This document shows positions 1-64,000 of a DNA stretch of 64,000 bases, one piece after another. Source of the stretch: Archangium sp. (GTDB lineage: Bacteria; Myxococcota; Myxococcia; Myxococcales; Myxococcaceae); assembly GCA_047600485.1 (NCBI GenBank), contig JASGKS010000001.1, positions 6,592,259-6,656,258 on the forward strand. The letters are read 5' to 3'. Position 1 is the stretch's first letter. Every line of letters begins with the position of its first letter. The notes below the pieces were generated by a model. That model was not told where the DNA came from. It searched no databases and saw only the letters and a list, made by a program, of their open reading frames with translations. The position numbers and the translations under genes are program-made.

Positions 1-290
1 CCGAGTCTCCCGGACGGCTCTCCGTGCGCCGCGGCCAGCGTCTCGCGCGCTCCGCGCACCGCGACCAGTGCCTGCTGACAACGCTCGAAGAACACCTCGC
101 CCTGTCGCGTGAGCGCCACCGAGCGCGTGGTGCGCGTGAAGAGCGGCTGGCCCAGGTCTTCTTCGAGCGCGGCGATGGCCTTGCTCACCGCCGCCGGGCT
201 CACCTCGAGGCGCGCCGCTGCTCTGCGAAAGCTCTTCTCTTCGGCGACCGCCACGAAGGGCACCACGCCTCGAAACGCGTCCAATTCCAT
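1..290 (-). CDS. LysR-family transcriptional regulator (N-terminal HTH part, runs off window start)
   Basis: Reverse-strand reading from the ATG at 288-290 gives MELDAFRGVVPFVAVAEEKSFRRAAARLEVSPAAVSKAIAALEEDLGQPLFTRTTRSVALTRQGEVFFERC, a classic LysR wHTH. It is divergent from the SDR gene, the usual LysR-target arrangement. Confidence 0.75.
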   Translation of the reverse strand, partial: MELDAFRGVVPFVAVAEEKSFRRAAARLEVSPAAVSKAIAALEEDLGQPLFTRTTRSVALTRQGEVFFERCQQALVAVRGARETLAAAHGEPSGRL

Positions 291-366
291 GCTGTCAACC
301 CGTGGTTAACGAAGTGTCTACTGATGACGCATTGTTTACCACGCCTGCGGGGCGCACTGTGACCGC

Positions 367-1266
367 ATGACCAACACGAACTCGAAGACGAAGACGGCGG
401 TGGTGACCGGCGGTACCTCGGGGCTCGGTGAAGCGGCGACGCTGGCCCTCGCGCAGGCGGGCTGGCGGGTGCTGATCATCGGCCGAGACGCACAACGCGG
501 TGGAGACGTCGCGCGCAAGGCAGGCAACGGCAGCGAGTTCCTGAACGCCGACCTGTTCTCGCTGAACGACGTTCGCAGGCTGGCGGGCGAGATTGCGCGG
601 AGGGCTCCGGCGCTCGACCTGCTGGTGAACAATGCGGGCGGCGTCTTCAGTGCCGGCCCCGCGACCATCGACGGCCTGGAGCGCACCTTCGCGCTCAACG
701 TCGCTGCGCCGCACGTGCTCACCGAGGCGTTGCTCCCGCAGCTGACCGCCGCGAAGGGCCGCGTCATCAACATCGTCACCGGCATTCAGAACGGGTTCTC
801 GGCAAAGCTCGAGCAACTCATCGGCGCGAAGGCGACCGGCGGCATGTTCGGCTACGTGCGCAACAAGCTCGCGCTGCTCACCCTCACCCGCGCGCAGCAG
901 CAGAAATACGGCAGCCGTGGAGTGACGTTCGTCGCGCTGCACCCGGGCATCATTCCGCTCACGCGTTTCGGCACCACGATGACGGGCTTCAACCCGTTCA
1001 CCACCATCGGGCCGTTCTTCGCGAAGTTGTTCCGCTTCGGCGACACGGCGGACACGGCGGCCAAGCGCTACGTCGCGGCGGCCACCGAAGAGGTCGAGGG
1101 CGGCGGCTACTATTACGAGGGGAAGTTGCGGCCCGCTCCGAAGCAGGCGCTCGAGCAGGGCTTCGTCGATTCCATCTGGAAGCTGGTCAATGAGCTTCCC
1201 CTCTCCCGCGAGGGAGAGGGTCAGGGTGAGGGTGAAACAAACGAAGCAAGCGCAGCACACGGCTGA
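367..1266 (+). CDS. Short-chain dehydrogenase/reductase (SDR) family oxidoreductase
   Basis: TGGTSGLG Rossmann motif and NNAG motif. The last ~20 aa (LSREGEGQGEGE...) are encoded by the palindromic repeat, so the C-terminus is probably modified by the repeat insertion. Confidence 0.85.
   Translation: MTNTNSKTKTAVVTGGTSGLGEAATLALAQAGWRVLIIGRDAQRGGDVARKAGNGSEFLNADLFSLNDVRRLAGEIARRAPALDLLVNNAGGVFSAGPATIDGLERTFALNVAAPHVLTEALLPQLTAAKGRVINIVTGIQNGFSAKLEQLIGAKATGGMFGYVRNKLALLTLTRAQQQKYGSRGVTFVALHPGIIPLTRFGTTMTGFNPFTTIGPFFAKLFRFGDTADTAAKRYVAAATEEVEGGGYYYEGKLRPAPKQALEQGFVDSIWKLVNELPLSREGEGQGEGETNEASAAHG
1198..1238. repeat. Palindromic repeat element copy (CCCTCTCCC-GCGA-GGGAGAGGG + GGGTGAGGGTGAAAC)
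   Basis: Perfect 9-bp hairpin arms followed by a G-rich tail. It lies between the convergent SDR and kinase genes. Confidence 0.8.
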
Positions 1267-1297
1267 GCCACGAGGTCTCGAGTCCGTTCTCGCGGGC

Positions 1298-2809
1298 TCA
1301 GAGCTTCAGCTTCAGCGCCGTGGTCTTGCCGGGTTTGATTTCGACCTCGATGGTGGTGCGCAGCTTCCGCTCGTCGTTGATGAGCAGCAGCCGGTGTTTC
1401 CCCGCCGGCAACGACACGTTCGTCAGCGGCGTCTCACCGAGGTTCTTCTTGCCGAAGTAGACGTTCGACCACGGCGAGGTGACGAGCGAGAGCTTCCCCT
1501 TCGCCTTCGGCTTCGCGGCCTTCTTGCCCGGGCCCGCGTCGACCACGAGGTCGTCGGGCAGCTCATCGTCTTCTTCCACCGCGAGCACCGGAGCACCGGC
1601 ATCGACCACCACCGGCGCGACAGGCTCAGGAGCCGGCGGCGGCGGCTCGGGCGGAACGTTCTTCACCAGCGGCTCAGGCGCCTTCACTTCCGCGCGAGGC
1701 CACATCGCGAACGCCAGCGCGCTCAACCCCAGCACCACCAGGCCCGCGACCCCGGCGATGAGCGCACCGCGCCGGCGACCACGAGGCGTGCGCGTGACGG
1801 TCGAGACGCGCGAGTTCTGCACGACGGGAAAGCCACCCGAGACCGACGTCGGCACCTTGCGCGACTCCGGCGGAAACGTGGCCTGCATGAAGGTCGCCAG
1901 CGCTTCGCTCGACGGCAGCGTCTGCGAGATGGTCTGCAGGTACGCGGTCAACGTGTCGCGCACCTCGGCCATCGACGCGTAGCGACCGTCAGGCTCGCGC
2001 GACATCATCTTCGCGACGATGGCGCTCACCTCTTCGGGAACGCTCGGCTCGCGCTGGTGCGGCGTCTCGTACGGTTCACTCTTCGTCGCCACGAGACGGA
2101 ACAGGTCCATCTCCTTGAGCGGCGGATACATGCGGGTGTGCGTGAGCATCTCGAACAGCGTCACGCCGAGCGCGAATTGATCAGCCCGCGCGTCGATCAA
2201 CTCTCCGCGCGCCTGCTCGGGCGGCATGTACGAGAGCTTGCCGCGCAGCTGCCCCGCCTCGGTCGCGTTGGAGCGCGTCGCCGCCTTCGCGATGCCGAAG
2301 TCGAGCAGCTTCGGTACGCCCTCGTACGTCACCATCAGGTTCTGCGGAGACACGTCGCGGTGAATGATGTTGAGCGGCCGCCCCGCGTCGTCGACCCGGG
2401 TGTGCGCGTAGTGAAGCGCGTCGGCCGCATCGCGAACGATCTTCACCGCCAGCTCGACCGGCAGCCGCACGTTGGCGCGCGTCACGGCGCGCATGAGGTG
2501 CTGCACCGTCTGGCCGTCGATGAACTCCATCGCCACGTAGAAGCTCTCGTCGCGTTCCCCGAGCTCGAACACCTGCGCGATGTGAGGGTGCGAGAGCCCC
2601 GCCATCAACCGCGCCTCGTCGAGGAACATCGCGACGAACTGCGGCTGTTCCGCGAGCGTGCCGGTCATGCGCTTCAACGCGATGCGCTTTTGAAAGCCCT
2701 GCGGGCCGTCGAGCTTGGCGAGCCACACCTCGGCCATGCCGCCCACCGCGATGGGGCTGATCAGCGTGTACTGGCCGAAGCGCTGATTGAGCTGAAACGG
2801 CACCGCCAT
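1298..2809 (-). CDS. Ser/Thr protein kinase with C-terminal PEGA domain
   Basis: GxGxxA loop (VGGMAEV), AxK, HRDVSPQN catalytic loop, DFG and PPE motifs. There is a central TM helix and a C-terminal PEGA-like module (SPWSNVYFGKKNLGETPL...GKHRLLL). Confidence 0.9.
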   Translation of the reverse strand: MAVPFQLNQRFGQYTLISPIAVGGMAEVWLAKLDGPQGFQKRIALKRMTGTLAEQPQFVAMFLDEARLMAGLSHPHIAQVFELGERDESFYVAMEFIDGQTVQHLMRAVTRANVRLPVELAVKIVRDAADALHYAHTRVDDAGRPLNIIHRDVSPQNLMVTYEGVPKLLDFGIAKAATRSNATEAGQLRGKLSYMPPEQARGELIDARADQFALGVTLFEMLTHTRMYPPLKEMDLFRLVATKSEPYETPHQREPSVPEEVSAIVAKMMSREPDGRYASMAEVRDTLTAYLQTISQTLPSSEALATFMQATFPPESRKVPTSVSGGFPVVQNSRVSTVTRTPRGRRRGALIAGVAGLVVLGLSALAFAMWPRAEVKAPEPLVKNVPPEPPPPAPEPVAPVVVDAGAPVLAVEEDDELPDDLVVDAGPGKKAAKPKAKGKLSLVTSPWSNVYFGKKNLGETPLTNVSLPAGKHRLLLINDERKLRTTIEVEIKPGKTTALKLKL

Positions 2810-2859
2810 CGAGCAAAAGCGTAGCCCACCCCGGAGCGCACTGGAGGATACTGACCCTC

Positions 2860-3825
2860 GTGTTCACCGCGGTGCTCCTGCTCACGCTGACCGCTGCGCC
2901 GCCGGAGCTGCGCAAGGCCACGCAGGCGCTCGACGACTTCCGCTACGACGAAGCGTTGAAGCTGCTGCCGCAGGAAGGCGCGATTCAGAACTACGAACGC
3001 GCCGAGCTGACGGAGTGGTTCTCGACGTCCGCGCTCGCGCTGCTCAACCTGAAGCGAGAGAACGAGGCGACGCGGCGCTTCCTGCAGCTCTTCAGCTTCG
3101 CTCCGGAGTGGGTGCTGCCCGACCAGTACGGACCGCGCGTGCAGACGCTGGTGGCGAAGACGCGCGCCGACGCCGCTCGCAACGGCGTGGTGAGCGTGCG
3201 CTTCGAGGGCGGCCTGCTGCGCACCACCAGTGACTCGCTCGGCCTCGCGTCTGCTCTCGCCGTGTCGTGGCGCGTGAAGGACGGCGTCGTCGAGCGCGCG
3301 TTGCTCGAGCTCAAACCCGCGCAGCAACCACCGTGGCCGCGCGGCACCGCCGTCGAAGCGTGGGCTCGCGTGGTCGGACTCTCCGGCTCGACGCTCGCGA
3401 CGTGGGGCAGCGAGAACGAGCCGGTGCACCTCGAGCCGATGACGGTGCAGGTGAGCGGGAGGGAGGCTCCGGTCGCGACGTCGGGCACCGGCTTGCGCGC
3501 GCCCGGCTTCATCGGCCTTGGTGCGCTCGGTGGAGCAGCGGTGAGCGCGGTGCTGGGCATCGGCTTCGCGCTCGGTTCGCAAGATGCGCAACGCGCGCTC
3601 GGCGGCGTGACGCGCGACATGGACGGCCGCATCACGTCACTCACGCAGCGCGACGCGTTCGCGCTCGATGCGCGCGCGCGCAGTGACGCGACCGCCGCGG
3701 GAGTGCTCTTCACCGTCGCGGGCGTGCTCGCTGCGGGCGGCGTCGGGCTGTTGCTCTTCGATCGACTCACCGTGGTGCCCACGCCCGGTGGCGTGGCCAT
3801 GGTGCTGCGCACGGAGTCGCCATGA
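2860..3825 (+). CDS. Hypothetical membrane protein
   Basis: GTG start with a GGAGGA SD 10 nt upstream. C-terminal hydrophobic segments. The stop overlaps the next gene start (ATGA). Confidence 0.5.
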   Translation: MFTAVLLLTLTAAPPELRKATQALDDFRYDEALKLLPQEGAIQNYERAELTEWFSTSALALLNLKRENEATRRFLQLFSFAPEWVLPDQYGPRVQTLVAKTRADAARNGVVSVRFEGGLLRTTSDSLGLASALAVSWRVKDGVVERALLELKPAQQPPWPRGTAVEAWARVVGLSGSTLATWGSENEPVHLEPMTVQVSGREAPVATSGTGLRAPGFIGLGALGGAAVSAVLGIGFALGSQDAQRALGGVTRDMDGRITSLTQRDAFALDARARSDATAAGVLFTVAGVLAAGGVGLLLFDRLTVVPTPGGVAMVLRTESP

Positions 3826-4919
3826 AGCGGCTGCTCTTCATCGCCTCGTGTGCCGCGGTCATCGTGGCGTGCGGGAAAGTCGTCTTCACCAACGAGCGCT
3901 TCGCGTGCGCGACGAGCGGCGACTGCGCGGACGGTTTCAGCTGCGTGTCGGGAGAGTGCTCGACCGGTTCCGCAGAAGACGGCGGCGCTGGCGGTGGCGG
4001 TGCGACCGGCGGCGGTGGAGGCGTCACCGGTGGTGGCGGCGGCGGCGGCGCGACTGGTGGAGGTGGCACCGATGGCGGTCGTCCCGCGGGCACGGTTTGC
4101 ACCACCACTGCGCAGTGCCTCGGCGGGCTCACGTGCGTCGACGGCGTGTGCTGCCTGAGCGCGTGCAACTCGGCGTGCGACACGTGCAACCAGGCGAGCA
4201 ACCCGGGCACGTGTCTGCCCTCACCCGCCGGCACCGCGGTCGCGTCGTGCAACGGCTTCGCGTGTAACGGCAGCAGCGCAACGTGCCCGACCACCTGCTC
4301 CTCCGACGCCGGAGTCAACGCGTGCAGCCCCGGCTTCTCCTGCCTCGCGCCGAGCTGCAGCCGCTGCTGGTCGGGCGTCACCAATTCCTTCTCGATGGCG
4401 AGCGACCCCGCGTGGACGCAGTCGGGCACCAACACGGCGAGCGGCACGCTGTCGGTCTCGATTCAGAGCCGCGCGAACATGGCGGTGTCCGCGTCAGCCA
4501 TCTCGACCGACACGCTGCCGCTGAATGACTGCGGCGTGAGCTTCGCGCTGGTCGCCGCTCCGGCGGCCGTCGCGGGTTACCAGGGCCACGCGGTGCTGCG
4601 CGCTTCGGGAGGAACTCAGCGCCCGTCGTTCGGTTGGCGGTTCGACACGCGCGGGCTCGTCGCCGACTGGGCGCTCTCCGACGGAGGCACCGGAGAGCAG
4701 GTCATCACCACCACTCCGCCGATGTGGCTGCGCATCGAGCACAGCGGCGGTCAGGTGCGGTGGCGCACCACGAGCGGCACGACGTTCAACACGGTGCAGA
4801 CGGTTCAAGTCTCCGAGCGACTCGACGCGATGAAGCTCGAGTTCAACGCGTCCTTCCCCGCGCAGTCGGGCAACAACACCGTCACCTACGAAATCGACTC
4901 GCTCAACCTCGGGCCGTGA
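3822..4919 (+). CDS. Secreted Cys-rich lipoprotein with Gly-rich linker
   Basis: Signal peptide plus lipobox (IVAC|G), a poly-Gly/Thr linker, a Cys-rich module and a C-terminal beta-rich domain. Confidence 0.65.
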   Translation: MKRLLFIASCAAVIVACGKVVFTNERFACATSGDCADGFSCVSGECSTGSAEDGGAGGGGATGGGGGVTGGGGGGGATGGGGTDGGRPAGTVCTTTAQCLGGLTCVDGVCCLSACNSACDTCNQASNPGTCLPSPAGTAVASCNGFACNGSSATCPTTCSSDAGVNACSPGFSCLAPSCSRCWSGVTNSFSMASDPAWTQSGTNTASGTLSVSIQSRANMAVSASAISTDTLPLNDCGVSFALVAAPAAVAGYQGHAVLRASGGTQRPSFGWRFDTRGLVADWALSDGGTGEQVITTTPPMWLRIEHSGGQVRWRTTSGTTFNTVQTVQVSERLDAMKLEFNASFPAQSGNNTVTYEIDSLNLGP

Positions 4920-5658
4920 CGGCCGGCGTTTCTTTCGCGCGGCGGCGCAGGTTGAGCAGCTCGACGAGCACCGAGAAGCCCATCGCGAAATAGATGTAGC
5001 CCTTGCTGATGTGCTGGCCGAGCGCTTCACCGACGAGGAGCGCGCCGATGAGCAACAGGAACGCGAGCGCCAGCACCTTCATCGACGGGTGCTTCTCGAC
5101 GAACGCGCCGATGCTGCCGGCGAACGCCATCATCGAGGTCACCGCGACCAGCATCGCGACCACCATCACCGGCACGTCTTCCACCATGCCGACCGCGGTG
5201 GCGATGGAGTCGATGCTGAACACCAGGTCGATGCCGATGATCTGCGCGATGGCGCCGAACGCGCTGTTCGCCGATTTCTTCGCGGCGTCTTCGCCGGCCT
5301 TCGCCTCGGCGTGGTCTTCCTTGTTCTCGACCTTCTCGTAGATCTCCCGCGTCGCCTTCCACATCAGGAACAGGCCACCCGCGAGGAGGATGAGGTGCTT
5401 CCACGTCACGCCGTGATCTCCGAAATGAAAGAGCACGGTCGTCAGATGCATGATCCAGCTGATGCCGAACAACATGCCGACGCGGAGCACGAGCGCGGCG
5501 CCGACTCCGATGCGCGTGATGCTGCGGCGTTGATCAGCCGGGAGCTTTCCCGTCAGCACGCTGATGAACACCAGGTTGTCGATGCCCAGCACCACCTCCA
5601 TCGCCGTGAGGCTGATGAGTGCGGTCCAGGTTTCAGGTTTGAGGAACGTCTCGATCAT
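4903..5658 (-). CDS. TerC-family integral membrane protein
   Basis: Paired TerC motifs (GIDNLVFIS ... GIDLVFSIDSI) and about 7 TM helices. Start chosen at MIETFLK; the ORF extends to 5727, but the extension looks non-native. Confidence 0.8.
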   Translation of the reverse strand: MIETFLKPETWTALISLTAMEVVLGIDNLVFISVLTGKLPADQRRSITRIGVGAALVLRVGMLFGISWIMHLTTVLFHFGDHGVTWKHLILLAGGLFLMWKATREIYEKVENKEDHAEAKAGEDAAKKSANSAFGAIAQIIGIDLVFSIDSIATAVGMVEDVPVMVVAMLVAVTSMMAFAGSIGAFVEKHPSMKVLALAFLLLIGALLVGEALGQHISKGYIYFAMGFSVLVELLNLRRRAKETPAVTARG

Positions 5659-5769
5659 CGGGCCAGATTCGTAACGCACTGGTCCCATCGCGCAATCCAA
5701 CTGGTTGAGCCCCGCACAGACCGTCACTTCTGCGCTTGCGCTCGATCGACAGGCTTGAGGTTTTCGCGC

Positions 5770-7182
5770 TCACCTCGTGAACGTGCAACGACACACGAAG
5801 TGACCGCACACGCCGCACGCGAAACCGTCGTTCAGCGCCGGAAGCCCGCACGCTGAGCAGCGCCGCATCGTCAGCTTGAGACGAAAACCGGTCGAGTGGG
5901 TGTCGGGGAGCGACGCTTCAGTGTCGACCGTCGGGTGCTTGCAGGGACCCTTTCCGTACGTGCGTGTGCGCACGACGTATTTGAGGCCCTTGCACGAGGT
6001 ACAGGTCTGGCGCGGCTCGCACTGGAAGGTACCCCCCGTGAGGTAGTTGTCGCCGACACCGGTTCCGTTGCATTCGGTGCACGTCGTCTCGCCCTTCTCG
6101 TCGCACTGCGTGCACGGTGGACCAAGCAGCACGGCAAACGGGAGCGTGCGCTCGCCCGAAGTCATGCGCGCCCGGGGAAAGCGCGCGTCTTCGATCGGCG
6201 AGGTGACGTCGTCGAGCGGCGCGTCGAACGGAGCGAACGTCCACCACGTGCCCGCCGGGTGCTCGAGCTTCAACGACTCGCGAAGCGCGTCGGCGCGAGC
6301 TCCCAACCGCTCACTCGCGTCGACTTCGCGGGCAGCCGCCGCGCGCATCCCCTTGCGAAGGAGTGCCGCGGCCCAGTCGAGGCGCATCTGTGGCTCCCGA
6401 GGTGATGCCTTCGCCGACCTCCAGCATTCGTCCGCCGCGGGATCAGGCGCGGTCGCGGGACGATCGGGCTTCGCGCCGCGATCGAGGAGCAGGTCGACGA
6501 GAACCTGATGCCCGTTCTCTTCCGCGACGGTGAGCGCGGTGCCGAAGAAGTGACGGAAGTTCGGGTCGGCTCCGCGATCGAGCAGCTCGCGCGCGGCGTC
6601 GACGTCTCCCACTTTGCAGACCGCGGTCAGGATGCTCGCGCCCGTGCACTGCGCGTTCGGATCGATGCCACGCTTCACGAGGAGCGCGAGGATCTGACGC
6701 CCGAGGTCCTGACGGTGCAACGCCGTGGAGATGACGTCCGTTTCCTTGAGGCTCGCGCCGCGGTCGAGCACCAACTCGATCATCTCGAGCGAGCTCTCCC
6801 GACACGCTCGCTCCAGCGGCCCGAGCCGGCTGTATTGCCCGCGATGGTTCAGGTTCGAGCCGGCGTCGAGCAGGAACCGCGCGGCCTCGACCCGGCTGTT
6901 CTCGATGGCGGCGAAGAGCGCGGTGTCACCGGGTGGATCGATGACGGCGCCCTCGGCGAGCAGCGAACGCAGCTTCGCGACGTCGCCCGACGCGGCCGCC
7001 TCGATGAGGCTCTTCGCTCGTGCGCGCTGCTTCCACGGCAACTCGCTGGTCGGTCTCACGTTTCCGGCAAGGCGTTCCGCGGTCAGCACGACCAGGTCTT
7101 CGACGCTCACCATGTTCCGACGCACGGCCTCGACCTCGTCGCGATCGATCGAATCCGGCTCCGCGGTTGGAAGGACTCGCAT
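5770..7182 (-). CDS. Ankyrin-repeat protein with C-terminal DnaJ-type CxxCxGxG zinc-finger module
   Basis: About 5 ankyrin repeats (DTALFAAIENSRVEAARFLLDAGSNLN...), then CTQCDEKG / CTECNGTG / CTSCKGLK / CSACG / CGVCG. The 5' 91 codons of the long ORF are low-complexity; the start is uncertain (7182 or 7113). Confidence 0.65.
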   Translation of the reverse strand: MRVLPTAEPDSIDRDEVEAVRRNMVSVEDLVVLTAERLAGNVRPTSELPWKQRARAKSLIEAAASGDVAKLRSLLAEGAVIDPPGDTALFAAIENSRVEAARFLLDAGSNLNHRGQYSRLGPLERACRESSLEMIELVLDRGASLKETDVISTALHRQDLGRQILALLVKRGIDPNAQCTGASILTAVCKVGDVDAARELLDRGADPNFRHFFGTALTVAEENGHQVLVDLLLDRGAKPDRPATAPDPAADECWRSAKASPREPQMRLDWAAALLRKGMRAAAAREVDASERLGARADALRESLKLEHPAGTWWTFAPFDAPLDDVTSPIEDARFPRARMTSGERTLPFAVLLGPPCTQCDEKGETTCTECNGTGVGDNYLTGGTFQCEPRQTCTSCKGLKYVVRTRTYGKGPCKHPTVDTEASLPDTHSTGFRLKLTMRRCSACGLPALNDGFACGVCGHFVCRCTFTR

Positions 7183-7657
7183 ACTCGGCTTCCGCGCTGC
7201 TGAGGTTCGCGGTTGCACGCTCGAGCAGCAGAGCGCCGAGCGAATCACCGAGGCGTGTCGCGACGCCCCCGTCCGGAAAGTCGCCCGACACCCCGAAGAC
7301 GGTCGACCGTCCGGCGGCCAGCTCGTCGCTGCGGTAGCAAACGTACTGTGGGCCGCGTGAAGCGTAGACCCTGACCAGCGCGATGAGTCGGGGGTCGATG
7401 GCCGCGATTCGCTTCTCGGCCCTGTCCTGGTACGGGAGGTCCTCGCGCGGACCACCTCGAGCCAGTGGCCTGAGAAGCTCCCACGGAGTCAGCAGCGAGT
7501 CCGACGGCTCCGCGTCGTCGACTTCCATGTCTGCGATGACGAACGCTTCGACGGGAAACGGAACGCCGTAGCAGGCGAGCAGAATCTCCTCGTTCGACCG
7601 ACCCGCTTCGAGCATCGAGCGAGCCAGCTTCGCCTTCGATGCGAGATCCGCCGGCAT
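6926..7657 (-). CDS. Hypothetical protein; 3' boundary uncertain, overlaps the ankyrin gene
   Basis: Its ATG overlaps the upstream stop (TGATG), suggesting translational coupling. The first ~165 aa look protein-like and the tail is low-complexity, so a frameshift or fusion with the ankyrin gene is possible. Confidence 0.4.
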   Translation of the reverse strand: MPADLASKAKLARSMLEAGRSNEEILLACYGVPFPVEAFVIADMEVDDAEPSDSLLTPWELLRPLARGGPREDLPYQDRAEKRIAAIDPRLIALVRVYASRGPQYVCYRSDELAAGRSTVFGVSGDFPDGGVATRLGDSLGALLLERATANLSSAEAEYASPSNRGAGFDRSRRGRGRASEHGERRRPGRADRGTPCRKRETDQRVAVEAARTSEEPHRGGRVGRRREAAFAARRGRRHRSTR

Positions 7658-7959
7658 CAGTACCGCGGCGCTCCGGTGGTGCAGTCGAGTTCGACGCGCG
7701 TTCCGCCGACGCTCACTTCGGCGCTCGTGCTCGAGCGACTGACCTGGGCTTTTCCAGCTCGCGTCGAGACGTCGCTCAGCTTTCCGCTGAAGCCCGACAG
7801 ACACGCCGAGCGCGCGAGCCACATCGCCTGCGTGCGCGCGCTCGCGTCACGTCGCCCGGCGTCAGCGATGGAGAAGCGCGTGAGGAACACCGTCACGAGC
7901 GTGATGGCGACCACGATCGCCACCATCACCAGCAACAACACATGGCCGCGGCGTTTCAT
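7657..7959 (-). CDS. Small membrane protein in the pilus/T2SS-like operon
   Basis: N-terminal hydrophobic helix (MKRRGHVLLLVMVAIVVAITLVTVFL). Its ATG overlaps the upstream stop (ATGA). Confidence 0.5.
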   Translation of the reverse strand: MKRRGHVLLLVMVAIVVAITLVTVFLTRFSIADAGRRDASARTQAMWLARSACLSGFSGKLSDVSTRAGKAQVSRSSTSAEVSVGGTRVELDCTTGAPRY

Positions 7960-8327
7960 GGAATGAACACCTCGAAGGTCTGCGCCTGCGTCTCTGAATC
8001 GCGGAGCGTGAAGGCCACCGTCGCGCCGCTCGCGTTCTGTTCGAACTTCGTGACGTGACGCGCGAGCACCAACTCGGTGCCGCACGCCGAGCGCACGACC
8101 TTGTCTCCGTCGAGGCGATACGTCACCGCGCATTCCGGACGGGCCACGCGGTCGAGCTCACGCTGCTCCGAGAGCGTGCGAATCGACGACGCCGCTTCGA
8201 GCTGCCACAGCGCGCGGTCGTGACGCGCCTGCAACGTGCGGATGAAGAGGTAGCAGGCGGGAACGAGCAACGCCGAGATGGACAGACAGATGGCCAGCTC
8301 GACCGTGGTGAACGCGCGGCGCTTCAT
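7956..8327 (-). CDS. Minor pseudopilin (prepilin-type N-terminal methylation domain)
   Basis: MKRRA|FTTVELAICL prepilin class III motif with Glu at +5. Confidence 0.75.
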   Translation of the reverse strand: MKRRAFTTVELAICLSISALLVPACYLFIRTLQARHDRALWQLEAASSIRTLSEQRELDRVARPECAVTYRLDGDKVVRSACGTELVLARHVTKFEQNASGATVAFTLRDSETQAQTFEVFIP

Positions 8328-8692
8328 GGCGCACCCGGCTTTCTCAGGCCCGTGAGCGCGACCTCGAGCGGAGTGCCGCTGCGCGACTTCCAGCTCACGA
8401 GGAAGGTCACCGCGTTGGGCGTCGGTGCATTGCCGTCGATGAACTGCAGCTCGCGCACTTCGACGCCTGGGAGTCCGTCTTCGAGCTTCGCGCGCGTCGC
8501 GGCGTCGAGCGGCTTGCCCGTCGCCGCGGCGCGAATGAGCTCACCGGCGAACACTTCGGCGCGTGCGCGCTGTAGCTCTTCGAGTGCGCGTCGCTCCGAG
8601 ATGTTCGAGATGGCGTCGAAGAGCAGACCGCTGAGGCTCAGCGTCGCGACGCACACCATCAGCTCGACCAATGTCATTCCACGACGGTTCAC
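8324..8692 (-). CDS. Minor pseudopilin (prepilin-type N-terminal domain)
   Basis: MNRRG|MTLVELMVCV motif. Overlapping stop/start on both sides. Confidence 0.75.
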   Translation of the reverse strand: MNRRGMTLVELMVCVATLSLSGLLFDAISNISERRALEELQRARAEVFAGELIRAAATGKPLDAATRAKLEDGLPGVEVRELQFIDGNAPTPNAVTFLVSWKSRSGTPLEVALTGLRKPGAP

Positions 8693-9807
8693 GACACACC
8701 TCGCTTCAACGTGCCGCGCGGCTCGAGCTTCTCGGCGCCGACGCGTTGCAGTGACTGATGCAGCGTCGCGAGCAACGTCTTCTCGAGCACGGCGCGCTCC
8801 ACTCCAAGTTCCAACATGCGCTGCGTGGCTTCGTCGGGCGTGCCCGCATGAAGGCCCGCGAGCACCAATCGGCCGGTGTGTGCGGCGCGAACGGCGAGCT
8901 GCGCTTCGGCCGCGGTGCGGATTTCACCGACCGCGAGCACGTCGAGGTCCTGTCGCAGCGCCGCGACGAGCGCGCTCTCGGCGGTGAGGCCACGCTCGGG
9001 GCAGAGCTCGACCTGCGCGACGGGAATACCGGCGACGCGCAGGCGCTGCTCGACCGGGTCTTCGAGGCTCAGGTGCGCTCCACCGCGCTGCTTCGCGACG
9101 TGCGCGAGCGCGGCGTAGAGCGTGGTCGTCTTGCCGGCTCCGGAAGCGCCCGCGACGAGAATCAGGCCGTGCTTCGCGTCGAGCGCTTCACGCATTCCTT
9201 CGAGGACGGCGGTGTCGAAGCCCAGTTGCTCGAGCGTGAGAAGTTTGCCGAAGAGCCGCAGCGCGCCGCGCTCGCCGAGCGCCGTCGGGAGGAACGCGGT
9301 GCGGACGTCGGCGGCCACTCCGTCGCGTTGAATGCGGCCTTCTTGCGCGAGGTCGCGACGGTACGGGAGACAGCCGCTGACCTGCTTGAGCGCGGCGAGG
9401 AGCCGCTCGCCCGCAGCGCGCGGCAAAGTGGTGAAGGGCACGAGTTCACCGAAGCGGCGCAGGGAGACGGTGACGGTGTCGCGTGCGTCCGATTCGACGT
9501 GGACGTCGGATGCGCCGCTGCGCGAGGCCATGTCGATGAGCGAACGCACCGCGCGCACGGGAGACCAGGCGCCTGCGAGGTAGCGCGCGAAGGCGGCGCC
9601 GTCATCGGTGAGCACTCCGGTCGCGGGCGGCGGTGAGAGCGCAGCACGCGTGAGTTCAGCTGCGTCGCGCTGCAGTGCGTGACGCGCGCCGTTCTGGGTC
9701 AGCATCGCGCTGCCGTCGAGCGCGCTCACGTCATCGAAAGGAACGAATTCCTTCGCGAGGAAACGCGTGCGGACGACCAGACCTTCGACGTTGGTCGATG
9801 AGTTCAT
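8689..9807 (-). CDS. GspE/PilB-family secretion ATPase (short form, lacking the long N-terminal domain)
   Basis: Walker A GASGAGKTTTLYAAL, Asp box, Walker B DVLAVGEIR and His box LAGLHAG. At 372 aa it has only the C-terminal ATPase core. Confidence 0.9.
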   Translation of the reverse strand: MNSSTNVEGLVVRTRFLAKEFVPFDDVSALDGSAMLTQNGARHALQRDAAELTRAALSPPPATGVLTDDGAAFARYLAGAWSPVRAVRSLIDMASRSGASDVHVESDARDTVTVSLRRFGELVPFTTLPRAAGERLLAALKQVSGCLPYRRDLAQEGRIQRDGVAADVRTAFLPTALGERGALRLFGKLLTLEQLGFDTAVLEGMREALDAKHGLILVAGASGAGKTTTLYAALAHVAKQRGGAHLSLEDPVEQRLRVAGIPVAQVELCPERGLTAESALVAALRQDLDVLAVGEIRTAAEAQLAVRAAHTGRLVLAGLHAGTPDEATQRMLELGVERAVLEKTLLATLHQSLQRVGAEKLEPRGTLKRGVS

Positions 9808-9827
9808 GAGTGCCTCGAGAGAAAGAT

Positions 9828-10023
9828 CCCCTCTCCCTGTGAAACGGGGAGAGGGTCAGGGTGAGGGGCGGAGTCGAGCATCGCGGGCAGAGGACGGATC
9901 AGCCCCTCACCCCAGCCCTCTCCACGCGTCGCAAGGAGAGGGAGAGCGGCAGTCGTGCACGGAGTCAGAGGACGCATCAGCCCCTCACCCCAGCCCTCTC
10001 CCCGCTTCGCAAGGAGAGGGAGG
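9828..10023. repeat. Cluster of three palindromic repeat copies (one forward, two reverse, with ~78-bp tandem duplication)
   Basis: cccctctccctgtgaaacggggagagggtcagggtgagggg, then 2x cccctcaccccagccctctcc...aaggagaggga. It sits inside the operon between the ATPase and the GspF-like genes. Confidence 0.8.
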
Positions 10024-10851
10024 TCATGGGTCGATGGCCTTCAAGTACGTCGAGTAGAACGCCGCCGCGCTCGCGAGCAGCGAGATGGCCCCGAGCAACA
10101 AGCCGAACGCGCTCAGGCGCGCCGCGTCGCGACGAACTTCGTGCGGCAAGGTCGTCGCCTGCAACGCCGAGAACGCTTCGAGTGTGGTGATGCCCGCTCC
10201 CGCAGTGACGGTGGTCGCCAACAATCGCGACGTCAGCGCTCCGAGCAGCGGACTCACTGCCTCGGGCTGAACTGCTCCCGCTTCGAGGCCCTGTGCGAGT
10301 GAGAGCGCAGCGCTCTTCCCACGTGCGCTGCACACTTCGGCGCTCGCGCGCGCCGCCGCAGGGAGCGCGACGCCAGCTCGCACCAGCGCCACCGTGGCCG
10401 ACGAGAAAATCCACGCGTCGAGCGACTGCCACGCGGTGAGCACTCCGAGTGACCAGCGCTCACGCACCGCGACGGCGAGCACGAGGAAGAGCACCACCGA
10501 GACCGCCAGCGGCACGAAGAAGAACGAGACGGACACGATGTCGCCGCTCGGCAGCGAGCGCAGCGCAGGCGCGGTGAACAACGCGATGACCGCCGACGCG
10601 AGCGTCACCAACACCAGCGTCGTCGCAGGCCACACCAGCGCGGTGTTGAGCCGCGTGCGGTGCTCACGCGCCGTGCGGTCGAAGGCCATCATCGACTCGA
10701 GCACTGCGCGCGCGTCGGACGGCTTCGATGCGATGACGGCGCGCGCGAGGGAGAGGTCGACCTCTGCGTGCTGCATCACGCTTTCGGCGGGTTCTAAACG
10801 GCCGAGCGCGGCGAGCGCGGCGTCCAACCGTTTTGCTCGAGCGAGACTCAT
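10024..10851 (-). CDS. GspF/PilC-like polytopic membrane protein (single T2SSF-like domain)
   Basis: Soluble N-terminal region then 3-4 TM helices. Assigned from operon context and topology similar to TadB/C-like single-domain platform proteins. Confidence 0.55.
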   Translation of the reverse strand: MSLARAKRLDAALAALGRLEPAESVMQHAEVDLSLARAVIASKPSDARAVLESMMAFDRTAREHRTRLNTALVWPATTLVLVTLASAVIALFTAPALRSLPSGDIVSVSFFFVPLAVSVVLFLVLAVAVRERWSLGVLTAWQSLDAWIFSSATVALVRAGVALPAAARASAEVCSARGKSAALSLAQGLEAGAVQPEAVSPLLGALTSRLLATTVTAGAGITTLEAFSALQATTLPHEVRRDAARLSAFGLLLGAISLLASAAAFYSTYLKAIDP

Positions 10852-10891
10852 GCGACCTCCGTAGTTTCACCCTCACCCCGACCGTTGGCGC

Positions 10892-11677
10892 TCACATGGC
10901 CCCCATCGGAAGCTGCGCGAGCGTGGCGTAGACCGCCGCCAACATCCCCAGCGCGTTGAGCGTCAGCACCGACAGACTCACCACTCGCGCCGTCACCACG
11001 AAGCGCTGCAGCTTCACCTCCGCCGCCGCGATGCACCGCGCGCGCACGACGTCGAGGTCGACCGCGTCGAGCGAACCGTCTCCGAGCCACTTCTGCTTCG
11101 AGAAGAAAGCCAGCCGCACGTCATCGGGCGCGCCGCTCTCGAGCAACGCCGCTCCGAGCGCGGCCTGCTTCGCGCGTTCCAACTCACGACCCCAGCCCGG
11201 CAACCTGCGCCAGCCGAGCGCGCCGGCGGCGAGCCACGCGAAGAGCGGAATGGTCAACACCAGGAACACCGTCGCCAGCGAATCGGCGAGCCCGAGGTAC
11301 GGAAGCTCGCGGTCCTTCGCCATCTCGAAGAACACCGGCAGCACCTTGTTTCGCAGCGCCGTGCCGACGAACAACTGCACCGCGGCGATGAAGAACACGT
11401 ACGCGCCGGTCTGCGCCACGTGCAGCCCCGACGCGAAGCCACCGGGAATTTCCTCGAGCCGCCGTAGCGTCGGCGCGAGCACTTTGGGCCAGCGCTCGGT
11501 GACGTCGACGACCTCATTGCTCACGCGCAGCGACGTGAGCACCTCGCGCACCTTCCCGCTCTGCGCCGCCGAGTGCAGAAACCCGATGCCCTTCACGTCG
11601 CTCAGCCCGTCCGCCAACGGCAACCCGCGCTCGAGGGAATCGGCAATCAACACCGTCGCAGCATCGTTGGGCGTCAC
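10892..11677 (-). CDS. GspF/PilC-like polytopic membrane protein (single T2SSF-like domain)
   Basis: Topology and context. The start overlaps the upstream stop (ATGA). Confidence 0.5.
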   Translation of the reverse strand: MTPNDAATVLIADSLERGLPLADGLSDVKGIGFLHSAAQSGKVREVLTSLRVSNEVVDVTERWPKVLAPTLRRLEEIPGGFASGLHVAQTGAYVFFIAAVQLFVGTALRNKVLPVFFEMAKDRELPYLGLADSLATVFLVLTIPLFAWLAAGALGWRRLPGWGRELERAKQAALGAALLESGAPDDVRLAFFSKQKWLGDGSLDAVDLDVVRARCIAAAEVKLQRFVVTARVVSLSVLTLNALGMLAAVYATLAQLPMGAM

Positions 11678-12510
11678 TTGACGTTCCCCGCGATGGAGAA
11701 GATCGGCAGGTACAGCGCAATCAGCACCACGCCGACGCTCAGCACTCCGGCCGCGGCGAGCGCGAGCGACGCGAACACGCGATACGTCTCCACGCGTCGA
11801 CGGCCTTCGAGCATCAACCGCGCCGCGAGGTTCGCGGTGACGACCGGCGTCTCGGCAGGCGCGTGGCGCTTCGACAACGCGACGAGCAAGCCGCGCTCCG
11901 CTTCTCCGAGCTTGAAGGTGCGCAGGCGTTCGAGCGGAGCAGCCTGCGTCGCCGCTCCGAAGAGACCGCGCGCCGCTTCGAGACTTCCGGCGCCGTACAC
12001 CGGCACCCGCAGGCGCGAGAAGAGCAGCACCGCGAAAATCGCGAGCGGGATTCCGATGATGCGCATCACCGACGCGAGCTCGTAGAGCAGCTGCGTCGGC
12101 ATCGGGAGCGTGCCGGCAAGCTGCGCGAGGGCCTGACCGTTGCCGGCGAACAAACCCACCAGCGCGAGCAACACGAACGGCCCGGCGAGCCCGACCTGCA
12201 ACACGCGACGACCGGCGATACGGGCTTGCTCCAGCTCGAGCGACGCCTCGAACGAGCGCGCGAGGTGCTCGGCGCGCTTCACGTCGTCGTCGCGCGACGC
12301 GAGCACGCGCACGAAGTCGTCGGTCACTTCGGCGGTGGTCGGTGCCTGCAACAGCAGCGCGGCCTCTTTGCAGCCCGCACGCGCCGCGCCTTCAGGGAGC
12401 GCATCGACGAGCCGATTCACGGCGTCGAGCGAGCTGATTCCCGAGCGGCGCAGCGCGATGAACTGTTGCAGGACGAGGGCGCGCGCTTCAGCGTCGGTGG
12501 GAGCGCTCAC
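11674..12510 (-). CDS. GspF/PilC-like platform protein
   Basis: The C-terminal LYLPIFSIAGNV matches the conserved GspF/PilC C-terminal motif (PIF..G), and the TM topology fits. Confidence 0.7.
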   Translation of the reverse strand: MSAPTDAEARALVLQQFIALRRSGISSLDAVNRLVDALPEGAARAGCKEAALLLQAPTTAEVTDDFVRVLASRDDDVKRAEHLARSFEASLELEQARIAGRRVLQVGLAGPFVLLALVGLFAGNGQALAQLAGTLPMPTQLLYELASVMRIIGIPLAIFAVLLFSRLRVPVYGAGSLEAARGLFGAATQAAPLERLRTFKLGEAERGLLVALSKRHAPAETPVVTANLAARLMLEGRRRVETYRVFASLALAAAGVLSVGVVLIALYLPIFSIAGNVK

Positions 12511-12938
12511 TCCAACGCCTCACGAATGGTGAGCGCTCCGGTGCGGCCGTCCCAGCGGTAGTCAGACGTGACGCCGTCGCCGTCGAGGTCACCTTCCGCG
12601 ATGGCGGTGAAGCTGCCGTCCTTCACTTCGACCGAGTAGCGGAAGCGCACCTCGCCCTGCGGAGCGACACCGAGCGATTTCCAACAGTCGGACACCGCGA
12701 ACGGCGTCGCCTTCTTCGGCACCTCGCCCGTCGCGGGGCACGCGAGGAAGGCGCCCGTGTCGCGCCAGTGTCGGAGTTCCTGATGCGCGATGGCCGCGAG
12801 AATGGCGTGCGCTTCGTCCGCACGCGCGCGGCGAATCAGCGCTTCACCGGTGGGCACCGTGATGGAGACGACGATGCCCATCACTGCGAGCACGAACGCC
12901 AGCTCGGCGATCGTGAAACCGCGGGCGCTACGACGCAT
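12507..12938 (-). CDS. Major (pseudo)pilin, type IV pilin-like
   Basis: MRRSARG|FTIAELAFVLAVMGIVV: prepilin peptidase site, Glu+5 and a hydrophobic alpha1 helix. 143 aa, first gene of the operon. Confidence 0.8.
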   Translation of the reverse strand: MRRSARGFTIAELAFVLAVMGIVVSITVPTGEALIRRARADEAHAILAAIAHQELRHWRDTGAFLACPATGEVPKKATPFAVSDCWKSLGVAPQGEVRFRYSVEVKDGSFTAIAEGDLDGDGVTSDYRWDGRTGALTIREALE

Positions 12939-12960
12939 GAGTGTTCCCCTCCGAGCAAAC

Positions 12961-13001
12961 CCCCTCTCCCGCGAGGGAGAGGGTTGGGGTGAGGGTGGAC
13001 C
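12961..13001. repeat. Palindromic repeat element copy
   Basis: cccctctcccgcgagggagagggttggggtgagggtggacc, in the 5' UTR/promoter region of the pilin operon. Confidence 0.8.
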
Positions 13002-13020
13002 ATTTCGGTCCGTTTTGCAC

Positions 13021-14790
13021 TCAGCGACGGCGTCGCATCAGTCCGAGCAACATCAGCAACGGGAACGCGAGCGTCACTTCAGACGTGCAGCCGCAGCCGC
13101 TGGTGCCCTTGAGCCCACCACCGCCACCGCCACCGCCGGTGATTCCACCGCCGCCGGTGATGCCTGAGCCGCCGCCAGCTGCCGAGCCGCCACCCGTTCC
13201 GCTTCCGCCACCCGAGCCCGCGTCAGAGCCGCTACCGCCGCCGGTCGCCGAGCCACCGCCGGTCGCGCCACCGCCACCACCAGTCGCGCCGCCGCCACCG
13301 CCCATGCCCGCGTCCTGGCGAGGAGGACGTCCGCCGCCACCGCCGGTCGCGCCGCCACCGCCGCCAGTCGTGCCGCCGCCACCGCCAGTCGCACCGCCGC
13401 CACCGCCGGTCGCACCGCCGCCACCGCCGGTCGCTCCACCGCCACCGCCCGTCGCACCGCCGCCACCGCCCGTCGCACCGCCGCCACCGCCGGTCGCTCC
13501 GCCGCCGCCGCCCATGGGGCCGACGCCCGCGTCCCAGCTCACGTTGATGTTCAGCGAACCGACCGTCACGCACTCACCGCCGACCACCAGCGAATCGGTC
13601 GAGAAGTTCCACTCGCGGAAGGTCACGTTGCTCAGCGAGCCGACGTACTGACCGGCGAGCTCATCTTGCGTGACGGAGGTGACGGTCACGCTGCCCGACT
13701 GCGCGAGGAAGCGCTTCTGGCAGGTCATCGTGTTGCAGCGCCGCCGCATCATTGGGCACACCTCGCAGCTCGCGAAGTCGGTGGTGGCGTCGAACATCAC
13801 CGTGGTCGGCAGCATCAGCCCGAAGCCGAGGTAGGTCTCGACGGTGAGGAAATCCATCCCACCGTCGGCGGTCGCCGGAGGCTGCGTGTAGAAGTCGACG
13901 AACCCGAACTCGTCGATCGAGTCGTAACCCGCCGACGCGTTGGTGGTCGGCCAGCTCGCGAGCATCAAGCACGACGCGTCCATGCCCGAGCCCGCGTCGA
14001 CACCCGAGCCCGCATCGACACCCGAGTCAGGACGGCCCGCGTCGACGCCCGAGTCGGGGCGGCCCGCGTCCGTCACTCCGGCGTCGGAGCCCGTGCCGCC
14101 GTCGCTGCCGCTGCAGTTGTTGCGCGTGCTGCCGGCGTTGCGCGGGTTCGCTGAAATCACCGTGAAGTCGTTCGAGTTGTTGTCGGTCTCGGTGCAGCCA
14201 TTGCCGTTGCGCACTTCGACCGCCGCTGCGTTCAGCGCCGCCGCCGCGACCGCTTCGCTGCAGTTCGCGGTGCCGTAGCCGATGAAGTCGACGATGTTCG
14301 CTCCGGTGGGGCACGCGCCGCTCAGACCGGTGGAGTTGTTCACCAGCGCGACCTTCCCGTTGATGGCCGACATCGCGATGTTGTCGACCACGTCAGGCGT
14401 GACGGGCAACGCCGCGCCCATGCCGGTCGTCGTCTGCTCAGCGACGAGGAGATACTGGCCGGGCTGAATGGTGACGTTGGGCAGCGTGGTCGGGTTCCAC
14501 GAGGTGCCGGTCGCTCCGGCGTACTGCACCGACCAGCCGTTGACGTTGACCGCCACGCTGCCGCGGTTGAAGAGCTCGATGTAGTCGGTGTTCCAGATGG
14601 CCGTGCCGTTGCCGCCGCCGCCGTAGACCTGGCTGATGACGATGCCGCTCGAGAGCGCGTCGCGGCGGTTGATGACGTCGGCGTTGCCGCGCTTGCGACC
14701 CCACGGCTGCTCTTCGCCACCGCACGCGAAGTAGAGAATCGAGGCGACGGCTGCGACAGCGACGAGGCGAAGCGAACGGGAGTTCTTCAT
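13021..14790 (-). CDS. Secreted lipoprotein with lamin-tail domain (LTD), Gly-rich repeats and MYXO-CTERM sorting signal
   Basis: Signal/lipobox (ILYFAC), LTD signature (VISQVYGGGGNGTAIWNTDYIELFN...NGWSVQY), DAGRPDSGV repeats and (GGGGGAT)n repeats. It ends GCGCTSEVTLAFPLLMLLGLMRRRR, i.e. MYXO-CTERM-like. Confidence 0.8.
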   Translation of the reverse strand: MKNSRSLRLVAVAAVASILYFACGGEEQPWGRKRGNADVINRRDALSSGIVISQVYGGGGNGTAIWNTDYIELFNRGSVAVNVNGWSVQYAGATGTSWNPTTLPNVTIQPGQYLLVAEQTTTGMGAALPVTPDVVDNIAMSAINGKVALVNNSTGLSGACPTGANIVDFIGYGTANCSEAVAAAALNAAAVEVRNGNGCTETDNNSNDFTVISANPRNAGSTRNNCSGSDGGTGSDAGVTDAGRPDSGVDAGRPDSGVDAGSGVDAGSGMDASCLMLASWPTTNASAGYDSIDEFGFVDFYTQPPATADGGMDFLTVETYLGFGLMLPTTVMFDATTDFASCEVCPMMRRRCNTMTCQKRFLAQSGSVTVTSVTQDELAGQYVGSLSNVTFREWNFSTDSLVVGGECVTVGSLNINVSWDAGVGPMGGGGGATGGGGGATGGGGGATGGGGGATGGGGGATGGGGGATGGGGGTTGGGGGATGGGGGRPPRQDAGMGGGGGATGGGGGATGGGSATGGGSGSDAGSGGGSGTGGGSAAGGGSGITGGGGITGGGGGGGGLKGTSGCGCTSEVTLAFPLLMLLGLMRRRR

Positions 14791-14867
14791 GCGGGCGGCG
14801 TGCTTGTCACACGTGCGCATGGCTGATCAATCCCACGCGCGAAAAGCCCCGCGTTCGACGAAAACTC

Positions 14868-15989
14868 TCAGGCGCCGAGAACCTGCTTGGCCCGCGCGTA
14901 GTACGCGTCGCGGCTCGCCTTGCCGTTGTACCCACCGTTCACGCGCAACGTGATGGCGTCGAAGTTCCGCGCGTCGGCGTACGAGTTCAGGTTGCGGCTG
15001 TTCCAGAACCACTGGGCGATGCGGAAGCCGACTTCGGGAGTGGCAGCCAGCTCGGGGTGATTCACCAGGTCCACTCCGAGCGCGCGCGACGCGGCGGTGT
15101 AGTTGCTGCGGCCAGTGAGCTGAATCGGCCCGCGGCCCTTGTAGCGAACGCCATCGCCCGGCTGCGTGTTGCCCAAGTCGCGACGGCCTTCGTACGCGGC
15201 GCCCGACGCAATCTCTTCGAAGTACCGCAGCTGACCCGACTCGTGCGCGAGCTGCGCGAGGAACGCGGCCTGACGCAGCGGCGTGTTGATGCCGCCCTCG
15301 GCCATCGCGGCGTTCAAGTACGGCAGGTAGCGGTTGGCGTCAGCGGCCGAGAGGTTCGGCATGATGGCGCGCAGCTGCGCGGCGCTGATGCCACCGGTGG
15401 TCGGCCCGGGAACCGGACCCGTCGGCGTCACCGGAGTCGGCGCCGGCGTGCTCGAGCCACCCGGCAGGCGGAGCACCTGACCGGCGTAGATCATGTTCGG
15501 GTTGCTGATGCCGTTGAGCGACGCGAGCGCCGAGACCGTCGTGCCGTAGCGCGACGCGATGCCGGAGAGCGTGTCGCCCGAGCGCACGCGGTACGTCCCG
15601 CCACCACTCGTCGCCGGCGGAGCCGACGGCGCCGGCCCACCGCTGCCCGCGACGTTCAGGCGCTGGCCGACGTAGATGAGGTTCGGGTTGCGGATGCCGT
15701 TGCGCGCGGCGAGCGCGGAGACCGTGGTGCCGAAGCGCGAGGCAATCGACGAGAGCGTGTCGCCGCTGCGCACCGTGTACGACTGCGAGCCGCTGCTGCT
15801 GCTGCCGTTGTTCTGCGGCGCGGGCGCGGGCGTGCTCGAGAAACCGTCTGGCACCTGCAGCGATTGCCCGGCGTAGATGACGTTCGGGTTGCTGATGTGG
15901 TTCGTCTGCGCGAGCGCGGCGACCGACGTGTGGTACCGCGCGGCGATGCTGCTGAGGGTGTCACCGGAACGAATCGTGTACGTGCCCAT
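14868..15989 (-). CDS. Peptidoglycan hydrolase: 3x LysM + glycoside hydrolase family 19 (lysozyme/chitinase-like) domain
   Basis: Three YTVRSGDTLSSIA...IYAGQ LysM repeats, then GH19 signatures AAFLAQLAHESGQLRYFEE and IAQWFWN. Confidence 0.85.
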   Translation of the reverse strand: MGTYTIRSGDTLSSIAARYHTSVAALAQTNHISNPNVIYAGQSLQVPDGFSSTPAPAPQNNGSSSSGSQSYTVRSGDTLSSIASRFGTTVSALAARNGIRNPNLIYVGQRLNVAGSGGPAPSAPPATSGGGTYRVRSGDTLSGIASRYGTTVSALASLNGISNPNMIYAGQVLRLPGGSSTPAPTPVTPTGPVPGPTTGGISAAQLRAIMPNLSAADANRYLPYLNAAMAEGGINTPLRQAAFLAQLAHESGQLRYFEEIASGAAYEGRRDLGNTQPGDGVRYKGRGPIQLTGRSNYTAASRALGVDLVNHPELAATPEVGFRIAQWFWNSRNLNSYADARNFDAITLRVNGGYNGKASRDAYYARAKQVLGA

Positions 15990-16090
15990 GACCGGAGTTG
16001 TCCGCCCGGCCGCACGCCACGACTTTCGCGCGAACTGTCAAAGCAGCAGACAGATCAGCCGCATTTCCACCGCCCATTTCCGAGCGAATT

Positions 16091-17707
16091 TCAGGGCGGT
16101 GCGCCCGACAGAATCCACGCGCGCACGGTGTCGAGCTCCGCGGTGGTGAGGCCGCCGCCGGCCTTCGGCATCTGCGAGCCGAAGCACATGCCGCTGCCGG
16201 TGAGCTTGTTGAGCAGGTAGCTGTTGCTCAAGTCGTTGGGCACCACGCGCTTGCGGTTGGTGCACTGGCCCGAGGTGACGTTCACCAGGTTGGCGTAGCC
16301 CGTCGTCGCCGACGAGAGGTTGAGGCCTTCCGCCGGTCGAGCGCCACCATGACAACCGGAACCCGAGCACGAGTTCCGCACCCAGATGGGGTTCACGTCG
16401 GTCGCGTACGAACGCGGCGTGACGGCGCAGGTGCCCGAGGCGCTGCAGCTCGAGCCGCCGGGGCACGCGCCGCAGCTGCCACCACAACCGTCGCTGCCGC
16501 ACTGCTTGCCGCTGCAGCTCGGACTGCACCCGCACGTTCCTGCCGCGGAGCAACTTTGACCCGACATGCAGGTGCCGCACGAACCTCCGCAGCCGTCGTC
16601 GCCGCACACCTTCCCGACGCACGACGGCGTGCAGCCACACGCGCCCGCCGTGCTGCAGGTCAGCCCGCCCGCGCACGTTCCACACGAGCCTCCGCAACCA
16701 TCGGGCCCGCACGCCTTGCCCGCGCAGTCGGGCACGCACGCGCACGCGCCGGCGCCATTGCAGACCAGCGGCGCAGTGCAGGTTCCGCAGGAACCACCGC
16801 AGCCATCGTCACCACAGGTGCGGCCGGTGCAGCTGGGCGTGCAGGTCGCTCCGCAGCGCCCCGTCTGCGAGTTGCACGTCAGCATTCCCGCGCAGCTGCC
16901 GCACGAGCCGCCGCACCCATCGGGGCCGCACTGCCGCCCGGTGCAGCTGGGCGTGCACACGCACGCGCCGCTCGCATTGCACGTCTGTGGCGCTGCGCAC
17001 GCGCCGCAACTTCCGCCGCACCCGTCGGGCCCGCACGTCTTCCCCGAGCACGCGGGCAAGCACACGCACTGCCCGCTCGCACCACACACCCCGCTGGAAC
17101 AGACGCCGCAGCTTCCCCCGCACCCGTCGGCACCGCAGCTGCGCCCTGAACACTGCGCGGTGCACACGCACTGCCCGGTCGCGTTGCAGCTCGTGGTGCT
17201 GGCGCAGGTGCCGCAGGTGCCTCCGCAGCCGTCGCTGCCGCACGCACGACCCAGACAATCGGGCGTGCACGAGGTCGACGGCTGGCATTGGCCCGCGGCG
17301 GTGCAGTTGTCGCCGGGAGCGCACGCGCCGCAGCTGCCTCCACAGCCGTCGTCACCGCACGCACGGCCACTGCACGCCGCCACGCAGCTCGAGCTCGCGA
17401 GCGTCGTGAGGTGCGCGTCGAGCAGCGACTTCTCGCAGGCCTGCAGGCCGCCCGGAGGCATGGTGCCGTCGTCGAACACGCGCACGCGAATGCGCGACAT
17501 CCAGCGGCGCACGTCGGCGTCGGTGTCAAAGTCGACGCCGTCGGTGGCGCCCGCACGCGCCGCTCCGGTGACTTTGACCGAGTGACAGGTCAAACAGTTG
17601 CGGGTGATGACCTCGCGGCCATCGGCTGAGGGGCACGCGGTGCTCACGACCTGACCGGGACACCCCGAGAGGAGTGCCGCGGCCAGAAGGGCGGTGAGCG
17701 CGCGCAC
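16091..17707 (-). CDS. Lipoprotein with N- and C-terminal PSCyt1-like (CxxCH) modules flanking nine tandem 8-Cys repeats
   Basis: LLSGC lipobox and NCLTCH. Nine repeats of C-x-G-[KR]-x-CG-x-DGCGG[ST]CG-x-C...C..G.C.C.P[SD]. C-terminal SGCHGG...MPKAGGGLTTAELDTVRAWILSGAP. The ORF starts at 17752; an internal start near 17707 is preferred to avoid overlap. Confidence 0.7.
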   Translation of the reverse strand: MRALTALLAAALLSGCPGQVVSTACPSADGREVITRNCLTCHSVKVTGAARAGATDGVDFDTDADVRRWMSRIRVRVFDDGTMPPGGLQACEKSLLDAHLTTLASSSCVAACSGRACGDDGCGGSCGACAPGDNCTAAGQCQPSTSCTPDCLGRACGSDGCGGTCGTCASTTSCNATGQCVCTAQCSGRSCGADGCGGSCGVCSSGVCGASGQCVCLPACSGKTCGPDGCGGSCGACAAPQTCNASGACVCTPSCTGRQCGPDGCGGSCGSCAGMLTCNSQTGRCGATCTPSCTGRTCGDDGCGGSCGTCTAPLVCNGAGACACVPDCAGKACGPDGCGGSCGTCAGGLTCSTAGACGCTPSCVGKVCGDDGCGGSCGTCMSGQSCSAAGTCGCSPSCSGKQCGSDGCGGSCGACPGGSSCSASGTCAVTPRSYATDVNPIWVRNSCSGSGCHGGARPAEGLNLSSATTGYANLVNVTSGQCTNRKRVVPNDLSNSYLLNKLTGSGMCFGSQMPKAGGGLTTAELDTVRAWILSGAPP

Positions 17708-17708
17708 G

Positions 17709-19388
17709 TCAGTTGATGGGCACGGTGCAGGTGCACTGACCCGCGGCGCCACACGGCGTCAGCAGCGGCGTGAGGCACGACAGGCCCGAGCAGCACGACG
17801 TTCCGCCCGCCGAGCAGGTCTGGCCCTGGTTCACGCACATCGCCGCGGAGCACACGCCGAATTCGGCGCCCGCGGGAATGGCGCACGTGGTGCCGCTGCA
17901 GCAGTCAGACGACGCGGTGCAGATGTCGCCCAGGCCCTGGCAGACGGTGGGCGTGCCGCAGGTGCCAACGCCCGCGTCGTTGAGCGAACAAATCTGCGAG
18001 CAGCAGTCGTTCGAGAAGCTGCACATGCCTCCGTTGGCGCGGCAGAGCGGGCCCGCGTCGGGGAGCATGCCGCCGTCGGGCAACACCATGCCGCCGTCGG
18101 GCAGCGTGATGATGCCGCCGTCGGTGGTCTCCTCGAGCGGGCGGCACACGTTGCCGAGGCACAGCCCGCCGCAGCAGTCGCCGTCCATCGCGCACGTTCC
18201 ACCGAGCGGAGTGCAGCTCGCCGTGGTGCAGCGCAGGACACCGCCGTCGCCCGGCAAGCAGAGCGCGCCGTTGCAGCACTGGTCGCGGAACTGGCAGACG
18301 TCGCCCGCGGGAATGCAGCAGCCGGGCTGACCCGTGAAGCCGGTGGGGCACGAGCCGCTGATGCCGCCGAAGCAACGCGGAATGCCGGACATGTCGAGCT
18401 TGCAGACGTCCTTCATGCCGTTGCAGCAGTTCTGGCTGGCGTTGATCATCACCTCGCCGCCGTCGGGCAACTTCGCCGTGCCGCAGATGTTGCCCACGCC
18501 GTTGCACGACTGGCCGTTGTCGCAGCGACCGTCGGTGCACTGCACCGAGCCGTTGGGGTTCACGCCGCCGCCGCAGCACGCGTCATCGCCGGAGCACGAC
18601 GTACCCGTGAGCCGACAGCCGCCCGCCGGCAAGCACACCGTCGCGCCGGAGCCCGGGTCGAAGCAGGTGCGCGAGCAGCAGTTGCTTCCACCGCTGCAGG
18701 GATTGCCTTCCTGCGTGCAGCCGCCACCGCCGCCGCCGGTGATGGTGCGGCAGAAGCCGACGCCGCCGTCGTTCACGCTGCACGCACGCCCACAGCACTC
18801 GCCGTCGCTCGAGCAGCGGTCACCGTTGGGCTGGCAGTAGTACGCCTTGGCGCACGCGCCTGACTTGCAGAGCGTCGAGCAGCACTCGCCGTTGCCGTTG
18901 CACGAATCGCCGAGCACCTTGCACGCCCCGCCGCCGGGGATGATGGCGCACGTGTTGGCGTTGCAGACGCCGGTGCAGCACTCCGAGCCCGACTGGCACG
19001 CCTGGCCGAGCGCGGTGCACGCGGTGCCTCCGCAGGTGCCGTTCACACAGTTGGCGTTGCAGCAGTCGGTCGAGGTCGAGCAGCTCTGGCCCGGGTCGCG
19101 ACAGAACGTCGACGAGGTACAGACCGTGCCGTTGCAGGTTCCCGAGCAGCAGGGCTGCGAGGTGCTGCACGGGTCTCCCGCGGCCACGCACATGCCCGAG
19201 TCGGGCAGCATGCCTCCGCCGCCGGTCGTGCCTCCGCCCGTCGTGCCGCCGCCACCAGTGGTGCCTGCGCCCGTCCCACCTCCGGTGACGCCGCCGCCAT
19301 CGGTCCCACCGTCGGCATTCGTGTTGGGGTTGCAGTTACAGCCAGCGAGCACCACCACACAGGAGACGGCGAAGAGCGAACGGATCAT
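17709..19388 (-). CDS. Lipoprotein composed of ~13 tandem knottin-like (C-x6-C-x5-CC-x3-C-x4-C) modules
   Basis: Signal plus lipobox (VVLAGC|N), a Gly-rich linker, then repeated CxxxGxxCxxxxxCCSGxCxxxxC units. The start was moved to MIRSLF. Confidence 0.7.
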   Translation of the reverse strand: MIRSLFAVSCVVVLAGCNCNPNTNADGGTDGGGVTGGGTGAGTTGGGGTTGGGTTGGGGMLPDSGMCVAAGDPCSTSQPCCSGTCNGTVCTSSTFCRDPGQSCSTSTDCCNANCVNGTCGGTACTALGQACQSGSECCTGVCNANTCAIIPGGGACKVLGDSCNGNGECCSTLCKSGACAKAYYCQPNGDRCSSDGECCGRACSVNDGGVGFCRTITGGGGGGCTQEGNPCSGGSNCCSRTCFDPGSGATVCLPAGGCRLTGTSCSGDDACCGGGVNPNGSVQCTDGRCDNGQSCNGVGNICGTAKLPDGGEVMINASQNCCNGMKDVCKLDMSGIPRCFGGISGSCPTGFTGQPGCCIPAGDVCQFRDQCCNGALCLPGDGGVLRCTTASCTPLGGTCAMDGDCCGGLCLGNVCRPLEETTDGGIITLPDGGMVLPDGGMLPDAGPLCRANGGMCSFSNDCCSQICSLNDAGVGTCGTPTVCQGLGDICTASSDCCSGTTCAIPAGAEFGVCSAAMCVNQGQTCSAGGTSCCSGLSCLTPLLTPCGAAGQCTCTVPIN

Positions 19389-19468
19389 GGTTTCTCCTTG
19401 GGAGTGAGGGTGTGCCTCGCAGCGCGGAGGATCAGGCAAACGTCCGTCGATCATGAGAGAAGTGCCCC

Positions 19469-20353
19469 GTGGCACCCCTTCTCGTTCTTCTGGTCGGAGA
19501 GCTGACCAGCCCGCTCAAGCCGCACGTCGAAGCTGCGTTGCCGGCCGCGTTCGTCGCTCCGCTTCCTGAAGTGTCGACCGGGAGTGACGCCCCTCCGGGC
19601 CGCAACGTGGTGTGGGTGACGATGACCAGCCCCGACGAGGTGGTGCTGACGCTCCACACCGCGCGCATTCCCGGAGACCTGCGCCGCGAGCTGCGCTTCA
19701 ACAAGAGCGACTCGCCGGCCGCGCGCGGGAAGACCATCGCCTTCGCGCTCTCGGTGCTGGCGAAAGAACGAGAGGCCGACCTCGCTGCGCTGCCTCCTGA
19801 GCCCGGGCCGCCTCCGCCCGTCGCGCCCGCGCCTCCCGCCGAGAAGGTGTGGGAAATCGAAGCGCGCGGCGTCGGCACGCTGAGTGTCGGCGAAGGTGCG
19901 CTCGGCGGCGGAGGCCAGGTGCTCGCGCATCGCTTGCTTCCGTTCGGTCTGAGCACCGGGCTCGGCGTGGAGCTCAACGCGTCAGGCGCGAAGGAGACGC
20001 AGCTCACGCAAGGCGGCGCGTGGGCCGAGGTGAACCTGCGCTTCGTGGGGCCCATCATCGTGCCGCGGCTGTCGCTGGGCGTGGGCGCGATGGTGAACGT
20101 GCTGGTCGGAAAGCAGAACGTGATGAGCACGGTGTGGCTGCCGCTGTTCCGCATCGCGGTCGACGCGACGTGGCGCTTCTTCGAGGGTCACGGCATCACG
20201 CTCGGGCTGGCGAGCCATCTGACGACCGCGGGCCTGCCCGTCGGCACGACCAACGGCACGGGGATGGGGATGGGCATGGGAAACACGAAGAACATGGGGA
20301 CGTTGGGCCCGCTGTGGATGCGCGTGGAGCTCGGGTATTCGCTGGCGCTGTGA
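19469..20353 (+). CDS. Hypothetical protein (two domains joined by a Pro-rich linker; Gly-rich beta C-terminal half)
   Basis: GTG start. It sits upstream of, and co-directional with, the ECF sigma gene. Confidence 0.5.
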   Translation: MAPLLVLLVGELTSPLKPHVEAALPAAFVAPLPEVSTGSDAPPGRNVVWVTMTSPDEVVLTLHTARIPGDLRRELRFNKSDSPAARGKTIAFALSVLAKEREADLAALPPEPGPPPPVAPAPPAEKVWEIEARGVGTLSVGEGALGGGGQVLAHRLLPFGLSTGLGVELNASGAKETQLTQGGAWAEVNLRFVGPIIVPRLSLGVGAMVNVLVGKQNVMSTVWLPLFRIAVDATWRFFEGHGITLGLASHLTTAGLPVGTTNGTGMGMGMGNTKNMGTLGPLWMRVELGYSLAL

Positions 20354-20385
20354 CCGCCTGATTCCCGGGGCTGAAAGGCACACCC

Positions 20386-21021
20386 GTGTTGATGCTGCTC
20401 GCCACGCCACTTCGTCTCGTCGCGGACATGCCCGACGACGCCGCGCTCATCGACGCGGTGGCGCGAGGCGACCGGCGGGTCTCGGTGGCGCTCTACGACC
20501 GGCTGCGCACGGTGATGACGCGGGTGGTGAAGCGGGTGGCTCCGCGCGCGACTGATCATTCTGATCTCGTGCAGCAGGCCTTCGTGGAGCTGATCATTTC
20601 TCTGCGCGAACGGCCGACGGTGCGCTCGCTCGACGCGTGGGCGGCGACGGTGACGGCGCGCGTGGTGTTCCACCGGTTGCGTCGCGAGAAGCTCGAGCAC
20701 CGCTTCGCCGCGGTCGAGGCCGACGGTGAAGTGATGACCGCGGTGCCGGCGCTCTCGTCGGCGAGCGATTCGCACCAGGTGGCCGCGCAGCGCGAGCTGC
20801 TCGAGAAGGTCTCGTCGGTGATGGGGAGCCTCAACTCCGGGCGCATGCAGGTGTTCGTGCTGCACGACGTGCACGGCTACGAGCTCAAGGAGATCGCCGA
20901 GATTCTGGGCCTCACCGTCGCCAACGCGCAGACGCGCCTGGTGCGGGGACGCAAGGAGCTGCACGAAGCGGTCGCCCATGACGAAGCGTTGAGCAGTGCG
21001 CTGCGGGAGGTGTTGCCATGA
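20386..21021 (+). CDS. ECF-type RNA polymerase sigma-70 factor
   Basis: Region 2 (DLVQQAFVELI) and region 4 HTH (LKEIAEILGLTVANAQTRLVRGRKEL). Confidence 0.85.
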   Translation: MLMLLATPLRLVADMPDDAALIDAVARGDRRVSVALYDRLRTVMTRVVKRVAPRATDHSDLVQQAFVELIISLRERPTVRSLDAWAATVTARVVFHRLRREKLEHRFAAVEADGEVMTAVPALSSASDSHQVAAQRELLEKVSSVMGSLNSGRMQVFVLHDVHGYELKEIAEILGLTVANAQTRLVRGRKELHEAVAHDEALSSALREVLP

Positions 21022-21965
21022 ACGCCACGTACGACCGGGCGGTGGCTGAGCTGCTTCGCCGGCAGTCCGACGCCGTCCAGGCGGGGCCCGATGCAGCTGA
21101 GGTACGCAACCAACTGGTGAGCGCCATCGACGATGCGATCGTGGCGAATGCTCCGAAGACCGCCTCGAAGGTGAAGAAGGCGCGGCATGACACCGAGCCC
21201 GAGACGCGTTCGTCGGGAGCACTGCGCTGGGTGTTGCTCGGCGCGGCGGCGATGCTGGTGGTGGTGCTCGGAGCGGCGTGGCTGATGAAGCGCATGTCTC
21301 CCGACACGACGCAGCCGGTGCCGCCTCCGGCGCCGATGGAGATCGCCATCGTCGGCGGTGGGCGGCTGGTGAAGGGCCCGAGCGCGCGGGTGGACGTGAG
21401 CGGTGACGGCGCGGTGGCGACGCTGCGCATGGGTGAGGTGGCGGCTGAGGTGTACGAGCAGGAGCTGCGCATCGACACCACCGACGCGCAGATTTTCGTG
21501 CGGCAGGCGAAGGTGTCGCTCGAGACCGGAGCGGGCTGCGACGGCCGCGTGCGCGTCACCGTGCAGGAAGGCAGCGCGCGCGTGAAGGTCGCAGCGAAAG
21601 AAGTGACGCTGGAGGAAGGCGACGTGTGGCCGAGCTGCGTGGGCGTGAAGGACGTGCCGAGCGAGCCGGTGAAGCCTCCGCCCGCGAAGGTCGAGAAGCC
21701 GATGACGCTCGATGAGCAGAACGACTTGTTCCAGCGAGCTGTCGAGCTGCAGCGCGAGGGCGCGGTACTCGACGCGGCGGCGATGCTCGAGCGCATCGTG
21801 CAGAAGGCGCCGGAGTCTCCGCTGGCCGAGCCCGCGATGGCGCAGGAGCTGCGGTGGTTGATGGTGAACCACCGGGATCAAGCGACGGTGGTGGCGCGCC
21901 GGTATCTGCGGAAGTTCCCGATGGGCAGCGCGCGGGCCGACGCCGAGAAGCTCGTCGCCCCCTGA
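21018..21965 (+). CDS. Anti-sigma factor (single-pass, FecR-like periplasmic domain)
   Basis: ATGA overlap with the sigma gene. N-terminal cytoplasmic segment, a TM helix (LLGAAAMLVVVLGAAWL) and a FecR-like beta domain. Confidence 0.7.
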   Translation: MNATYDRAVAELLRRQSDAVQAGPDAAEVRNQLVSAIDDAIVANAPKTASKVKKARHDTEPETRSSGALRWVLLGAAAMLVVVLGAAWLMKRMSPDTTQPVPPPAPMEIAIVGGGRLVKGPSARVDVSGDGAVATLRMGEVAAEVYEQELRIDTTDAQIFVRQAKVSLETGAGCDGRVRVTVQEGSARVKVAAKEVTLEEGDVWPSCVGVKDVPSEPVKPPPAKVEKPMTLDEQNDLFQRAVELQREGAVLDAAAMLERIVQKAPESPLAEPAMAQELRWLMVNHRDQATVVARRYLRKFPMGSARADAEKLVAP

Positions 21966-21974
21966 CTCGAGAAA

Positions 21975-22014
21975 CTCCCTCTCCCCCGCAGGGGAGAGGG
22001 TCGGGGAGAGGGCC
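21975..22014. repeat. Palindromic repeat; left arm of a perfect 40-bp inverted-repeat pair
   Basis: ctccctctcccccgcaggggagagggtcggggagagggcc is identical to the reverse complement of 22805-22846. Confidence 0.85.
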
Positions 22015-22055
22015 CATCGAGCCACGGACTTTCGCGCGCGCAGAACACGAGTAGG

Positions 22056-22475
22056 TTGGCTCTCGTGTCGCGGCTCACCTTTCCAACGCTCGTGTTGCTC
22101 TGCGTGGCGGCTTGCCAGAACCAGGCGTGCCCTTCGACCGCCGGCGGCAAGTGTGATCCGCGCAACGCGAATTGTCCGAAGGGTTACGTCTGTGCGCTCG
22201 CTGAGGTCTGCACCCGCACGTGTGAGCAGACGAGTGACTGCTGGGTGAAGGTCGAAGATGGCTGCCGGTACACGTATCTCCCGGGTCAGCGCTTGCCCGA
22301 CGGCGGCGTGTTCAGTGATCAGACGACGGAAGACGGCATCTGCCCCGAAACCAAGTTGATGGAGTGCGTCTCGGGTTACTGCCAGCGCGCTGCGTGCGCG
22401 GAGCAGAGCTGCGACTACGACATCTACGGACCGTCGGAATACAAGGGCAACCGCTCGATGGGGCCTGAGTCATGA
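22056..22475 (+). CDS. Small Cys-rich lipoprotein
   Basis: Signal plus lipobox (LLCVAAC) and 16 Cys. Confidence 0.6.
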   Translation: MALVSRLTFPTLVLLCVAACQNQACPSTAGGKCDPRNANCPKGYVCALAEVCTRTCEQTSDCWVKVEDGCRYTYLPGQRLPDGGVFSDQTTEDGICPETKLMECVSGYCQRAACAEQSCDYDIYGPSEYKGNRSMGPES

Positions 22476-22786
22476 GGGTGCTCTCGGTTCTTCTCTGCGC
22501 CGTCGTCCTCGCCGGCTGCGGAGTGTTCGCCATCCCCGGCACGCCGTGCACCAAGCACGAACAGTGTGGGCTGAAAGATGGCTACTGCTCGCGCGCGGAG
22601 ATCTGCACGCGTGAATGCGGTGACAGCAAGCCGTGCCCTGAGGGGTCGAGCTGCTTCGCTGGCGGAACTCGCTCGGTGTGCCTGCCGAACTGCGACACCG
22701 ACGCGGATTGTCTGCCGAACTTCCGCTGCGCTGATGAGAAGGTGTGCCGCGTGAAGTCGCCGCTCGATCCTCCTCCGATGCAGTGA
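22472..22786 (+). CDS. Small Cys-rich lipoprotein
   Basis: Signal plus lipobox (VVLAGC|G) and 12 Cys. ATGA overlap with the upstream gene. Confidence 0.6.
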   Translation: MRVLSVLLCAVVLAGCGVFAIPGTPCTKHEQCGLKDGYCSRAEICTRECGDSKPCPEGSSCFAGGTRSVCLPNCDTDADCLPNFRCADEKVCRVKSPLDPPPMQ

Positions 22787-22804
22787 CGACGGCTCGGCTC
22801 GACG

Positions 22805-22846
22805 GGCCCTCTCCCCGACCCTCTCCCCTGCGGGGGAGAGGGAGAG
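22805..22846. repeat. Palindromic repeat; right arm of the 40-bp inverted-repeat pair
   Basis: Reverse complement equals 21975-22014 exactly. Confidence 0.85.
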
Positions 22847-22851
22847 TTTGC

Positions 22852-24048
22852 TCACTTCTTCTTCTTCACCTCGACCTCGACGAGCTTGGCGGTGCCCTTC
22901 CCCGCCTTCGCCTTCTCGAGCGCGTCGGAGAACACCTTCGCCTGCGCCTGCCACGCCTCGAGGGTGTCGTCGGCGTTGCCGTTGCCCTTGGGGTTGGTCT
23001 TGCGCTCCTCGACCTTCTGATTCGCGTTCTCGAGATACTTGGTCAGCGCGCGCTCACGAACCGCAGCCGCGCCGCCGCCCTTTGCGCCACCGGCGTTGGT
23101 CCACGCCTCGGCGTAACCGTTGAAGCTCGGGTCCGGCGAGTTGTTCTTGTCGCCAATCTGCGCCCACACCTGCGCGGTGACGATGTTGCCGGCAATCTCG
23201 CCCTCGGGACCCGACGCTCCCGCGCCCTGGAATGCGTGCGTCACTTCGTGCGCGAGCACGGCCGCGAGCGCCTCCGGGTTTTTCACCAGCTTGTCGGCGT
23301 ACTGAATCTTCCCGTCCTGGAACGAGCCGAGGCCGCCCTTCTCTCCGCCGCTCAACTTCGTCGGGTCCGTCGCGCGCTGGCGCAGATCAGCGACCTCTTT
23401 CTTGTGCGCCTTGCCCCAGTCGGTGCGCGCGGCGAGCTCGATGGACAGGCCGACGTTCACGCTCACCAGCGGCTCGGTCTTCGCGAGCTTCGACACGGCC
23501 TTCAGCGTCGAGTCGTTCAGGCCCTGGACGATCTTGTTCACCTCGGCCGGCGCCGACGACTTCAGCAGCGCGTGCGCCACCTCAGCACTCGGAGCGGTCT
23601 TGCCCGACGCCACGGCCTTCACCAGCGCGGTGCGGTCGGCCTCACTCAACCCATAGACCGCGGCCTGCGCCTCGGCGGCCGGCAGCTTCGCCACCTTCGC
23701 GAGGAACGAGGTCGCGCTGAACGGCGGCGCCTTCTTCTCGGCACCGGCCTGCATCTTCCCCGCTTCGATTTGCTGGAAGACCGAAACCTTCCCCGACGGC
23801 AGCTCGGGGTTCGGGCCCGCCGCCACCCCGCGGAACGCGCCGCTGAGCGACACCGGCCGGTCCTTCTTGTTGAAGAACTCCGAGGTGACCTCGAGGCGCA
23901 TCTTCGAACCCGACACCGGCTCGCCCGTCGGCGGAGCAGCAACCTGCAACGGCGCCGCGAGGCCCGTTGTCTTCGGAGTGGACGGCGTGCTCGTCGTCGG
24001 CTGCGGCCCGGGGTTGCGGATGGTGGTCATGGCGGGGACATTGTGCAC
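22852..24048 (-). CDS. HExxH-motif protein (DUF4157-like putative zinc metallopeptidase domain) with PT-rich N-terminus
   Basis: AAVLAHEVTHAFQG motif preceded by a conserved-looking region (GGEKGGLGSFQDGKIQYA). Lys/Ala-rich C-terminus. Confidence 0.55.
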   Translation of the reverse strand: MHNVPAMTTIRNPGPQPTTSTPSTPKTTGLAAPLQVAAPPTGEPVSGSKMRLEVTSEFFNKKDRPVSLSGAFRGVAAGPNPELPSGKVSVFQQIEAGKMQAGAEKKAPPFSATSFLAKVAKLPAAEAQAAVYGLSEADRTALVKAVASGKTAPSAEVAHALLKSSAPAEVNKIVQGLNDSTLKAVSKLAKTEPLVSVNVGLSIELAARTDWGKAHKKEVADLRQRATDPTKLSGGEKGGLGSFQDGKIQYADKLVKNPEALAAVLAHEVTHAFQGAGASGPEGEIAGNIVTAQVWAQIGDKNNSPDPSFNGYAEAWTNAGGAKGGGAAAVRERALTKYLENANQKVEERKTNPKGNGNADDTLEAWQAQAKVFSDALEKAKAGKGTAKLVEVEVKKKK

Positions 24049-24135
24049 CCGCTGTGCCCCTGTCGAAGCGCGCGAGTGATCACGACCCGCCCCGCCCGAC
24101 CGGCCGTGACGTCCTGAGACATCAGCACCCGCGCG

Positions 24136-25440
24136 TCAGAAATCGCGTTTGCACTGCGCGTCGCGCTCGGGGTCGATGACCGCCTCGGGCAGCTCCGGCA
24201 CCGACACGTCAGGGTGCTCGAAGTCGAACATGTCGAGCAGCGGCCAGGCGTTCGCGTCGCGTTTGGTGAGCGCGGGCAAATCGAACCGCGTCTCGACGAG
24301 CCGAGTCACCGAGGTGTGGTCGACGGGCACGTGCGACACGTACTTCCGCTTCGCGAACGGCGAGATGACGATGAGCGGCGTGCGGAAACCGAGGTGGTCG
24401 AAGCGCCGGCTCGGGTCTCCGTCGGGCAGCATGTCGTCGGGCTCGCACGCCTTCGGAGGCGGCACCGAGTCGTAGAACCCGCCGTGCTCGTCGTAGAGAA
24501 AGATGAGTGCCGTGCGCGGCCACTGCGGCGAGTGCATGACCGCCTCGACGATGCTCCGCGTGAAGAGCTGCCCGCGCTGCATGTTGCCCGCGGGGTGCTC
24601 GTCGTCCTGGTCGCCTTCGACGCCGCCGGTGAAGTTCGCCTCGACGATGGACACTGGCGGCAACGTGCCCGCTTCGGCGTCGACGAAGAACTGCGGCAGC
24701 ATCTTGAAGTTGTCGTCATTGCTCTGCAGCAGCCCGACGAACACCGCGGGTGACGCCACGTCGCTCACGTAGGAACGCCACTCGACCTTCGCGCTGTTGA
24801 GTCTCGTGAACAGACTGTTGGTCGGCTTGTTGTTCACCTGCAGCGGCGGCAACCCGTTGCGGATGGCGCCGAACGACGTCGCGGCCCAGTAGTAGATGCG
24901 GTTGGGTTGCGTCGGGCCCATCACCGACGCGAAGTGCATGTCGGAGATCGCGAAGGTGCGCGCGAGCCCGTAATAGAACGGCAGGTCGGTCTCGTCGAAG
25001 TAGCCCAGCGCGCGCTCACCGTCGGGGTCGTTGCTGATGGCGAAGCCGTCGTGCTTGCCGTTGCCGAACTGCAGGTGCGAGCCGAACCACGAGTGATTCA
25101 CGTCGGAGATGCAGTAGCGCGTCTCGTGAAAGCGCATCACCGTGCCACCGTCGGCGAGCGGGTTGGTGGCGGTGGCCGGAGCGACGTGCACGCCGCCGTG
25201 ATTCAGCTTCGAGAAGTAGTGATCGAACGAACGGTTTTCCTGCATCACGAGGATGAAGTGGTCGATGGGAATCTGCGCGCCGACCTTCGTCCCCGGAGCG
25301 AGCGTCTCACTCGCCATCGCGCCCGGGCCGTACGTGCACTCCGCCATCTTCGCGCGCGCGGCTTCGTCGTCTGGCCCCGGCGGAGTCGACTTCGTGCAAG
25401 CCGCGAAGCTGATCAGCACAACGAGGGCCGAGGTGCGCAT
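24136..25440 (-). CDS. Phospholipase C / phosphoesterase-family lipoprotein
   Basis: Signal plus lipobox (LISFAAC|T) and the phosphoesterase signature VMQENRSFDHYFS. The 285-codon upstream extension of the ORF was rejected. The start codon position is good to +-1 nt. Confidence 0.85.
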   Translation of the reverse strand: MRTSALVVLISFAACTKSTPPGPDDEAARAKMAECTYGPGAMASETLAPGTKVGAQIPIDHFILVMQENRSFDHYFSKLNHGGVHVAPATATNPLADGGTVMRFHETRYCISDVNHSWFGSHLQFGNGKHDGFAISNDPDGERALGYFDETDLPFYYGLARTFAISDMHFASVMGPTQPNRIYYWAATSFGAIRNGLPPLQVNNKPTNSLFTRLNSAKVEWRSYVSDVASPAVFVGLLQSNDDNFKMLPQFFVDAEAGTLPPVSIVEANFTGGVEGDQDDEHPAGNMQRGQLFTRSIVEAVMHSPQWPRTALIFLYDEHGGFYDSVPPPKACEPDDMLPDGDPSRRFDHLGFRTPLIVISPFAKRKYVSHVPVDHTSVTRLVETRFDLPALTKRDANAWPLLDMFDFEHPDVSVPELPEAVIDPERDAQCKRDF

Positions 25441-25512
25441 GGGACGGCTGCGTAGCAGAGCCCGCGTGTCGCTGAAGTGACAGTCTGGTGTTCGTGGTAG
25501 GCGCCCGAGTGG

Positions 25513-28500
25513 ATGAGCGACTCCCCGCGAACACCGACGGTTGCCGAGTCGCAAGTCAGCGATTCGACGAAGGACGAGTCGAACTCGTCCTCGGAGCCGA
25601 CGTCGCTGCCGACGCGCGCGCAGAGCCGTTACGTGTTCCTCACCGAGCACGCCCGCGGTGGCCTCGGCCGCGTGTGGCGCGTCTACGACCGGGAGCTGGG
25701 GCGTGAGCTCGCGCTCAAAGAATCGCTCACTGATGACTCCGCGGCGCGCAAGCGCTTCCTCCACGAGGCGCTGACCACCGCGAAGTTGGAGCACCCGGCC
25801 ATCGTGCCCGTGCATGACGCGGGCGTGTCTGATCAGACCGGCTCGCTCTTCTACACGATGAAGTTGGTGAGCGGCTCGACGCTGGCCGAGGTCATCGCGT
25901 CCACTCCGTCGCTCGAGGCGCGATTGGAACTGCTGCCGCGCGTGCTCGCCGTCGCCGAAGCGGTTGGCTACGCGCACAGCAAGGGCGTGCTGCACCGCGA
26001 CCTGAAGCCCGAGAACGTGCTCGTCGGAAAATTCGGCGAGACGGTGGTCATCGACTGGGGTCTCGCGAAGGCCGTTCCCACGACCGAGAGCGGGCCGGTG
26101 ACCGACGCGTCGCTCACGCGGGCGGGCGCGGTGATGGGCACTCCGGGCTACATGCCGCCCGAGCAGGCCGCGGGTGACGACGTCGACGCGCGCGCTGACG
26201 TCTACGCGCTCGGTGCGTGTCTCGCGTCGGTGGTGAGCGGCCGCAAGCCGACGTCGATGGCCACTCCGCGCTCGGGAGAGCCGGGCGTGCAGCACTTCGC
26301 GCTCGAAGAGACGCGCGGCGTGCCCCGAGACCTGCTCGCCATCATCCGCAAGGCGATGTCAGCGGCGCGCAGCGAGCGGTACCGCGACGCGAAGGCGCTG
26401 GCTGATGACCTGAACCGCTACCTCGCGCGGCAGAGCGTCGAGGCGCACGAGTACTCGCTCGCCGAGCGCATCGCGCGCTGGGTGCAGCGCCATCGAGCGC
26501 TCGCGCTGGCGACGGTGACGATTCTCGTGCTCTCCGCGCTCGGAGCGACGCTCGCCACCTTCCGCGAGGCCGGCCTGCGACGCGAAGCGGAGACCAGCAC
26601 GCGCTCGCTGCTCGAAGTGCAGGGCCGCACCGAGTTGAGCGCCGGGCGTCCACGCCGCGCGGCGGTGTACTTCGCCGAGGCGTTGAAGCGCGCGCCCGGC
26701 GACGCCGCGCTGCGCATGTTGCTCGAGCAGTCGGTGCGCTCGCTCGCCGCGAAGAAGTTCGAGCTGGTGGGCATGCAGCGGGACGTGGTCACGGTCGACT
26801 GGAGCCCTGACGGCAAATGGCTCGCGACCGGCGGTGACGACGAAGCAACGCGGCTGTGGAACGCCGAAACCGGAGCGCTCGCCAAAGCCGTCACCCAGCA
26901 CGCGCGTGGGCTCGACGACGTCACGTTCTCGCGTGACTCGAAGCTGCTCGTGTCGTGCGGTGGCGACCACAAGGTGCGCGTGTCGTCGGTGGAGACGCTC
27001 GGCGAGGTGGCGGCGTTCGACGACCCGAATCCCTATCGCTGCATCTTCACGCCCGATGGTTCGCGCGTGGTGGTGGGAGATCAGAGCGGCGAGGTGCGCG
27101 TCTACGACTGGAAGACCGGGACGAAGTTGCACACGCTCGTGCAGCACACCAATCGCGCGCAGTACCTGGCGTTCGCTCCGAGTGGAGAGCTGGTGGTGAT
27201 GGGCTGGGACCGCAGCGCGAGCGTGTGGGACGGCACGACGTTCACGCAGCTGCGCGTGTTGCGCGACTTCGAGTCGGAAGGTGCGGCCATCGCGTTCAGC
27301 CACGACGGCCGCTGGGCCGCGCTCGCGGAGAGCGACTTCTCGATTCACTTCTACCGGCTGCCGTCGTGGGAACACGCGCACCGCATTCGCACGCCCGATG
27401 ATTCGCGTTTTCCGCGCATCGCATTTTCGCTCGACGACCAGCAGCTCTTCTCCGGGAGCGCGGAAGGTGTGGTGCGCGCGTGGCACGTGATGAGCGGTGC
27501 GTTGCTGGCGACCGTCGACGTGCAGCCCGAGGGAAAGTTGTTCGCCAGCGCGATGAGCCCCGACTCGATGCGGCTGCTGACGGCCGGGCTCGATGGTTCG
27601 GCGGCGGTGTGGTCGCTCGACGGCGTGCTCGACTACCGCGTCGTTCCGTTTCGCGACGAGACGCGACCCACCGTGTTGCCCGGAGAAGTCTCGTCGACCG
27701 GCCGCTTCGTGCTGCCTGACTCCACGGGGCAGCTGAACGTGCTGACGAGCGAGGGCAAGGTCGAAGCGCGGTTCGGCGTCGGTGACTGGCCGGGCTCGGT
27801 GGCGGTGAGCGAAGTCGCGGGCACGGCGTTGGTGTCGAACGAGCGGAAGGGCTTTCGCGATTTGAAGGTGCGGCGGTTGAGCGACGGGAGCACGGTCGGC
27901 GAGCCGGTGCCGCATCAGGGCATGATCATCAACACCGCGGTCACGCGCGACGGGCTGCGCTACGCGACGGCTTGCTACGACGGCAAGGTGCGCATCATCG
28001 ACGCGCGCGACGCGAAGCTGTTGCTCACTGCTGAGGTCGCGAAGGACCGGTTGTCGGCGCTGACCTTCTCTCCTGATGGTTCGCAGCTCGCGGTGGCCGA
28101 AGGGAACGGCGTGGTGCACTTCATCGACGCGACGAGTGGAGCCGAGACGCGCAAGTTCACCGCGAGCGCGACGTGGATCGACGACGTCGAGTTCTCATTC
28201 GACGGCAAACGACTGGTGACCGCCGGCCGCCAGGACCATCGCGTGCGCGTGTGGGACGTGGCCACGCTGGCGATGCAGTTCGATTTCTCGGAGCACTCCA
28301 ACAACGTGGTGCGCGCGCGATTCTCGAGCGACGGCAAGCGCATCGCGTCAGTCGGAGTGGACCACGTGGCGTTGCTGCACGACGCGACGAGCGGGCAGCT
28401 GCTGCGCTCGTGGCGCGGGCCTTCTCAGACCGCCGAATTTCTCGCCGGAGACACCGAGCTGTTGACCACCGGAAACGACGGCTACGTGGTCATCTGGAAG

Positions 28501-28602
28501 CTCGCTGCTGATTCGCGCAGCAACGCTGAGCTGTTCGAGGCAGTCGCGAAGCAAGCGCCGTGGAAGCTCGAGAACGGCCGGCTCACGCGTCGAAGTGAAT
28601 GA
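25513..28602 (+). CDS. Ser/Thr protein kinase with TM segment and C-terminal WD40 beta-propeller domain(s)
   Basis: HRDLKPENVL, DWG and PPE motifs, then more than 10 WD-like repeats (SPDGKWLATGGDDEATRLWN...). Confidence 0.9.
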   Translation: MSDSPRTPTVAESQVSDSTKDESNSSSEPTSLPTRAQSRYVFLTEHARGGLGRVWRVYDRELGRELALKESLTDDSAARKRFLHEALTTAKLEHPAIVPVHDAGVSDQTGSLFYTMKLVSGSTLAEVIASTPSLEARLELLPRVLAVAEAVGYAHSKGVLHRDLKPENVLVGKFGETVVIDWGLAKAVPTTESGPVTDASLTRAGAVMGTPGYMPPEQAAGDDVDARADVYALGACLASVVSGRKPTSMATPRSGEPGVQHFALEETRGVPRDLLAIIRKAMSAARSERYRDAKALADDLNRYLARQSVEAHEYSLAERIARWVQRHRALALATVTILVLSALGATLATFREAGLRREAETSTRSLLEVQGRTELSAGRPRRAAVYFAEALKRAPGDAALRMLLEQSVRSLAAKKFELVGMQRDVVTVDWSPDGKWLATGGDDEATRLWNAETGALAKAVTQHARGLDDVTFSRDSKLLVSCGGDHKVRVSSVETLGEVAAFDDPNPYRCIFTPDGSRVVVGDQSGEVRVYDWKTGTKLHTLVQHTNRAQYLAFAPSGELVVMGWDRSASVWDGTTFTQLRVLRDFESEGAAIAFSHDGRWAALAESDFSIHFYRLPSWEHAHRIRTPDDSRFPRIAFSLDDQQLFSGSAEGVVRAWHVMSGALLATVDVQPEGKLFASAMSPDSMRLLTAGLDGSAAVWSLDGVLDYRVVPFRDETRPTVLPGEVSSTGRFVLPDSTGQLNVLTSEGKVEARFGVGDWPGSVAVSEVAGTALVSNERKGFRDLKVRRLSDGSTVGEPVPHQGMIINTAVTRDGLRYATACYDGKVRIIDARDAKLLLTAEVAKDRLSALTFSPDGSQLAVAEGNGVVHFIDATSGAETRKFTASATWIDDVEFSFDGKRLVTAGRQDHRVRVWDVATLAMQFDFSEHSNNVVRARFSSDGKRIASVGVDHVALLHDATSGQLLRSWRGPSQTAEFLAGDTELLTTGNDGYVVIWKLAADSRSNAELFEAVAKQAPWKLENGRLTRRSE

Positions 28603-29770
28603 CGTCGGCGTACTTCTCCGTGTCGTTCAGCCACGAAGGTCTGGGTTCCTCGATTCGCAACGTCGCGGCGGAACCGCCAGGCAGCGGGGCGCCTTCGAGC
28701 AACGGCAACACCGACGCGATTTCGTCCCACAGGAAGACGATGGTCGAGCCGTCTTCGAGCACGAGGTCTTCTCCTTCGGGCGAGTAGCGCTTCGCGGTCT
28801 TCGCACCCGCCTTCACGTACAGCAGCGGCTTCAGGTCGAAGCTCTTCGCGAGGCGCCCGCGCGTGACGACGAGGAGCTCGGGCTTCTCGTCGAAGAGAAG
28901 TTCCTCGGCGTACTGCTCGAGGTTGGCTCGCACTTCTTCGACGGAAGACGAGACGTGGCGCTCGCCGTCGATGATGAGGCCGTACCAACTGCACTCCGCG
29001 TTGCGCAGCCAGCCGCTCGGGAGGTCGTCGTTCTCGGCCTCGGCGACCTTCTGGGCTGCGTCGAGCGCGGCCATCGCCCACGGTACGTCGGAGAAACGCG
29101 CGCGCGCAGTCGCGAAGCCGTCGAGCGTCTCGAGCGCTCCGTGTTGACCCATGCCCTGCGACGGAGCCCACGCCACGCGCGGCTCGATGAACTCTCGCCA
29201 GGCGTGCAACGAGTTGAGCAACGCGCGCGCCTGCGGACGCACGGCGGTCAACTCGGGAAGCTCGCGCAGGAACCACCGGCTCGGCTCGAAGGGGAACGTT
29301 CGCTCGAGCATCGCCTCGGTGTTGATTTCAGGTTCGGGCGCGCTCAGCGCCGCCAGCGCCGCGCGAAAGAAGCCGGCGTGCAGCAGCACGTGGTCGAGCG
29401 CACGGCCGCTGAGCTTCAAGTCCGATGAGCCCAGAGACGTCGCGCGCTCGACGGTGAACAACGCGCGATCGATTCCCGTGACGGGGCGCCCGTTCCAGTC
29501 TTCGCGCGGGCGCTTCCAACCTCCACCGGCTTCGCCCTTCATCGTGATGCGCTTCGACTCGACGGCCGCGGCAAAGCCTTCGCTGATCATCGCGGTGTGA
29601 AAGTCGGCGACGACGCTGTCGATGGTGCCGAGCCGGTTGTAGGTGCCGAACATCGGCAGCGACGCGGGAACCCAGCGGCCCTTCGTTTCCTCGAGGACGA
29701 GAATGGCGACCGCGTCTTCCGCGCGCAGCGAGAGGCCCGTGGCGTGGCAGCGGTAGTCGTAGAAACCCAT
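28583..29770 (-). CDS. Hypothetical protein
   Basis: 395-aa ORF with balanced composition. Convergent with the kinase gene, with a 20-nt overlap. Confidence 0.5.
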   Translation of the reverse strand: MGFYDYRCHATGLSLRAEDAVAILVLEETKGRWVPASLPMFGTYNRLGTIDSVVADFHTAMISEGFAAAVESKRITMKGEAGGGWKRPREDWNGRPVTGIDRALFTVERATSLGSSDLKLSGRALDHVLLHAGFFRAALAALSAPEPEINTEAMLERTFPFEPSRWFLRELPELTAVRPQARALLNSLHAWREFIEPRVAWAPSQGMGQHGALETLDGFATARARFSDVPWAMAALDAAQKVAEAENDDLPSGWLRNAECSWYGLIIDGERHVSSSVEEVRANLEQYAEELLFDEKPELLVVTRGRLAKSFDLKPLLYVKAGAKTAKRYSPEGEDLVLEDGSTIVFLWDEIASVLPLLEGAPLPGGSAATLRIEEPRPSWLNDTEKYADVIHFDA

Positions 29771-29828
29771 GCGAGGCTCAACACCTCAGCCCGCCACGAA
29801 GGGCAAGAGTACGGTGCGGCGCGTGAGA

Positions 29829-30926
29829 ATGGCGTTCGCGTTGTTGCTCCTCGAGGCGTGCGCCACGACGGCGCCGATCGAGAAGCCCGTCGAGCGCGCT
29901 GCTCCAGTTGCTGCACCCGTCGAGAAATCCGAAGACCTCGCGGCGCTCATCGACGCGGCGCCTCGCACCGACGGTCACGAGCAGACGCTCACGCTGACCG
30001 ACCTCGCACACCGCGCGGAGACCGAGTGGCGCTACGACCTCGCCGCGAAGCTCTACGAAGAGCTCGTCACGCGCGCCGAAAAGGAAGGAGACCAGCGCGT
30101 GCTCGCCGAGCGCGTGTTCGACCTGGCGCGCATTCACCGCATCGTCGGGCTCTACGACCGCGCTCGAAGAGAAGCCGCGCGCGCGGAGAAGCTGTTCGGT
30201 CCGAACGCGAAAGAGCTCGGCGGCGTGCTGCAAATCGAAGCGTGGTGCGAGGTGATGATCGACGGCGACTTCGCGAAGGCCGAAGGGTTCGCCCGACGTG
30301 CGCTGGAGCTGACAGAGACGAACGGCACCACGCTCGAGGTCGCGTCCGCGCTCAACAACCTCGCCGCGTTCGCGCGCTTCACCGGCAAGTACGTCGAGGC
30401 CGAGCGTCGGTACCGCGAGGCGCTCAGTCGTTACGAAGACGCGGACGCGCTCGACACCGTCGGAGCCGCCACCACGCTCCACAACCTCGCTGGGCTGCTC
30501 TTCTCGCGCATCGGCTCGTCACCCGAAGTGAGCGGTCTCGAAGAACGCGCCGAAGTCGCGGCGACGAAAGCGCTCGGGCCCTCGCACCCGTTCACCATCG
30601 AGATCCTCGAGTCGTTGTCGAACATCTACAAACAGCAACGCCGCGGGCTGCGCTCCATCGAGGCGCACGAACGCGCGACGCGAGCCCGCGGCAGCAAGCC
30701 GAGCTGGTGCGTGAACGCGCTCGGCTCCGAGGGCTGCTTCGCAGCGTGTGGCCCGTCGAATCACTGCGCCGACGGAAAACAGTGCGCCAACCTCGGCGAA
30801 CTCCCTGCGTGTCTCACCACGTGCGTGAAGATCGGCTCGACCGAAGGCTGCGCACCGGGCCTGGTGTGCAGCCCGATGCACCGCGGCGAGCTGTCGAAGA
30901 CGGACGGCGTGTGCGCACCGCAGTAA
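29829..30926 (+). CDS. TPR-repeat lipoprotein with C-terminal Cys-rich module
   Basis: Lipobox (LLEAC|A), TPR-like helices (ALNNLAAFARFTGKYVEAERRYREAL) and a C-terminal 10-Cys region. Confidence 0.65.
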   Translation: MAFALLLLEACATTAPIEKPVERAAPVAAPVEKSEDLAALIDAAPRTDGHEQTLTLTDLAHRAETEWRYDLAAKLYEELVTRAEKEGDQRVLAERVFDLARIHRIVGLYDRARREAARAEKLFGPNAKELGGVLQIEAWCEVMIDGDFAKAEGFARRALELTETNGTTLEVASALNNLAAFARFTGKYVEAERRYREALSRYEDADALDTVGAATTLHNLAGLLFSRIGSSPEVSGLEERAEVAATKALGPSHPFTIEILESLSNIYKQQRRGLRSIEAHERATRARGSKPSWCVNALGSEGCFAACGPSNHCADGKQCANLGELPACLTTCVKIGSTEGCAPGLVCSPMHRGELSKTDGVCAPQ

Positions 30927-30938
30927 GAACACCGACGC

Positions 30939-31781
30939 ATGAAGCGTCTCGCTCCGCTGCTCACGCTCGCGTTGCTCGGCTGTGGTCTGGCGGCGCCGCG
31001 CTCCGCTGAATCAGTCACCGACGGAGTGGGCCGCGCGCGCTTCGAGACCCGCGCCGCCGGCTCCGACCTCGTCGAGGTGACGGTCCTCTTCCCCGCCAAC
31101 GACGACGGCTCGCTCCGCGGAAAATCGCTGCCCGCGGTGGTCTTCGTGCAAGGCGGCTTCGTGGCCACGTCTCGCTACGAGTGGCAGGCCATCGAGCTCG
31201 CGAAGGCGGGCTACGTCGTCGCGCTCGCCGAGAATCAGTGGCAGCTCGCGTTCTTCTCGCTCGACGCCAACCAGGCTGCGCGCGCGTTGTTGGTGACGCC
31301 TCCAAGCGGCTCGGTGTTGGTGGGAGCCGTCGACGCCAACCGAATCGCCGTCGCAGGCCACAGCCTCGGCAGCGTGTCGGCGATGAAGCTCGCGCTCGAG
31401 GGCGACTTCCAGGCGGTGGTGCTCGAGGCCGGCTACCCCGACACCGCCGACGACTCGAAGTTGCCTGCCTTCGCGCGCCCGTCTCTCTCGCTCGCTGGAA
31501 CGCTCGACTGTTCTGCGCGACTGGCCGACGTGCAGAGCGGTTGGGCGAAGCTCCCCAGTCCGACCGCGCTCGTGACCCTCGATGGCGTGACGCACTACCA
31601 GTTCACCGACAGCCAGAAGGAAGACGAGCAGAAGGGATGCACGCCGACCCTTTCGCTCGAGACTGCACACACACGCATCGCGCAGGCACTGCTCGCCTTC
31701 CTCGACTCGGCCCTGTCGGACGGCACGGTCAACAAGGCGGCGTTCAATCAAGTCGGCGGCGCGACCGTGGAGGTCCGATGA
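30939..31781 (+). CDS. Alpha/beta-hydrolase lipoprotein (GHSLG nucleophile elbow)
   Basis: Lipobox (LLGC|G), GxSxG (GHSLGS), and Asp and His downstream. Confidence 0.75.
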   Translation: MKRLAPLLTLALLGCGLAAPRSAESVTDGVGRARFETRAAGSDLVEVTVLFPANDDGSLRGKSLPAVVFVQGGFVATSRYEWQAIELAKAGYVVALAENQWQLAFFSLDANQAARALLVTPPSGSVLVGAVDANRIAVAGHSLGSVSAMKLALEGDFQAVVLEAGYPDTADDSKLPAFARPSLSLAGTLDCSARLADVQSGWAKLPSPTALVTLDGVTHYQFTDSQKEDEQKGCTPTLSLETAHTRIAQALLAFLDSALSDGTVNKAAFNQVGGATVEVR

Positions 31782-32359
31782 CGCGCGCGAGCCTGTTGCT
31801 GGTGTTGGTGGCGGCTCCGGCGTTTGCGGAAGGTGGCTGGCTGACGGCGCGCGGTCGGCTGGCGCCGGAAGTGCGGCTCGAGGCGTGGGGCGGAAACCTG
31901 TCGTTCGGCGTGGGCCTCATCGTTCCCGACGTGAAGAGCCAGGCGCTGACGGTCGAGGCGCTCTACGCGTTTCGAGATCGCACGCTCGAACTTCGTGGCG
32001 GCCGGAGCTGGCAATTCACGACGACCGGCTTCGCGACCGCTTCGGCCACGCTCGTCGGAGTGGCGCACGTCGTGCCTGAAGGCCAGGACGTCGGCGTCGG
32101 CCCGCACGGCATGCTCGCGCTCTCGCTCGGAGGAAAGGTCTTCACCGTCGACCTCGCGCTCGAGAGCGGCGCGGAGTTCTTCTTTCACGCGGCGCTCGGC
32201 CGATTCCCTCAGCGCGGCGTGCTTGGGCTCAACCTGCGCCTCGGCGACTTCGGCTTCAGTGCGCAGGCGAAAATCGGAGCCGACATCGTGCTCGCCGGAA
32301 ACGCGGTGGTGCGCGGTGAGCTGGTGCTGAGCGTTTCGTGGTTCGGCGCGAAGCTCTGA
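31778..32359 (+). CDS. Secreted hypothetical protein (beta-rich)
   Basis: ATGA overlap with the hydrolase gene. Signal peptide (LLLVLVAAPAFA|EG). Confidence 0.55.
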   Translation: MTRASLLLVLVAAPAFAEGGWLTARGRLAPEVRLEAWGGNLSFGVGLIVPDVKSQALTVEALYAFRDRTLELRGGRSWQFTTTGFATASATLVGVAHVVPEGQDVGVGPHGMLALSLGGKVFTVDLALESGAEFFFHAALGRFPQRGVLGLNLRLGDFGFSAQAKIGADIVLAGNAVVRGELVLSVSWFGAKL

Positions 32360-34990
32360 TCAGCCCTTCGTCTCGCCCAGCTTCTGCTTGCCCTGCGCGT
32401 CGTAGATGATCTGCAGCACGCTCGCGAGCACGGTGAAGCTCACCAGCAGCGTCGTGCCCAGGCCCAGACAGGCGACGAAGCCGATGCTCCGCAGGCCGAG
32501 GTGATGCGCGAACCCGAGTGACGCGAAGCCGGCGATGGCGGTGAGCGTCGAGCTCGCGACGGCACCTCCGACCGAGCGCAACGCGACGAGTGGCGCCGTG
32601 CCCTCGAGGAAACGATGCAACAGGTAGAGGCCGTGACTCACTCCGAACCCGAGCAGAATCGGCAGAATCACGAGGTTCATGAAGTTGAGCCGGCTGTTCA
32701 GCATCGACAGCATGCCGAGCATCATCAGCAGGCCGACTCCGAGCGGAATCACCGACGCGAGCGCCAGCTTCACCGAGCGGAAATCGAGGTAGTGCATGAT
32801 GAGAATCCACAGCGCGGCGAGCAGCACCGTCACCTTGCCGTCCCACAACACGATGCGCGCGAGCTTGGCGTAGAGAATCGCGAGACCGGCCGACGGGTAC
32901 TCAGCGCCGCTCTTGCCTTTGATGACGCGCGTCTGATCAGCGAACGTGAGCAGGTTCTTGCCGTCCCAGAGATCGACCTTCGGGTACAGGAACGTGAGGT
33001 AGCCGTGGTTCTCGGGCCTGGTCGTCGCGAGGTGACGGAACTGCGACGCGTAGACCTCGGGCACGCCGTTCACGTCGAAGGGCTTCTTCTCGAGCACCTT
33101 CATGAAGAACTCCGCCTTTTCCTGCATCTCGGGCGGCAGTGACTTCACGTCGATGTCCTTCAGTTCCTCTCGCCACTCAGCGAGCACCTTCGCGTTGGCC
33201 TCAGCGGTGAGCGGCGGCGGCGTGAAGGTGTAGATGCTGACGACCTGATCAACCGTCGGGTACTTCGACGGGTCGACGTTGTAGTTGTGGTCCGGGTCGT
33301 CGGTCATCGCGTCCCAGATGTCTTTCGCGCCCGCAACGTCCTTCGTGTACACGGCGATGGGGTCGGAGCTGATGCGGAAGCGGCGGTTGATTTCGTCCTG
33401 CAGCTTCACGCTCGGCTGATCAACCGGCATCAGCGCGCGGGTGTTGTAGTTGAAGCGCACGCCGCCCTGGAGCCGCTCGAGCATCGTCATCTCGCGGTCC
33501 TTCGGAATCGGGAAGTCGGTCCACGGCACGGCGAACGCGCACACCATGGCGACCACCGCGAGCGAGCCGGCGAGCAGCAGCTTGGGGTTCGGCAACTTCT
33601 TCGCGCCGCTCTCGAGCTCAGCCGACGGAGGCGTCATGCGACCGGTCAACTTCTCCGGCCACGTCGGGTTGTAGTGGCCCGCGAGCGCGAGAATCGCCGG
33701 AGACCACGAGAACAACGCGAACGCGGTGATCATCGTGCCGAAGCCCGCGAGGAAACCGAACTGCGAGAAGCCGCGGAACTCGGAGACGAGCAGCACGAAG
33801 AACGAGCCGGCAGTGACGATGGCGGCGATGAGCGCGGGGCGGCCGGCGTTGATGAACGCGTCACGAATCGCGTCGTTCCACGGCTTGCCGGTGCCGAACT
33901 CGATGCGCGAGCGGTAGGTGAAGTGAATGCCGTAGTCGATCCCGAACCCCAGCAGGATGGCGGCGATGATGCTGGTCACCATGTTGAGCTGACCGAGCGT
34001 GATCTTCGCGAAGCCGAGCGTCATCGCGGTGCCGAGCACGGTGCCGCTGAGCACGATGATGGTGGGCCAGAAGCGGCGGAAGAAGACGGCGATGACGATG
34101 GCGATCAACACCAGCGAGGTGATGGTGATGTCGTCGAGCGAGTCGATGATCGCCACCGAGTCATCGACGTTGGTCTTGTACGAACCGGTGAAACCGAACG
34201 CGACCTTCTTGGAGTCGCCCATCAGCTCGTAGTCTTCGACGACCTGCACTCCCGACTTCTGCGCGGCGTCGTAGATGAGACCTTTGGTGAGCGTGGTGCC
34301 CATCTCGGTCGAGCCCGTCATCGCCGAGATCAACCCCTGCGTCTTCTGCAGTTGGGTCGAGTTCCACATCGGCTTGATGAGGATCATGATCATCTGCTTG
34401 TCGTCGCTGATGTAATAGTCGTCGCGAATGCTCTTCTTCCCGATCGCGGAGTACTTGTTCACGAGATCGGTGAGGTCGAGCTTCACCGGCTCGGTCTTGC
34501 GCAGCTCGATGTAGAACGGGTTGTTCCGACGGAGCTGATCCTTCAAGTACGCGTTGATGCGCTTCTTGCCCTCGATCAGATCCTCCGTGTGGATGAACAG
34601 GACCATGTTCTCCTGCACGAACTCGATGGGGATTTTGTAGGTGATGAAGCGCACCAGCGGCTCGCCGGTCTTCTCGTCTTTCGCCGCGAGCAGCGTGTCG
34701 TTGATGTCGTCGGCCAACTTCTTGAGCGCCTTCTCGTCGTTGCCGCGCAACGCGAGCTGCAGGTAGCCAGCGCCGCCGACCATGTCGATGACGCGCTTGA
34801 CCTCCTTCACCTCGGGGAGGTCCTGGCTGATCAACGAGAGCTGATCAGACTCGATGGTCAGCTGCGTCGCGAGGTACGTCGTGACGGCTCCGACGGCGAG
34901 GAGCGCCAGCAAGACCCGCCCGGGGTGTTTCACGAGGATGTTGGCGTACGCGGTGATGGCGCGGGTGATGAAAGCTGACTTGTCACTCAT
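32360..34990 (-). CDS. MMPL/RND-superfamily membrane transporter (two 6-TM bundles with large periplasmic loops)
   Basis: 876 aa with a duplicated architecture. GxxxD-type motifs in TM4/TM10 (GFGIDYGIHF; GFGVSHGLYLLHRF). Confidence 0.9.
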   Translation of the reverse strand: MSDKSAFITRAITAYANILVKHPGRVLLALLAVGAVTTYLATQLTIESDQLSLISQDLPEVKEVKRVIDMVGGAGYLQLALRGNDEKALKKLADDINDTLLAAKDEKTGEPLVRFITYKIPIEFVQENMVLFIHTEDLIEGKKRINAYLKDQLRRNNPFYIELRKTEPVKLDLTDLVNKYSAIGKKSIRDDYYISDDKQMIMILIKPMWNSTQLQKTQGLISAMTGSTEMGTTLTKGLIYDAAQKSGVQVVEDYELMGDSKKVAFGFTGSYKTNVDDSVAIIDSLDDITITSLVLIAIVIAVFFRRFWPTIIVLSGTVLGTAMTLGFAKITLGQLNMVTSIIAAILLGFGIDYGIHFTYRSRIEFGTGKPWNDAIRDAFINAGRPALIAAIVTAGSFFVLLVSEFRGFSQFGFLAGFGTMITAFALFSWSPAILALAGHYNPTWPEKLTGRMTPPSAELESGAKKLPNPKLLLAGSLAVVAMVCAFAVPWTDFPIPKDREMTMLERLQGGVRFNYNTRALMPVDQPSVKLQDEINRRFRISSDPIAVYTKDVAGAKDIWDAMTDDPDHNYNVDPSKYPTVDQVVSIYTFTPPPLTAEANAKVLAEWREELKDIDVKSLPPEMQEKAEFFMKVLEKKPFDVNGVPEVYASQFRHLATTRPENHGYLTFLYPKVDLWDGKNLLTFADQTRVIKGKSGAEYPSAGLAILYAKLARIVLWDGKVTVLLAALWILIMHYLDFRSVKLALASVIPLGVGLLMMLGMLSMLNSRLNFMNLVILPILLGFGVSHGLYLLHRFLEGTAPLVALRSVGGAVASSTLTAIAGFASLGFAHHLGLRSIGFVACLGLGTTLLVSFTVLASVLQIIYDAQGKQKLGETKG

Positions 34991-34995
34991 GGCGC

Positions 34996-35568
34996 GTGCC
35001 TCATACTGACTCGGTGCCTGCCGTGCCCTACGAAGTTTCGAGCCTCCACCTGCACGCCTTCATCGAGGCGGCGAAGAAGGTCGGAGCCTGGGAAGGCGCG
35101 CAGCCCCACCTCGACCTTCGCGTGCGCATGCAGCTGGTCGACCTGCAGTCCAAGCGGTGGCTGCCGGGAGCGCTGCTGCAGGCCGTGTCGGCCGCCATCG
35201 TGAAGGGCTCGGGCGACGACGTGCTCGATCGGCTCAACTACGTGATGACGCGCGAGTCGCTGAGCCGCGTGTTGTTGCCGGTGGTGCGCATCGCGTTGAC
35301 GCTCTCCGGGTCTTCGCCCGCCACCATCTTCTCGCGCATGCAGGACCTCTCTCGCGTCGCGACGCGCGGCGTGACGACGAGCTGGGAAGCGAACGGGGAG
35401 AACCGCGGCATCGTGAAGGTGACGTACCCCGAGCCTCCGGCGCACACCGTGCACATCGGTTGGCGCGGCGTGTTCCGTTTTGCGTTCGAGCTCACCGGGA
35501 AGATCGGCACGCTCACGCACGCGAACTACGAGGGGTCGAGCGTGTACATGCACGTGAGCTGGCAGTAG
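34996..35568 (+). CDS. Hypothetical protein (small myxobacterial-type, function unknown)
   Basis: 190-aa ORF, divergent from MMPL and upstream of the ADH. Confidence 0.5.
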   Translation: MPHTDSVPAVPYEVSSLHLHAFIEAAKKVGAWEGAQPHLDLRVRMQLVDLQSKRWLPGALLQAVSAAIVKGSGDDVLDRLNYVMTRESLSRVLLPVVRIALTLSGSSPATIFSRMQDLSRVATRGVTTSWEANGENRGIVKVTYPEPPAHTVHIGWRGVFRFAFELTGKIGTLTHANYEGSSVYMHVSWQ

Positions 35569-35579
35569 GGAGAGCGCGA

Positions 35580-36581
35580 GTGGCCCGCATCGTTCAACTG
35601 CAGAAGCCGAAAGAAGCGGTCGAGTTGATCGACATGCCGCTGGCTCCGGTGAACGACGGCGAGGTGCTGGTGCGCGTCGAGGCGTGCGCGTTGGGTCAGC
35701 TCGATTGGAATCTGCTCACGCTCGACGCTCCGCCGCGGCTGCCGCTCGTGCCGGGCCACGAAGCGGTCGGCGTGGTGCAGGCGGTCGGGCGGCACACGAA
35801 GCTGCGGCCGGGTGAGCGCGTGCTCGTCACTCCGCTCGAGAGTTGTTGTCTGATCTGTGCGTGGTGTCGCGCAGGTGAATGGCGCCGCTGCCCTGAAGCG
35901 AAGTGGCGCGGCATGCATTCTGACGGAGCGCTCGGTACGCACGTCGTCACGCAGGAAGCGTGTCTGGTGCCGCTCGAAGTTCCGGTGGGCATGCCCGATT
36001 TGCCCGAGCCATTGCCGCTGCCGCTCGCGGCGTCGCTCGCGCTGGTCGGCGGCTCACTGTGGACGGCAGTGGGAGCCGTGCGCTCGCTGCATCTGGTGCA
36101 GAGCTCGCGCGTGGCGGTGTTCGGTGTCGGTGGCGTCGGGCATCTGGTGGTGCAGGTGGCGAAGGCACTCGGTCACAAGGTGTTCGCTGATGACGCCGAC
36201 CCGGAGCGCGTGAATCTCGCGAAGGAGCTCGGTGCGTCGGCGCTCGACGGGAATGTGGACGCGGCGGTGGTGTGCACTCCGTCGACGCAGGCGCTGCAGC
36301 GCGCGGTGCGCATTCTGGTTCCGGGCGGGCGGTTGGCGCTGACGGGTTCGTCGCCGACGGGGCGAATCGATTTGTCGGTCGCCGAGCTCGTGTGGCGCGG
36401 GTTGACCATCACCGGCGGTCTGCTCGGCGCTCGCGGAGATCTCGACGAGGGGCTGAGTCTGCTGCTCTCCGGGCGCGTGAAGGCGACTGTCGAACTGATC
36501 GGCCTCGACGACGTGCCGGCGCGGTTGTGGGCGCTGCGAGATCTCGGTTTTCCCGGGCGACTCGTCGCCCTTCCCCGCTGA
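35580..36581 (+). CDS. Zinc-dependent alcohol dehydrogenase (MDR family)
   Basis: GTG start with a GGGAGA SD. GHEAVG zinc motif, Cys cluster (CCLICAWC) and GVGGVGH Rossmann fold. Confidence 0.85.
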   Translation: MARIVQLQKPKEAVELIDMPLAPVNDGEVLVRVEACALGQLDWNLLTLDAPPRLPLVPGHEAVGVVQAVGRHTKLRPGERVLVTPLESCCLICAWCRAGEWRRCPEAKWRGMHSDGALGTHVVTQEACLVPLEVPVGMPDLPEPLPLPLAASLALVGGSLWTAVGAVRSLHLVQSSRVAVFGVGGVGHLVVQVAKALGHKVFADDADPERVNLAKELGASALDGNVDAAVVCTPSTQALQRAVRILVPGGRLALTGSSPTGRIDLSVAELVWRGLTITGGLLGARGDLDEGLSLLLSGRVKATVELIGLDDVPARLWALRDLGFPGRLVALPR

Positions 36582-36587
36582 CTCTGC

Positions 36588-38003
36588 TCACGGTCTGATC
36601 AGCTCAGCCCACTCGAGAACTCTTCCGTCGCTGCAAGCCGTGAAGAGGTTGCCGTCGGGACCGAACATCAGACCGACGATCGGACTCGTGAGCTGCGGCC
36701 CCTGTCGCATCTTGCGCGTCTTCAGATCCGTCACGCGCAGGAACCAATCGCTCACATGCGCGACGAGCGAGCCATCGAGCGAAAACGCCGGTGGGACTTG
36801 CGTGAACTTGAGTTCGAGCGACGGCGAGCCATCGGCGAAGAGAATCACGAAGCCGCCGCCCGACCAGCACGCGACTGCGCGGCCTTGCGGTGCGACGACG
36901 GCGAGCGACTCCGAAGGAGCGTCGATGGTCCCGAGCGGTGCCCCGAAGCCGTCGAAGAGCGACACCTGCGTGCCGATGTTCACCGCGATGGTCGAACCGT
37001 CGAAGGAACGATTCACGCGCGGACGCTGAGCGACGCGCGCGAGCACGCGATCGCCGACGACGATCTCGCCGTTGCGCTCGGTGATCAGGCGATCGCTCCA
37101 CGGAATCAGCAACGTGGTCGAGTCCAGCCAGTCGCGCCGGTTCGTCGTGAAGCCTTCGAGCAGCCGGTTCGCGTTGCGCCCGGAAATTCGCAGCAACTCT
37201 CCCGCAGCGTCGAATGCGAGGCTGTACACCTGATACTCGCCGCCCCACGACGACGACTCGGACGAATCGAGCAACTCGGGAATGGGAATCGACACGCCTT
37301 CGCGCGTCCACAGCTCGCGCGCCGAAGCGACGCGCGTGCCGTCGCGGGAGATCGCGAGCTCACCGAGCCCGATGCGCGTGTACTGGCGTCGCGTCGACGT
37401 GTTCCGCGGATACCAGGACGGGTGCGTGCCCGTGCTCTCGCGCTCGATCGGAGCGGCACGCGTGACGCGCACGCGCTCGTATTCCTCCGGGTAGTCATCG
37501 TCGGTCTGGTGGCGGAACAGCGTCACGGCGTCGTTCTCGACGACCATCGAATTGCTCTGCGGCTCTTCGACTTCGCGTTCCCACAGCAGCGCGCCCGCGC
37601 CGTCGAGCAGTCGCACTCGCTGTTGCGCAACGACGGCGATCCGCGACGCATCGGCGTTGGTGCCGAGGCTCGAAGCGCCGGCAGGCAGCTCGCACACTCG
37701 CGTGAGCGCTCCCGTCGTGAGCGACCAGCGGACCAACGTGTGGGTGGCTTCACCGTCGAGCTTCAGACTGAGGAACGCGACTCCACAGCGCGACTGGACC
37801 GCGGCTGAGCAGTTCTCACGCAGCACGGCGACGAGCTGACTCTTCTCGTACGCAGCGAGCCAGCCTCGGCCTCGGAGCAGCAACGTGTTTCCCTCGTCGC
37901 CGACGACCATTACGGAGTCGTTGGTCACGGGAATCGGCATGCGGTTCGAGCCGAAGCGACGAACGGCTCCGGCCGGAAGCGCGTCACCGATGATGCAGTT
38001 CAT
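36588..38003 (-). CDS. Hypothetical beta-propeller-like protein
   Basis: Repetitive beta-strand-rich sequence. The start is uncertain (38003 or 37940; the ORF extends to 38108). Confidence 0.45.
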   Translation of the reverse strand: MNCIIGDALPAGAVRRFGSNRMPIPVTNDSVMVVGDEGNTLLLRGRGWLAAYEKSQLVAVLRENCSAAVQSRCGVAFLSLKLDGEATHTLVRWSLTTGALTRVCELPAGASSLGTNADASRIAVVAQQRVRLLDGAGALLWEREVEEPQSNSMVVENDAVTLFRHQTDDDYPEEYERVRVTRAAPIERESTGTHPSWYPRNTSTRRQYTRIGLGELAISRDGTRVASARELWTREGVSIPIPELLDSSESSSWGGEYQVYSLAFDAAGELLRISGRNANRLLEGFTTNRRDWLDSTTLLIPWSDRLITERNGEIVVGDRVLARVAQRPRVNRSFDGSTIAVNIGTQVSLFDGFGAPLGTIDAPSESLAVVAPQGRAVACWSGGGFVILFADGSPSLELKFTQVPPAFSLDGSLVAHVSDWFLRVTDLKTRKMRQGPQLTSPIVGLMFGPDGNLFTACSDGRVLEWAELIRP

Positions 38004-38141
38004 CGCATCCACGAACGGGAATCCGATCACGTCGGTCCGAGGGTGTCTTGCGGATTTGACACTGACTCCTGTCCTCCCGAGCGGAAGTGAGCGGCACGGC
38101 CTTCGCACAGCGCCCGCCAGTCGTTCACTTCAGGGGACCCC

Positions 38142-39770
38142 ATGCGATTGCTTTGCCTCGCCGTCACGCTCGTTGCGTTCGGTTGTTCGACAGTCAGCAA
38201 GACCACCAAGCCTTTCGCTCCAGCTGCCGCGCCGGCGGTGCAGCCCGCGTCCACCGCCACGCCTGCAATGCAAATCATCCGAAGCGCCAACGTGGACACC
38301 AGTCCGACGACCGACAGCTTGCGGCGCACGTCGCTCGAGGCAAGCCCACTCGACAGCGCAGTCGTCATCGCGCTCGTGCAGCAGCGGCTGGCGGCGGTGA
38401 CGCGCGAGGCGATTCGCGATGCGCTCGGAGACGTCACCGTGCCCTTCGCGGTCAAAGACTTTCTCGGCACGCTCGCCACCATCGTCGTCAACTCGGGCGA
38501 CGCCGAGACGCGGCGGCAGAGCGTGATGCTCTCCTTTCTCCGCGTGACGCTCACCAGCTGGCTCGCGGCCTTCTACGAGGGGAAAGCCGACAAAGACTGC
38601 AAAGGAGAGTTCCTCCTCGACTCGGCCTACTCGGCCTTCGCCACCACGCCGGTGTTCTCGAAGCTCGGCTTCTCGACCGACGTGCCCGACCGCTCGACCG
38701 AATGCAGCACGGTCAGCGTGCTGATGAAGGACGCCGTCTCGGCCTGGTCAGTGCTCGAGGAGGAGGCGATCGATCGCGCGATGTCGCTCAACCAGGCGCT
38801 CAACACCTGCGTCGGCACGAACAGCACGCCGAGCACCAACAAGGACCTCGCGAAGTTGCGCACCATCGTCGACGAGGTCACCCGAGGCCGCGCGCCCGCG
38901 ACCTGTCAGCGCGAGCGAGAACTCCTCACGGCGACGCTGCGCACTGACCTCAAGGCGATTCTCTCGACCAGCGGAGACGTCGACCTCAAGGATCTCAAGA
39001 CCGAGCTGCAGAAGATCTCCCCGACGCAACTGCTGCTCGCGAAGATCGTCTTCGCCATCGCGCAGGGAAAGCCGGTCGACCGTGGACAGATCATTCAGCT
39101 CGCGAGCGCGCTCTCGAACGCGTTGAGCAAGTGGGTCGCAGAGGTCTTCCCGAAGGAACCGACCGGGACGACCTCGGGCGTCTACACCAGCGTCGCGATC
39201 GTCGAGCAGGTCCTGCGAGCGTTCTTCGATTCGCTGCCGGGCGCGCTCAAAGAATCGAGCACGTCGAAGATCGGAATCGATCTCGACGCCACGGCGCTGC
39301 TCTCTCAGATGGTGTCTCGCGTCGTCGATGCGAAGCGCCCGGGCTTCTACGTGCGAGCGACGGTCGGTACCGGCCTCATGCTCCCCGTGAAGCTCGACGA
39401 CGACGGCAGCAAGGGAATGGCCGACACCCTCGCGTCCATTCACGAAGAACTCGGAGTGGGCTGGCGTTTCGCGGTCAGCAAGCAACTCCTCGTCGGACCG
39501 CATCTGGCGACCTCAGGCCTGCTCTACAAGCTCCAGATCAACGGAACGGCGCGCGACAGCTGGGCTTTCCTCGCGGGCGTGTCGGTGAACGTGTACCGGC
39601 TGATCGATCTCAGCTTCAACTTCGGCCGCTTCTTCTCGACCATTCCGCTCGGAGCCGAGGGTCACCACGCTCCGTTCAACGCGTTCCTGTTCAGCCTCCA
39701 GATTCCGCTCGCTGACTACCTCACCGAGTTGGCCAATCAGCACGAGGTGCAGAAGGGCGAAGGCAAGTGA
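38142..39770 (+). CDS. Lipoprotein, function unknown
   Basis: Lipobox (LVAFGC|S). 542 aa, alpha-rich. Confidence 0.65.
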   Translation: MRLLCLAVTLVAFGCSTVSKTTKPFAPAAAPAVQPASTATPAMQIIRSANVDTSPTTDSLRRTSLEASPLDSAVVIALVQQRLAAVTREAIRDALGDVTVPFAVKDFLGTLATIVVNSGDAETRRQSVMLSFLRVTLTSWLAAFYEGKADKDCKGEFLLDSAYSAFATTPVFSKLGFSTDVPDRSTECSTVSVLMKDAVSAWSVLEEEAIDRAMSLNQALNTCVGTNSTPSTNKDLAKLRTIVDEVTRGRAPATCQRERELLTATLRTDLKAILSTSGDVDLKDLKTELQKISPTQLLLAKIVFAIAQGKPVDRGQIIQLASALSNALSKWVAEVFPKEPTGTTSGVYTSVAIVEQVLRAFFDSLPGALKESSTSKIGIDLDATALLSQMVSRVVDAKRPGFYVRATVGTGLMLPVKLDDDGSKGMADTLASIHEELGVGWRFAVSKQLLVGPHLATSGLLYKLQINGTARDSWAFLAGVSVNVYRLIDLSFNFGRFFSTIPLGAEGHHAPFNAFLFSLQIPLADYLTELANQHEVQKGEGK

Positions 39771-40789
39771 CCTTCGCGCTGGTGGCGCTGCTGTGGGGCG
39801 CGCTCCCTGAAGAAGCGAGCGCGGGTGGGCCGCAGCGCGTGCTCCTGAGAGACTGTTCCTCGACGGCGCTCTTCTTCGACCGGTCTGCGTTCATCACGGT
39901 TGGCGCGGAAGATCGCGTGGCCGTGATGCGCTTCGAAGCCGAGCGACCCGTGACGGTCGTGGTGCACCACCGCGGCGAGGTGAAGTGCAAGACCGGCACA
40001 GAAGGGAGCGTGACCGTCGGTCCGGGTGCGCGGGTCGCTCTGGCCGTGAGCGACTTTCGCCACCTCGTCGACGTTCGCCTGAAGTGGAGGCACGCCTGGG
40101 CGGTCGAAGACCTCAATCCGACCGAGCGCGGACCCGAGTTCATCGACCGCGGCGACGAGGTTCCGGAATGGGCGCCAGAGCAAAGTCGAATCGTGCCCAT
40201 CGTCTCGAGCACCGGCGCCGTCGTCTGTACGGCCACGCGCGTGCGCCACGACGGGAAGCGCTGGTTTCTCACCGCCGCACACTGCCTGCTCCACAAGAAC
40301 GGAACCCTTCGTCGCGATCTCTTCGTCGATCGAAAGGCCATCACCGCGGAGTCGGCCCTGGTCGATCAGAACTTCTTCGAGTGCTCACGACGAGAGGACT
40401 ACCGAGAGTGTCTCAATCTGTTCGGGAACGACGTCGCGCTCCTCCCCGCGGGCGACGGCGAGGTCTTCGACGCGTGCGCTTCGAGCGGTGTGGACCAACG
40501 CGCGACGATCTTCGGCTACGGCCTCGACCAGGGTCGTGCTCCGGGAAAGCTGCAGTCCGGCGACTTCTACGTGACCAGCTGGCGCGAGAAGGCGCTGCTG
40601 GCGTCGCCTCAGCGCGACCAGATGATCAACCTCGGCGACTCGGGCGGATCAGGGTTCTCGCTCGACGCGCGGCAGTGCCCCGCCTGGGTCAGCTCGGGTG
40701 TTCTGAACTTCAACGGGCTCGATCGCGCGGTGTTGATCCCAGTCTCCACCGCTGTGCTCAACGACCTCACACCTGTCTTGCAGAATTGA
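39767..40789 (+). CDS. Trypsin-like serine protease (S1 family)
   Basis: LTAAHC (His), Asp, and GDSGG (Ser). ATGA overlap with the upstream lipoprotein gene. Confidence 0.85.
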   Translation: MTFALVALLWGALPEEASAGGPQRVLLRDCSSTALFFDRSAFITVGAEDRVAVMRFEAERPVTVVVHHRGEVKCKTGTEGSVTVGPGARVALAVSDFRHLVDVRLKWRHAWAVEDLNPTERGPEFIDRGDEVPEWAPEQSRIVPIVSSTGAVVCTATRVRHDGKRWFLTAAHCLLHKNGTLRRDLFVDRKAITAESALVDQNFFECSRREDYRECLNLFGNDVALLPAGDGEVFDACASSGVDQRATIFGYGLDQGRAPGKLQSGDFYVTSWREKALLASPQRDQMINLGDSGGSGFSLDARQCPAWVSSGVLNFNGLDRAVLIPVSTAVLNDLTPVLQN

Positions 40790-40829
40790 CACTGCGGGTT
40801 TGCACCGTCTGGTGCATTTGACAGCGCGC

Positions 40830-41411
40830 TCAGTCGGCGGCCCACGGGCTGCTGGTCGACGTGACCTTCTGCAGTTCCCACGCGGCGAGCGCGTCGACGC
40901 AGCGATCGAGCTCGCTGTTGAGCGCGCGCGCACGTTTGCTGGCCAGGTATTCCTTCGCGAACGCCTCGAGGCGAACTCCGAGGAACAAGCGCGCGAGCGT
41001 CACTTCGCTCTGCTCGAAGAACTCGACGAAGCGCAGCGCCATGCCGCTGCGCGCGTTGGGATCTCTCGGGTTCGCCTGATCAACGCGAATGATCTGCGCA
41101 CGGGCGAGCACGGGATCTTCCGCGGGGTCGAGCGCGAAGCTGCAGCGCACCTCGGTCCCCACCGGCAGGAAGAACGTCGACGAGAGAAACGCCCCACTCA
41201 CCGACACGTTCCCCGAGCGCAACGTGGCCTCGAAGCTCAGGTCCTCTCCGTCGCCGACCCACAGACGAAACGGCACCGTCATCTGCGCGCGCGGAAACTG
41301 GCGATGCTCGGGCCCGTCGTGGTTCGAGTCGAGCTGCGGCTTCGCGAAGGTCGACTTGCCTGCGGGAAGCTTCGACGGCGGAGGAGGTGCCGGCTTCTTG
41401 GTGGTCGCCAT
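40830..41411 (-). CDS. PilZ-domain protein (putative c-di-GMP receptor)
   Basis: RxxxR (HRQFPRA) ... D/NxSxxG (NVSVSGAF) PilZ signature. The upstream ORF extension was rejected. Confidence 0.7.
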   Translation of the reverse strand: MATTKKPAPPPPSKLPAGKSTFAKPQLDSNHDGPEHRQFPRAQMTVPFRLWVGDGEDLSFEATLRSGNVSVSGAFLSSTFFLPVGTEVRCSFALDPAEDPVLARAQIIRVDQANPRDPNARSGMALRFVEFFEQSEVTLARLFLGVRLEAFAKEYLASKRARALNSELDRCVDALAAWELQKVTSTSSPWAAD

Positions 41412-41430
41412 GGCCGGCAACCCTAGCGAG

Positions 41431-42528
41431 TCACTTCGCGAACGAACCGAGAATCGTGCACGCCAGACAGAGCGCCACCAGCGCAGCGATGACGATGCCC
41501 ACCACCTTGAGCGTGTTGTTCGGTGCGGCGCTCGCAGGCGAAGCAGGAGGCGCGGAGGGAGCCGCGGGCTGCGAGGGCCCGACCCAACCCGAAGGCGGCG
41601 GTGGAGCGCTCGTGGCTGCGACGCCACCAGCACCAGGCCGCGCGAGCACCTGCTGATACGCGGCCGGCTTCACGCTGACCGACAACATCCACCGATTGCG
41701 AACTCGCCCGGGATGCGGGTCCGAGCGGCACACGCCTTCTTGCGTCATGTCGACGGTGTTCGCGTCGCCGTTGCCGATGGCCACTCCGACCCACGAGCCG
41801 GGGCCGAAGCCCACGCCGCCCGGGTTCTTGTCCTCGAAGTACGTCAGGCTGCTGATGCTCTCGCGCTTCGGAAAGCCGATGACGAGCGCCGACTTCCCCG
41901 CGCGCGCGGCGACGATGCGGCCCGTGCGCTCGACGGCGAGAGCTCCGAAGGGAGACTCGAACGAGACGAAGATGTCGAGGCCAGTGAGGTCAGCCTTCAC
42001 GTTCTTCACGTGCGTGCCGGCGATGACGAGCCAGCACGGCCCCAGCGGGTTCCAATACGCGAGCGTCGCCTTCGCCGGTTGATCAATCGCCAGCGAGCGC
42101 ACCTCAGTCGCGCCAGGCAGCTCGAACAGCTTGAGCACGCCCTGCCCGTTCACCACGACCGCCTGTCTTCCATCGCCGGAAAACGCAGCGTGCACCGCAT
42201 CGGGCACGTTCAAGGTCGTCGCTTCGAACATCACGCCTTGCGCGGTGACGATGGCGAGCGCTCCGCTCGACGTGAGCACGATGTCGCGCGCGCCCTCGAC
42301 GGTCTGCGAAGACAGCTTCTCGCCGTTCTTCAGCGCGAGTTCGAGAATCACGCCGCCTTCGCACAGCGCGTGCACGCGGTCGGCGCTCATCACCACCTGC
42401 AACACCTTCGACGGAGCAGGCGTCAGCCACGTGGGCCCCTGATCAGCCGAGTCGTACCCGAGCACGAGGTTCTCATCGGCGGTGACGAACACCGGCGCCG
42501 TCGCATGCCACGCAAAGGGAGCGGTCAT
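41431..42528 (-). CDS. Hypothetical C-terminally membrane-anchored protein
   Basis: Pro/Ala-rich linker and a C-terminal TM (VVGIVIAALVALCLACTILG). Immediately upstream of PilZ. Confidence 0.5.
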   Translation of the reverse strand: MTAPFAWHATAPVFVTADENLVLGYDSADQGPTWLTPAPSKVLQVVMSADRVHALCEGGVILELALKNGEKLSSQTVEGARDIVLTSSGALAIVTAQGVMFEATTLNVPDAVHAAFSGDGRQAVVVNGQGVLKLFELPGATEVRSLAIDQPAKATLAYWNPLGPCWLVIAGTHVKNVKADLTGLDIFVSFESPFGALAVERTGRIVAARAGKSALVIGFPKRESISSLTYFEDKNPGGVGFGPGSWVGVAIGNGDANTVDMTQEGVCRSDPHPGRVRNRWMLSVSVKPAAYQQVLARPGAGGVAATSAPPPPSGWVGPSQPAAPSAPPASPASAAPNNTLKVVGIVIAALVALCLACTILGSFAK

Positions 42529-42582
42529 GCGGTGCCAGACACCAACGTCTCACACCGAGTGCACGGAAACGTCAGGCGCACG

Positions 42583-43779
42583 CTACTGCGGCATCCACAC
42601 CGTCGAGCGGACCGGGTCGAACACCACCGCGCCCGCCGAGAAGTAGTGCGAAGCCGCGACCTGCGCGCCGTTCGCGTTCCACGTGCCGATGCCGCCGCAG
42701 ACGCGCGCGGCCGGTGGCGTTTCTTTCGCGAAGAGCACGGCGTTCGAGATGCGGTGGCCGGTGCCTCCGTCGAGGCCGACGAACTCGAGTGAGTGGCCGC
42801 TCGCGAGCCGCCAGGCGGTGACCGGCTCGTCGACTCCGACGCAGGTGGTGAGCCGCAGGTCCATGGCGGGGCTGCGCACGAGAGCGGTCGGCGCGCGCAT
42901 GAGGATTTCGTTCAGGAACGGCACGTTGATGTTGATGGAGTTCGGCACCACCGCGTCGTCGAAGCCGGTGTCGAGCTGCGCGTACGCGACCACTCCGTCG
43001 AGTCGCAGGAGCAACGTCGGCACGTTCGGCACCGTCGTGCCCGGCCCCGCGTCTTGAACGATGGTGCTCAGCGGCAGGAGGTTGTTCAGGTTGTTCACGT
43101 AGAAGCCGGTCGAGGGCATGCCGACGAAGCCGGCGTCTTCGAGCTGCGCGGGCGTGCAGAACGAGCTCGCCGGCGAAGAGATGATCCGCCGCGTGACGAA
43201 GTCGATGGTCGTCGGACGCACGCTGAGGAAGTCGGTGCCGATGATGCCGGCCTGTCGCGGCGGCCCCATGAACTGCGAGAAGTCAGAGGTGAGGAGCGTG
43301 ACCTGGCCCCACGAGCCGAAGAAGTCGAAGTCGGCGTAGGTGCACGTCGTCGCGGTGCACGAGAGCTGCGCGGGTTGCGAGAAGGCTCCGAGGTCGACCC
43401 AGGAATTCGTGCTGCCGAAGTCGATGAGGAACGCGGCGGCTTGCGCGGTGGTGCCGGTGCCGAGCGTCGCGTCGACGTAGAGCAGTTGCCCCGAGCGCTG
43501 CAGCGGAAGTGCGGGGCCCATGCAGCTCGGGAATTTCCAGGTGACGACGAGGCCCGCGTCTGGAGTTCCCGCGTCTGGAATTCCTGCGTCTGGAGTTCCT
43601 GCGTCTGGAGTTCCCGCGTCCGGAGTTCCCGCGTCCGGAGTTCCTGCGTCCGGAGTTCCTGCGTCGATCATCGTGCTCGCGTCCGGAATCGTGGTGCCCG
43701 CGTCCATTTCTGCAGCGGGACCGCAGGCCACCAACGTCAGCGCCAACACCAGCCACGAACGAAACATGCGCGCGCGCAT
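42583..43779 (-). CDS. Lipoprotein with (TPDAG)x7 repeat; possible pepsin-like aspartic-protease fold
   Basis: Lipobox (TLVAC|G). A 15-bp tandem DNA repeat encodes TPDAG x7. DFGST and DTGFD motifs are spaced like pepsin D-T/S-G pairs. The ORF's first 33 codons derive from the repeat element and were rejected. Confidence 0.55.
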   Translation of the reverse strand: MRARMFRSWLVLALTLVACGPAAEMDAGTTIPDASTMIDAGTPDAGTPDAGTPDAGTPDAGTPDAGIPDAGTPDAGLVVTWKFPSCMGPALPLQRSGQLLYVDATLGTGTTAQAAAFLIDFGSTNSWVDLGAFSQPAQLSCTATTCTYADFDFFGSWGQVTLLTSDFSQFMGPPRQAGIIGTDFLSVRPTTIDFVTRRIISSPASSFCTPAQLEDAGFVGMPSTGFYVNNLNNLLPLSTIVQDAGPGTTVPNVPTLLLRLDGVVAYAQLDTGFDDAVVPNSININVPFLNEILMRAPTALVRSPAMDLRLTTCVGVDEPVTAWRLASGHSLEFVGLDGGTGHRISNAVLFAKETPPAARVCGGIGTWNANGAQVAASHYFSAGAVVFDPVRSTVWMPQ

Positions 43780-43790
43780 ACCAAACGTCC

Positions 43791-43884
43791 CCCCTCTCCC
43801 GCGAGGGAGAGGGTTGGGGTGAGGGTGGACCTGAAGTTCAGTCCGGGTCGCGCTTTCTAGATACAGTTTCACCCTCACCCCGAC
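43791..43884. repeat. Composite palindromic element (full left half plus truncated inverted right half)
   Basis: cccctctcccgcgagggagagggttggggtgagggtggacc ...34 bp... gtttcaccctcaccccgac. Same architecture as 60341-60420. Confidence 0.8.
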
Positions 43885-43886
43885 AA

Positions 43887-46163
43887 TTGATGCGACTTCT
43901 TCCTCTCCTCCTCGCGCTCTCTGCCTGCGGCGGCATCACCAACAAACTCTGCGGCGCGCCCGGCCAGCCGTGCTGCGCTTCGTCGACCTGCGACACCGGA
44001 GCGCTCTGCTCCGCGGCCGACCTCTGCGAAGCGTGCGGCGGCGAAACGCAGAAGTGCTGCGGCGATTCCTGCTCGGGAAACTTGAGCTGCATGAGCGGCA
44101 CCTGCGTCGCCGCCCTCTCGTGCACCACCACCTGCACGCTCGGCGCGCGTCGCTGCGCGAACAACGGCATCGAGACCTGCAGCTCCACCGGCGTCTGCCC
44201 CGAGTGGCTCAACACGCTCACCACCTGCCCGAGCGGCTCGCTGTGCATGAACGCCGGCTCCAACGCCGACTGCGTCGAGACCTGCCCCGGCGCGTGCACC
44301 GTCGACGCACAACTCTGCACCAACGAAGGCCTGCGCATCTGCGTCGCGAGCGGCGCCTGCCCCACGCTCAACGCGCTCACCGACGACACCGAAGCGCCCA
44401 TCTGCCTCACCGGCGGCTCCATCACGCCCGAGCTCACCTGGGAAAGCCCGACGCCCATCGGTCAGCGCTTCATCGACATCGCGGGAGAACTGCGCGGCAG
44501 CTACTGGCTCCTCGACGACCTCGGCAACATCGTCCACTACGCGCTCGGCCCGTGGGAATACGAGCTGCGCCCCACCGCGGGAAAACGCATGAAGCACCTC
44601 GCGTCGTGCGGGCAGGGCTCCATCCTCTACGCGGCCGGTGAAGGCGGCACCGTCTTCCACCGCTCCGGCGGAACGTGGAACGAAGAGAGCGTCGGCAGCA
44701 CCACGCTCCTCACCGACGTGGCGTGTGACTCGACGCGCGCGTTCGCCAGCGGCTCCGACGGCAAGGTCTACGTGCGCAGCGGCTCGACGTGGACCGGCTA
44801 CGCCACAGGCGTGAACGTGCCCTTCACCTCGGTGACCTCGCTCTTCTCACTGCAGCAAATCTTCCTCGGCGGCGAGAACGGGCTCATCGTGAAGTGCGAA
44901 GCGGCGACGCTCCCGCCGACGTGCACCACGGCGACGACCAACACCACGGTCACCATCAACGCGCTGTTCGGCGACACGTACACCAACACCGTCTACGCGG
45001 TCGGGCCCAACGGCACGCTGCTCGAAGGCCGCGGTGGAACGTGGACGCGCGGCAACCTCCCGAACGTGACGGGCAACCTGGTGGGCATCACCGCGTACAA
45101 CGACGGCATCGCGAGCATGAGCACCGCGGTGGCCATCGCCGACAACGGCACAGCCATCATCCGCCGCACGGACGCGGTGCAGGAAATCGTTCAGGTGCCC
45201 GACACGGGCCTCACCGCCGCGTGGGTACCGGCCGACGACACCGTCATCTTCACCGGCGACCACGGAGGCATCTGGTACCGCAACGGTCTCTTCACCTCGC
45301 GCCCCTTCTTCGCGCGCGGAGGACGACGGCCGCTCACGCAGAACCTCACCGCGGTGACGAGCATCGGCGGCGGGCGGCTCTTCGCGGTCGGCGAAAACGG
45401 CACGCGCGTGCGCCGGCAGAACGGCGTGTGGAGCGTCGACGCGCTCGGAGTGACCACCACGCAATCACTCCGCTCCATCGCCGCGCGCAATGCGGGCGAA
45501 ATCTACGCCGTCGGCGACGGCGGCACGGTGATGCTGCGCCGCTACGGCACGTGGGTCTTCGACGCGGTCGGCCTCACCATCGAGAACCTCTCGAGCGTGA
45601 TGCTCGACGACACGCGGCTGTGGGCGCTCGGCGAGTCGCACCTCTTCGAGAAGAACTTTGCGACGGGCATGTGGCGCTCCATCGCGCTGCCGCCCGCGTT
45701 CATGCCGCTGACGATGGCGCTCAAGAAGTCGGGCGGCGCCGCGCAGGAACTCGTGGTCGCTGGTGACCACTGCGCGACGTTCAGCTTCGGCCTCACCGAC
45801 GACAGCTTCACCGCGGGGCCGCCGTGCACGATGCGCTACCTGCTCACCTCGGCGGCGTTCGCGTCGAATGGAGATCTGCTGGTCGGCACCGACGAAGGCA
45901 CCATCTTGAAGCGCACCGGCACGACGATGAACTTCGAGAACGTGATGGGCGCGGTGCGACTCGAACCCTTCCTCGGCCTCATCGCGGACGGCTCGACGAT
46001 GTGGGCGGTCGGGACGACGGGCGCGCTCTACCGGCGTGTGGCGGGCAACTGGTCTGACGCGGCGCCCGACGTCACGACGGTCGATCTCACAGCCGGAGCC
46101 GTCGACGACGCGGACGGTCTCTTCCTCGTCGGAGCACACGGCGTCGTCCTCCGCCGCCCCTGA
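43887..46163 (+). CDS. Lipoprotein: N-terminal Cys-rich region plus beta-propeller-like repeats
   Basis: Lipobox (LALSAC|G), then repeated G-x-VY/GT...G.TW motifs. Confidence 0.65.
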   Translation: MMRLLPLLLALSACGGITNKLCGAPGQPCCASSTCDTGALCSAADLCEACGGETQKCCGDSCSGNLSCMSGTCVAALSCTTTCTLGARRCANNGIETCSSTGVCPEWLNTLTTCPSGSLCMNAGSNADCVETCPGACTVDAQLCTNEGLRICVASGACPTLNALTDDTEAPICLTGGSITPELTWESPTPIGQRFIDIAGELRGSYWLLDDLGNIVHYALGPWEYELRPTAGKRMKHLASCGQGSILYAAGEGGTVFHRSGGTWNEESVGSTTLLTDVACDSTRAFASGSDGKVYVRSGSTWTGYATGVNVPFTSVTSLFSLQQIFLGGENGLIVKCEAATLPPTCTTATTNTTVTINALFGDTYTNTVYAVGPNGTLLEGRGGTWTRGNLPNVTGNLVGITAYNDGIASMSTAVAIADNGTAIIRRTDAVQEIVQVPDTGLTAAWVPADDTVIFTGDHGGIWYRNGLFTSRPFFARGGRRPLTQNLTAVTSIGGGRLFAVGENGTRVRRQNGVWSVDALGVTTTQSLRSIAARNAGEIYAVGDGGTVMLRRYGTWVFDAVGLTIENLSSVMLDDTRLWALGESHLFEKNFATGMWRSIALPPAFMPLTMALKKSGGAAQELVVAGDHCATFSFGLTDDSFTAGPPCTMRYLLTSAAFASNGDLLVGTDEGTILKRTGTTMNFENVMGAVRLEPFLGLIADGSTMWAVGTTGALYRRVAGNWSDAAPDVTTVDLTAGAVDDADGLFLVGAHGVVLRRP

Positions 46164-46168
46164 CTCCG

Positions 46169-46199
46169 CGAAGCGGGGAGAGGGCCGGGGTGAGGGGCA
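46169..46199. repeat. Palindromic repeat (half copy); direct repeat of 47044-47071
   Basis: aagcggggagagggccggggtgagggg is identical at both sites. Confidence 0.75.
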
Positions 46200-46256
46200 T
46201 TCCCAAGCACAGCCAATGGTTTGCACACCACGTCGCAAGCCCGGAGTCAGGCCGGC

Positions 46257-47027
46257 ATGTCGATGCCGCCCCCACTTCCGCTCGAGCCCGGTGAGACCCT
46301 CGTGATGTCCGGAGGTCGCGGCTGGCACGCGTGGCTCTTCACCATCGTGCTGATGCCGATGCTGTGCGCCTTCGTTCCGCTCTTCGCATTGCCGTGGCTC
46401 TTCTCGGGCCGATACTGGCTCACGCAGCGCCGCCTCATCTTCAAGACGCCACTGGGCAAACCGCAGGTGATGTTGCTCAAGGAGCTGAAGAACCTCGAGG
46501 TGGTCGGCAAGCGCGCGACGCTCTCGCTGCAGCACCCGGGCGGCACAATCACCATGCGCTTCATCGAAGACTTCCACCGCGTGTGGGGCGCGATTCTGCT
46601 GCTCGCCGAGCTCCCGGTGCCCACGCAGCTCGGAGCGCCGCAGGTGCACTACCGCGTCGCACCCTCGACGTTGACGTTCCCCGGCGGCTTTCAGGCGGGC
46701 TACGGCGTGAGCTTCAACCGGCAGCTGGTGTTCTTGCCCAACGAGCGCCCGCGCAACACGGTCGCGGAAGGAGCGAAGATCGCCGGTCAGCTCGCGCTCG
46801 CGTTGGTCGGCGTGCACATGGCGCGCTACCAGGCGAAGTTGCCGTTCGACGTGTGGCTCGGGCTGTGGCGGCACCTCTCGACCGCGGAGTTCGACGCGCT
46901 GTTGTCGAAGACGGCGGCGCTGCGCGGCGGGCGCGTGTTGCCGCTCGAAAACCTCGAGCACGAATCACCGACCCTCTACCGCGCCGGAGAACTCAAGCTG
47001 CGAGCCGCCACTCCCCTGTTCAGCTAA
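46257..47027 (+). CDS. Hypothetical membrane protein
   Basis: Two TM helices near the N-terminus. Flanked by direct repeat copies. Confidence 0.5.
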   Translation: MSMPPPLPLEPGETLVMSGGRGWHAWLFTIVLMPMLCAFVPLFALPWLFSGRYWLTQRRLIFKTPLGKPQVMLLKELKNLEVVGKRATLSLQHPGGTITMRFIEDFHRVWGAILLLAELPVPTQLGAPQVHYRVAPSTLTFPGGFQAGYGVSFNRQLVFLPNERPRNTVAEGAKIAGQLALALVGVHMARYQAKLPFDVWLGLWRHLSTAEFDALLSKTAALRGGRVLPLENLEHESPTLYRAGELKLRAATPLFS

Positions 47028-47028
47028 C

Positions 47029-47072
47029 TCCCTCTCCCTGCAAAGCGGGGAGAGGGCCGGGGTGAGGGGCCG
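47029..47072. repeat. Palindromic repeat element copy
   Basis: ctccctctccctgcaaagcggggagagggccggggtgaggggcc. Confidence 0.8.
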
Positions 47073-47079
47073 GTAGACC

Positions 47080-47475
47080 TCAGGGCCGCGGACCCAACAA
47101 GTCCCACCTGTTCCCAGCGAAGTCGACGAACACCGCCACCCGCCCGTACTTCTCATCGCGCGGCTCCGTCGCGAACTTCACACCGTGCGCCCGCATCCGC
47201 TTCTCCGCCGCAGCAAAATCATCGACGCGCAGAAACAGCCCGACACGCCCGGCGAACTGCGCACCGACGACGTGCTCCTGATGTGCATCGGCCTTCGCGA
47301 GCAACAGCCCCGTCGCACCACCGCGCGGCCGCACCACGACCCACCGCTTCGCGCGACCGTCGTTGGTGAGTGACGGCACGTCTTCGATGAGCTCGAAGTC
47401 GAGCGCGTCGACGAAGAAGGCAATCGCCTCGTCGTAGTCGCGCACCACGAAGCTGACGAGGTCGAGCTGACTCAC
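47080..47475 (-). CDS. VOC/glyoxalase-bleomycin resistance family protein
   Basis: 131 aa with a typical VOC beta-alpha-beta pattern (VSFVVRDYDEAIAFFVDALDFELIED). Confidence 0.75.
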   Translation of the reverse strand: MSQLDLVSFVVRDYDEAIAFFVDALDFELIEDVPSLTNDGRAKRWVVVRPRGGATGLLLAKADAHQEHVVGAQFAGRVGLFLRVDDFAAAEKRMRAHGVKFATEPRDEKYGRVAVFVDFAGNRWDLLGPRP

Positions 47476-48068
47476 AACTCGGTGATGGTGGTGATGGGCC
47501 CGGCGAGCCCGCGATTTTCCCAGCTCGGGTACTTCATGCGCAGCCCGCGCGGCTCGAGCGAAATCTCCGCGCTCATCACCACCTGCAGCGGCGGCTTGGT
47601 GAGCTCCGCGAACTGTCCGCTCCAGCCCTTCGAGAAATACTTCGGCGGCTGGCCCTCGCGCGTCACCTGGTACACGACGGGGTTCGACGACGAGAGCGAC
47701 GCGAGCACCTGAATCTTCGCGGGCAGCTGCGACTCGAGGAACCGGCGATTCGGAGTGCCCGGCGTGAACACGTTATTCAACGCCACCTGCATGTCGCGCA
47801 CGCGCTGCTTGATGGTGCCCGCCACCAGCGCCTCGTTCTGCGGAGCGACGGTGCCCTTGAACGCCGTGCGCACCTTCGCCTGCGCGGCCTCGGGCGTCAG
47901 GCCATCGAAGGTCTTCTTGATGATGAGGTCATCGGCGGTCGGCGGGCGCCCGAGTTTCTTCGGCAGCGAGATGTCCGGAGTCGGCGCAGGCAAAGGCTTG
48001 GTGATGGGATCGATCCGACCGGGCGTGGTGGGACGTGTCACGACATCGATTCGAGAGACCATGGGCAC
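47472..48068 (-). CDS. Hypothetical protein
   Basis: ATGA overlap with the downstream VOC gene. Pro-rich N-terminus. Confidence 0.45.
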   Translation of the reverse strand: MPMVSRIDVVTRPTTPGRIDPITKPLPAPTPDISLPKKLGRPPTADDLIIKKTFDGLTPEAAQAKVRTAFKGTVAPQNEALVAGTIKQRVRDMQVALNNVFTPGTPNRRFLESQLPAKIQVLASLSSSNPVVYQVTREGQPPKYFSKGWSGQFAELTKPPLQVVMSAEISLEPRGLRMKYPSWENRGLAGPITTITEL

Positions 48069-48094
48069 TCCTTATTAATAGGTGTGTCGCGCGC

Positions 48095-49630
48095 TCAGAA
48101 CTTGAACCCGAAGCCGCCGGTGCCGCTCGGCCGGAACGCGACGCCGACTCCGCTGCCGGTGCCGTAGAGCGCGACGCCGGCTTCACCTTCGAGCACCACC
48201 ACGAACGGGCCACCGACGAGGAAGCGCAGACCGAAGCGCGGCGCGACGACTCCGGCGACGCTGGTGAGCAGGCCCGCCGTCGTCCCCGTCTGCTGGAGCA
48301 CGAGCGCGGGTCCGACTTCCGCTCCGACGCCGAGCCACACGGGACCGAAGCGCCACGAGTACCGCCAGCCGGCGCGCGCCTCGAGACCGGTCTCCGACAC
48401 GATTCCGCGCGACGCGTACGCGACGGCGACCGCGAAGCTCAACCCGGGACCCAGCCGCGGCTCGAACCCCAGCCGCCCCGCGAGCTGCGCGCCGATGCCG
48501 CCGATGGACGGAACGACTCCGGCCGAAACACCGAGCACGCGCTCGCTCGCCCAGTCGACCGAGTCCATCACCTGCGTCGCGGTGAGCGCTCCGCCCTTGC
48601 TCGCGACGTTGACCGACGACGAAATCGCCGAGAGTTCGTCCCACTTCACCTCGCGGCGGCCCCCTTCGGCGATGGCGATGCGGCCTCCGAAGCTCTGGCC
48701 CTGTTTGTAGACGCGCAGTCCATATTGTCCCGCGGGCACGGCGACCTCACGCGTGGCACCGGTCGGCACTTCGGCGATGACCTGGTCTCGCAGCACGTCG
48801 CTCACCACGGCGCGCTCGAAGCCGAGCGGCAACACCAGCTGCGCGGTCGCGCGTTGGAGCGTGCTCATCACCAGCTCGCCCTGCCCCGAGAGTTTGTAGT
48901 CGTACGTCGGGTGCTGCGCGCCGACGGGCATCAGCGTGGTGCGCGAGACGGTCTGGTCGTAGGCGTAGCGGTAGGCCTCGGCGAGCGTGACCTGCTTGTC
49001 GCCCGAGAGGTCGGCCACGCCGCGCAAACCAGACACGAAGTGGTGCGTGAAGATGCTGCCCAGCACCTCGGCCGACTCGAGCGCGGCTTCGTTCTCGGCA
49101 GACGAAGCGATGAACGCGTCGCCGGTGCTCTGCAGCGTGTCGGTGAGCTTGATGGTGAAGGGGTCGGCCTGCTTGCCGCCCTTCTCGCGAAAGCCGGCGC
49201 CGCTGCGGCACGCGTCGACGACGACCACGCGCACGTCACCGATGCCGGAGAGAATCGACTTGAGCCGCGTGAAGGGGAGCACCTCGCTGCCGAGCTCGAG
49301 CGACTCTCCGTCGGAGTGACCGGAGAAATAGAAGAGCACCACCACGCGATTCTCGGGCGCTGACTTGATGGCGTCGGCCTGCGCGCGGAGTTTGCCGAGC
49401 GCGCCTTCGAGTTCCTTCGCTGATTTGCCCTGCAGCAACTGCAGGCGGTCAGGAGCGACGTCGCCCAGCTCGAGCAGCACGCGCGCGAATTTTCCGGCGT
49501 CGGTCTCGGCGTAGCGCAGGGGAGGCATGGTGCCCGCTCCGGCGTTGTTGCCGACGACGACGGCGAGCCGAACGGTCTCGGCGTGAGCGAGCGACGCGCA
49601 GAGCAACGTGAGAGCGAGCAGGAACCGCAT
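48095..49630 (-). CDS. Caspase-like (peptidase C14) protease with C-terminal Gly-rich beta domain
   Basis: Signal peptide, His box FYFSGHS, Cys box VVVDACRSG, and a C-terminal Gly/aromatic-rich region ending GFGFKF (beta-barrel-like). Confidence 0.75.
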   Translation of the reverse strand: MRFLLALTLLCASLAHAETVRLAVVVGNNAGAGTMPPLRYAETDAGKFARVLLELGDVAPDRLQLLQGKSAKELEGALGKLRAQADAIKSAPENRVVVLFYFSGHSDGESLELGSEVLPFTRLKSILSGIGDVRVVVVDACRSGAGFREKGGKQADPFTIKLTDTLQSTGDAFIASSAENEAALESAEVLGSIFTHHFVSGLRGVADLSGDKQVTLAEAYRYAYDQTVSRTTLMPVGAQHPTYDYKLSGQGELVMSTLQRATAQLVLPLGFERAVVSDVLRDQVIAEVPTGATREVAVPAGQYGLRVYKQGQSFGGRIAIAEGGRREVKWDELSAISSSVNVASKGGALTATQVMDSVDWASERVLGVSAGVVPSIGGIGAQLAGRLGFEPRLGPGLSFAVAVAYASRGIVSETGLEARAGWRYSWRFGPVWLGVGAEVGPALVLQQTGTTAGLLTSVAGVVAPRFGLRFLVGGPFVVVLEGEAGVALYGTGSGVGVAFRPSGTGGFGFKF

Positions 49631-49694
49631 GCGAAGGCGCAGCGTACAGCACGGATTCGCGAAGACCGAAAGCGGGCCCGGGTGAAGCGCATCG

Positions 49695-50366
49695 GTGGCA
49701 AGGTGGCAGGCCATGATTCGTCGTGCGTTGCAGCGTCTTCGGGAAGTGGGGCCACTGGAAGTGGCGCGTCGGGTGTCGGTGCGTGCGGAAGCCGCGGTGT
49801 GGAACCGGGTCTTCGTGGCGCAGACCGAAGGCGGGCCGTCGCCGGGCCCCGAGTTTCCGGAGTCCATCGCGTACGAGCCGTTGCCGTGGATGTTGGTGCG
49901 CCGGTCGATTGGAGCGCTGGAGCTGCAGCCGCACGACGTGTTCCTCGACTACGGCTGCGGCATGGGTCGAGCGTTGTTGATGGCGGCGCGTGCGGGGCCG
50001 CGGCGGGTCATCGGAGTGGACTTGATGGAGCCGCTGGTCGAGGCCGCGCGTCGCAACGCGGTGACGAGCCGCTCGCGCATCAAGTCGCCCATCGAAGTGC
50101 ACGCGGCGGACGCGATGACGTGGCAGGTGCCGGATGATGTGACGGCGGTGTACCTGTTCAACCCGTTCGTGGGGTCGGTGATGGCGGCGGTGCAGGCGCG
50201 GCTGCTCGAGTCGTTGAAGCGCAAGCCGCGCGCGGTGCGGGTGCTCTACGCGCGGGTGGCGAAGGAGCAGAACTTGTTCGCCGGGCTCGATTGGTTGCGC
50301 ATGGACCGCACGGTGGATGAGGGCGTGTTCCGTGATTTGCGGCTCGAGCTGTACGTCACGCGCTGA
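49695..50366 (+). CDS. Class I SAM-dependent methyltransferase
   Basis: Motif I LDYGCGMG and an acidic motif II. Confidence 0.7.
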   Translation: MARWQAMIRRALQRLREVGPLEVARRVSVRAEAAVWNRVFVAQTEGGPSPGPEFPESIAYEPLPWMLVRRSIGALELQPHDVFLDYGCGMGRALLMAARAGPRRVIGVDLMEPLVEAARRNAVTSRSRIKSPIEVHAADAMTWQVPDDVTAVYLFNPFVGSVMAAVQARLLESLKRKPRAVRVLYARVAKEQNLFAGLDWLRMDRTVDEGVFRDLRLELYVTR

Positions 50367-50389
50367 TCACCGGTTCGTTAGTTAACTAA

Positions 50390-51112
50390 CTAGCCTGCCA
50401 GCTGGCGCACGATCGCTGAATAGGCACGAATCTCCTCAGCAACCAACGAGCGACGATTGCGAAACCGGATCAAGATCTCTTTGATTGCTCGCGTTGCCGC
50501 TGGCGAACGATTCGCGACCTGCGTTGCGACGGCCCGCGCGTGACTCATCAACTGGTCCTCCTTGAGGACTGCATTGACTAAGCCAGCCTGAACGCCCTCC
50601 TCTGCCGTGAACCGACGCCCAGTGAGCAAGATCTCGGCACCGCGAAGAACTCCCATTCGCTCAAGCGCCAAGAACGATCCACCCATCCCAGGAATAATGC
50701 CAAGCGACAACTCCGGCTGCGAAAACCACGCTCCGTGTGCAGCGAAGACGAGATCTGACGCGAGCACCATTTCGCAACCACCGCCAACCGCCGGACCATT
50801 TACGGCGGCAATGAGCGGCACGGGCACTCTCTGAAGCTCACGCGCGAGTTGTTCAAAAGCCCGATGCGCATGAATCCATTCTTTGCTTGTCTGAGACGCC
50901 CGCTCGGATCGGTCGGCTCCAGAACAGAAGGCCCGGCCCTCGGCACTTAGGATCACAGCCCGTGCACTCCGGTCACGGCGCAGGCGGGATAGAAAACTGC
51001 ACACCGTCCGACACATCTGAACCGAGAGCGCGTTGCGAACGGAAGGCCGATTGAGTCTAATTTCTGCAACGCCCTCAGATGGCCAAGTCAGAATCGCGAG
51101 TTCGTTCGTCAT
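50390..51112 (-). CDS. Enoyl-CoA hydratase/isomerase (crotonase)-family protein
   Basis: Crotonase fold motifs (AAVNGPAVGGGCEM; FSQPELSLGIIPGMGG). Reduced GC. Confidence 0.85.
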   Translation of the reverse strand: MTNELAILTWPSEGVAEIRLNRPSVRNALSVQMCRTVCSFLSRLRRDRSARAVILSAEGRAFCSGADRSERASQTSKEWIHAHRAFEQLARELQRVPVPLIAAVNGPAVGGGCEMVLASDLVFAAHGAWFSQPELSLGIIPGMGGSFLALERMGVLRGAEILLTGRRFTAEEGVQAGLVNAVLKEDQLMSHARAVATQVANRSPAATRAIKEILIRFRNRRSLVAEEIRAYSAIVRQLAG

Positions 51113-51960
51113 TATCTTGCCCCAATCGCTAGCACGACAGCTCCAGCCAAAATCATAGTGGCGCCCAACGCGAGCGGTATTGAGGGCCGCTCTTTGAGCA
51201 AGAAGACACCTAAGACGACGTTGAGCAAGATGCTCGATCGCTTCAACGCGACAACGTAGCCTGTAGTTGCCTCAGGACGCTCAAGTGCCAAGACCATAAA
51301 AAGCAAGGATCCCGCTGCCGCAACTCCGACACTCAAAAGTGAAGGTGAAAAGACAGAAGACCGCCGAATTTCAATTCGCGCAAGAAAGATTGACGCAACT
51401 ACTAAACTAGCGACAGCCAAAAATCCCACCAAGCATCGACTTCGTGCGACTTCTTTCAATAGGAGCCCGTCGATGGCCCACATCATCGCGATGCCGATCC
51501 CCGCCCCCATCCATTGTCCACGTGGAATCTCGCGCTTTTCTTGCTGATGACGACCGAGCACAAATGTACCCAAAGCCACAACACCACATCCGATCGTCAG
51601 GGATGAGTCATAGAGCGATGTTCCGCGAAGGAGTTCAATCGTCACGACAAAGACAATGGATGTTCCAAGAAGTGGGGTCACGACAGAGACGCCGGCGTCG
51701 CGAATAGTTTTCGTAAGAAGATGATTCGAGGCTAACTCGAGGACTACATGCGCAACAAGGAGAAGCGGGAGTTCAGCGATATCTCGAAAAGACTCTTTCC
51801 GAGCAATCGCAACAACAAAGTAGACCAGTGAAGCCGTCGCAAACATCACACCATTAATTTGGCGTTGAGGAAAACCCTCGGACGCACGCTTATTCAAGCC
51901 ATTGCGAGCGGCGTCAAATACAGCACTTAGCACTGCCAACAAAACCCAAACAGACATCAC
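51112..51960 (-). CDS. EamA/DMT-superfamily transporter
   Basis: 10 TM helices with duplicated EamA halves. Low GC. Confidence 0.8.
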   Translation of the reverse strand: MMSVWVLLAVLSAVFDAARNGLNKRASEGFPQRQINGVMFATASLVYFVVAIARKESFRDIAELPLLLVAHVVLELASNHLLTKTIRDAGVSVVTPLLGTSIVFVVTIELLRGTSLYDSSLTIGCGVVALGTFVLGRHQQEKREIPRGQWMGAGIGIAMMWAIDGLLLKEVARSRCLVGFLAVASLVVASIFLARIEIRRSSVFSPSLLSVGVAAAGSLLFMVLALERPEATTGYVVALKRSSILLNVVLGVFLLKERPSIPLALGATMILAGAVVLAIGAR

Positions 51961-53045
51961 GCCACCGCGCGATGCAATGCATGAACAAGCGTCGGCCCGT
52001 CCAACTCTCCAAGGTAATCAATAATAATTCGCGTTGAGTCTCGAACGACCGAATGAGCGAGTTGCTTATCGAATGCGCGACCGGGACTACTCAAACGCCA
52101 AAGATATTCAATTCTCGAGGTCAGCGCTCCACCAAAGGTGAGCAGTTGACCCGGCACAATTCTAATCGAACGGCGGATCATCTGTTCGGCAAGCATCTGT
52201 GCCGCCTCCCGGTCAACCGGAAGCGAGTTGTTGTGCGCAAGAAGGAATGTCGCACCAGAGGGAATTCGAACCAAGTCGGAATTCTCGAACTCATTGCCAA
52301 TAGTGGTGGCGATTACCACTCCCCCGCGCTCAAGACACTCCGCCGAGAATTTCCCCGGAACTGACGGCAAAATATCAGGTTGCGCATCAGTAAACGCAAG
52401 ATCGGCGACAGCAAGTTCGACGCTCCGGCTGCGGAGCTCGCGAACGACGTCGGCACCGAGCGCTCCAGCGGCACCAACAACCACGGCTTGGCGAGTGTCT
52501 GGCGCCAATCTGTCTAGCGCGGCAATGACACCAGTCGCTGTGTACGATGACTTACCCCCGCACCCCCCTTTTTCTCGTGCAATGCCCAACACGTGCTCCG
52601 TGTGCCGGTGAAGTATGTCAGCAACACGGGCGAAGCGCCCAAAGTCCGGAGTGAGCTTCAGGATACCGCCCATTGCATTAAGTCTTGAGCCGATTGTTGC
52701 GAAGAGTTCATCGGCGATGGCTGTGAAACTTGGATTCGCCGGGTCTCTGAGAATCAAGTCAAACTCATTCGTCTTCGCACGAATTACGCACCTTCCACCT
52801 CCAACGCGAGAGCTATGCAGACCGGGCACCGAGGCAACTGACAATCGGCCCACTGCGATGTTGATTAGGCGGTTCTTGATTGCGCTCTCAAAAGAGGCGA
52901 GCGAGCGCACCGTCGCATCGGCCTCTTCGTCCGAGCATCTCGCATCAACAAGGCGCGTGCCACCATAGTGGTACACCACATCACTTCGTCCCTCATGAGC
53001 CAGCCATACGGAAGCGATGCGTGTGTCAAACATTTCTACTTCCAT
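51957..53045 (-). CDS. Glu/Leu/Phe/Val-dehydrogenase-family-like protein (atypical GGGR in place of GGGK)
   Basis: YGGTRLV ... EADATVRSLA ... RVGGGRCVI resembles the ELFV-DH N-domain, followed by a VVVGAAGALGADVV Rossmann fold. Confidence 0.55.
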   Translation of the reverse strand: MEVEMFDTRIASVWLAHEGRSDVVYHYGGTRLVDARCSDEEADATVRSLASFESAIKNRLINIAVGRLSVASVPGLHSSRVGGGRCVIRAKTNEFDLILRDPANPSFTAIADELFATIGSRLNAMGGILKLTPDFGRFARVADILHRHTEHVLGIAREKGGCGGKSSYTATGVIAALDRLAPDTRQAVVVGAAGALGADVVRELRSRSVELAVADLAFTDAQPDILPSVPGKFSAECLERGGVVIATTIGNEFENSDLVRIPSGATFLLAHNNSLPVDREAAQMLAEQMIRRSIRIVPGQLLTFGGALTSRIEYLWRLSSPGRAFDKQLAHSVVRDSTRIIIDYLGELDGPTLVHALHRAVA

Positions 53046-53776
53046 TCACTGCCTCCTTCAGAAATCGCGAGAAGCGCAGAGATGATTGCCCGACGAGCCC
53101 CTCGAAACGAGTCGATCGATCGAAGATATGTTCGTGCGCTCTCGTCCGCGGCATCATCGCTGACAATCTTTACACACGCAAAAGGAATGCCGAACCGAGA
53201 ACACGTCTGCGCAACGGCAGACGCCTCCATGTCGAGTGCAATTGCGTCCAATGAGATTCCCGCCCGAATGCTCTCACGGGCCGCAGTTGAAGCGACGAAC
53301 TTGTCGCCAGACAGGAGCAGTCCTCCGTACGAAATCGAGGCGACATTCGACAATGAAGACTTAACAATCTGCGCGAGCTTGATGTTTGCGCTAAACACAA
53401 GATCGCGATGATCGGACATTGCCTGATATTGAAGAGTGCGCTCTCCAGGGCGCGCCAGCCACGTTACGGAAGGAGAGATTCCGCCGAAGTCATGTTGGGC
53501 AAACGTCGTAGGAATCAGAATCGAGCCTACCTGGTGCTTTTCCGTGAGCGCCGCGCAGTATCCGAAATTCAGAACACATCGAAGATCAGAAGCCCCAGCC
53601 GCGAATGCGATGGCTGAGGCCGCTGCAACCTTGCCAACGCCGCTCAGCACAATGCACGACCGGGTCGGAATTGCATCTCGCTCGGGCGCGGTACGAAGAT
53701 CAACAACGCGAATCGATCCGGGCAGGTCCACCCCATCGAGTTCCTCGCGCATGGCCACCTGAATTATGGAGGTCAT
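53036..53776 (-). CDS. PNP_UDP-family nucleosidase (MTA/SAH-nucleosidase-like)
   Basis: ALDMEASAVAQTC...FACVKIVSD matches the MTAN EMEGAA...RxISD core. Confidence 0.7.
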   Translation of the reverse strand: MTSIIQVAMREELDGVDLPGSIRVVDLRTAPERDAIPTRSCIVLSGVGKVAAASAIAFAAGASDLRCVLNFGYCAALTEKHQVGSILIPTTFAQHDFGGISPSVTWLARPGERTLQYQAMSDHRDLVFSANIKLAQIVKSSLSNVASISYGGLLLSGDKFVASTAARESIRAGISLDAIALDMEASAVAQTCSRFGIPFACVKIVSDDAADESARTYLRSIDSFRGARRAIISALLAISEGGSEWK

Positions 53777-55890
53777 TGTTCAAATCTGAGAATCTCGGGC
53801 GGCAGGTCTTGCGCGACGCGCAGGCCGTACCGTTGTGCCGCCTTGATATTGACACCGCGAAGCGGCGAGTCGCATCGCAGAATCGGTATCTCATAAAGAG
53901 CCTTCTTGCCCATTAGCCATGGAACGACAATTTGCTCAGCAGCGCGACGTCCCGAGTCGATGTCGTTGTTCGCGACAAGCGCGACCGCCCCCCGCGTCAT
54001 GTCGGCCTCGTTACCTGCAACAAGCGCCACGGCAAGCGTGCGTGACAGTTGTGCAAAGTTGGCGTTGACGTAGTACCATCCAAACACGACGTCAATCTCG
54101 CGCGGCACAGCTTGAGCGTGTTCAATAGGAGTCACGGCGATGCCGGACTCATGAGAGAACTTGGCGATTCGATCGCGCACGATCACGTCTTGCGCGATTT
54201 GTGCATCATAAAGATACCCGAGTCGTGCATCAGGGAACGTTGTCGACAAGAAACGGAGCGCATTTTCAGGTGTCGCATAGGAGACGCCAGCGATGTTTCC
54301 GCGCCTCTTGTCGCCGTCCATGGACGAGACAAGCCCTGACGCTACAGGGTCGGTCACGCCAGCAAACACGATCGGCAGCTTGTCGCGATGTAATCGCAAT
54401 GCATCGACACTAACTTGAGTACCAATTGTGAAGAGGAGTGCTGGCGGTCTCTCAAACCGCTCGAGCAGTTCTCGGACGGCGCCTTGATTTGCGGCGAAGT
54501 CGCGGTCGCTGCTTCCTGGTGAGCCGATCGTGCGCTCGAAACGAGGTGCCAGTCCAGTGGGCGCCAGCAATTCGCGGAGACGGCTCTTGAACGCATCTTC
54601 GATCGTGCGTGCGTACTCTGCGTCTCCGTTGAGCACAACCGCAACATCGACAATCTTCGCCCCATCGTTCTTTGCGGGCTGGTCGGATCGCGCAGCTGCG
54701 ACCCCCGCGGCAAACACGATCAAGAATGGGACGAGAATCGTTAAAGATGCGGCAATCAGTATGCGAATCAGCCGGAAGCGATGCGGCCATTTCCAGCGCG
54801 CGACAGCTGCTTCACGAAGCGCGTTCACGCGATTTACGGCTTCGGCATACTCCGCGGCCGTCGGTTCTTTGTCTTTGAGAAGGGGCAGGCCGTGCGGTTC
54901 TAAGTGGAGAAAGCGCAAAACGGCAAGTCTGCCGGACTCCGCCATGAGTTCTTTATCCAACTGGCCAATCGAGAAGTCGACCGTTCCTATTGGGGCCGTG
55001 TTGATTCGAACAATGCAATGCCGGTTCGCCTCAATCGCAAGGTTCTCATCCTGCCCTAGAAATATTCTAAATACGTGTTTGAGAACGGTCGTCGCCGATA
55101 GCGTTGCATCTGACGGACGATCGGGCTTCGATGCATCGTGCAAATACAACCCGAGAACATTGGCGTGGGCCCATTCGCGGCGAGCTTGATCGAGTGCGAA
55201 GTTGGCAACAAGCCCACCGTCGAACAGTATGTTTTTTCCGACTACCTGTGGTTCAAAGAAACCCGGGATTGCGACGCTGCACCTTACGGCGTGCTCGACG
55301 TCGTCCTCAGGTGAACCGAAAAGGACGGTGTTCGGCGTGCCCGTGCTTGAGGCGACGACTAACGCCCCGTGTTTCAAGCTCCGGAACTTCGCCCCGAGGT
55401 AGTCATCCGGCTCAATTCGTTCACGGCCATTCGAATGCGGGCGCCAGCGCAATGCATGTTCGATAAAGCGACCAATCGGCTTCGTGCTGAAAGCGAATCC
55501 CCTGAAAAGAGGTACAAGGATTCTAAACCAAATGACTAACTCAAAAAAAAGATAGGCAATGGCGCGGAGCACGAGACGCCATCGAGGCGGTCGCGGTCTT
55601 TCACTCTCTCTCCATGGAGGTTGGGACCACTCCGGTTCCCAGCTTTCAACCAGAAAATCGGAGAATCGTTGCGCGTTAATGATTGCGGCTGTCGTCTTCG
55701 CATCGTAACCCATTGCTAGGACAATCGCCGTCATCGCACCTGCAGAGGTACCGGCAAATTGTTCGAAACGGACATCAACACGATTGGTCAGCTCCAGAAG
55801 TGCCCCAGCAAATGCGGCGCCTTTTACACCGCCACCATTGAACACAAGCCCAAACTTGGCTCCACGCTCGATCGTCGTTTCACGCTCCAC
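53773..55890 (-). CDS. Patatin-like phospholipase fused via TM helix to ABC-type substrate-binding-like (PF04392-like) domain
   Basis: GGGVKG oxyanion, GTSAG serine and DGG aspartate. TM helix LIRILIAASLTILVPFLIVFAAGV. The C-terminal PIVFAGVTDPVASGLVSSMD...GNIAGVS matches the ABC_sub_bind core. Confidence 0.8.
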   Translation of the reverse strand: MERETTIERGAKFGLVFNGGGVKGAAFAGALLELTNRVDVRFEQFAGTSAGAMTAIVLAMGYDAKTTAAIINAQRFSDFLVESWEPEWSQPPWRESERPRPPRWRLVLRAIAYLFFELVIWFRILVPLFRGFAFSTKPIGRFIEHALRWRPHSNGRERIEPDDYLGAKFRSLKHGALVVASSTGTPNTVLFGSPEDDVEHAVRCSVAIPGFFEPQVVGKNILFDGGLVANFALDQARREWAHANVLGLYLHDASKPDRPSDATLSATTVLKHVFRIFLGQDENLAIEANRHCIVRINTAPIGTVDFSIGQLDKELMAESGRLAVLRFLHLEPHGLPLLKDKEPTAAEYAEAVNRVNALREAAVARWKWPHRFRLIRILIAASLTILVPFLIVFAAGVAAARSDQPAKNDGAKIVDVAVVLNGDAEYARTIEDAFKSRLRELLAPTGLAPRFERTIGSPGSSDRDFAANQGAVRELLERFERPPALLFTIGTQVSVDALRLHRDKLPIVFAGVTDPVASGLVSSMDGDKRRGNIAGVSYATPENALRFLSTTFPDARLGYLYDAQIAQDVIVRDRIAKFSHESGIAVTPIEHAQAVPREIDVVFGWYYVNANFAQLSRTLAVALVAGNEADMTRGAVALVANNDIDSGRRAAEQIVVPWLMGKKALYEIPILRCDSPLRGVNIKAAQRYGLRVAQDLPPEILRFEQ

Positions 55891-56081
55891 AAGTCCCCCG
55901 GATTTCGCAGGCTACTGATTCTTCCCTCGTCAACACAATTGCGAAGTCGAGTCGCTTCCGAGATGTTGCGTTGGCGCTGAGGCAATTCGCGGAGCATCCC
56001 ACTTGAACGGAGGCGATGAGCTTACGTTGTCTCTAGCGTGCCGAAACAGCGGCAAGTTGCATTCGTGTTTCGACAAGACAC

Positions 56082-56843
56082 TCACGCGCGTACCCCAAGC
56101 GACGCCGCGTCAAGACCCTTCCAATTTCCGCGCGCCGCGTAGGGCACCAACCGCGTGAACAGCGACTCGGAAAAATGCCCGCCCTGCAGCGCCGCCTGCG
56201 CCGCAGCGTGATGCGCAGAGTCTCTCGCCCACCCCACGAGCTCCGCTTCCGAGCGCCACAGGGTGAAGGTGCACTGACGGAACACCGGCGCTTCGCCCAA
56301 CCCGATCGAGAGCAGGCACGCCTCGCTCCGCGCGATGGCTTCCTGCGCCTTCGGCGCGTGCTCCCAGAACTCCGTCGCCCGCGAAGGCTTGATGGAGCCG
56401 CGCGTCAGCGAAGCGATGACTCCGCCGCTCGGTGCAGGGACGCTCAGCGCAACCGGCTCCACGGAGTCCCACGCGCCACGGCTCGCGTACGCGCGCAGCT
56501 TCATCGTCAGCCAGCTGTTCCCCCGCGCGCGATACAGCGCGAGCTGCTCCGAGCTCTCGAGCCACGCATCGGCCGCCGCGTCGTCGTCGAACACCGCGAA
56601 CAACCCCTGGTGCGAAACGCTCGGCTTCAAACCAAACCCGCCCTCGTGACCCGAGCCGAGCACCTTGCGAAAACGCACTCCGGGCACGCGAGACAAGGGC
56701 CACCGCCCGAACATCAGGTTGCGGATGCCCGCCCACCGCGCGCCGGGCGCGAAGTCGACGATGGCGAGGACTGCGACTGAGCCGGGGGGCTGCACCGGGG
56801 CTCGCGTATCAGAGATGCGGGCTGCCCCCCCAACCAGGACCAC
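56082..56843 (-). CDS. Hypothetical protein
   Basis: 253-aa ORF. High GC returns here; the start is uncertain. Confidence 0.4.
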   Translation of the reverse strand: MVLVGGAARISDTRAPVQPPGSVAVLAIVDFAPGARWAGIRNLMFGRWPLSRVPGVRFRKVLGSGHEGGFGLKPSVSHQGLFAVFDDDAAADAWLESSEQLALYRARGNSWLTMKLRAYASRGAWDSVEPVALSVPAPSGGVIASLTRGSIKPSRATEFWEHAPKAQEAIARSEACLLSIGLGEAPVFRQCTFTLWRSEAELVGWARDSAHHAAAQAALQGGHFSESLFTRLVPYAARGNWKGLDAASLGVRA

Positions 56844-56952
56844 TCCCCGGCAGCTCGCGGATCAGACCGTCTGCGAAGTACGTGCCGAAGCCTCTCCGCT
56901 CGGTGAGGCCTCTTCAGACTGTCCAATCTCCCGGACAGCGCGACCTCGACTG

Positions 56953-57561
56953 TCAATTCGGCAAGACAAGCTGCGAACCGTCTCGCAACCACACGCGCGT
57001 GCCCGCGGAGCTGCGCTCCACGCGCTCGGGAACTTCGAGCCATTGCTTCACTGCGCCCTCAGGCACGTCACGCCGCCACGCCGCATCGAGCTGCGCGGTG
57101 GTGTCGAACGTCAAATTCGCCAGCCGCCGTTCCACTTCGCCAGACTCGCCCATGCCCAGCACCATCGGGTCGAGCAGCAACCCCACCAGCGCCTCGTGGA
57201 GCGCTGCCCGCTCGCCCGCCGTCAGCTCCGACGCCGCCAACGCCACCCGCGCGCGCAACCGCTGGTCGAGCACCGGCCGCGGGCCCGCGAACTGCGTCAG
57301 CGCCGCCTCTCCGACAATCCAATCATCGACCCAACCGTGCGCCGTTCCATCGGTCACCGCGTCGTCTTCGGAGTCGAGGTAGCGCAACGCGCGCGCCAGA
57401 CCCAGTCGTGACGCGGGCGCGCGGTCGGGCTCGTCGAGCTGCGTCTTCAAGCGCAGCCGCAGCGCGCTCACTTCCGGCGGAGGCCTCTCGCTCGAACACG
57501 CGGAAGCAAACGCCATCGCGAACCCCACCACCACACCCCACCCCATCGCGCGCCGAGCCAT
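56953..57561 (-). CDS. Lipoprotein, function unknown
   Basis: Lipobox (FASAC|S). The ORF extension upstream of Met101 was rejected. Confidence 0.55.
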   Translation of the reverse strand: MARRAMGWGVVVGFAMAFASACSSERPPPEVSALRLRLKTQLDEPDRAPASRLGLARALRYLDSEDDAVTDGTAHGWVDDWIVGEAALTQFAGPRPVLDQRLRARVALAASELTAGERAALHEALVGLLLDPMVLGMGESGEVERRLANLTFDTTAQLDAAWRRDVPEGAVKQWLEVPERVERSSAGTRVWLRDGSQLVLPN

Positions 57562-57691
57562 GCGGCAACTCTCAGCAACGCGCGTGCCTCGTGACGTGCT
57601 CGGGCGAACTGTCCAATCGAGTGGACAGCACACACGCACCAGTCGCTCTCTGACGTGTGGCGCTTTCGTTGCACTTGAAATTCTCGTGGCG

Positions 57692-59233
57692 ATGCGCGCG
57701 CTCATCACCGTCGATCGGCTGGTACCTTCGCCGGTCGTGACCCATACAGATCGACTGAGGCTCGAGCGCACGTTGCTCGCTTCGCTCCTGAAGTTGACCC
57801 GGGAAGACGCAGACGAGAAGCAGGTGCGCAGCTGCCTGCAGCTCCTCGGCAGCGTCACCAAAGCGCGCCGCGTCTACCTCGAGGTCTACCAACTCGACGA
57901 AGACGAGAAGCCGCGGTGGCAGGTGAGTGAAGGCTTCTCCGATGACGAAGCCGACGCCGTGCACCAGCTCACCTCGCGCGGAATCGTCGCTGCGGCGCTG
58001 GCGTCGGGCGAAACGGTGCACACGCCCTTCGCGCTGCTCGACGACCGCTTCAAGGACCGCCCCAGCGTGCAGAGCCGTCGCCTCGAGGCCGTGCTCTGCG
58101 TGCCGGTCGGTGAGAACGGCGGCGTGCTGTATCTGGAAGGCGCTCCCGACGGAGGCCCGTTCCAACCCGAAGACGTCGAGCTGGTGATGGAAGTCGGAGC
58201 CGCGCTCGGCCCACTCCTCGAGCGTTTGTCGGAGCGCGCCGCGGCCCAGACGCCCGACTCCGACCCCACGCGCGCCTGGCGCGAACGGCTGCTCCTCACC
58301 GGAATGGTCGGCCGCTCGCCGCGCCTCGTCGAGGTCTTCAGCCAGGTCGAGCTCGCCGCTCCCAATCAGGTGCCGGTGCTCATCAGCGGAGAGACCGGCA
58401 CCGGCAAGACCCAGCTCGCGCGCGTCATTCACGACAACGGCCCGCGCCGCGCGTTTCCCTTCGTCGAGCTCAACTGCGCCAACTTCAACGAGGGGCTCAT
58501 CGAGGCCGAGCTGTTCGGCACCGTGCCCGGCGCGTTCACCGGAGCGACCAAGCGCCGCGGTCAGGTCGAGGCCGCGCACGGCGGCACGCTGTTCCTCGAC
58601 GAAATCGCTGAGCTGCCGCTGAGCGCGCAGGCGCGGTTGCTCCAGCTGCTGCAGAGCCAGCGCTTCTTCCCTGTCGGCAGCACGCAAGAGCAATCGGCCA
58701 ACGTGCGCTTCATGGCGGCGACCCACCAGCCGCTCGACAAGCTGATGGCCGAGGGCAAGTTCCGCGAAGACCTCTTCTTCCGCTTGAACGTGGTCACCAT
58801 TCGCATGCCCTCGCTGCGAGAGCGCAGCGGCGACGTGCCTGACCTGGTGGTGGAGCTGCTTCGCGTCATCTCAGCCGAGGTCGGCTGCGCGCCGCTGCCG
58901 CCGTCACACGGGCTGCTGCGCTCGTGCCGCACGCTCGACCTGCCGGGCAACGTGCGCGGGCTCAAGTCGGTGCTCACCGTCGCGTTGCTGCGCGCGAATC
59001 AAGAAGGCGCGGCGCAGGTCGAGACCCACCACCTCACTCCGGGCAGCACCGACGGCCCGGCGCAGACCTTCCACGGGCTGACGCGCGCGTTTCAAAGAGA
59101 CCTGCTGCAGCGCGAGCTCGATTCCACCGGGTGGAACGTTTCCGAAGTGGCGCGGCGCATCGATTTGAGCCGGGCCCATCTCTACAACCTGATTCGTGAA
59201 CTTCAGCTGAGGAGCCCCACCAAGGAGAAGTGA
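57692..59233 (+). CDS. Sigma-54-dependent enhancer-binding protein (GAF-like N-domain + AAA+ + Fis HTH)
   Basis: GETGTGKT Walker A, GAFTGA sigma54-contact motif, ESELFG-like motif, and a C-terminal HTH (VSEVARRIDLSRAHLYNLIRE). Confidence 0.85.
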   Translation: MRALITVDRLVPSPVVTHTDRLRLERTLLASLLKLTREDADEKQVRSCLQLLGSVTKARRVYLEVYQLDEDEKPRWQVSEGFSDDEADAVHQLTSRGIVAAALASGETVHTPFALLDDRFKDRPSVQSRRLEAVLCVPVGENGGVLYLEGAPDGGPFQPEDVELVMEVGAALGPLLERLSERAAAQTPDSDPTRAWRERLLLTGMVGRSPRLVEVFSQVELAAPNQVPVLISGETGTGKTQLARVIHDNGPRRAFPFVELNCANFNEGLIEAELFGTVPGAFTGATKRRGQVEAAHGGTLFLDEIAELPLSAQARLLQLLQSQRFFPVGSTQEQSANVRFMAATHQPLDKLMAEGKFREDLFFRLNVVTIRMPSLRERSGDVPDLVVELLRVISAEVGCAPLPPSHGLLRSCRTLDLPGNVRGLKSVLTVALLRANQEGAAQVETHHLTPGSTDGPAQTFHGLTRAFQRDLLQRELDSTGWNVSEVARRIDLSRAHLYNLIRELQLRSPTKEK

Positions 59234-59779
59234 ATGGCCGCGACGTACGAACCTGCGAGTCTTTACAAAGATGCCATCGTCCACCGTCAGACGTCGCTGC
59301 CTTCCACGCGACAGTACTGGGCGTGGGACGTGATGAGTCGAATCGACCTCGAGTACTACTGGGTCGAAGCGACGACGTCGGACTTCCAGAGTTCCACGGA
59401 CGAATCGGGAGACATCACCCTCATCAAGCTCACCGGCAACGTGGGCGCGACCGTGTTCGTCACGCGCAACGACTCCAACCTGTGGGCGCCGCAGCCGTCC
59501 ACGCTCTTCTACCCGGGCTCCGGCAGCTCGGAGAATCGCGGCATCTTGCTCGTCACCGCCGCGTTCTTCCCGGACCACGGGCTGGAGCGCGCGAACTATG
59601 CAGATGGTGGCGGCAGCAAGTACCCGCGCCAGCTCGGCGAGCTCTTCGTCGCCGCGATGCGGGTGATGCGCACGCTGCGTGACACCACACCGCGGGCCGT
59701 CGACGAGGCCACCAGCCAACTCGACGTCGAGAGCCGCGAGCTCTTGAAGGGGTTCCTCGCCGGCGGCAAGGAGCGCTGA
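59234..59779 (+). CDS. Hypothetical protein
   Basis: Starts 1 nt after the EBP stop (TGAATG), so likely co-transcribed. Confidence 0.5.
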   Translation: MAATYEPASLYKDAIVHRQTSLPSTRQYWAWDVMSRIDLEYYWVEATTSDFQSSTDESGDITLIKLTGNVGATVFVTRNDSNLWAPQPSTLFYPGSGSSENRGILLVTAAFFPDHGLERANYADGGGSKYPRQLGELFVAAMRVMRTLRDTTPRAVDEATSQLDVESRELLKGFLAGGKER

Positions 59780-59782
59780 GCG

Positions 59783-60340
59783 ATGGACGCCAAGATCACC
59801 CTATTGTCCGCGCAGGACGAGCAGCACCTGCAGGAAATCGCGTCGCGCTTTCATCAGCAGACCGAGGCGACCCCTTCGTATGCGACCGCGCTCATCACCT
59901 CGGCGATGGAAGCGCCGAACCCGCTCGCCGGAGTCTTGAAGTTCTCGGTGCGTCGGAGTGCCGGCCGTTTGTTGCGAGCTGATTTCGTCGGGCACGCGCT
60001 GCTCGAGCGGCCGACGCGAAAGAACGCTCCGATGAGCTACGGCATGAGCACCACCAACGCGCGGACCATCACGCTCGGCGTGTCGCGCGGGAAGTTCGTG
60101 GGGCTCGAGCTGCTCGACGCGCTGTCGCACGCGTACCCGGTGCCCGATTTGGTGGTGCGCTTTCTGCTCTGCGATGGGGCGAATTTTCCGCGCGAGTTCT
60201 TGAGCGCGTGTGTCGAGCGGCTGCGCAAGTTCAGCCCGCTCGCGGTGCTGCAGCTGAGCAAGGGCGGCGTACACGCGGGACATTTCGGTCCCGGTGGTTT
60301 TCAGGACAAGCACGCAGATCGCCTCGTCCCGTTTCCCTGA
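59783..60340 (+). CDS. Hypothetical protein
   Basis: Third gene of the putative EBP operon. Followed by a repeat element. Confidence 0.5.
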   Translation: MDAKITLLSAQDEQHLQEIASRFHQQTEATPSYATALITSAMEAPNPLAGVLKFSVRRSAGRLLRADFVGHALLERPTRKNAPMSYGMSTTNARTITLGVSRGKFVGLELLDALSHAYPVPDLVVRFLLCDGANFPREFLSACVERLRKFSPLAVLQLSKGGVHAGHFGPGGFQDKHADRLVPFP

Positions 60341-60420
60341 GAGGGTTGGGGTGAGGGTGGACCGCTTCTTTGACTGCGTTTCACCCTCACCCCGACCCTC
60401 TCCCTCGCGGGAGAGGGGGA
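60341..60420. repeat. Composite palindromic element (truncated left half plus full inverted right half)
   Basis: gagggttggggtgagggtggacc ...21 bp... gtttcaccctcaccccgaccctctccctcgcgggagaggg. Confidence 0.8.
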
Positions 60421-60442
60421 GAAGTCGTGTATAGCTGCCGCA

Positions 60443-63400
60443 GTGTTCGCAGGGTTCCGCATCGAACGACTCCTCGCTGAGGGCGCTTCGGCGCGCGTCT
60501 ACCTCGCACGCGACCCCACGCTGGACCGCGACGTCGCGCTGAAGGTCTTCAAGCCCGTCTCTGACAGCACGCAATTCCTCCGCGAGGCGCAGCTCACTGC
60601 GCGGCTCGACCATCAACACATCGTCCGCGTGCTCCACTGCGGCACCGAAGACGGTTCGCCGTTCCTGGTGCTCGAGTACGTCCCCGGGCCCACGCTCGCC
60701 GAGGTGATTGCCAAAGGCAGCCTCGACCCACAGCTCCCTGCGCGCGCCGCGACGGAAATCGCCGAAGGCCTCCGCTATCTCCACGCGCAAGGCGTGGTGC
60801 ACGGCGACCTGAAAGCCGAGAACGTGCTGATGCCCACCAGCGGCCGACTGCGGCTGGTCGACTTCGGGCTCTCGGCCGCCATCGGCCAACGCGCTGACGG
60901 TCGCGGCACCGAGGACACGCTCTCTCCACAATGCTGGCTCGCTCGACACCAGCTCACGCCGGCCGACGACATCTGGGCGCTCGGAGTGCTCCTCACGCAG
61001 CTCGTCACCGGCAAACCGCCCTTCGCCGCGGGAGAAGTGAGCCGCGCCGCGTTCTCGAACGTGGCCCTCGAGCCGCCGCGCGTCGGTGGCCCGCTGGAGC
61101 CGCTCATCGCCCGCTGTCTGTCGTGGGAACCCGCGCAACGGCCCTCGGCCGACGACGTGCTCGCAGCGCTGCGTCAGCTCGAGCTCGAAGCGCACCCGCC
61201 GTTTCGCGGGCTGGCTCCATTCTCCGAGCGCGACCGCGATGACTTTCAAGGCCGCGACGCCGAGACCCAGCGCGGCCTCGAGCTGCTCTCGCACCGCGAG
61301 CCGCTCGCCATCGCCGGCCCGTCAGGCGTGGGAAAGAGCTCGTTCGCGCACGCCCGGCTCGTGCCGCGCCTGCGCGAGAGCAGTGCGGGCGAGCTCACCG
61401 TGCTCTCGTTCCGGCCCGGAGCGCAGCCACTGCGAACGCTCGCGCTCGCGCTCGGTGACGCAGCGCTCGAAGCCCAGCTGGCGGCCGAGCCCACCAAACT
61501 CGGCCCGCTGCTGCGTGGCGCGCAACGTTCTCGCAAAGGCCCGCTCCTGGTGCTGGTGGACCAGTTCGAAGAAGTCTTCACCCTCGCCACCAGCGCCGAC
61601 GCCGACGCGTTCTGCAGAGCGCTCGCCGCGGCCGGCAGCGAATTCGTGAAATTGCTCGTGTTGGTGCGCGACGAATTCCTCGGTCGGCTCTTTCAATCTC
61701 CGCTCGCGAGCACCGACCTGCGCGTGCTCAGCCTGCGCCCGCTCGACGCCGGCGAGCTCGAGCGCGCCATCAGCGAGCCGCTGCGCCGCTGCCGAGCCCA
61801 GCTCGACCCGCCCTCGCTCGCGCGCCGCATCGCCGACGACGTCGCGCGGCAACCGGCTCCGCTGCCGCTGCTGCAGTTTTCCTGTCACGCGTTGTGGGAA
61901 CGGCGCGGCGCGGGCAACACGCTCAGTGGCTCCGAGTACGACCGGCTCGGTACGGCGGCCGGCATTCTCGCCGCGCACGCGCAAGATTTCTCGAGCGCCC
62001 TCGACGTCGAGTCGCGCACGCACGTGCGGCGCCTGCTGCTCACCGCGGTGAACGCCGACGGCACGCGACGACCGGTGCCGCGCGCGACGCTGCCCGACCA
62101 GAGTCTGGTCGATCGTCTCATCGAGCGCCGGTTGTTGGTGGCGCGCGACGACGCGGGTGTTCCCATCGTCGAGCTCGCGCACGAGTCGCTCGCCACGCTG
62201 TGGCCCGAGCTGCAGCGCTGGCTGCGCGAATCGACCGACGCGCACCGGCTGCAGAGCGACCTCGAGACCGCGGGTGAACGGTGGGAACGCCTCGGTCGAC
62301 GCGATGCCGACACGTGGCGCGAGAGCGTGCAGCTGACGCGCGAGCGGTTGGGCGACCTGCCGTTGTCTCCGCGCGCCGAGCGTTTCGTCGCCGCCAGTGA
62401 GCTGCTCGGTCAGAGCGCTGCCCGTCGCCGGCGCACGTTCTTCGCCGCCGCGCTCCTCGCTGCCTTCCTCATCAGCGGTGGCGCGGTGGCGCTCGCCCTT
62501 CGCTTCCGCGACAACGAGCGTCGCGCGCTCGAGCAGCAGGCCGAGCTGCTCGAAATCGCCGAGAACCTCGGAGCGGTGAAGCTCGAGTTCGCTCCACTCG
62601 ACTGGGACGGAGAGAAGTTCACGCCCGCGAGTCTCGACGGCCTCGCGCGCTCGTGGCGTCTGTGGCCCGCGGATCCTTCCGACCCGCACCGCCCACGCCT
62701 CGAGCGCCCGCTCGCCATTCGAGATTTGACGTTGAGCGGCACCGGTGTGGTGACCGCGTCGTTCCTCGCTCCGGGTGGGCCCGCGTTCCTCGAGGTGTAC
62801 GAGCGCGGTGGCGAGTGCCCCAGTTCGTGGATTCGCTTGAACGCACTTCCCGGTCTCGTCGAGCGGCGCAGTGGTCAGGTGTTGCAGGCGCGCATTCAGG
62901 TGCCGACGTGCCGCGCTTCCGCGGCCGATGAAGTCGCGCTGCGGCCCGGGCTGTGGCTCGACCGTCACGAAGAGCGCAACGCGTTGTACGCGCCCTTCGA
63001 GGCGATGCAGTCGGTGCATCACTACGACCACGTGCAGCCGCCGGCGAACGCCGATCTGAGCAGCGCGCTGTTGCCCGAGTACCCCGTCACCGGAGTCGAC
63101 TGGTTCACCGCCGCCGCCTTCTGCCGCTGGCAGGGCAAGCGTCTGCCGTTGATGGACGAGTGGCGCGCGGCCGACGTGGAAAGCAGCGGCACGCCGAACC
63201 TCGATGGAACCGGCGACGGCTTCGGCGCGCTCGCTCCCGTCGACGCGGCGCTCGACGTGACGCCGCTCGGCATCCGCTCACTGCGCGGCAACGTGCGCGA
63301 GTGGACGGCGTCGCTGCGCGCTGACGGCACGCAACGCATGGCGCTCATCGGCGGCGGCGACTGGGTGATGAGCCACGAACTCGAAGCGAAGTTTCGCAGC

Positions 63401-63481
63401 GACGAGAACTTCAACGCGCGCCAGGGCATCGACTTCGCGCTCGGTGTGCGGTGCGCGCGACGATCCAGCACTGAGTGGTGA
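60443..63481 (+). CDS. Multidomain signalling protein: Ser/Thr kinase + STAND/P-loop NTPase + TM + FGE-sulfatase (SUMF1-like) domain
   Basis: Kinase VHGDLKAENVL and DFG. P-loop GPSGVGKSS with hhhhDQFEE (Walker B). TM helix (FFAAALLAAFLISGGAVALAL). The FGE-sulfatase motif appears in variant form (GNVREWT), with DWFTAAAFCRW. Confidence 0.85.
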   Translation: MFAGFRIERLLAEGASARVYLARDPTLDRDVALKVFKPVSDSTQFLREAQLTARLDHQHIVRVLHCGTEDGSPFLVLEYVPGPTLAEVIAKGSLDPQLPARAATEIAEGLRYLHAQGVVHGDLKAENVLMPTSGRLRLVDFGLSAAIGQRADGRGTEDTLSPQCWLARHQLTPADDIWALGVLLTQLVTGKPPFAAGEVSRAAFSNVALEPPRVGGPLEPLIARCLSWEPAQRPSADDVLAALRQLELEAHPPFRGLAPFSERDRDDFQGRDAETQRGLELLSHREPLAIAGPSGVGKSSFAHARLVPRLRESSAGELTVLSFRPGAQPLRTLALALGDAALEAQLAAEPTKLGPLLRGAQRSRKGPLLVLVDQFEEVFTLATSADADAFCRALAAAGSEFVKLLVLVRDEFLGRLFQSPLASTDLRVLSLRPLDAGELERAISEPLRRCRAQLDPPSLARRIADDVARQPAPLPLLQFSCHALWERRGAGNTLSGSEYDRLGTAAGILAAHAQDFSSALDVESRTHVRRLLLTAVNADGTRRPVPRATLPDQSLVDRLIERRLLVARDDAGVPIVELAHESLATLWPELQRWLRESTDAHRLQSDLETAGERWERLGRRDADTWRESVQLTRERLGDLPLSPRAERFVAASELLGQSAARRRRTFFAAALLAAFLISGGAVALALRFRDNERRALEQQAELLEIAENLGAVKLEFAPLDWDGEKFTPASLDGLARSWRLWPADPSDPHRPRLERPLAIRDLTLSGTGVVTASFLAPGGPAFLEVYERGGECPSSWIRLNALPGLVERRSGQVLQARIQVPTCRASAADEVALRPGLWLDRHEERNALYAPFEAMQSVHHYDHVQPPANADLSSALLPEYPVTGVDWFTAAAFCRWQGKRLPLMDEWRAADVESSGTPNLDGTGDGFGALAPVDAALDVTPLGIRSLRGNVREWTASLRADGTQRMALIGGGDWVMSHELEAKFRSDENFNARQGIDFALGVRCARRSSTEW

Positions 63482-63512
63482 ACGAAGGCGGCGCGTGTGC
63501 CAAACACGCGCC

Positions 63513-64000
63513 ATGAACACGACCGACGTCACGGCGGTAGCGCGCGAAGCGATGGCGATGCGACGAGCGATGGCGATTGCGCAGCAGCAGGCGGCGCCCC
63601 TCGACCGCGGCTTGAAGGTGGTCGTCTTCCTCGTGGTGTGGGGCCTCTTCTCGGGGCTCGGGCTGCTCATCGGCGGAGGCGTCGGCGGCGCTCCGGGTGC
63701 TCCCGTGGGCCTGGGCCTCGGCATGTTCCTCGGCTTCTTCGCCGCGCTGTGGGCGAGCGCCGTCATCCGCATCGCTGCGCAGTGGGAACGCTCGGTGGTG
63801 TTGCGCTTCGGAAAGTTCCATTCGACGAAGGGGCCCGGAATGCTCTTCGTGTTCCCCGTCGCCGACAGCGTGCAGATGGTCGACACGCGCCTGTTGACGA
63901 TGAGCATCCCCAAGCAGCAGGTCATCACGCGCGACAACGTGCCGGTGTCCATCGACGGCGCGCTCTTCTTCCAGGTGCGCGACCCGGAGCGCGCGGTCAC
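63513..64000 (+). CDS. SPFH/band-7 (stomatin/prohibitin-like) domain protein, 5' part (runs off window end)
   Basis: TM helix, then QWERSVVLRFGKF...PKQQVITRDNVPVSIDGALFFQVRDPE, typical of the SPFH core. Confidence 0.75.
   Translation, partial: MNTTDVTAVAREAMAMRRAMAIAQQQAAPLDRGLKVVVFLVVWGLFSGLGLLIGGGVGGAPGAPVGLGLGMFLGFFAALWASAVIRIAAQWERSVVLRFGKFHSTKGPGMLFVFPVADSVQMVDTRLLTMSIPKQQVITRDNVPVSIDGALFFQVRDPERAV

Follow-up and report, generated by a model that had tools for sequence, protein, structure and literature searches.

A predicted transmembrane receptor kinase with a STAND NTPase module and an FGE-fold ectodomain is encoded next to a sigma-54 activator in Archangium sp.

Towards the end of the window (the whole 64-kb stretch of Archangium sp. 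DNA that was analysed) lies a gene for a protein of 1012 aa, whose domains and neighbours are listed in Table 1. An ORF check identified its GTG codon as the earliest available start past the in-frame stop upstream, and the protein is deposited as MFT3711958.1, a record derived from an Archangium sp. MAG. The initial annotation had described a kinase followed by a P-loop STAND NTPase, a TM helix and an FGE-like domain. This four-part layout was borne out by Pfam domain assignment and by the TM helix, and the kinase, Walker A and Walker B motifs quoted in support of it are all present in the protein. The Pkinase match (PF00069) has an E-value of 1.1e-42 and a score of 146.7 bits (cutoff 31.7). 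For nSTAND1 (PF20703) the E-value is 1.7e-83 and the score 281.8 bits (cutoff 27.1), and the match covers profile positions 1-378 of 379. The FGE-sulfatase match (PF03781) scored 56.1 bits (cutoff 23.3), with an E-value of 5.9e-15.

Table 1. Features of the kinase locus, in positions of the window.
Feature	Position	Strand	Remarks
Putative lipoprotein gene, divergent	56953..57561	-	202 aa; signal peptide ending ...AFASAC; ortholog in L081, 61% identity
Sigma-54-type promoter motif AGGCACGCGCGTTGCT	57574..57589	-	faces the divergent lipoprotein gene; conserved in L081
Palindrome TGTCCA-N6-TGGACA	57610..57627	.	between the divergent promoters; conserved
Sigma-54-type promoter motif TGGCGCTTTCGTTGCA	57658..57673	+	faces the EBP-p181-p185-kinase cluster; conserved in L081
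GAF-sigma-54 EBP gene	57692..59233	+	GAF, Sigma54_activat, HTH_8; likely true start ATG 57692, 513 aa
p181, orphan protein gene	59234..59779	+	start abuts the EBP stop codon; kept in 3 clade loci
p185, orphan cytoplasmic protein gene	59783..60340	+	between EBP and kinase; kept in 3 clade loci
REP-like hairpin	60339..60420	.	27-nt arms (60339-60402) and small second hairpin; dispersed family
Kinase-nSTAND1-TM-FGE-fold gene	60443..63481	+	GTG start, 1012 aa; NCBI MFT3711958.1
Hanks-type Ser/Thr kinase domain	60458..61165	+	residues 6-241, Pfam Pkinase
nSTAND1 STAND NTPase module	61199..62305	+	residues 253-621; Walker A, Walker B, R409
Single TM helix F666-L686	62438..62500	+	residues 666-686; RRRR on the N side
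Extracytoplasmic beta-sandwich domain (predicted)	62567..62905	+	residues about 709-821; invariant C792, C823
Reduced FGE-fold (C-type-lectin-like) domain	62927..63460	+	residues 829-1006; invariant C894, C1004
SPFH/Band_7 gene, 5' part	63513..64000	+	start about 63513; runs off the window

The kinase gene is the last member of a gene cluster that also comprises p181, p185 and a gene for a sigma-54 activator (EBP), the only EBP in the window. The longest ORF of the EBP gene starts at 57560, and the ATG given in Table 1 sits downstream of a sigma-54-type promoter motif. The order GAF-EBP, p181, p185, kinase was observed in all three loci of the clade to which the window belongs (the window, L081 and L111). 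No Pfam or PADLOC matches were found for p181 or p185, each of which has 3 close relatives among 5.8 billion clusters; p181 has 9 representatives among 1.84 billion, and the AF2 model of p185 was unusable at a pLDDT of 38.7. Both promoter motifs match the -24 GG/-12 GC pattern expected of sigma-54 promoters (GG-N10-GC) and are shared, as is the palindrome between them, by the window and L081, whose flanking intergenic bases have diverged. The palindrome is a candidate binding site for the EBP, although it lies about 30-40 bp from each promoter, nearer than typical EBP upstream activating sequences. The generic sigma-54 pattern is not enriched over the whole window (58 occurrences against 70 expected); only positional clustering and conservation across loci are informative for these motifs.

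The 102-bp spacer preceding the kinase gene is occupied by a hairpin with a folding energy of -62.2 kcal/mol (z=-5.5), the core of which, GGGTTGGGGTGAGGGT, is present in 14 copies in the window where 0.36 would be expected. The repeat that the initial annotation had placed in the promoter region of the kinase gene is thus real, but it is a dispersed REP-like hairpin within an intra-cluster spacer, and it is absent from the ortholog L081, where the spacer measures only 22 bp. No sigma-70-like site, terminator excess or T-run was detected in the repeat spacer. We therefore rejected a role for the repeat as promoter or terminator. The SPFH gene downstream, suggested for a check of conserved neighbours, was likewise rejected as a conserved partner, since it stands next to the kinase gene only in the window and in its closest ortholog, L081; neither the third locus of the clade nor the main clade of the family has it. 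Further upstream, an rRNA operon was considered for the low-GC stretch at 50.4-56 kb and rejected, as Rfam finds nothing in the window; the stretch consists of five genes that form a minus-strand operon.

Conservation of the catalytic motifs was read from an alignment of 25 family members. In the kinase domain K34, E48, H120, D122, N127 and D140-F141-G142 are invariant, and the catalytic-loop motif is HGD or HCD (HGD in the window), which makes the kinase non-RD. The main clade keeps a GEGGMG loop and APE, whereas in the clade of the window the Gly-rich loop is degenerate (AEGASA) and the APE motif reads SPQ, a departure from canonical GxGxxG and APE. Given these two substitutions the kinase of the window may be weakly active, but as sequence features they do not exclude activity. 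The STAND module is intact: in Walker A (GPSGVGKSS) G292, S294, G295 and G297-K298-S299-S300 are invariant, as are D373-Q374 and E377 of Walker B (LLVLVDQFEE) and the sensor arginine R409. A degenerate P-loop, which would have spoken against the STAND NTPase of the initial annotation, is thus not what the alignment reveals. The motif VDQFEEVF is generic to nSTAND1, and it also matches distant loci of Actinomycetota, Chloroflexota and cyanobacteria.

Each of the 25 family members has an equivalent single TM helix, flanked on its N side by Arg-rich sequence. Because the protein has no N-terminal signal peptide or TM segment, and since kinase and NTPase need cytosolic ATP, the predicted topology must be N-in/C-out, with the FGE-fold domain outside the cytoplasm in all 25 members; the position of the helix thus agrees with the outward-facing domain proposed earlier. 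The N-terminal 665 residues, with the non-RD Hanks kinase and the nSTAND1 NTPase, would then be cytoplasmic. [quoted passage not shown] The four cysteines of the ectodomain listed in Table 1 are all invariant. Its AF2 model (pLDDT 79.9, pTM 0.85) was compared with known structures using Foldseek, and the best matches were FGE, pFGE, CalU17, EgtB and the DGR protein Mtd; the top 27 were FGE or pFGE chains, from E=5e-7.

The best 120 matches include at least 33 clusters (90% identity) with the same kinase-nSTAND1-FGE architecture; it was also found at 21 metagenome loci, and one paralogue is encoded in the same genome. NCBI annotation of these proteins is generic. Kinase-nSTAND1-FGS proteins have been described in silico by Kaur et al. 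2021 (eLife, PMC8195603), who coined the name nSTAND1, reported STAND NTPase-FGS proteins in bacteria of multicellular habit including myxobacteria, and tied nSTAND1 proteins in general to conflict systems by comparative genomics. The layout itself is thus already known, and both that paper and the counts above show that the addition of a STAND NTPase was overstated when it was called uncommon. The present proteins share the syntax of the Kaur STAND-FGS class, which is an N-terminal effector-type module (S/T/Y kinase is among those listed), nSTAND1 and a C-terminal FGS. However, that class is described as intracellular sensors of invaders, frequently linked to DGRs and accompanied by EAD or effector genes (PMC8195603), whereas the present family has an invariant TM helix, its FGS outside, no DGR repeat and a sigma-54 EBP as partner. 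In the two papers of Kaur et al. no mention was found of a link of such proteins to sigma-54, enhancer or periplasm, and what is new beyond the published description is the single TM helix in 25 members, the lack of a DGR repeat at 20 loci and the adjacent EBP.

Three other groups of proteins bear a partial likeness to the family. Dore et al. (PNAS 2024, PMC10907252) described DGR-diversified nSTAND1/NACHT-CLec proteins as putative antigen sensors, and for some of them TM segments are predicted to place CLec in the periplasm. Like the present proteins, these join a STAND NTPase to a CLec/FGE-fold domain at the C-terminus, but their genes contain variable repeats, accompanied by a template repeat and a reverse transcriptase in the vicinity; neither such repeats nor a DGR-type RT were found in the kinase-nSTAND1-FGE loci examined. 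A sister architecture is that of the kinase-nSTAND1-WD40 proteins of Myxococcota (1500-1770 aa), whose kinase and nSTAND1 modules show 33-38% identity in alignments that span about 60-70% of the query. These proteins have a cytoplasmic WD40 propeller as their C-terminal sensor and lack a TM helix. Finally, a preprint atlas of bacterial STKs lists kinase-TM-FGE-sulfatase as a recurrent architecture (Proteo1 family), and these proteins share the N-terminal kinase, the TM segment and an FGE-sulfatase domain as presumed sensor, but lack the 370-residue STAND NTPase between kinase and membrane.

As regards diversification, a search with the last 330 nt of the gene found no template-like repeat in the window, which ends 519 nt downstream of the kinase gene, or in 19 related loci, and no DGR-type RT was found beside the kinase in loci L081-L086. 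On these grounds the gene was rejected as a DGR target. The sole RVT gene across L081-L086 is a group II intron RT fragment in L084, about 8 kb from the kinase.

The association of the kinase gene with an EBP gene extends to the main clade. At L082/83, L084, L085 and L086 the kinase gene and an FHA-EBP gene are about 1-3.5 kb apart, and the same was seen at 9 of the 10 metagenome loci whose sequence extends 3 kb or more downstream, so that FHA-EBPs accompany the kinase at 13 distinct main-clade loci in total. No EBP was found within 10 kb at the control loci, of which there are three only (two kinase-nSTAND1-WD40 loci and one kinase-nSTAND1-only locus). Sigma-54-like motifs flanking the kinase gene in the main clade number 10 against 1.3 expected, in windows that were chosen after seeing the data and at loci related by descent. 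All of them point outward, to the neighbouring genes and not to the kinase gene. The EBPs of the main clade have the FHA-AAA+-HTH architecture of the FHA-domain EBPs of Myxococcus xanthus, from which the EBP of the window differs in that a GAF domain replaces FHA. FHA is a phosphothreonine-binding domain that reads the output of Ser/Thr kinases, and control of the M. xanthus FHA-EBPs by Ser/Thr kinases was reportedly proposed by Jelsbak, Givskov and Kaiser in 2005. To our knowledge, the kinases upstream of the myxobacterial FHA-domain sigma-54 activators are largely unassigned, and we know of no published pairing of an FHA-EBP with a STAND-containing receptor kinase.

Based on these observations, we lean, by a modest measure, towards the view that the protein is a single-pass transmembrane receptor Ser/Thr kinase signalling to the sigma-54 activator. 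A ligand in the periplasm would be bound by the lectin-like ectodomain, and the signal passed across the membrane would free the STAND module into an NTP-bound, oligomerising state. The kinase domains might then be activated through clustering, and the adjacent EBP would read the phosphorylation signal and turn on the sigma-54 promoters of the locus. The ligand, the activation of the kinase by the STAND module and the signalling from kinase to EBP are what we infer here. As the clade of the window has a GAF-EBP and not an FHA-EBP, the argument from phosphothreonine reading extends to the window by analogy only.

The adjacency of the EBP fits either signalling from kinase to EBP or control of kinase expression by the EBP. 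In the latter case the two would be merely co-regulated, or the EBP would act upstream and set the timing of receptor kinase production, for example in development or envelope stress, while the targets of the kinase would be unrelated and encoded elsewhere. In the clade of the window the EBP and kinase genes share a cluster that follows a sigma-54-type promoter, with the kinase gene downstream of the EBP gene, which directly suggests control of the kinase by the EBP, and the GAF domain of this EBP is in keeping with such an arrangement. On the other hand, the EBPs at the 13 distinct main-clade loci carry a domain that reads Ser/Thr-kinase output, and the sigma-54-like motifs of the main clade are directed at the flanking genes and not at the kinase gene. 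Taken together, we regard co-regulation as an unlikely account of the family.

It is equally improbable, in our assessment, that the protein belongs to an NLR-like system against invaders (antiphage or programmed cell death), in which the FGS would sense the invader, nSTAND1 would oligomerise and the kinase effector would kill or shut down the cell. The layout does fit the in silico class of effector/EAD, nSTAND1 and FGS with an S/T/Y-kinase module (PMC8195603), and the DGR nSTAND1/NACHT-CLec proteins proposed as antigen sensors include some with a periplasmic CLec (PMC10907252). Similarity of the kinase to the defence kinases mad6, PD-T4-6 and MkoA was also observed at the domain level, genes for caspase or caspase-TIR proteins were seen within a few genes of the kinase in L081 and L085, and the window has a low-GC patatin/PNP island 4.5 kb upstream. 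Against this, the sensor is placed outside the cytoplasm in 25 of 25 members, out of reach of intracellular phage components, and no DGR repeat was found in 20 loci. PADLOC matches the kinase domain alone, and neither validated antiphage STAND systems (Avs, bNACHT) nor other PADLOC systems match the STAND or FGE parts. The caspase neighbours are sporadic, and we saw no effector or EAD partner that recurs from locus to locus. The sole partner seen to be conserved is a sigma-54 transcription activator, which the initial annotation had not noticed. Its leaning towards antiphage defence or cell death thus found no specific support, and the adjacency of an EBP at every informative locus of the family suggests a pathway from sensing to transcription rather than immunity of the suicide type.

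That the protein is a bifunctional enzyme, in which the kinase is joined to a catalytically active FGE maturing sulfatases, is implied by its NCBI name and by the above-cutoff Pfam match, but we rejected it as extremely improbable, since the catalytic copper-binding cysteine pair of FGE (C336/C341, human numbering) has no counterpart in any of the 19 aligned ectodomains (0/19), the best profile match among PDB sequences is the non-catalytic paralogue pFGE/SUMF2 (E=3e-30), and the FGE-fold domain of the window has two deletions of segments that the main clade retains.

The usual view of STAND/NLR proteins is that they sense in the cytoplasm and set off cell death or the release of effectors. 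In the kinase-nSTAND1-FGE family an NLR-type switch appears to be built into a single-pass membrane receptor, with the sensor outside and a kinase as output. More tentatively, and with rather less confidence than we place in signalling from the receptor kinase to the activator, the family in Myxococcota might be viewed as a hybrid of receptor-like kinase and NLR, in which a lectin-fold sensor outside, a STAND switch, a non-RD kinase and an FHA- or GAF-EBP would lead to inducible transcription and not to death. If so, this would be the first STAND-gated pathway from a Ser/Thr kinase to an EBP, and the family would supply cognate kinases for FHA-EBPs. Should the pathway not be real, the protein would be one more member of a catalogued architecture. 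If it is real, the logic of NLRs would reach extracytoplasmic sensing and transcriptional outputs in bacteria, proteins that combine STAND and FGS should not be classed automatically as antiphage, and the myxobacterial FHA-domain sigma-54 activators would gain concrete kinase-activator pairs.

The initial annotation proposed that one gene encodes a Ser/Thr kinase fused to a P-loop STAND NTPase, a transmembrane (TM) helix and an extracytoplasmic domain resembling formylglycine-generating enzyme (FGE). The reading frame is real: its GTG is the first possible start past an upstream in-frame stop, and its third-position GC of 0.84 is typical of coding frames in the window of ~68% GC. Pfam places three of the four proposed elements (see table), and the fourth is the helix found by a hydrophobicity scan. 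No model reached its curated cutoff in an NCBIfam search of the protein, and PADLOC matches were restricted to the kinase domain. Invariance was judged across 25 aligned proteins that share this architecture. Residues K34, E48, H120, D122, N127 and D140-F-G of the kinase are invariant, as are Walker A (G292..G297-K298-S299-S300), Walker B (D373-Q374..E377) and R409, a probable sensor arginine. The P-loop is therefore not degenerate, a possibility raised in the initial annotation, and the nSTAND1 NTPase seems to be intact. All family members have a non-RD kinase, with HGD or HCD as the motif; in the small clade of the window a degenerate Gly-rich loop reads AEGASA, and SPQ stands where APE is expected, which would be a caveat on kinase activity in this clade.

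A 19-residue hydrophobicity scan revealed a single strong helix, F666-L686, with RRRR just before it, and an equivalent lone helix with an Arg-rich N-flank occurs in all 25 relatives. Kinase and NTPase domains require cytosolic ATP. Since the protein has one helix and no N-terminal signal sequence, its C-terminal 326 residues, judged from sequence, must lie outside the cytoplasmic membrane, as the initial annotation had supposed.

The kinase gene is preceded by a GAF-domain sigma-54 enhancer-binding protein (EBP) gene, the only EBP gene in the window, and by two small genes, p181 and p185, for which no annotated relatives were found. The p181 start abuts the EBP stop codon, p185 follows 3 nt after p181, and the kinase gene lies 102 nt after p185. 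Gene order is identical at the closest ortholog locus, L081 (66% identity), where the spacer ahead of the kinase gene measures 22 bp and Band_7 lies downstream; a third member, L111 (58% identity), retains the EBP 3' end, p181, p185 and kinase, followed by a different downstream gene. The main clade of the family is ~35% identical to the window's protein, and there an FHA-domain sigma-54 EBP lies ~1-3.5 kb from the kinase gene in L082/83, L084, L085 and L086. Of ten metagenome loci that extend at least 3 kb downstream of the gene, nine also have such an EBP, the tenth extending 3.1 kb, and in all these main-clade EBPs the FHA domain is directly N-terminal of the AAA+ core. No EBP was found within 10 kb at two kinase-nSTAND1-WD40 loci and one kinase-nSTAND1-only locus; the linkage is specific to the TM-FGE family. 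Its retention despite the FHA/GAF swap and several gene orders argues for a functional link between kinase and EBP.

The gene order in itself directly suggests that the EBP would drive kinase expression. Co-regulation without signalling is a reading that we regard as unlikely. FHA domains are phosphothreonine readers, and because the main-clade EBPs carry them, signalling from kinase to EBP is favoured over mere co-regulation. In the GAF-EBP clade this link may run via p181 and p185, or by direct phosphorylation. At L110, the kinase-nSTAND1-only locus, a stand-alone FHA protein (11972-12922) is encoded two genes from a 913-aa kinase-nSTAND1 protein that lacks TM and FGE domains, with no EBP; this proximity is a hint that nSTAND1 kinases may more generally have FHA readers nearby. 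The main-clade loci L082, L084, L085 and L086 also have three more unannotated protein families in common. A few genes from the kinase, L085 encodes an nSTAND1-WD40 protein adjoining a caspase-TIR protein (1177-6114), and L081 a 696-aa Peptidase_C14 protein (10024-12114).

The 130-bp region between the EBP gene and a divergent lipoprotein gene contains three sequence features, two sigma-54-type motifs and a palindrome; L081 keeps all three, and the bases between them are divergent. Since the plus-strand motif implies a downstream start, the EBP most likely begins at ATG 57692 (513 aa) rather than at 57560, and protein-level conservation with L081 starts at this ATG. The p181 protein is deposited as 148 aa (MFT3711956.1); the form that abuts the EBP stop codon has 181 aa, and similarity to L081 reaches residue 4. 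At 57560-57692 and 59234-59335, the deposited or automatically annotated start codons are probably problematic. In the short flanks of the main-clade kinase genes, 10 motifs of equal quality were counted against 1.3 expected, all oriented away from the kinase and toward neighbouring genes; this enrichment is suggestive only, because the windows were picked post hoc and the loci are related. A loose sigma-54 pattern was not enriched across the whole window.

Features of the kinase locus and of related loci (window coordinates unless a locus or residues are named)
Feature	Position	Strand	Remarks
Kinase gene	60443-63481	+	1012 aa
Pkinase	residues 6-241	+	Pfam, 1.1e-42
nSTAND1 (PF20703)	residues 253-621		Pfam, 1.7e-83; whole profile; 281.8 bits, cutoff 27.1
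FGE-sulfatase (PF03781)	residues 829-1006		Pfam, 5.9e-15; 56.1 bits, cutoff 23.3
Lipoprotein gene, 202 aa	56953-57561	-	divergent from EBP
Sigma-54-type motif AGGCACGCGCGTTGCT	57574-57589	-	GG-N10-GC spacing; kept in L081
Palindrome TGTCCA-N6-TGGACA	57610-57627		kept in L081
Sigma-54-type motif TGGCGCTTTCGTTGCA	57658-57673	+	GG-N10-GC spacing; kept in L081
Inverted repeat	60339-60402		hairpin -62 kcal/mol, z=-5.5
Repeat-family sites	1218, 9853-9996, 10869, 12981, 21998-22821, 43811-43886, 46182, 47054, 60343-60398
Unannotated family, ~300-317 aa	L082: 13417-14370; counterparts in L084, L085 and L086		overlaps kinase stop codon
Unannotated family, ~240-265 aa (L082: 15816-16613)	main-clade loci		adjoins FHA-EBP
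Unannotated family, ~131-140 aa (L082: 9407-9802)	main-clade loci		divergent from kinase, behind sigma-54-like motif

Beyond the lipoprotein gene, a low-GC island (50390-55890, minus strand; GC 0.53-0.59 against ~0.68 nearby) holds a five-gene operon. It encodes a patatin-like phospholipase of 704 aa, which is joined to an ABC_sub_bind-like domain, then a phosphorylase of the PNP_UDP_1 type, an unknown protein of 361 aa, an EamA transporter and an enoyl-CoA hydratase. PADLOC gives weak "Effector" matches to the patatin and PNP portions, and the island may be horizontally acquired, with a defence-like or lipid-metabolism role. Between it and the lipoprotein gene lies a 253-aa ORF (56082-56843, minus strand) with a weak, below-cutoff match to ABM, antibiotic biosynthesis monooxygenase (E=4e-4).

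The inverted repeat ahead of the kinase gene, which the initial annotation placed in the promoter region, is not a promoter element. Copies share a ~24-nt core, GGGAGAGGGTYGGGGTGAGGG; the window has 14 core matches where 0.36 would be expected, and these are often arranged in inverted pairs, giving long hairpins. The repeat is a dispersed REP-like element. This copy is missing from L081, neither a sigma-70-like promoter nor a terminator tail was found beside it, and it is most readily interpreted as having inserted into an intra-cluster spacer. The SPFH gene, proposed as a conserved neighbour, adjoins the kinase gene in the two closest loci only.

The database entry identical to this protein is MFT3711958.1, encoded directly after QM817_30315 on a 9.42-Mb contig from an Archangium sp. 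MAG; a paralogue (MFT3712898.1, 57% identity) is encoded on the same contig. Among the best 120 matches, Pkinase, nSTAND1 and FGE-sulfatase occur together in at least 33 clusters at 90% identity, those with labels being Myxococcota, and a sister architecture with WD40 repeats replacing TM and FGE is commoner still. Kaur et al. 2021 (PMC8195603), the source of the name nSTAND1, described S/T/Y-kinase N-terminal modules on STAND-FGS proteins, often associated with diversity-generating DGR elements and predicted to be intracellular invader sensors. Dore et al. 2024 (PMC10907252) proposed DGR-diversified nSTAND1/NACHT-CLec targets as putative antigen sensors, the CLec domain being periplasmic in some, and a bacterial kinome atlas lists kinase-TM-FGE-sulfatase without the STAND module. 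Since such architectures had been described, the fusion is already catalogued in silico and not categorically new; "uncommon" was an overstatement, and what the initial annotation observed is confirmed while its interpretation is supported in part. No experimental study of any family member was found in the literature searched.

A conflict system of the type described by Kaur et al., with the kinase as effector, is improbable. Conflict-system genes do lie near the kinase in L085 and L081, but sporadically and not conserved with it. In contrast to the STAND-FGS proteins of Kaur et al., the family spans the membrane, is free of DGR repeats and is coupled to a sigma-54 EBP, a link of which a text search of the two Kaur papers found no mention; the family is thus a distinct variant of the catalogued architecture. 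A DGR target was considered and rejected. When the final 580 nt of the kinase gene were compared with the whole window by sensitive blastn, nothing above chance emerged; no near-repeat of its last 330 nt occurs in the window, which extends only 519 nt past the stop codon, or in 19 related loci, and among the genes listed for six related loci no reverse transcriptase adjoins the kinase gene.

The ectodomain was modelled with AlphaFold2 from a 19-sequence alignment (pLDDT 79.9, pTM 0.85), giving a stalk helix, a beta-sandwich (ectodomain residues 23-135) and an alpha/beta domain (140-326). Foldseek against the PDB matched it to FGE, pFGE, CalU17, the EgtB C-terminal domain and the DGR protein Mtd. 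A catalytic FGE is extremely implausible, since none of the 19 sequences has Cys at the positions of the catalytic pair and the family profile best matches the inactive paralogue pFGE/SUMF2 (3e-30). With two segments kept in the main clade also missing from the window's clade, the C-terminal domain is a C-type-lectin-like binding module of FGE fold rather than an enzyme. Its naming as "bifunctional kinase/FGE" in the database is misleading. Four invariant cysteines (C792, C823, C894, C1004) lie away from the catalytic positions and would be consistent with an oxidising compartment, any disulfide pairing being putative.

We favour, with moderate confidence, a transmembrane receptor kinase that signals to a sigma-54 activator; the steps past architecture, topology and linkage are what we infer. 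The periplasmic lectin-like sensor would control the cytoplasmic STAND switch, STAND oligomerisation would activate the kinase, and the neighbouring activator would turn the kinase signal into transcription of the locus. If demonstrated, such a STAND-gated kinase-to-EBP pathway would raise the interest of this family.
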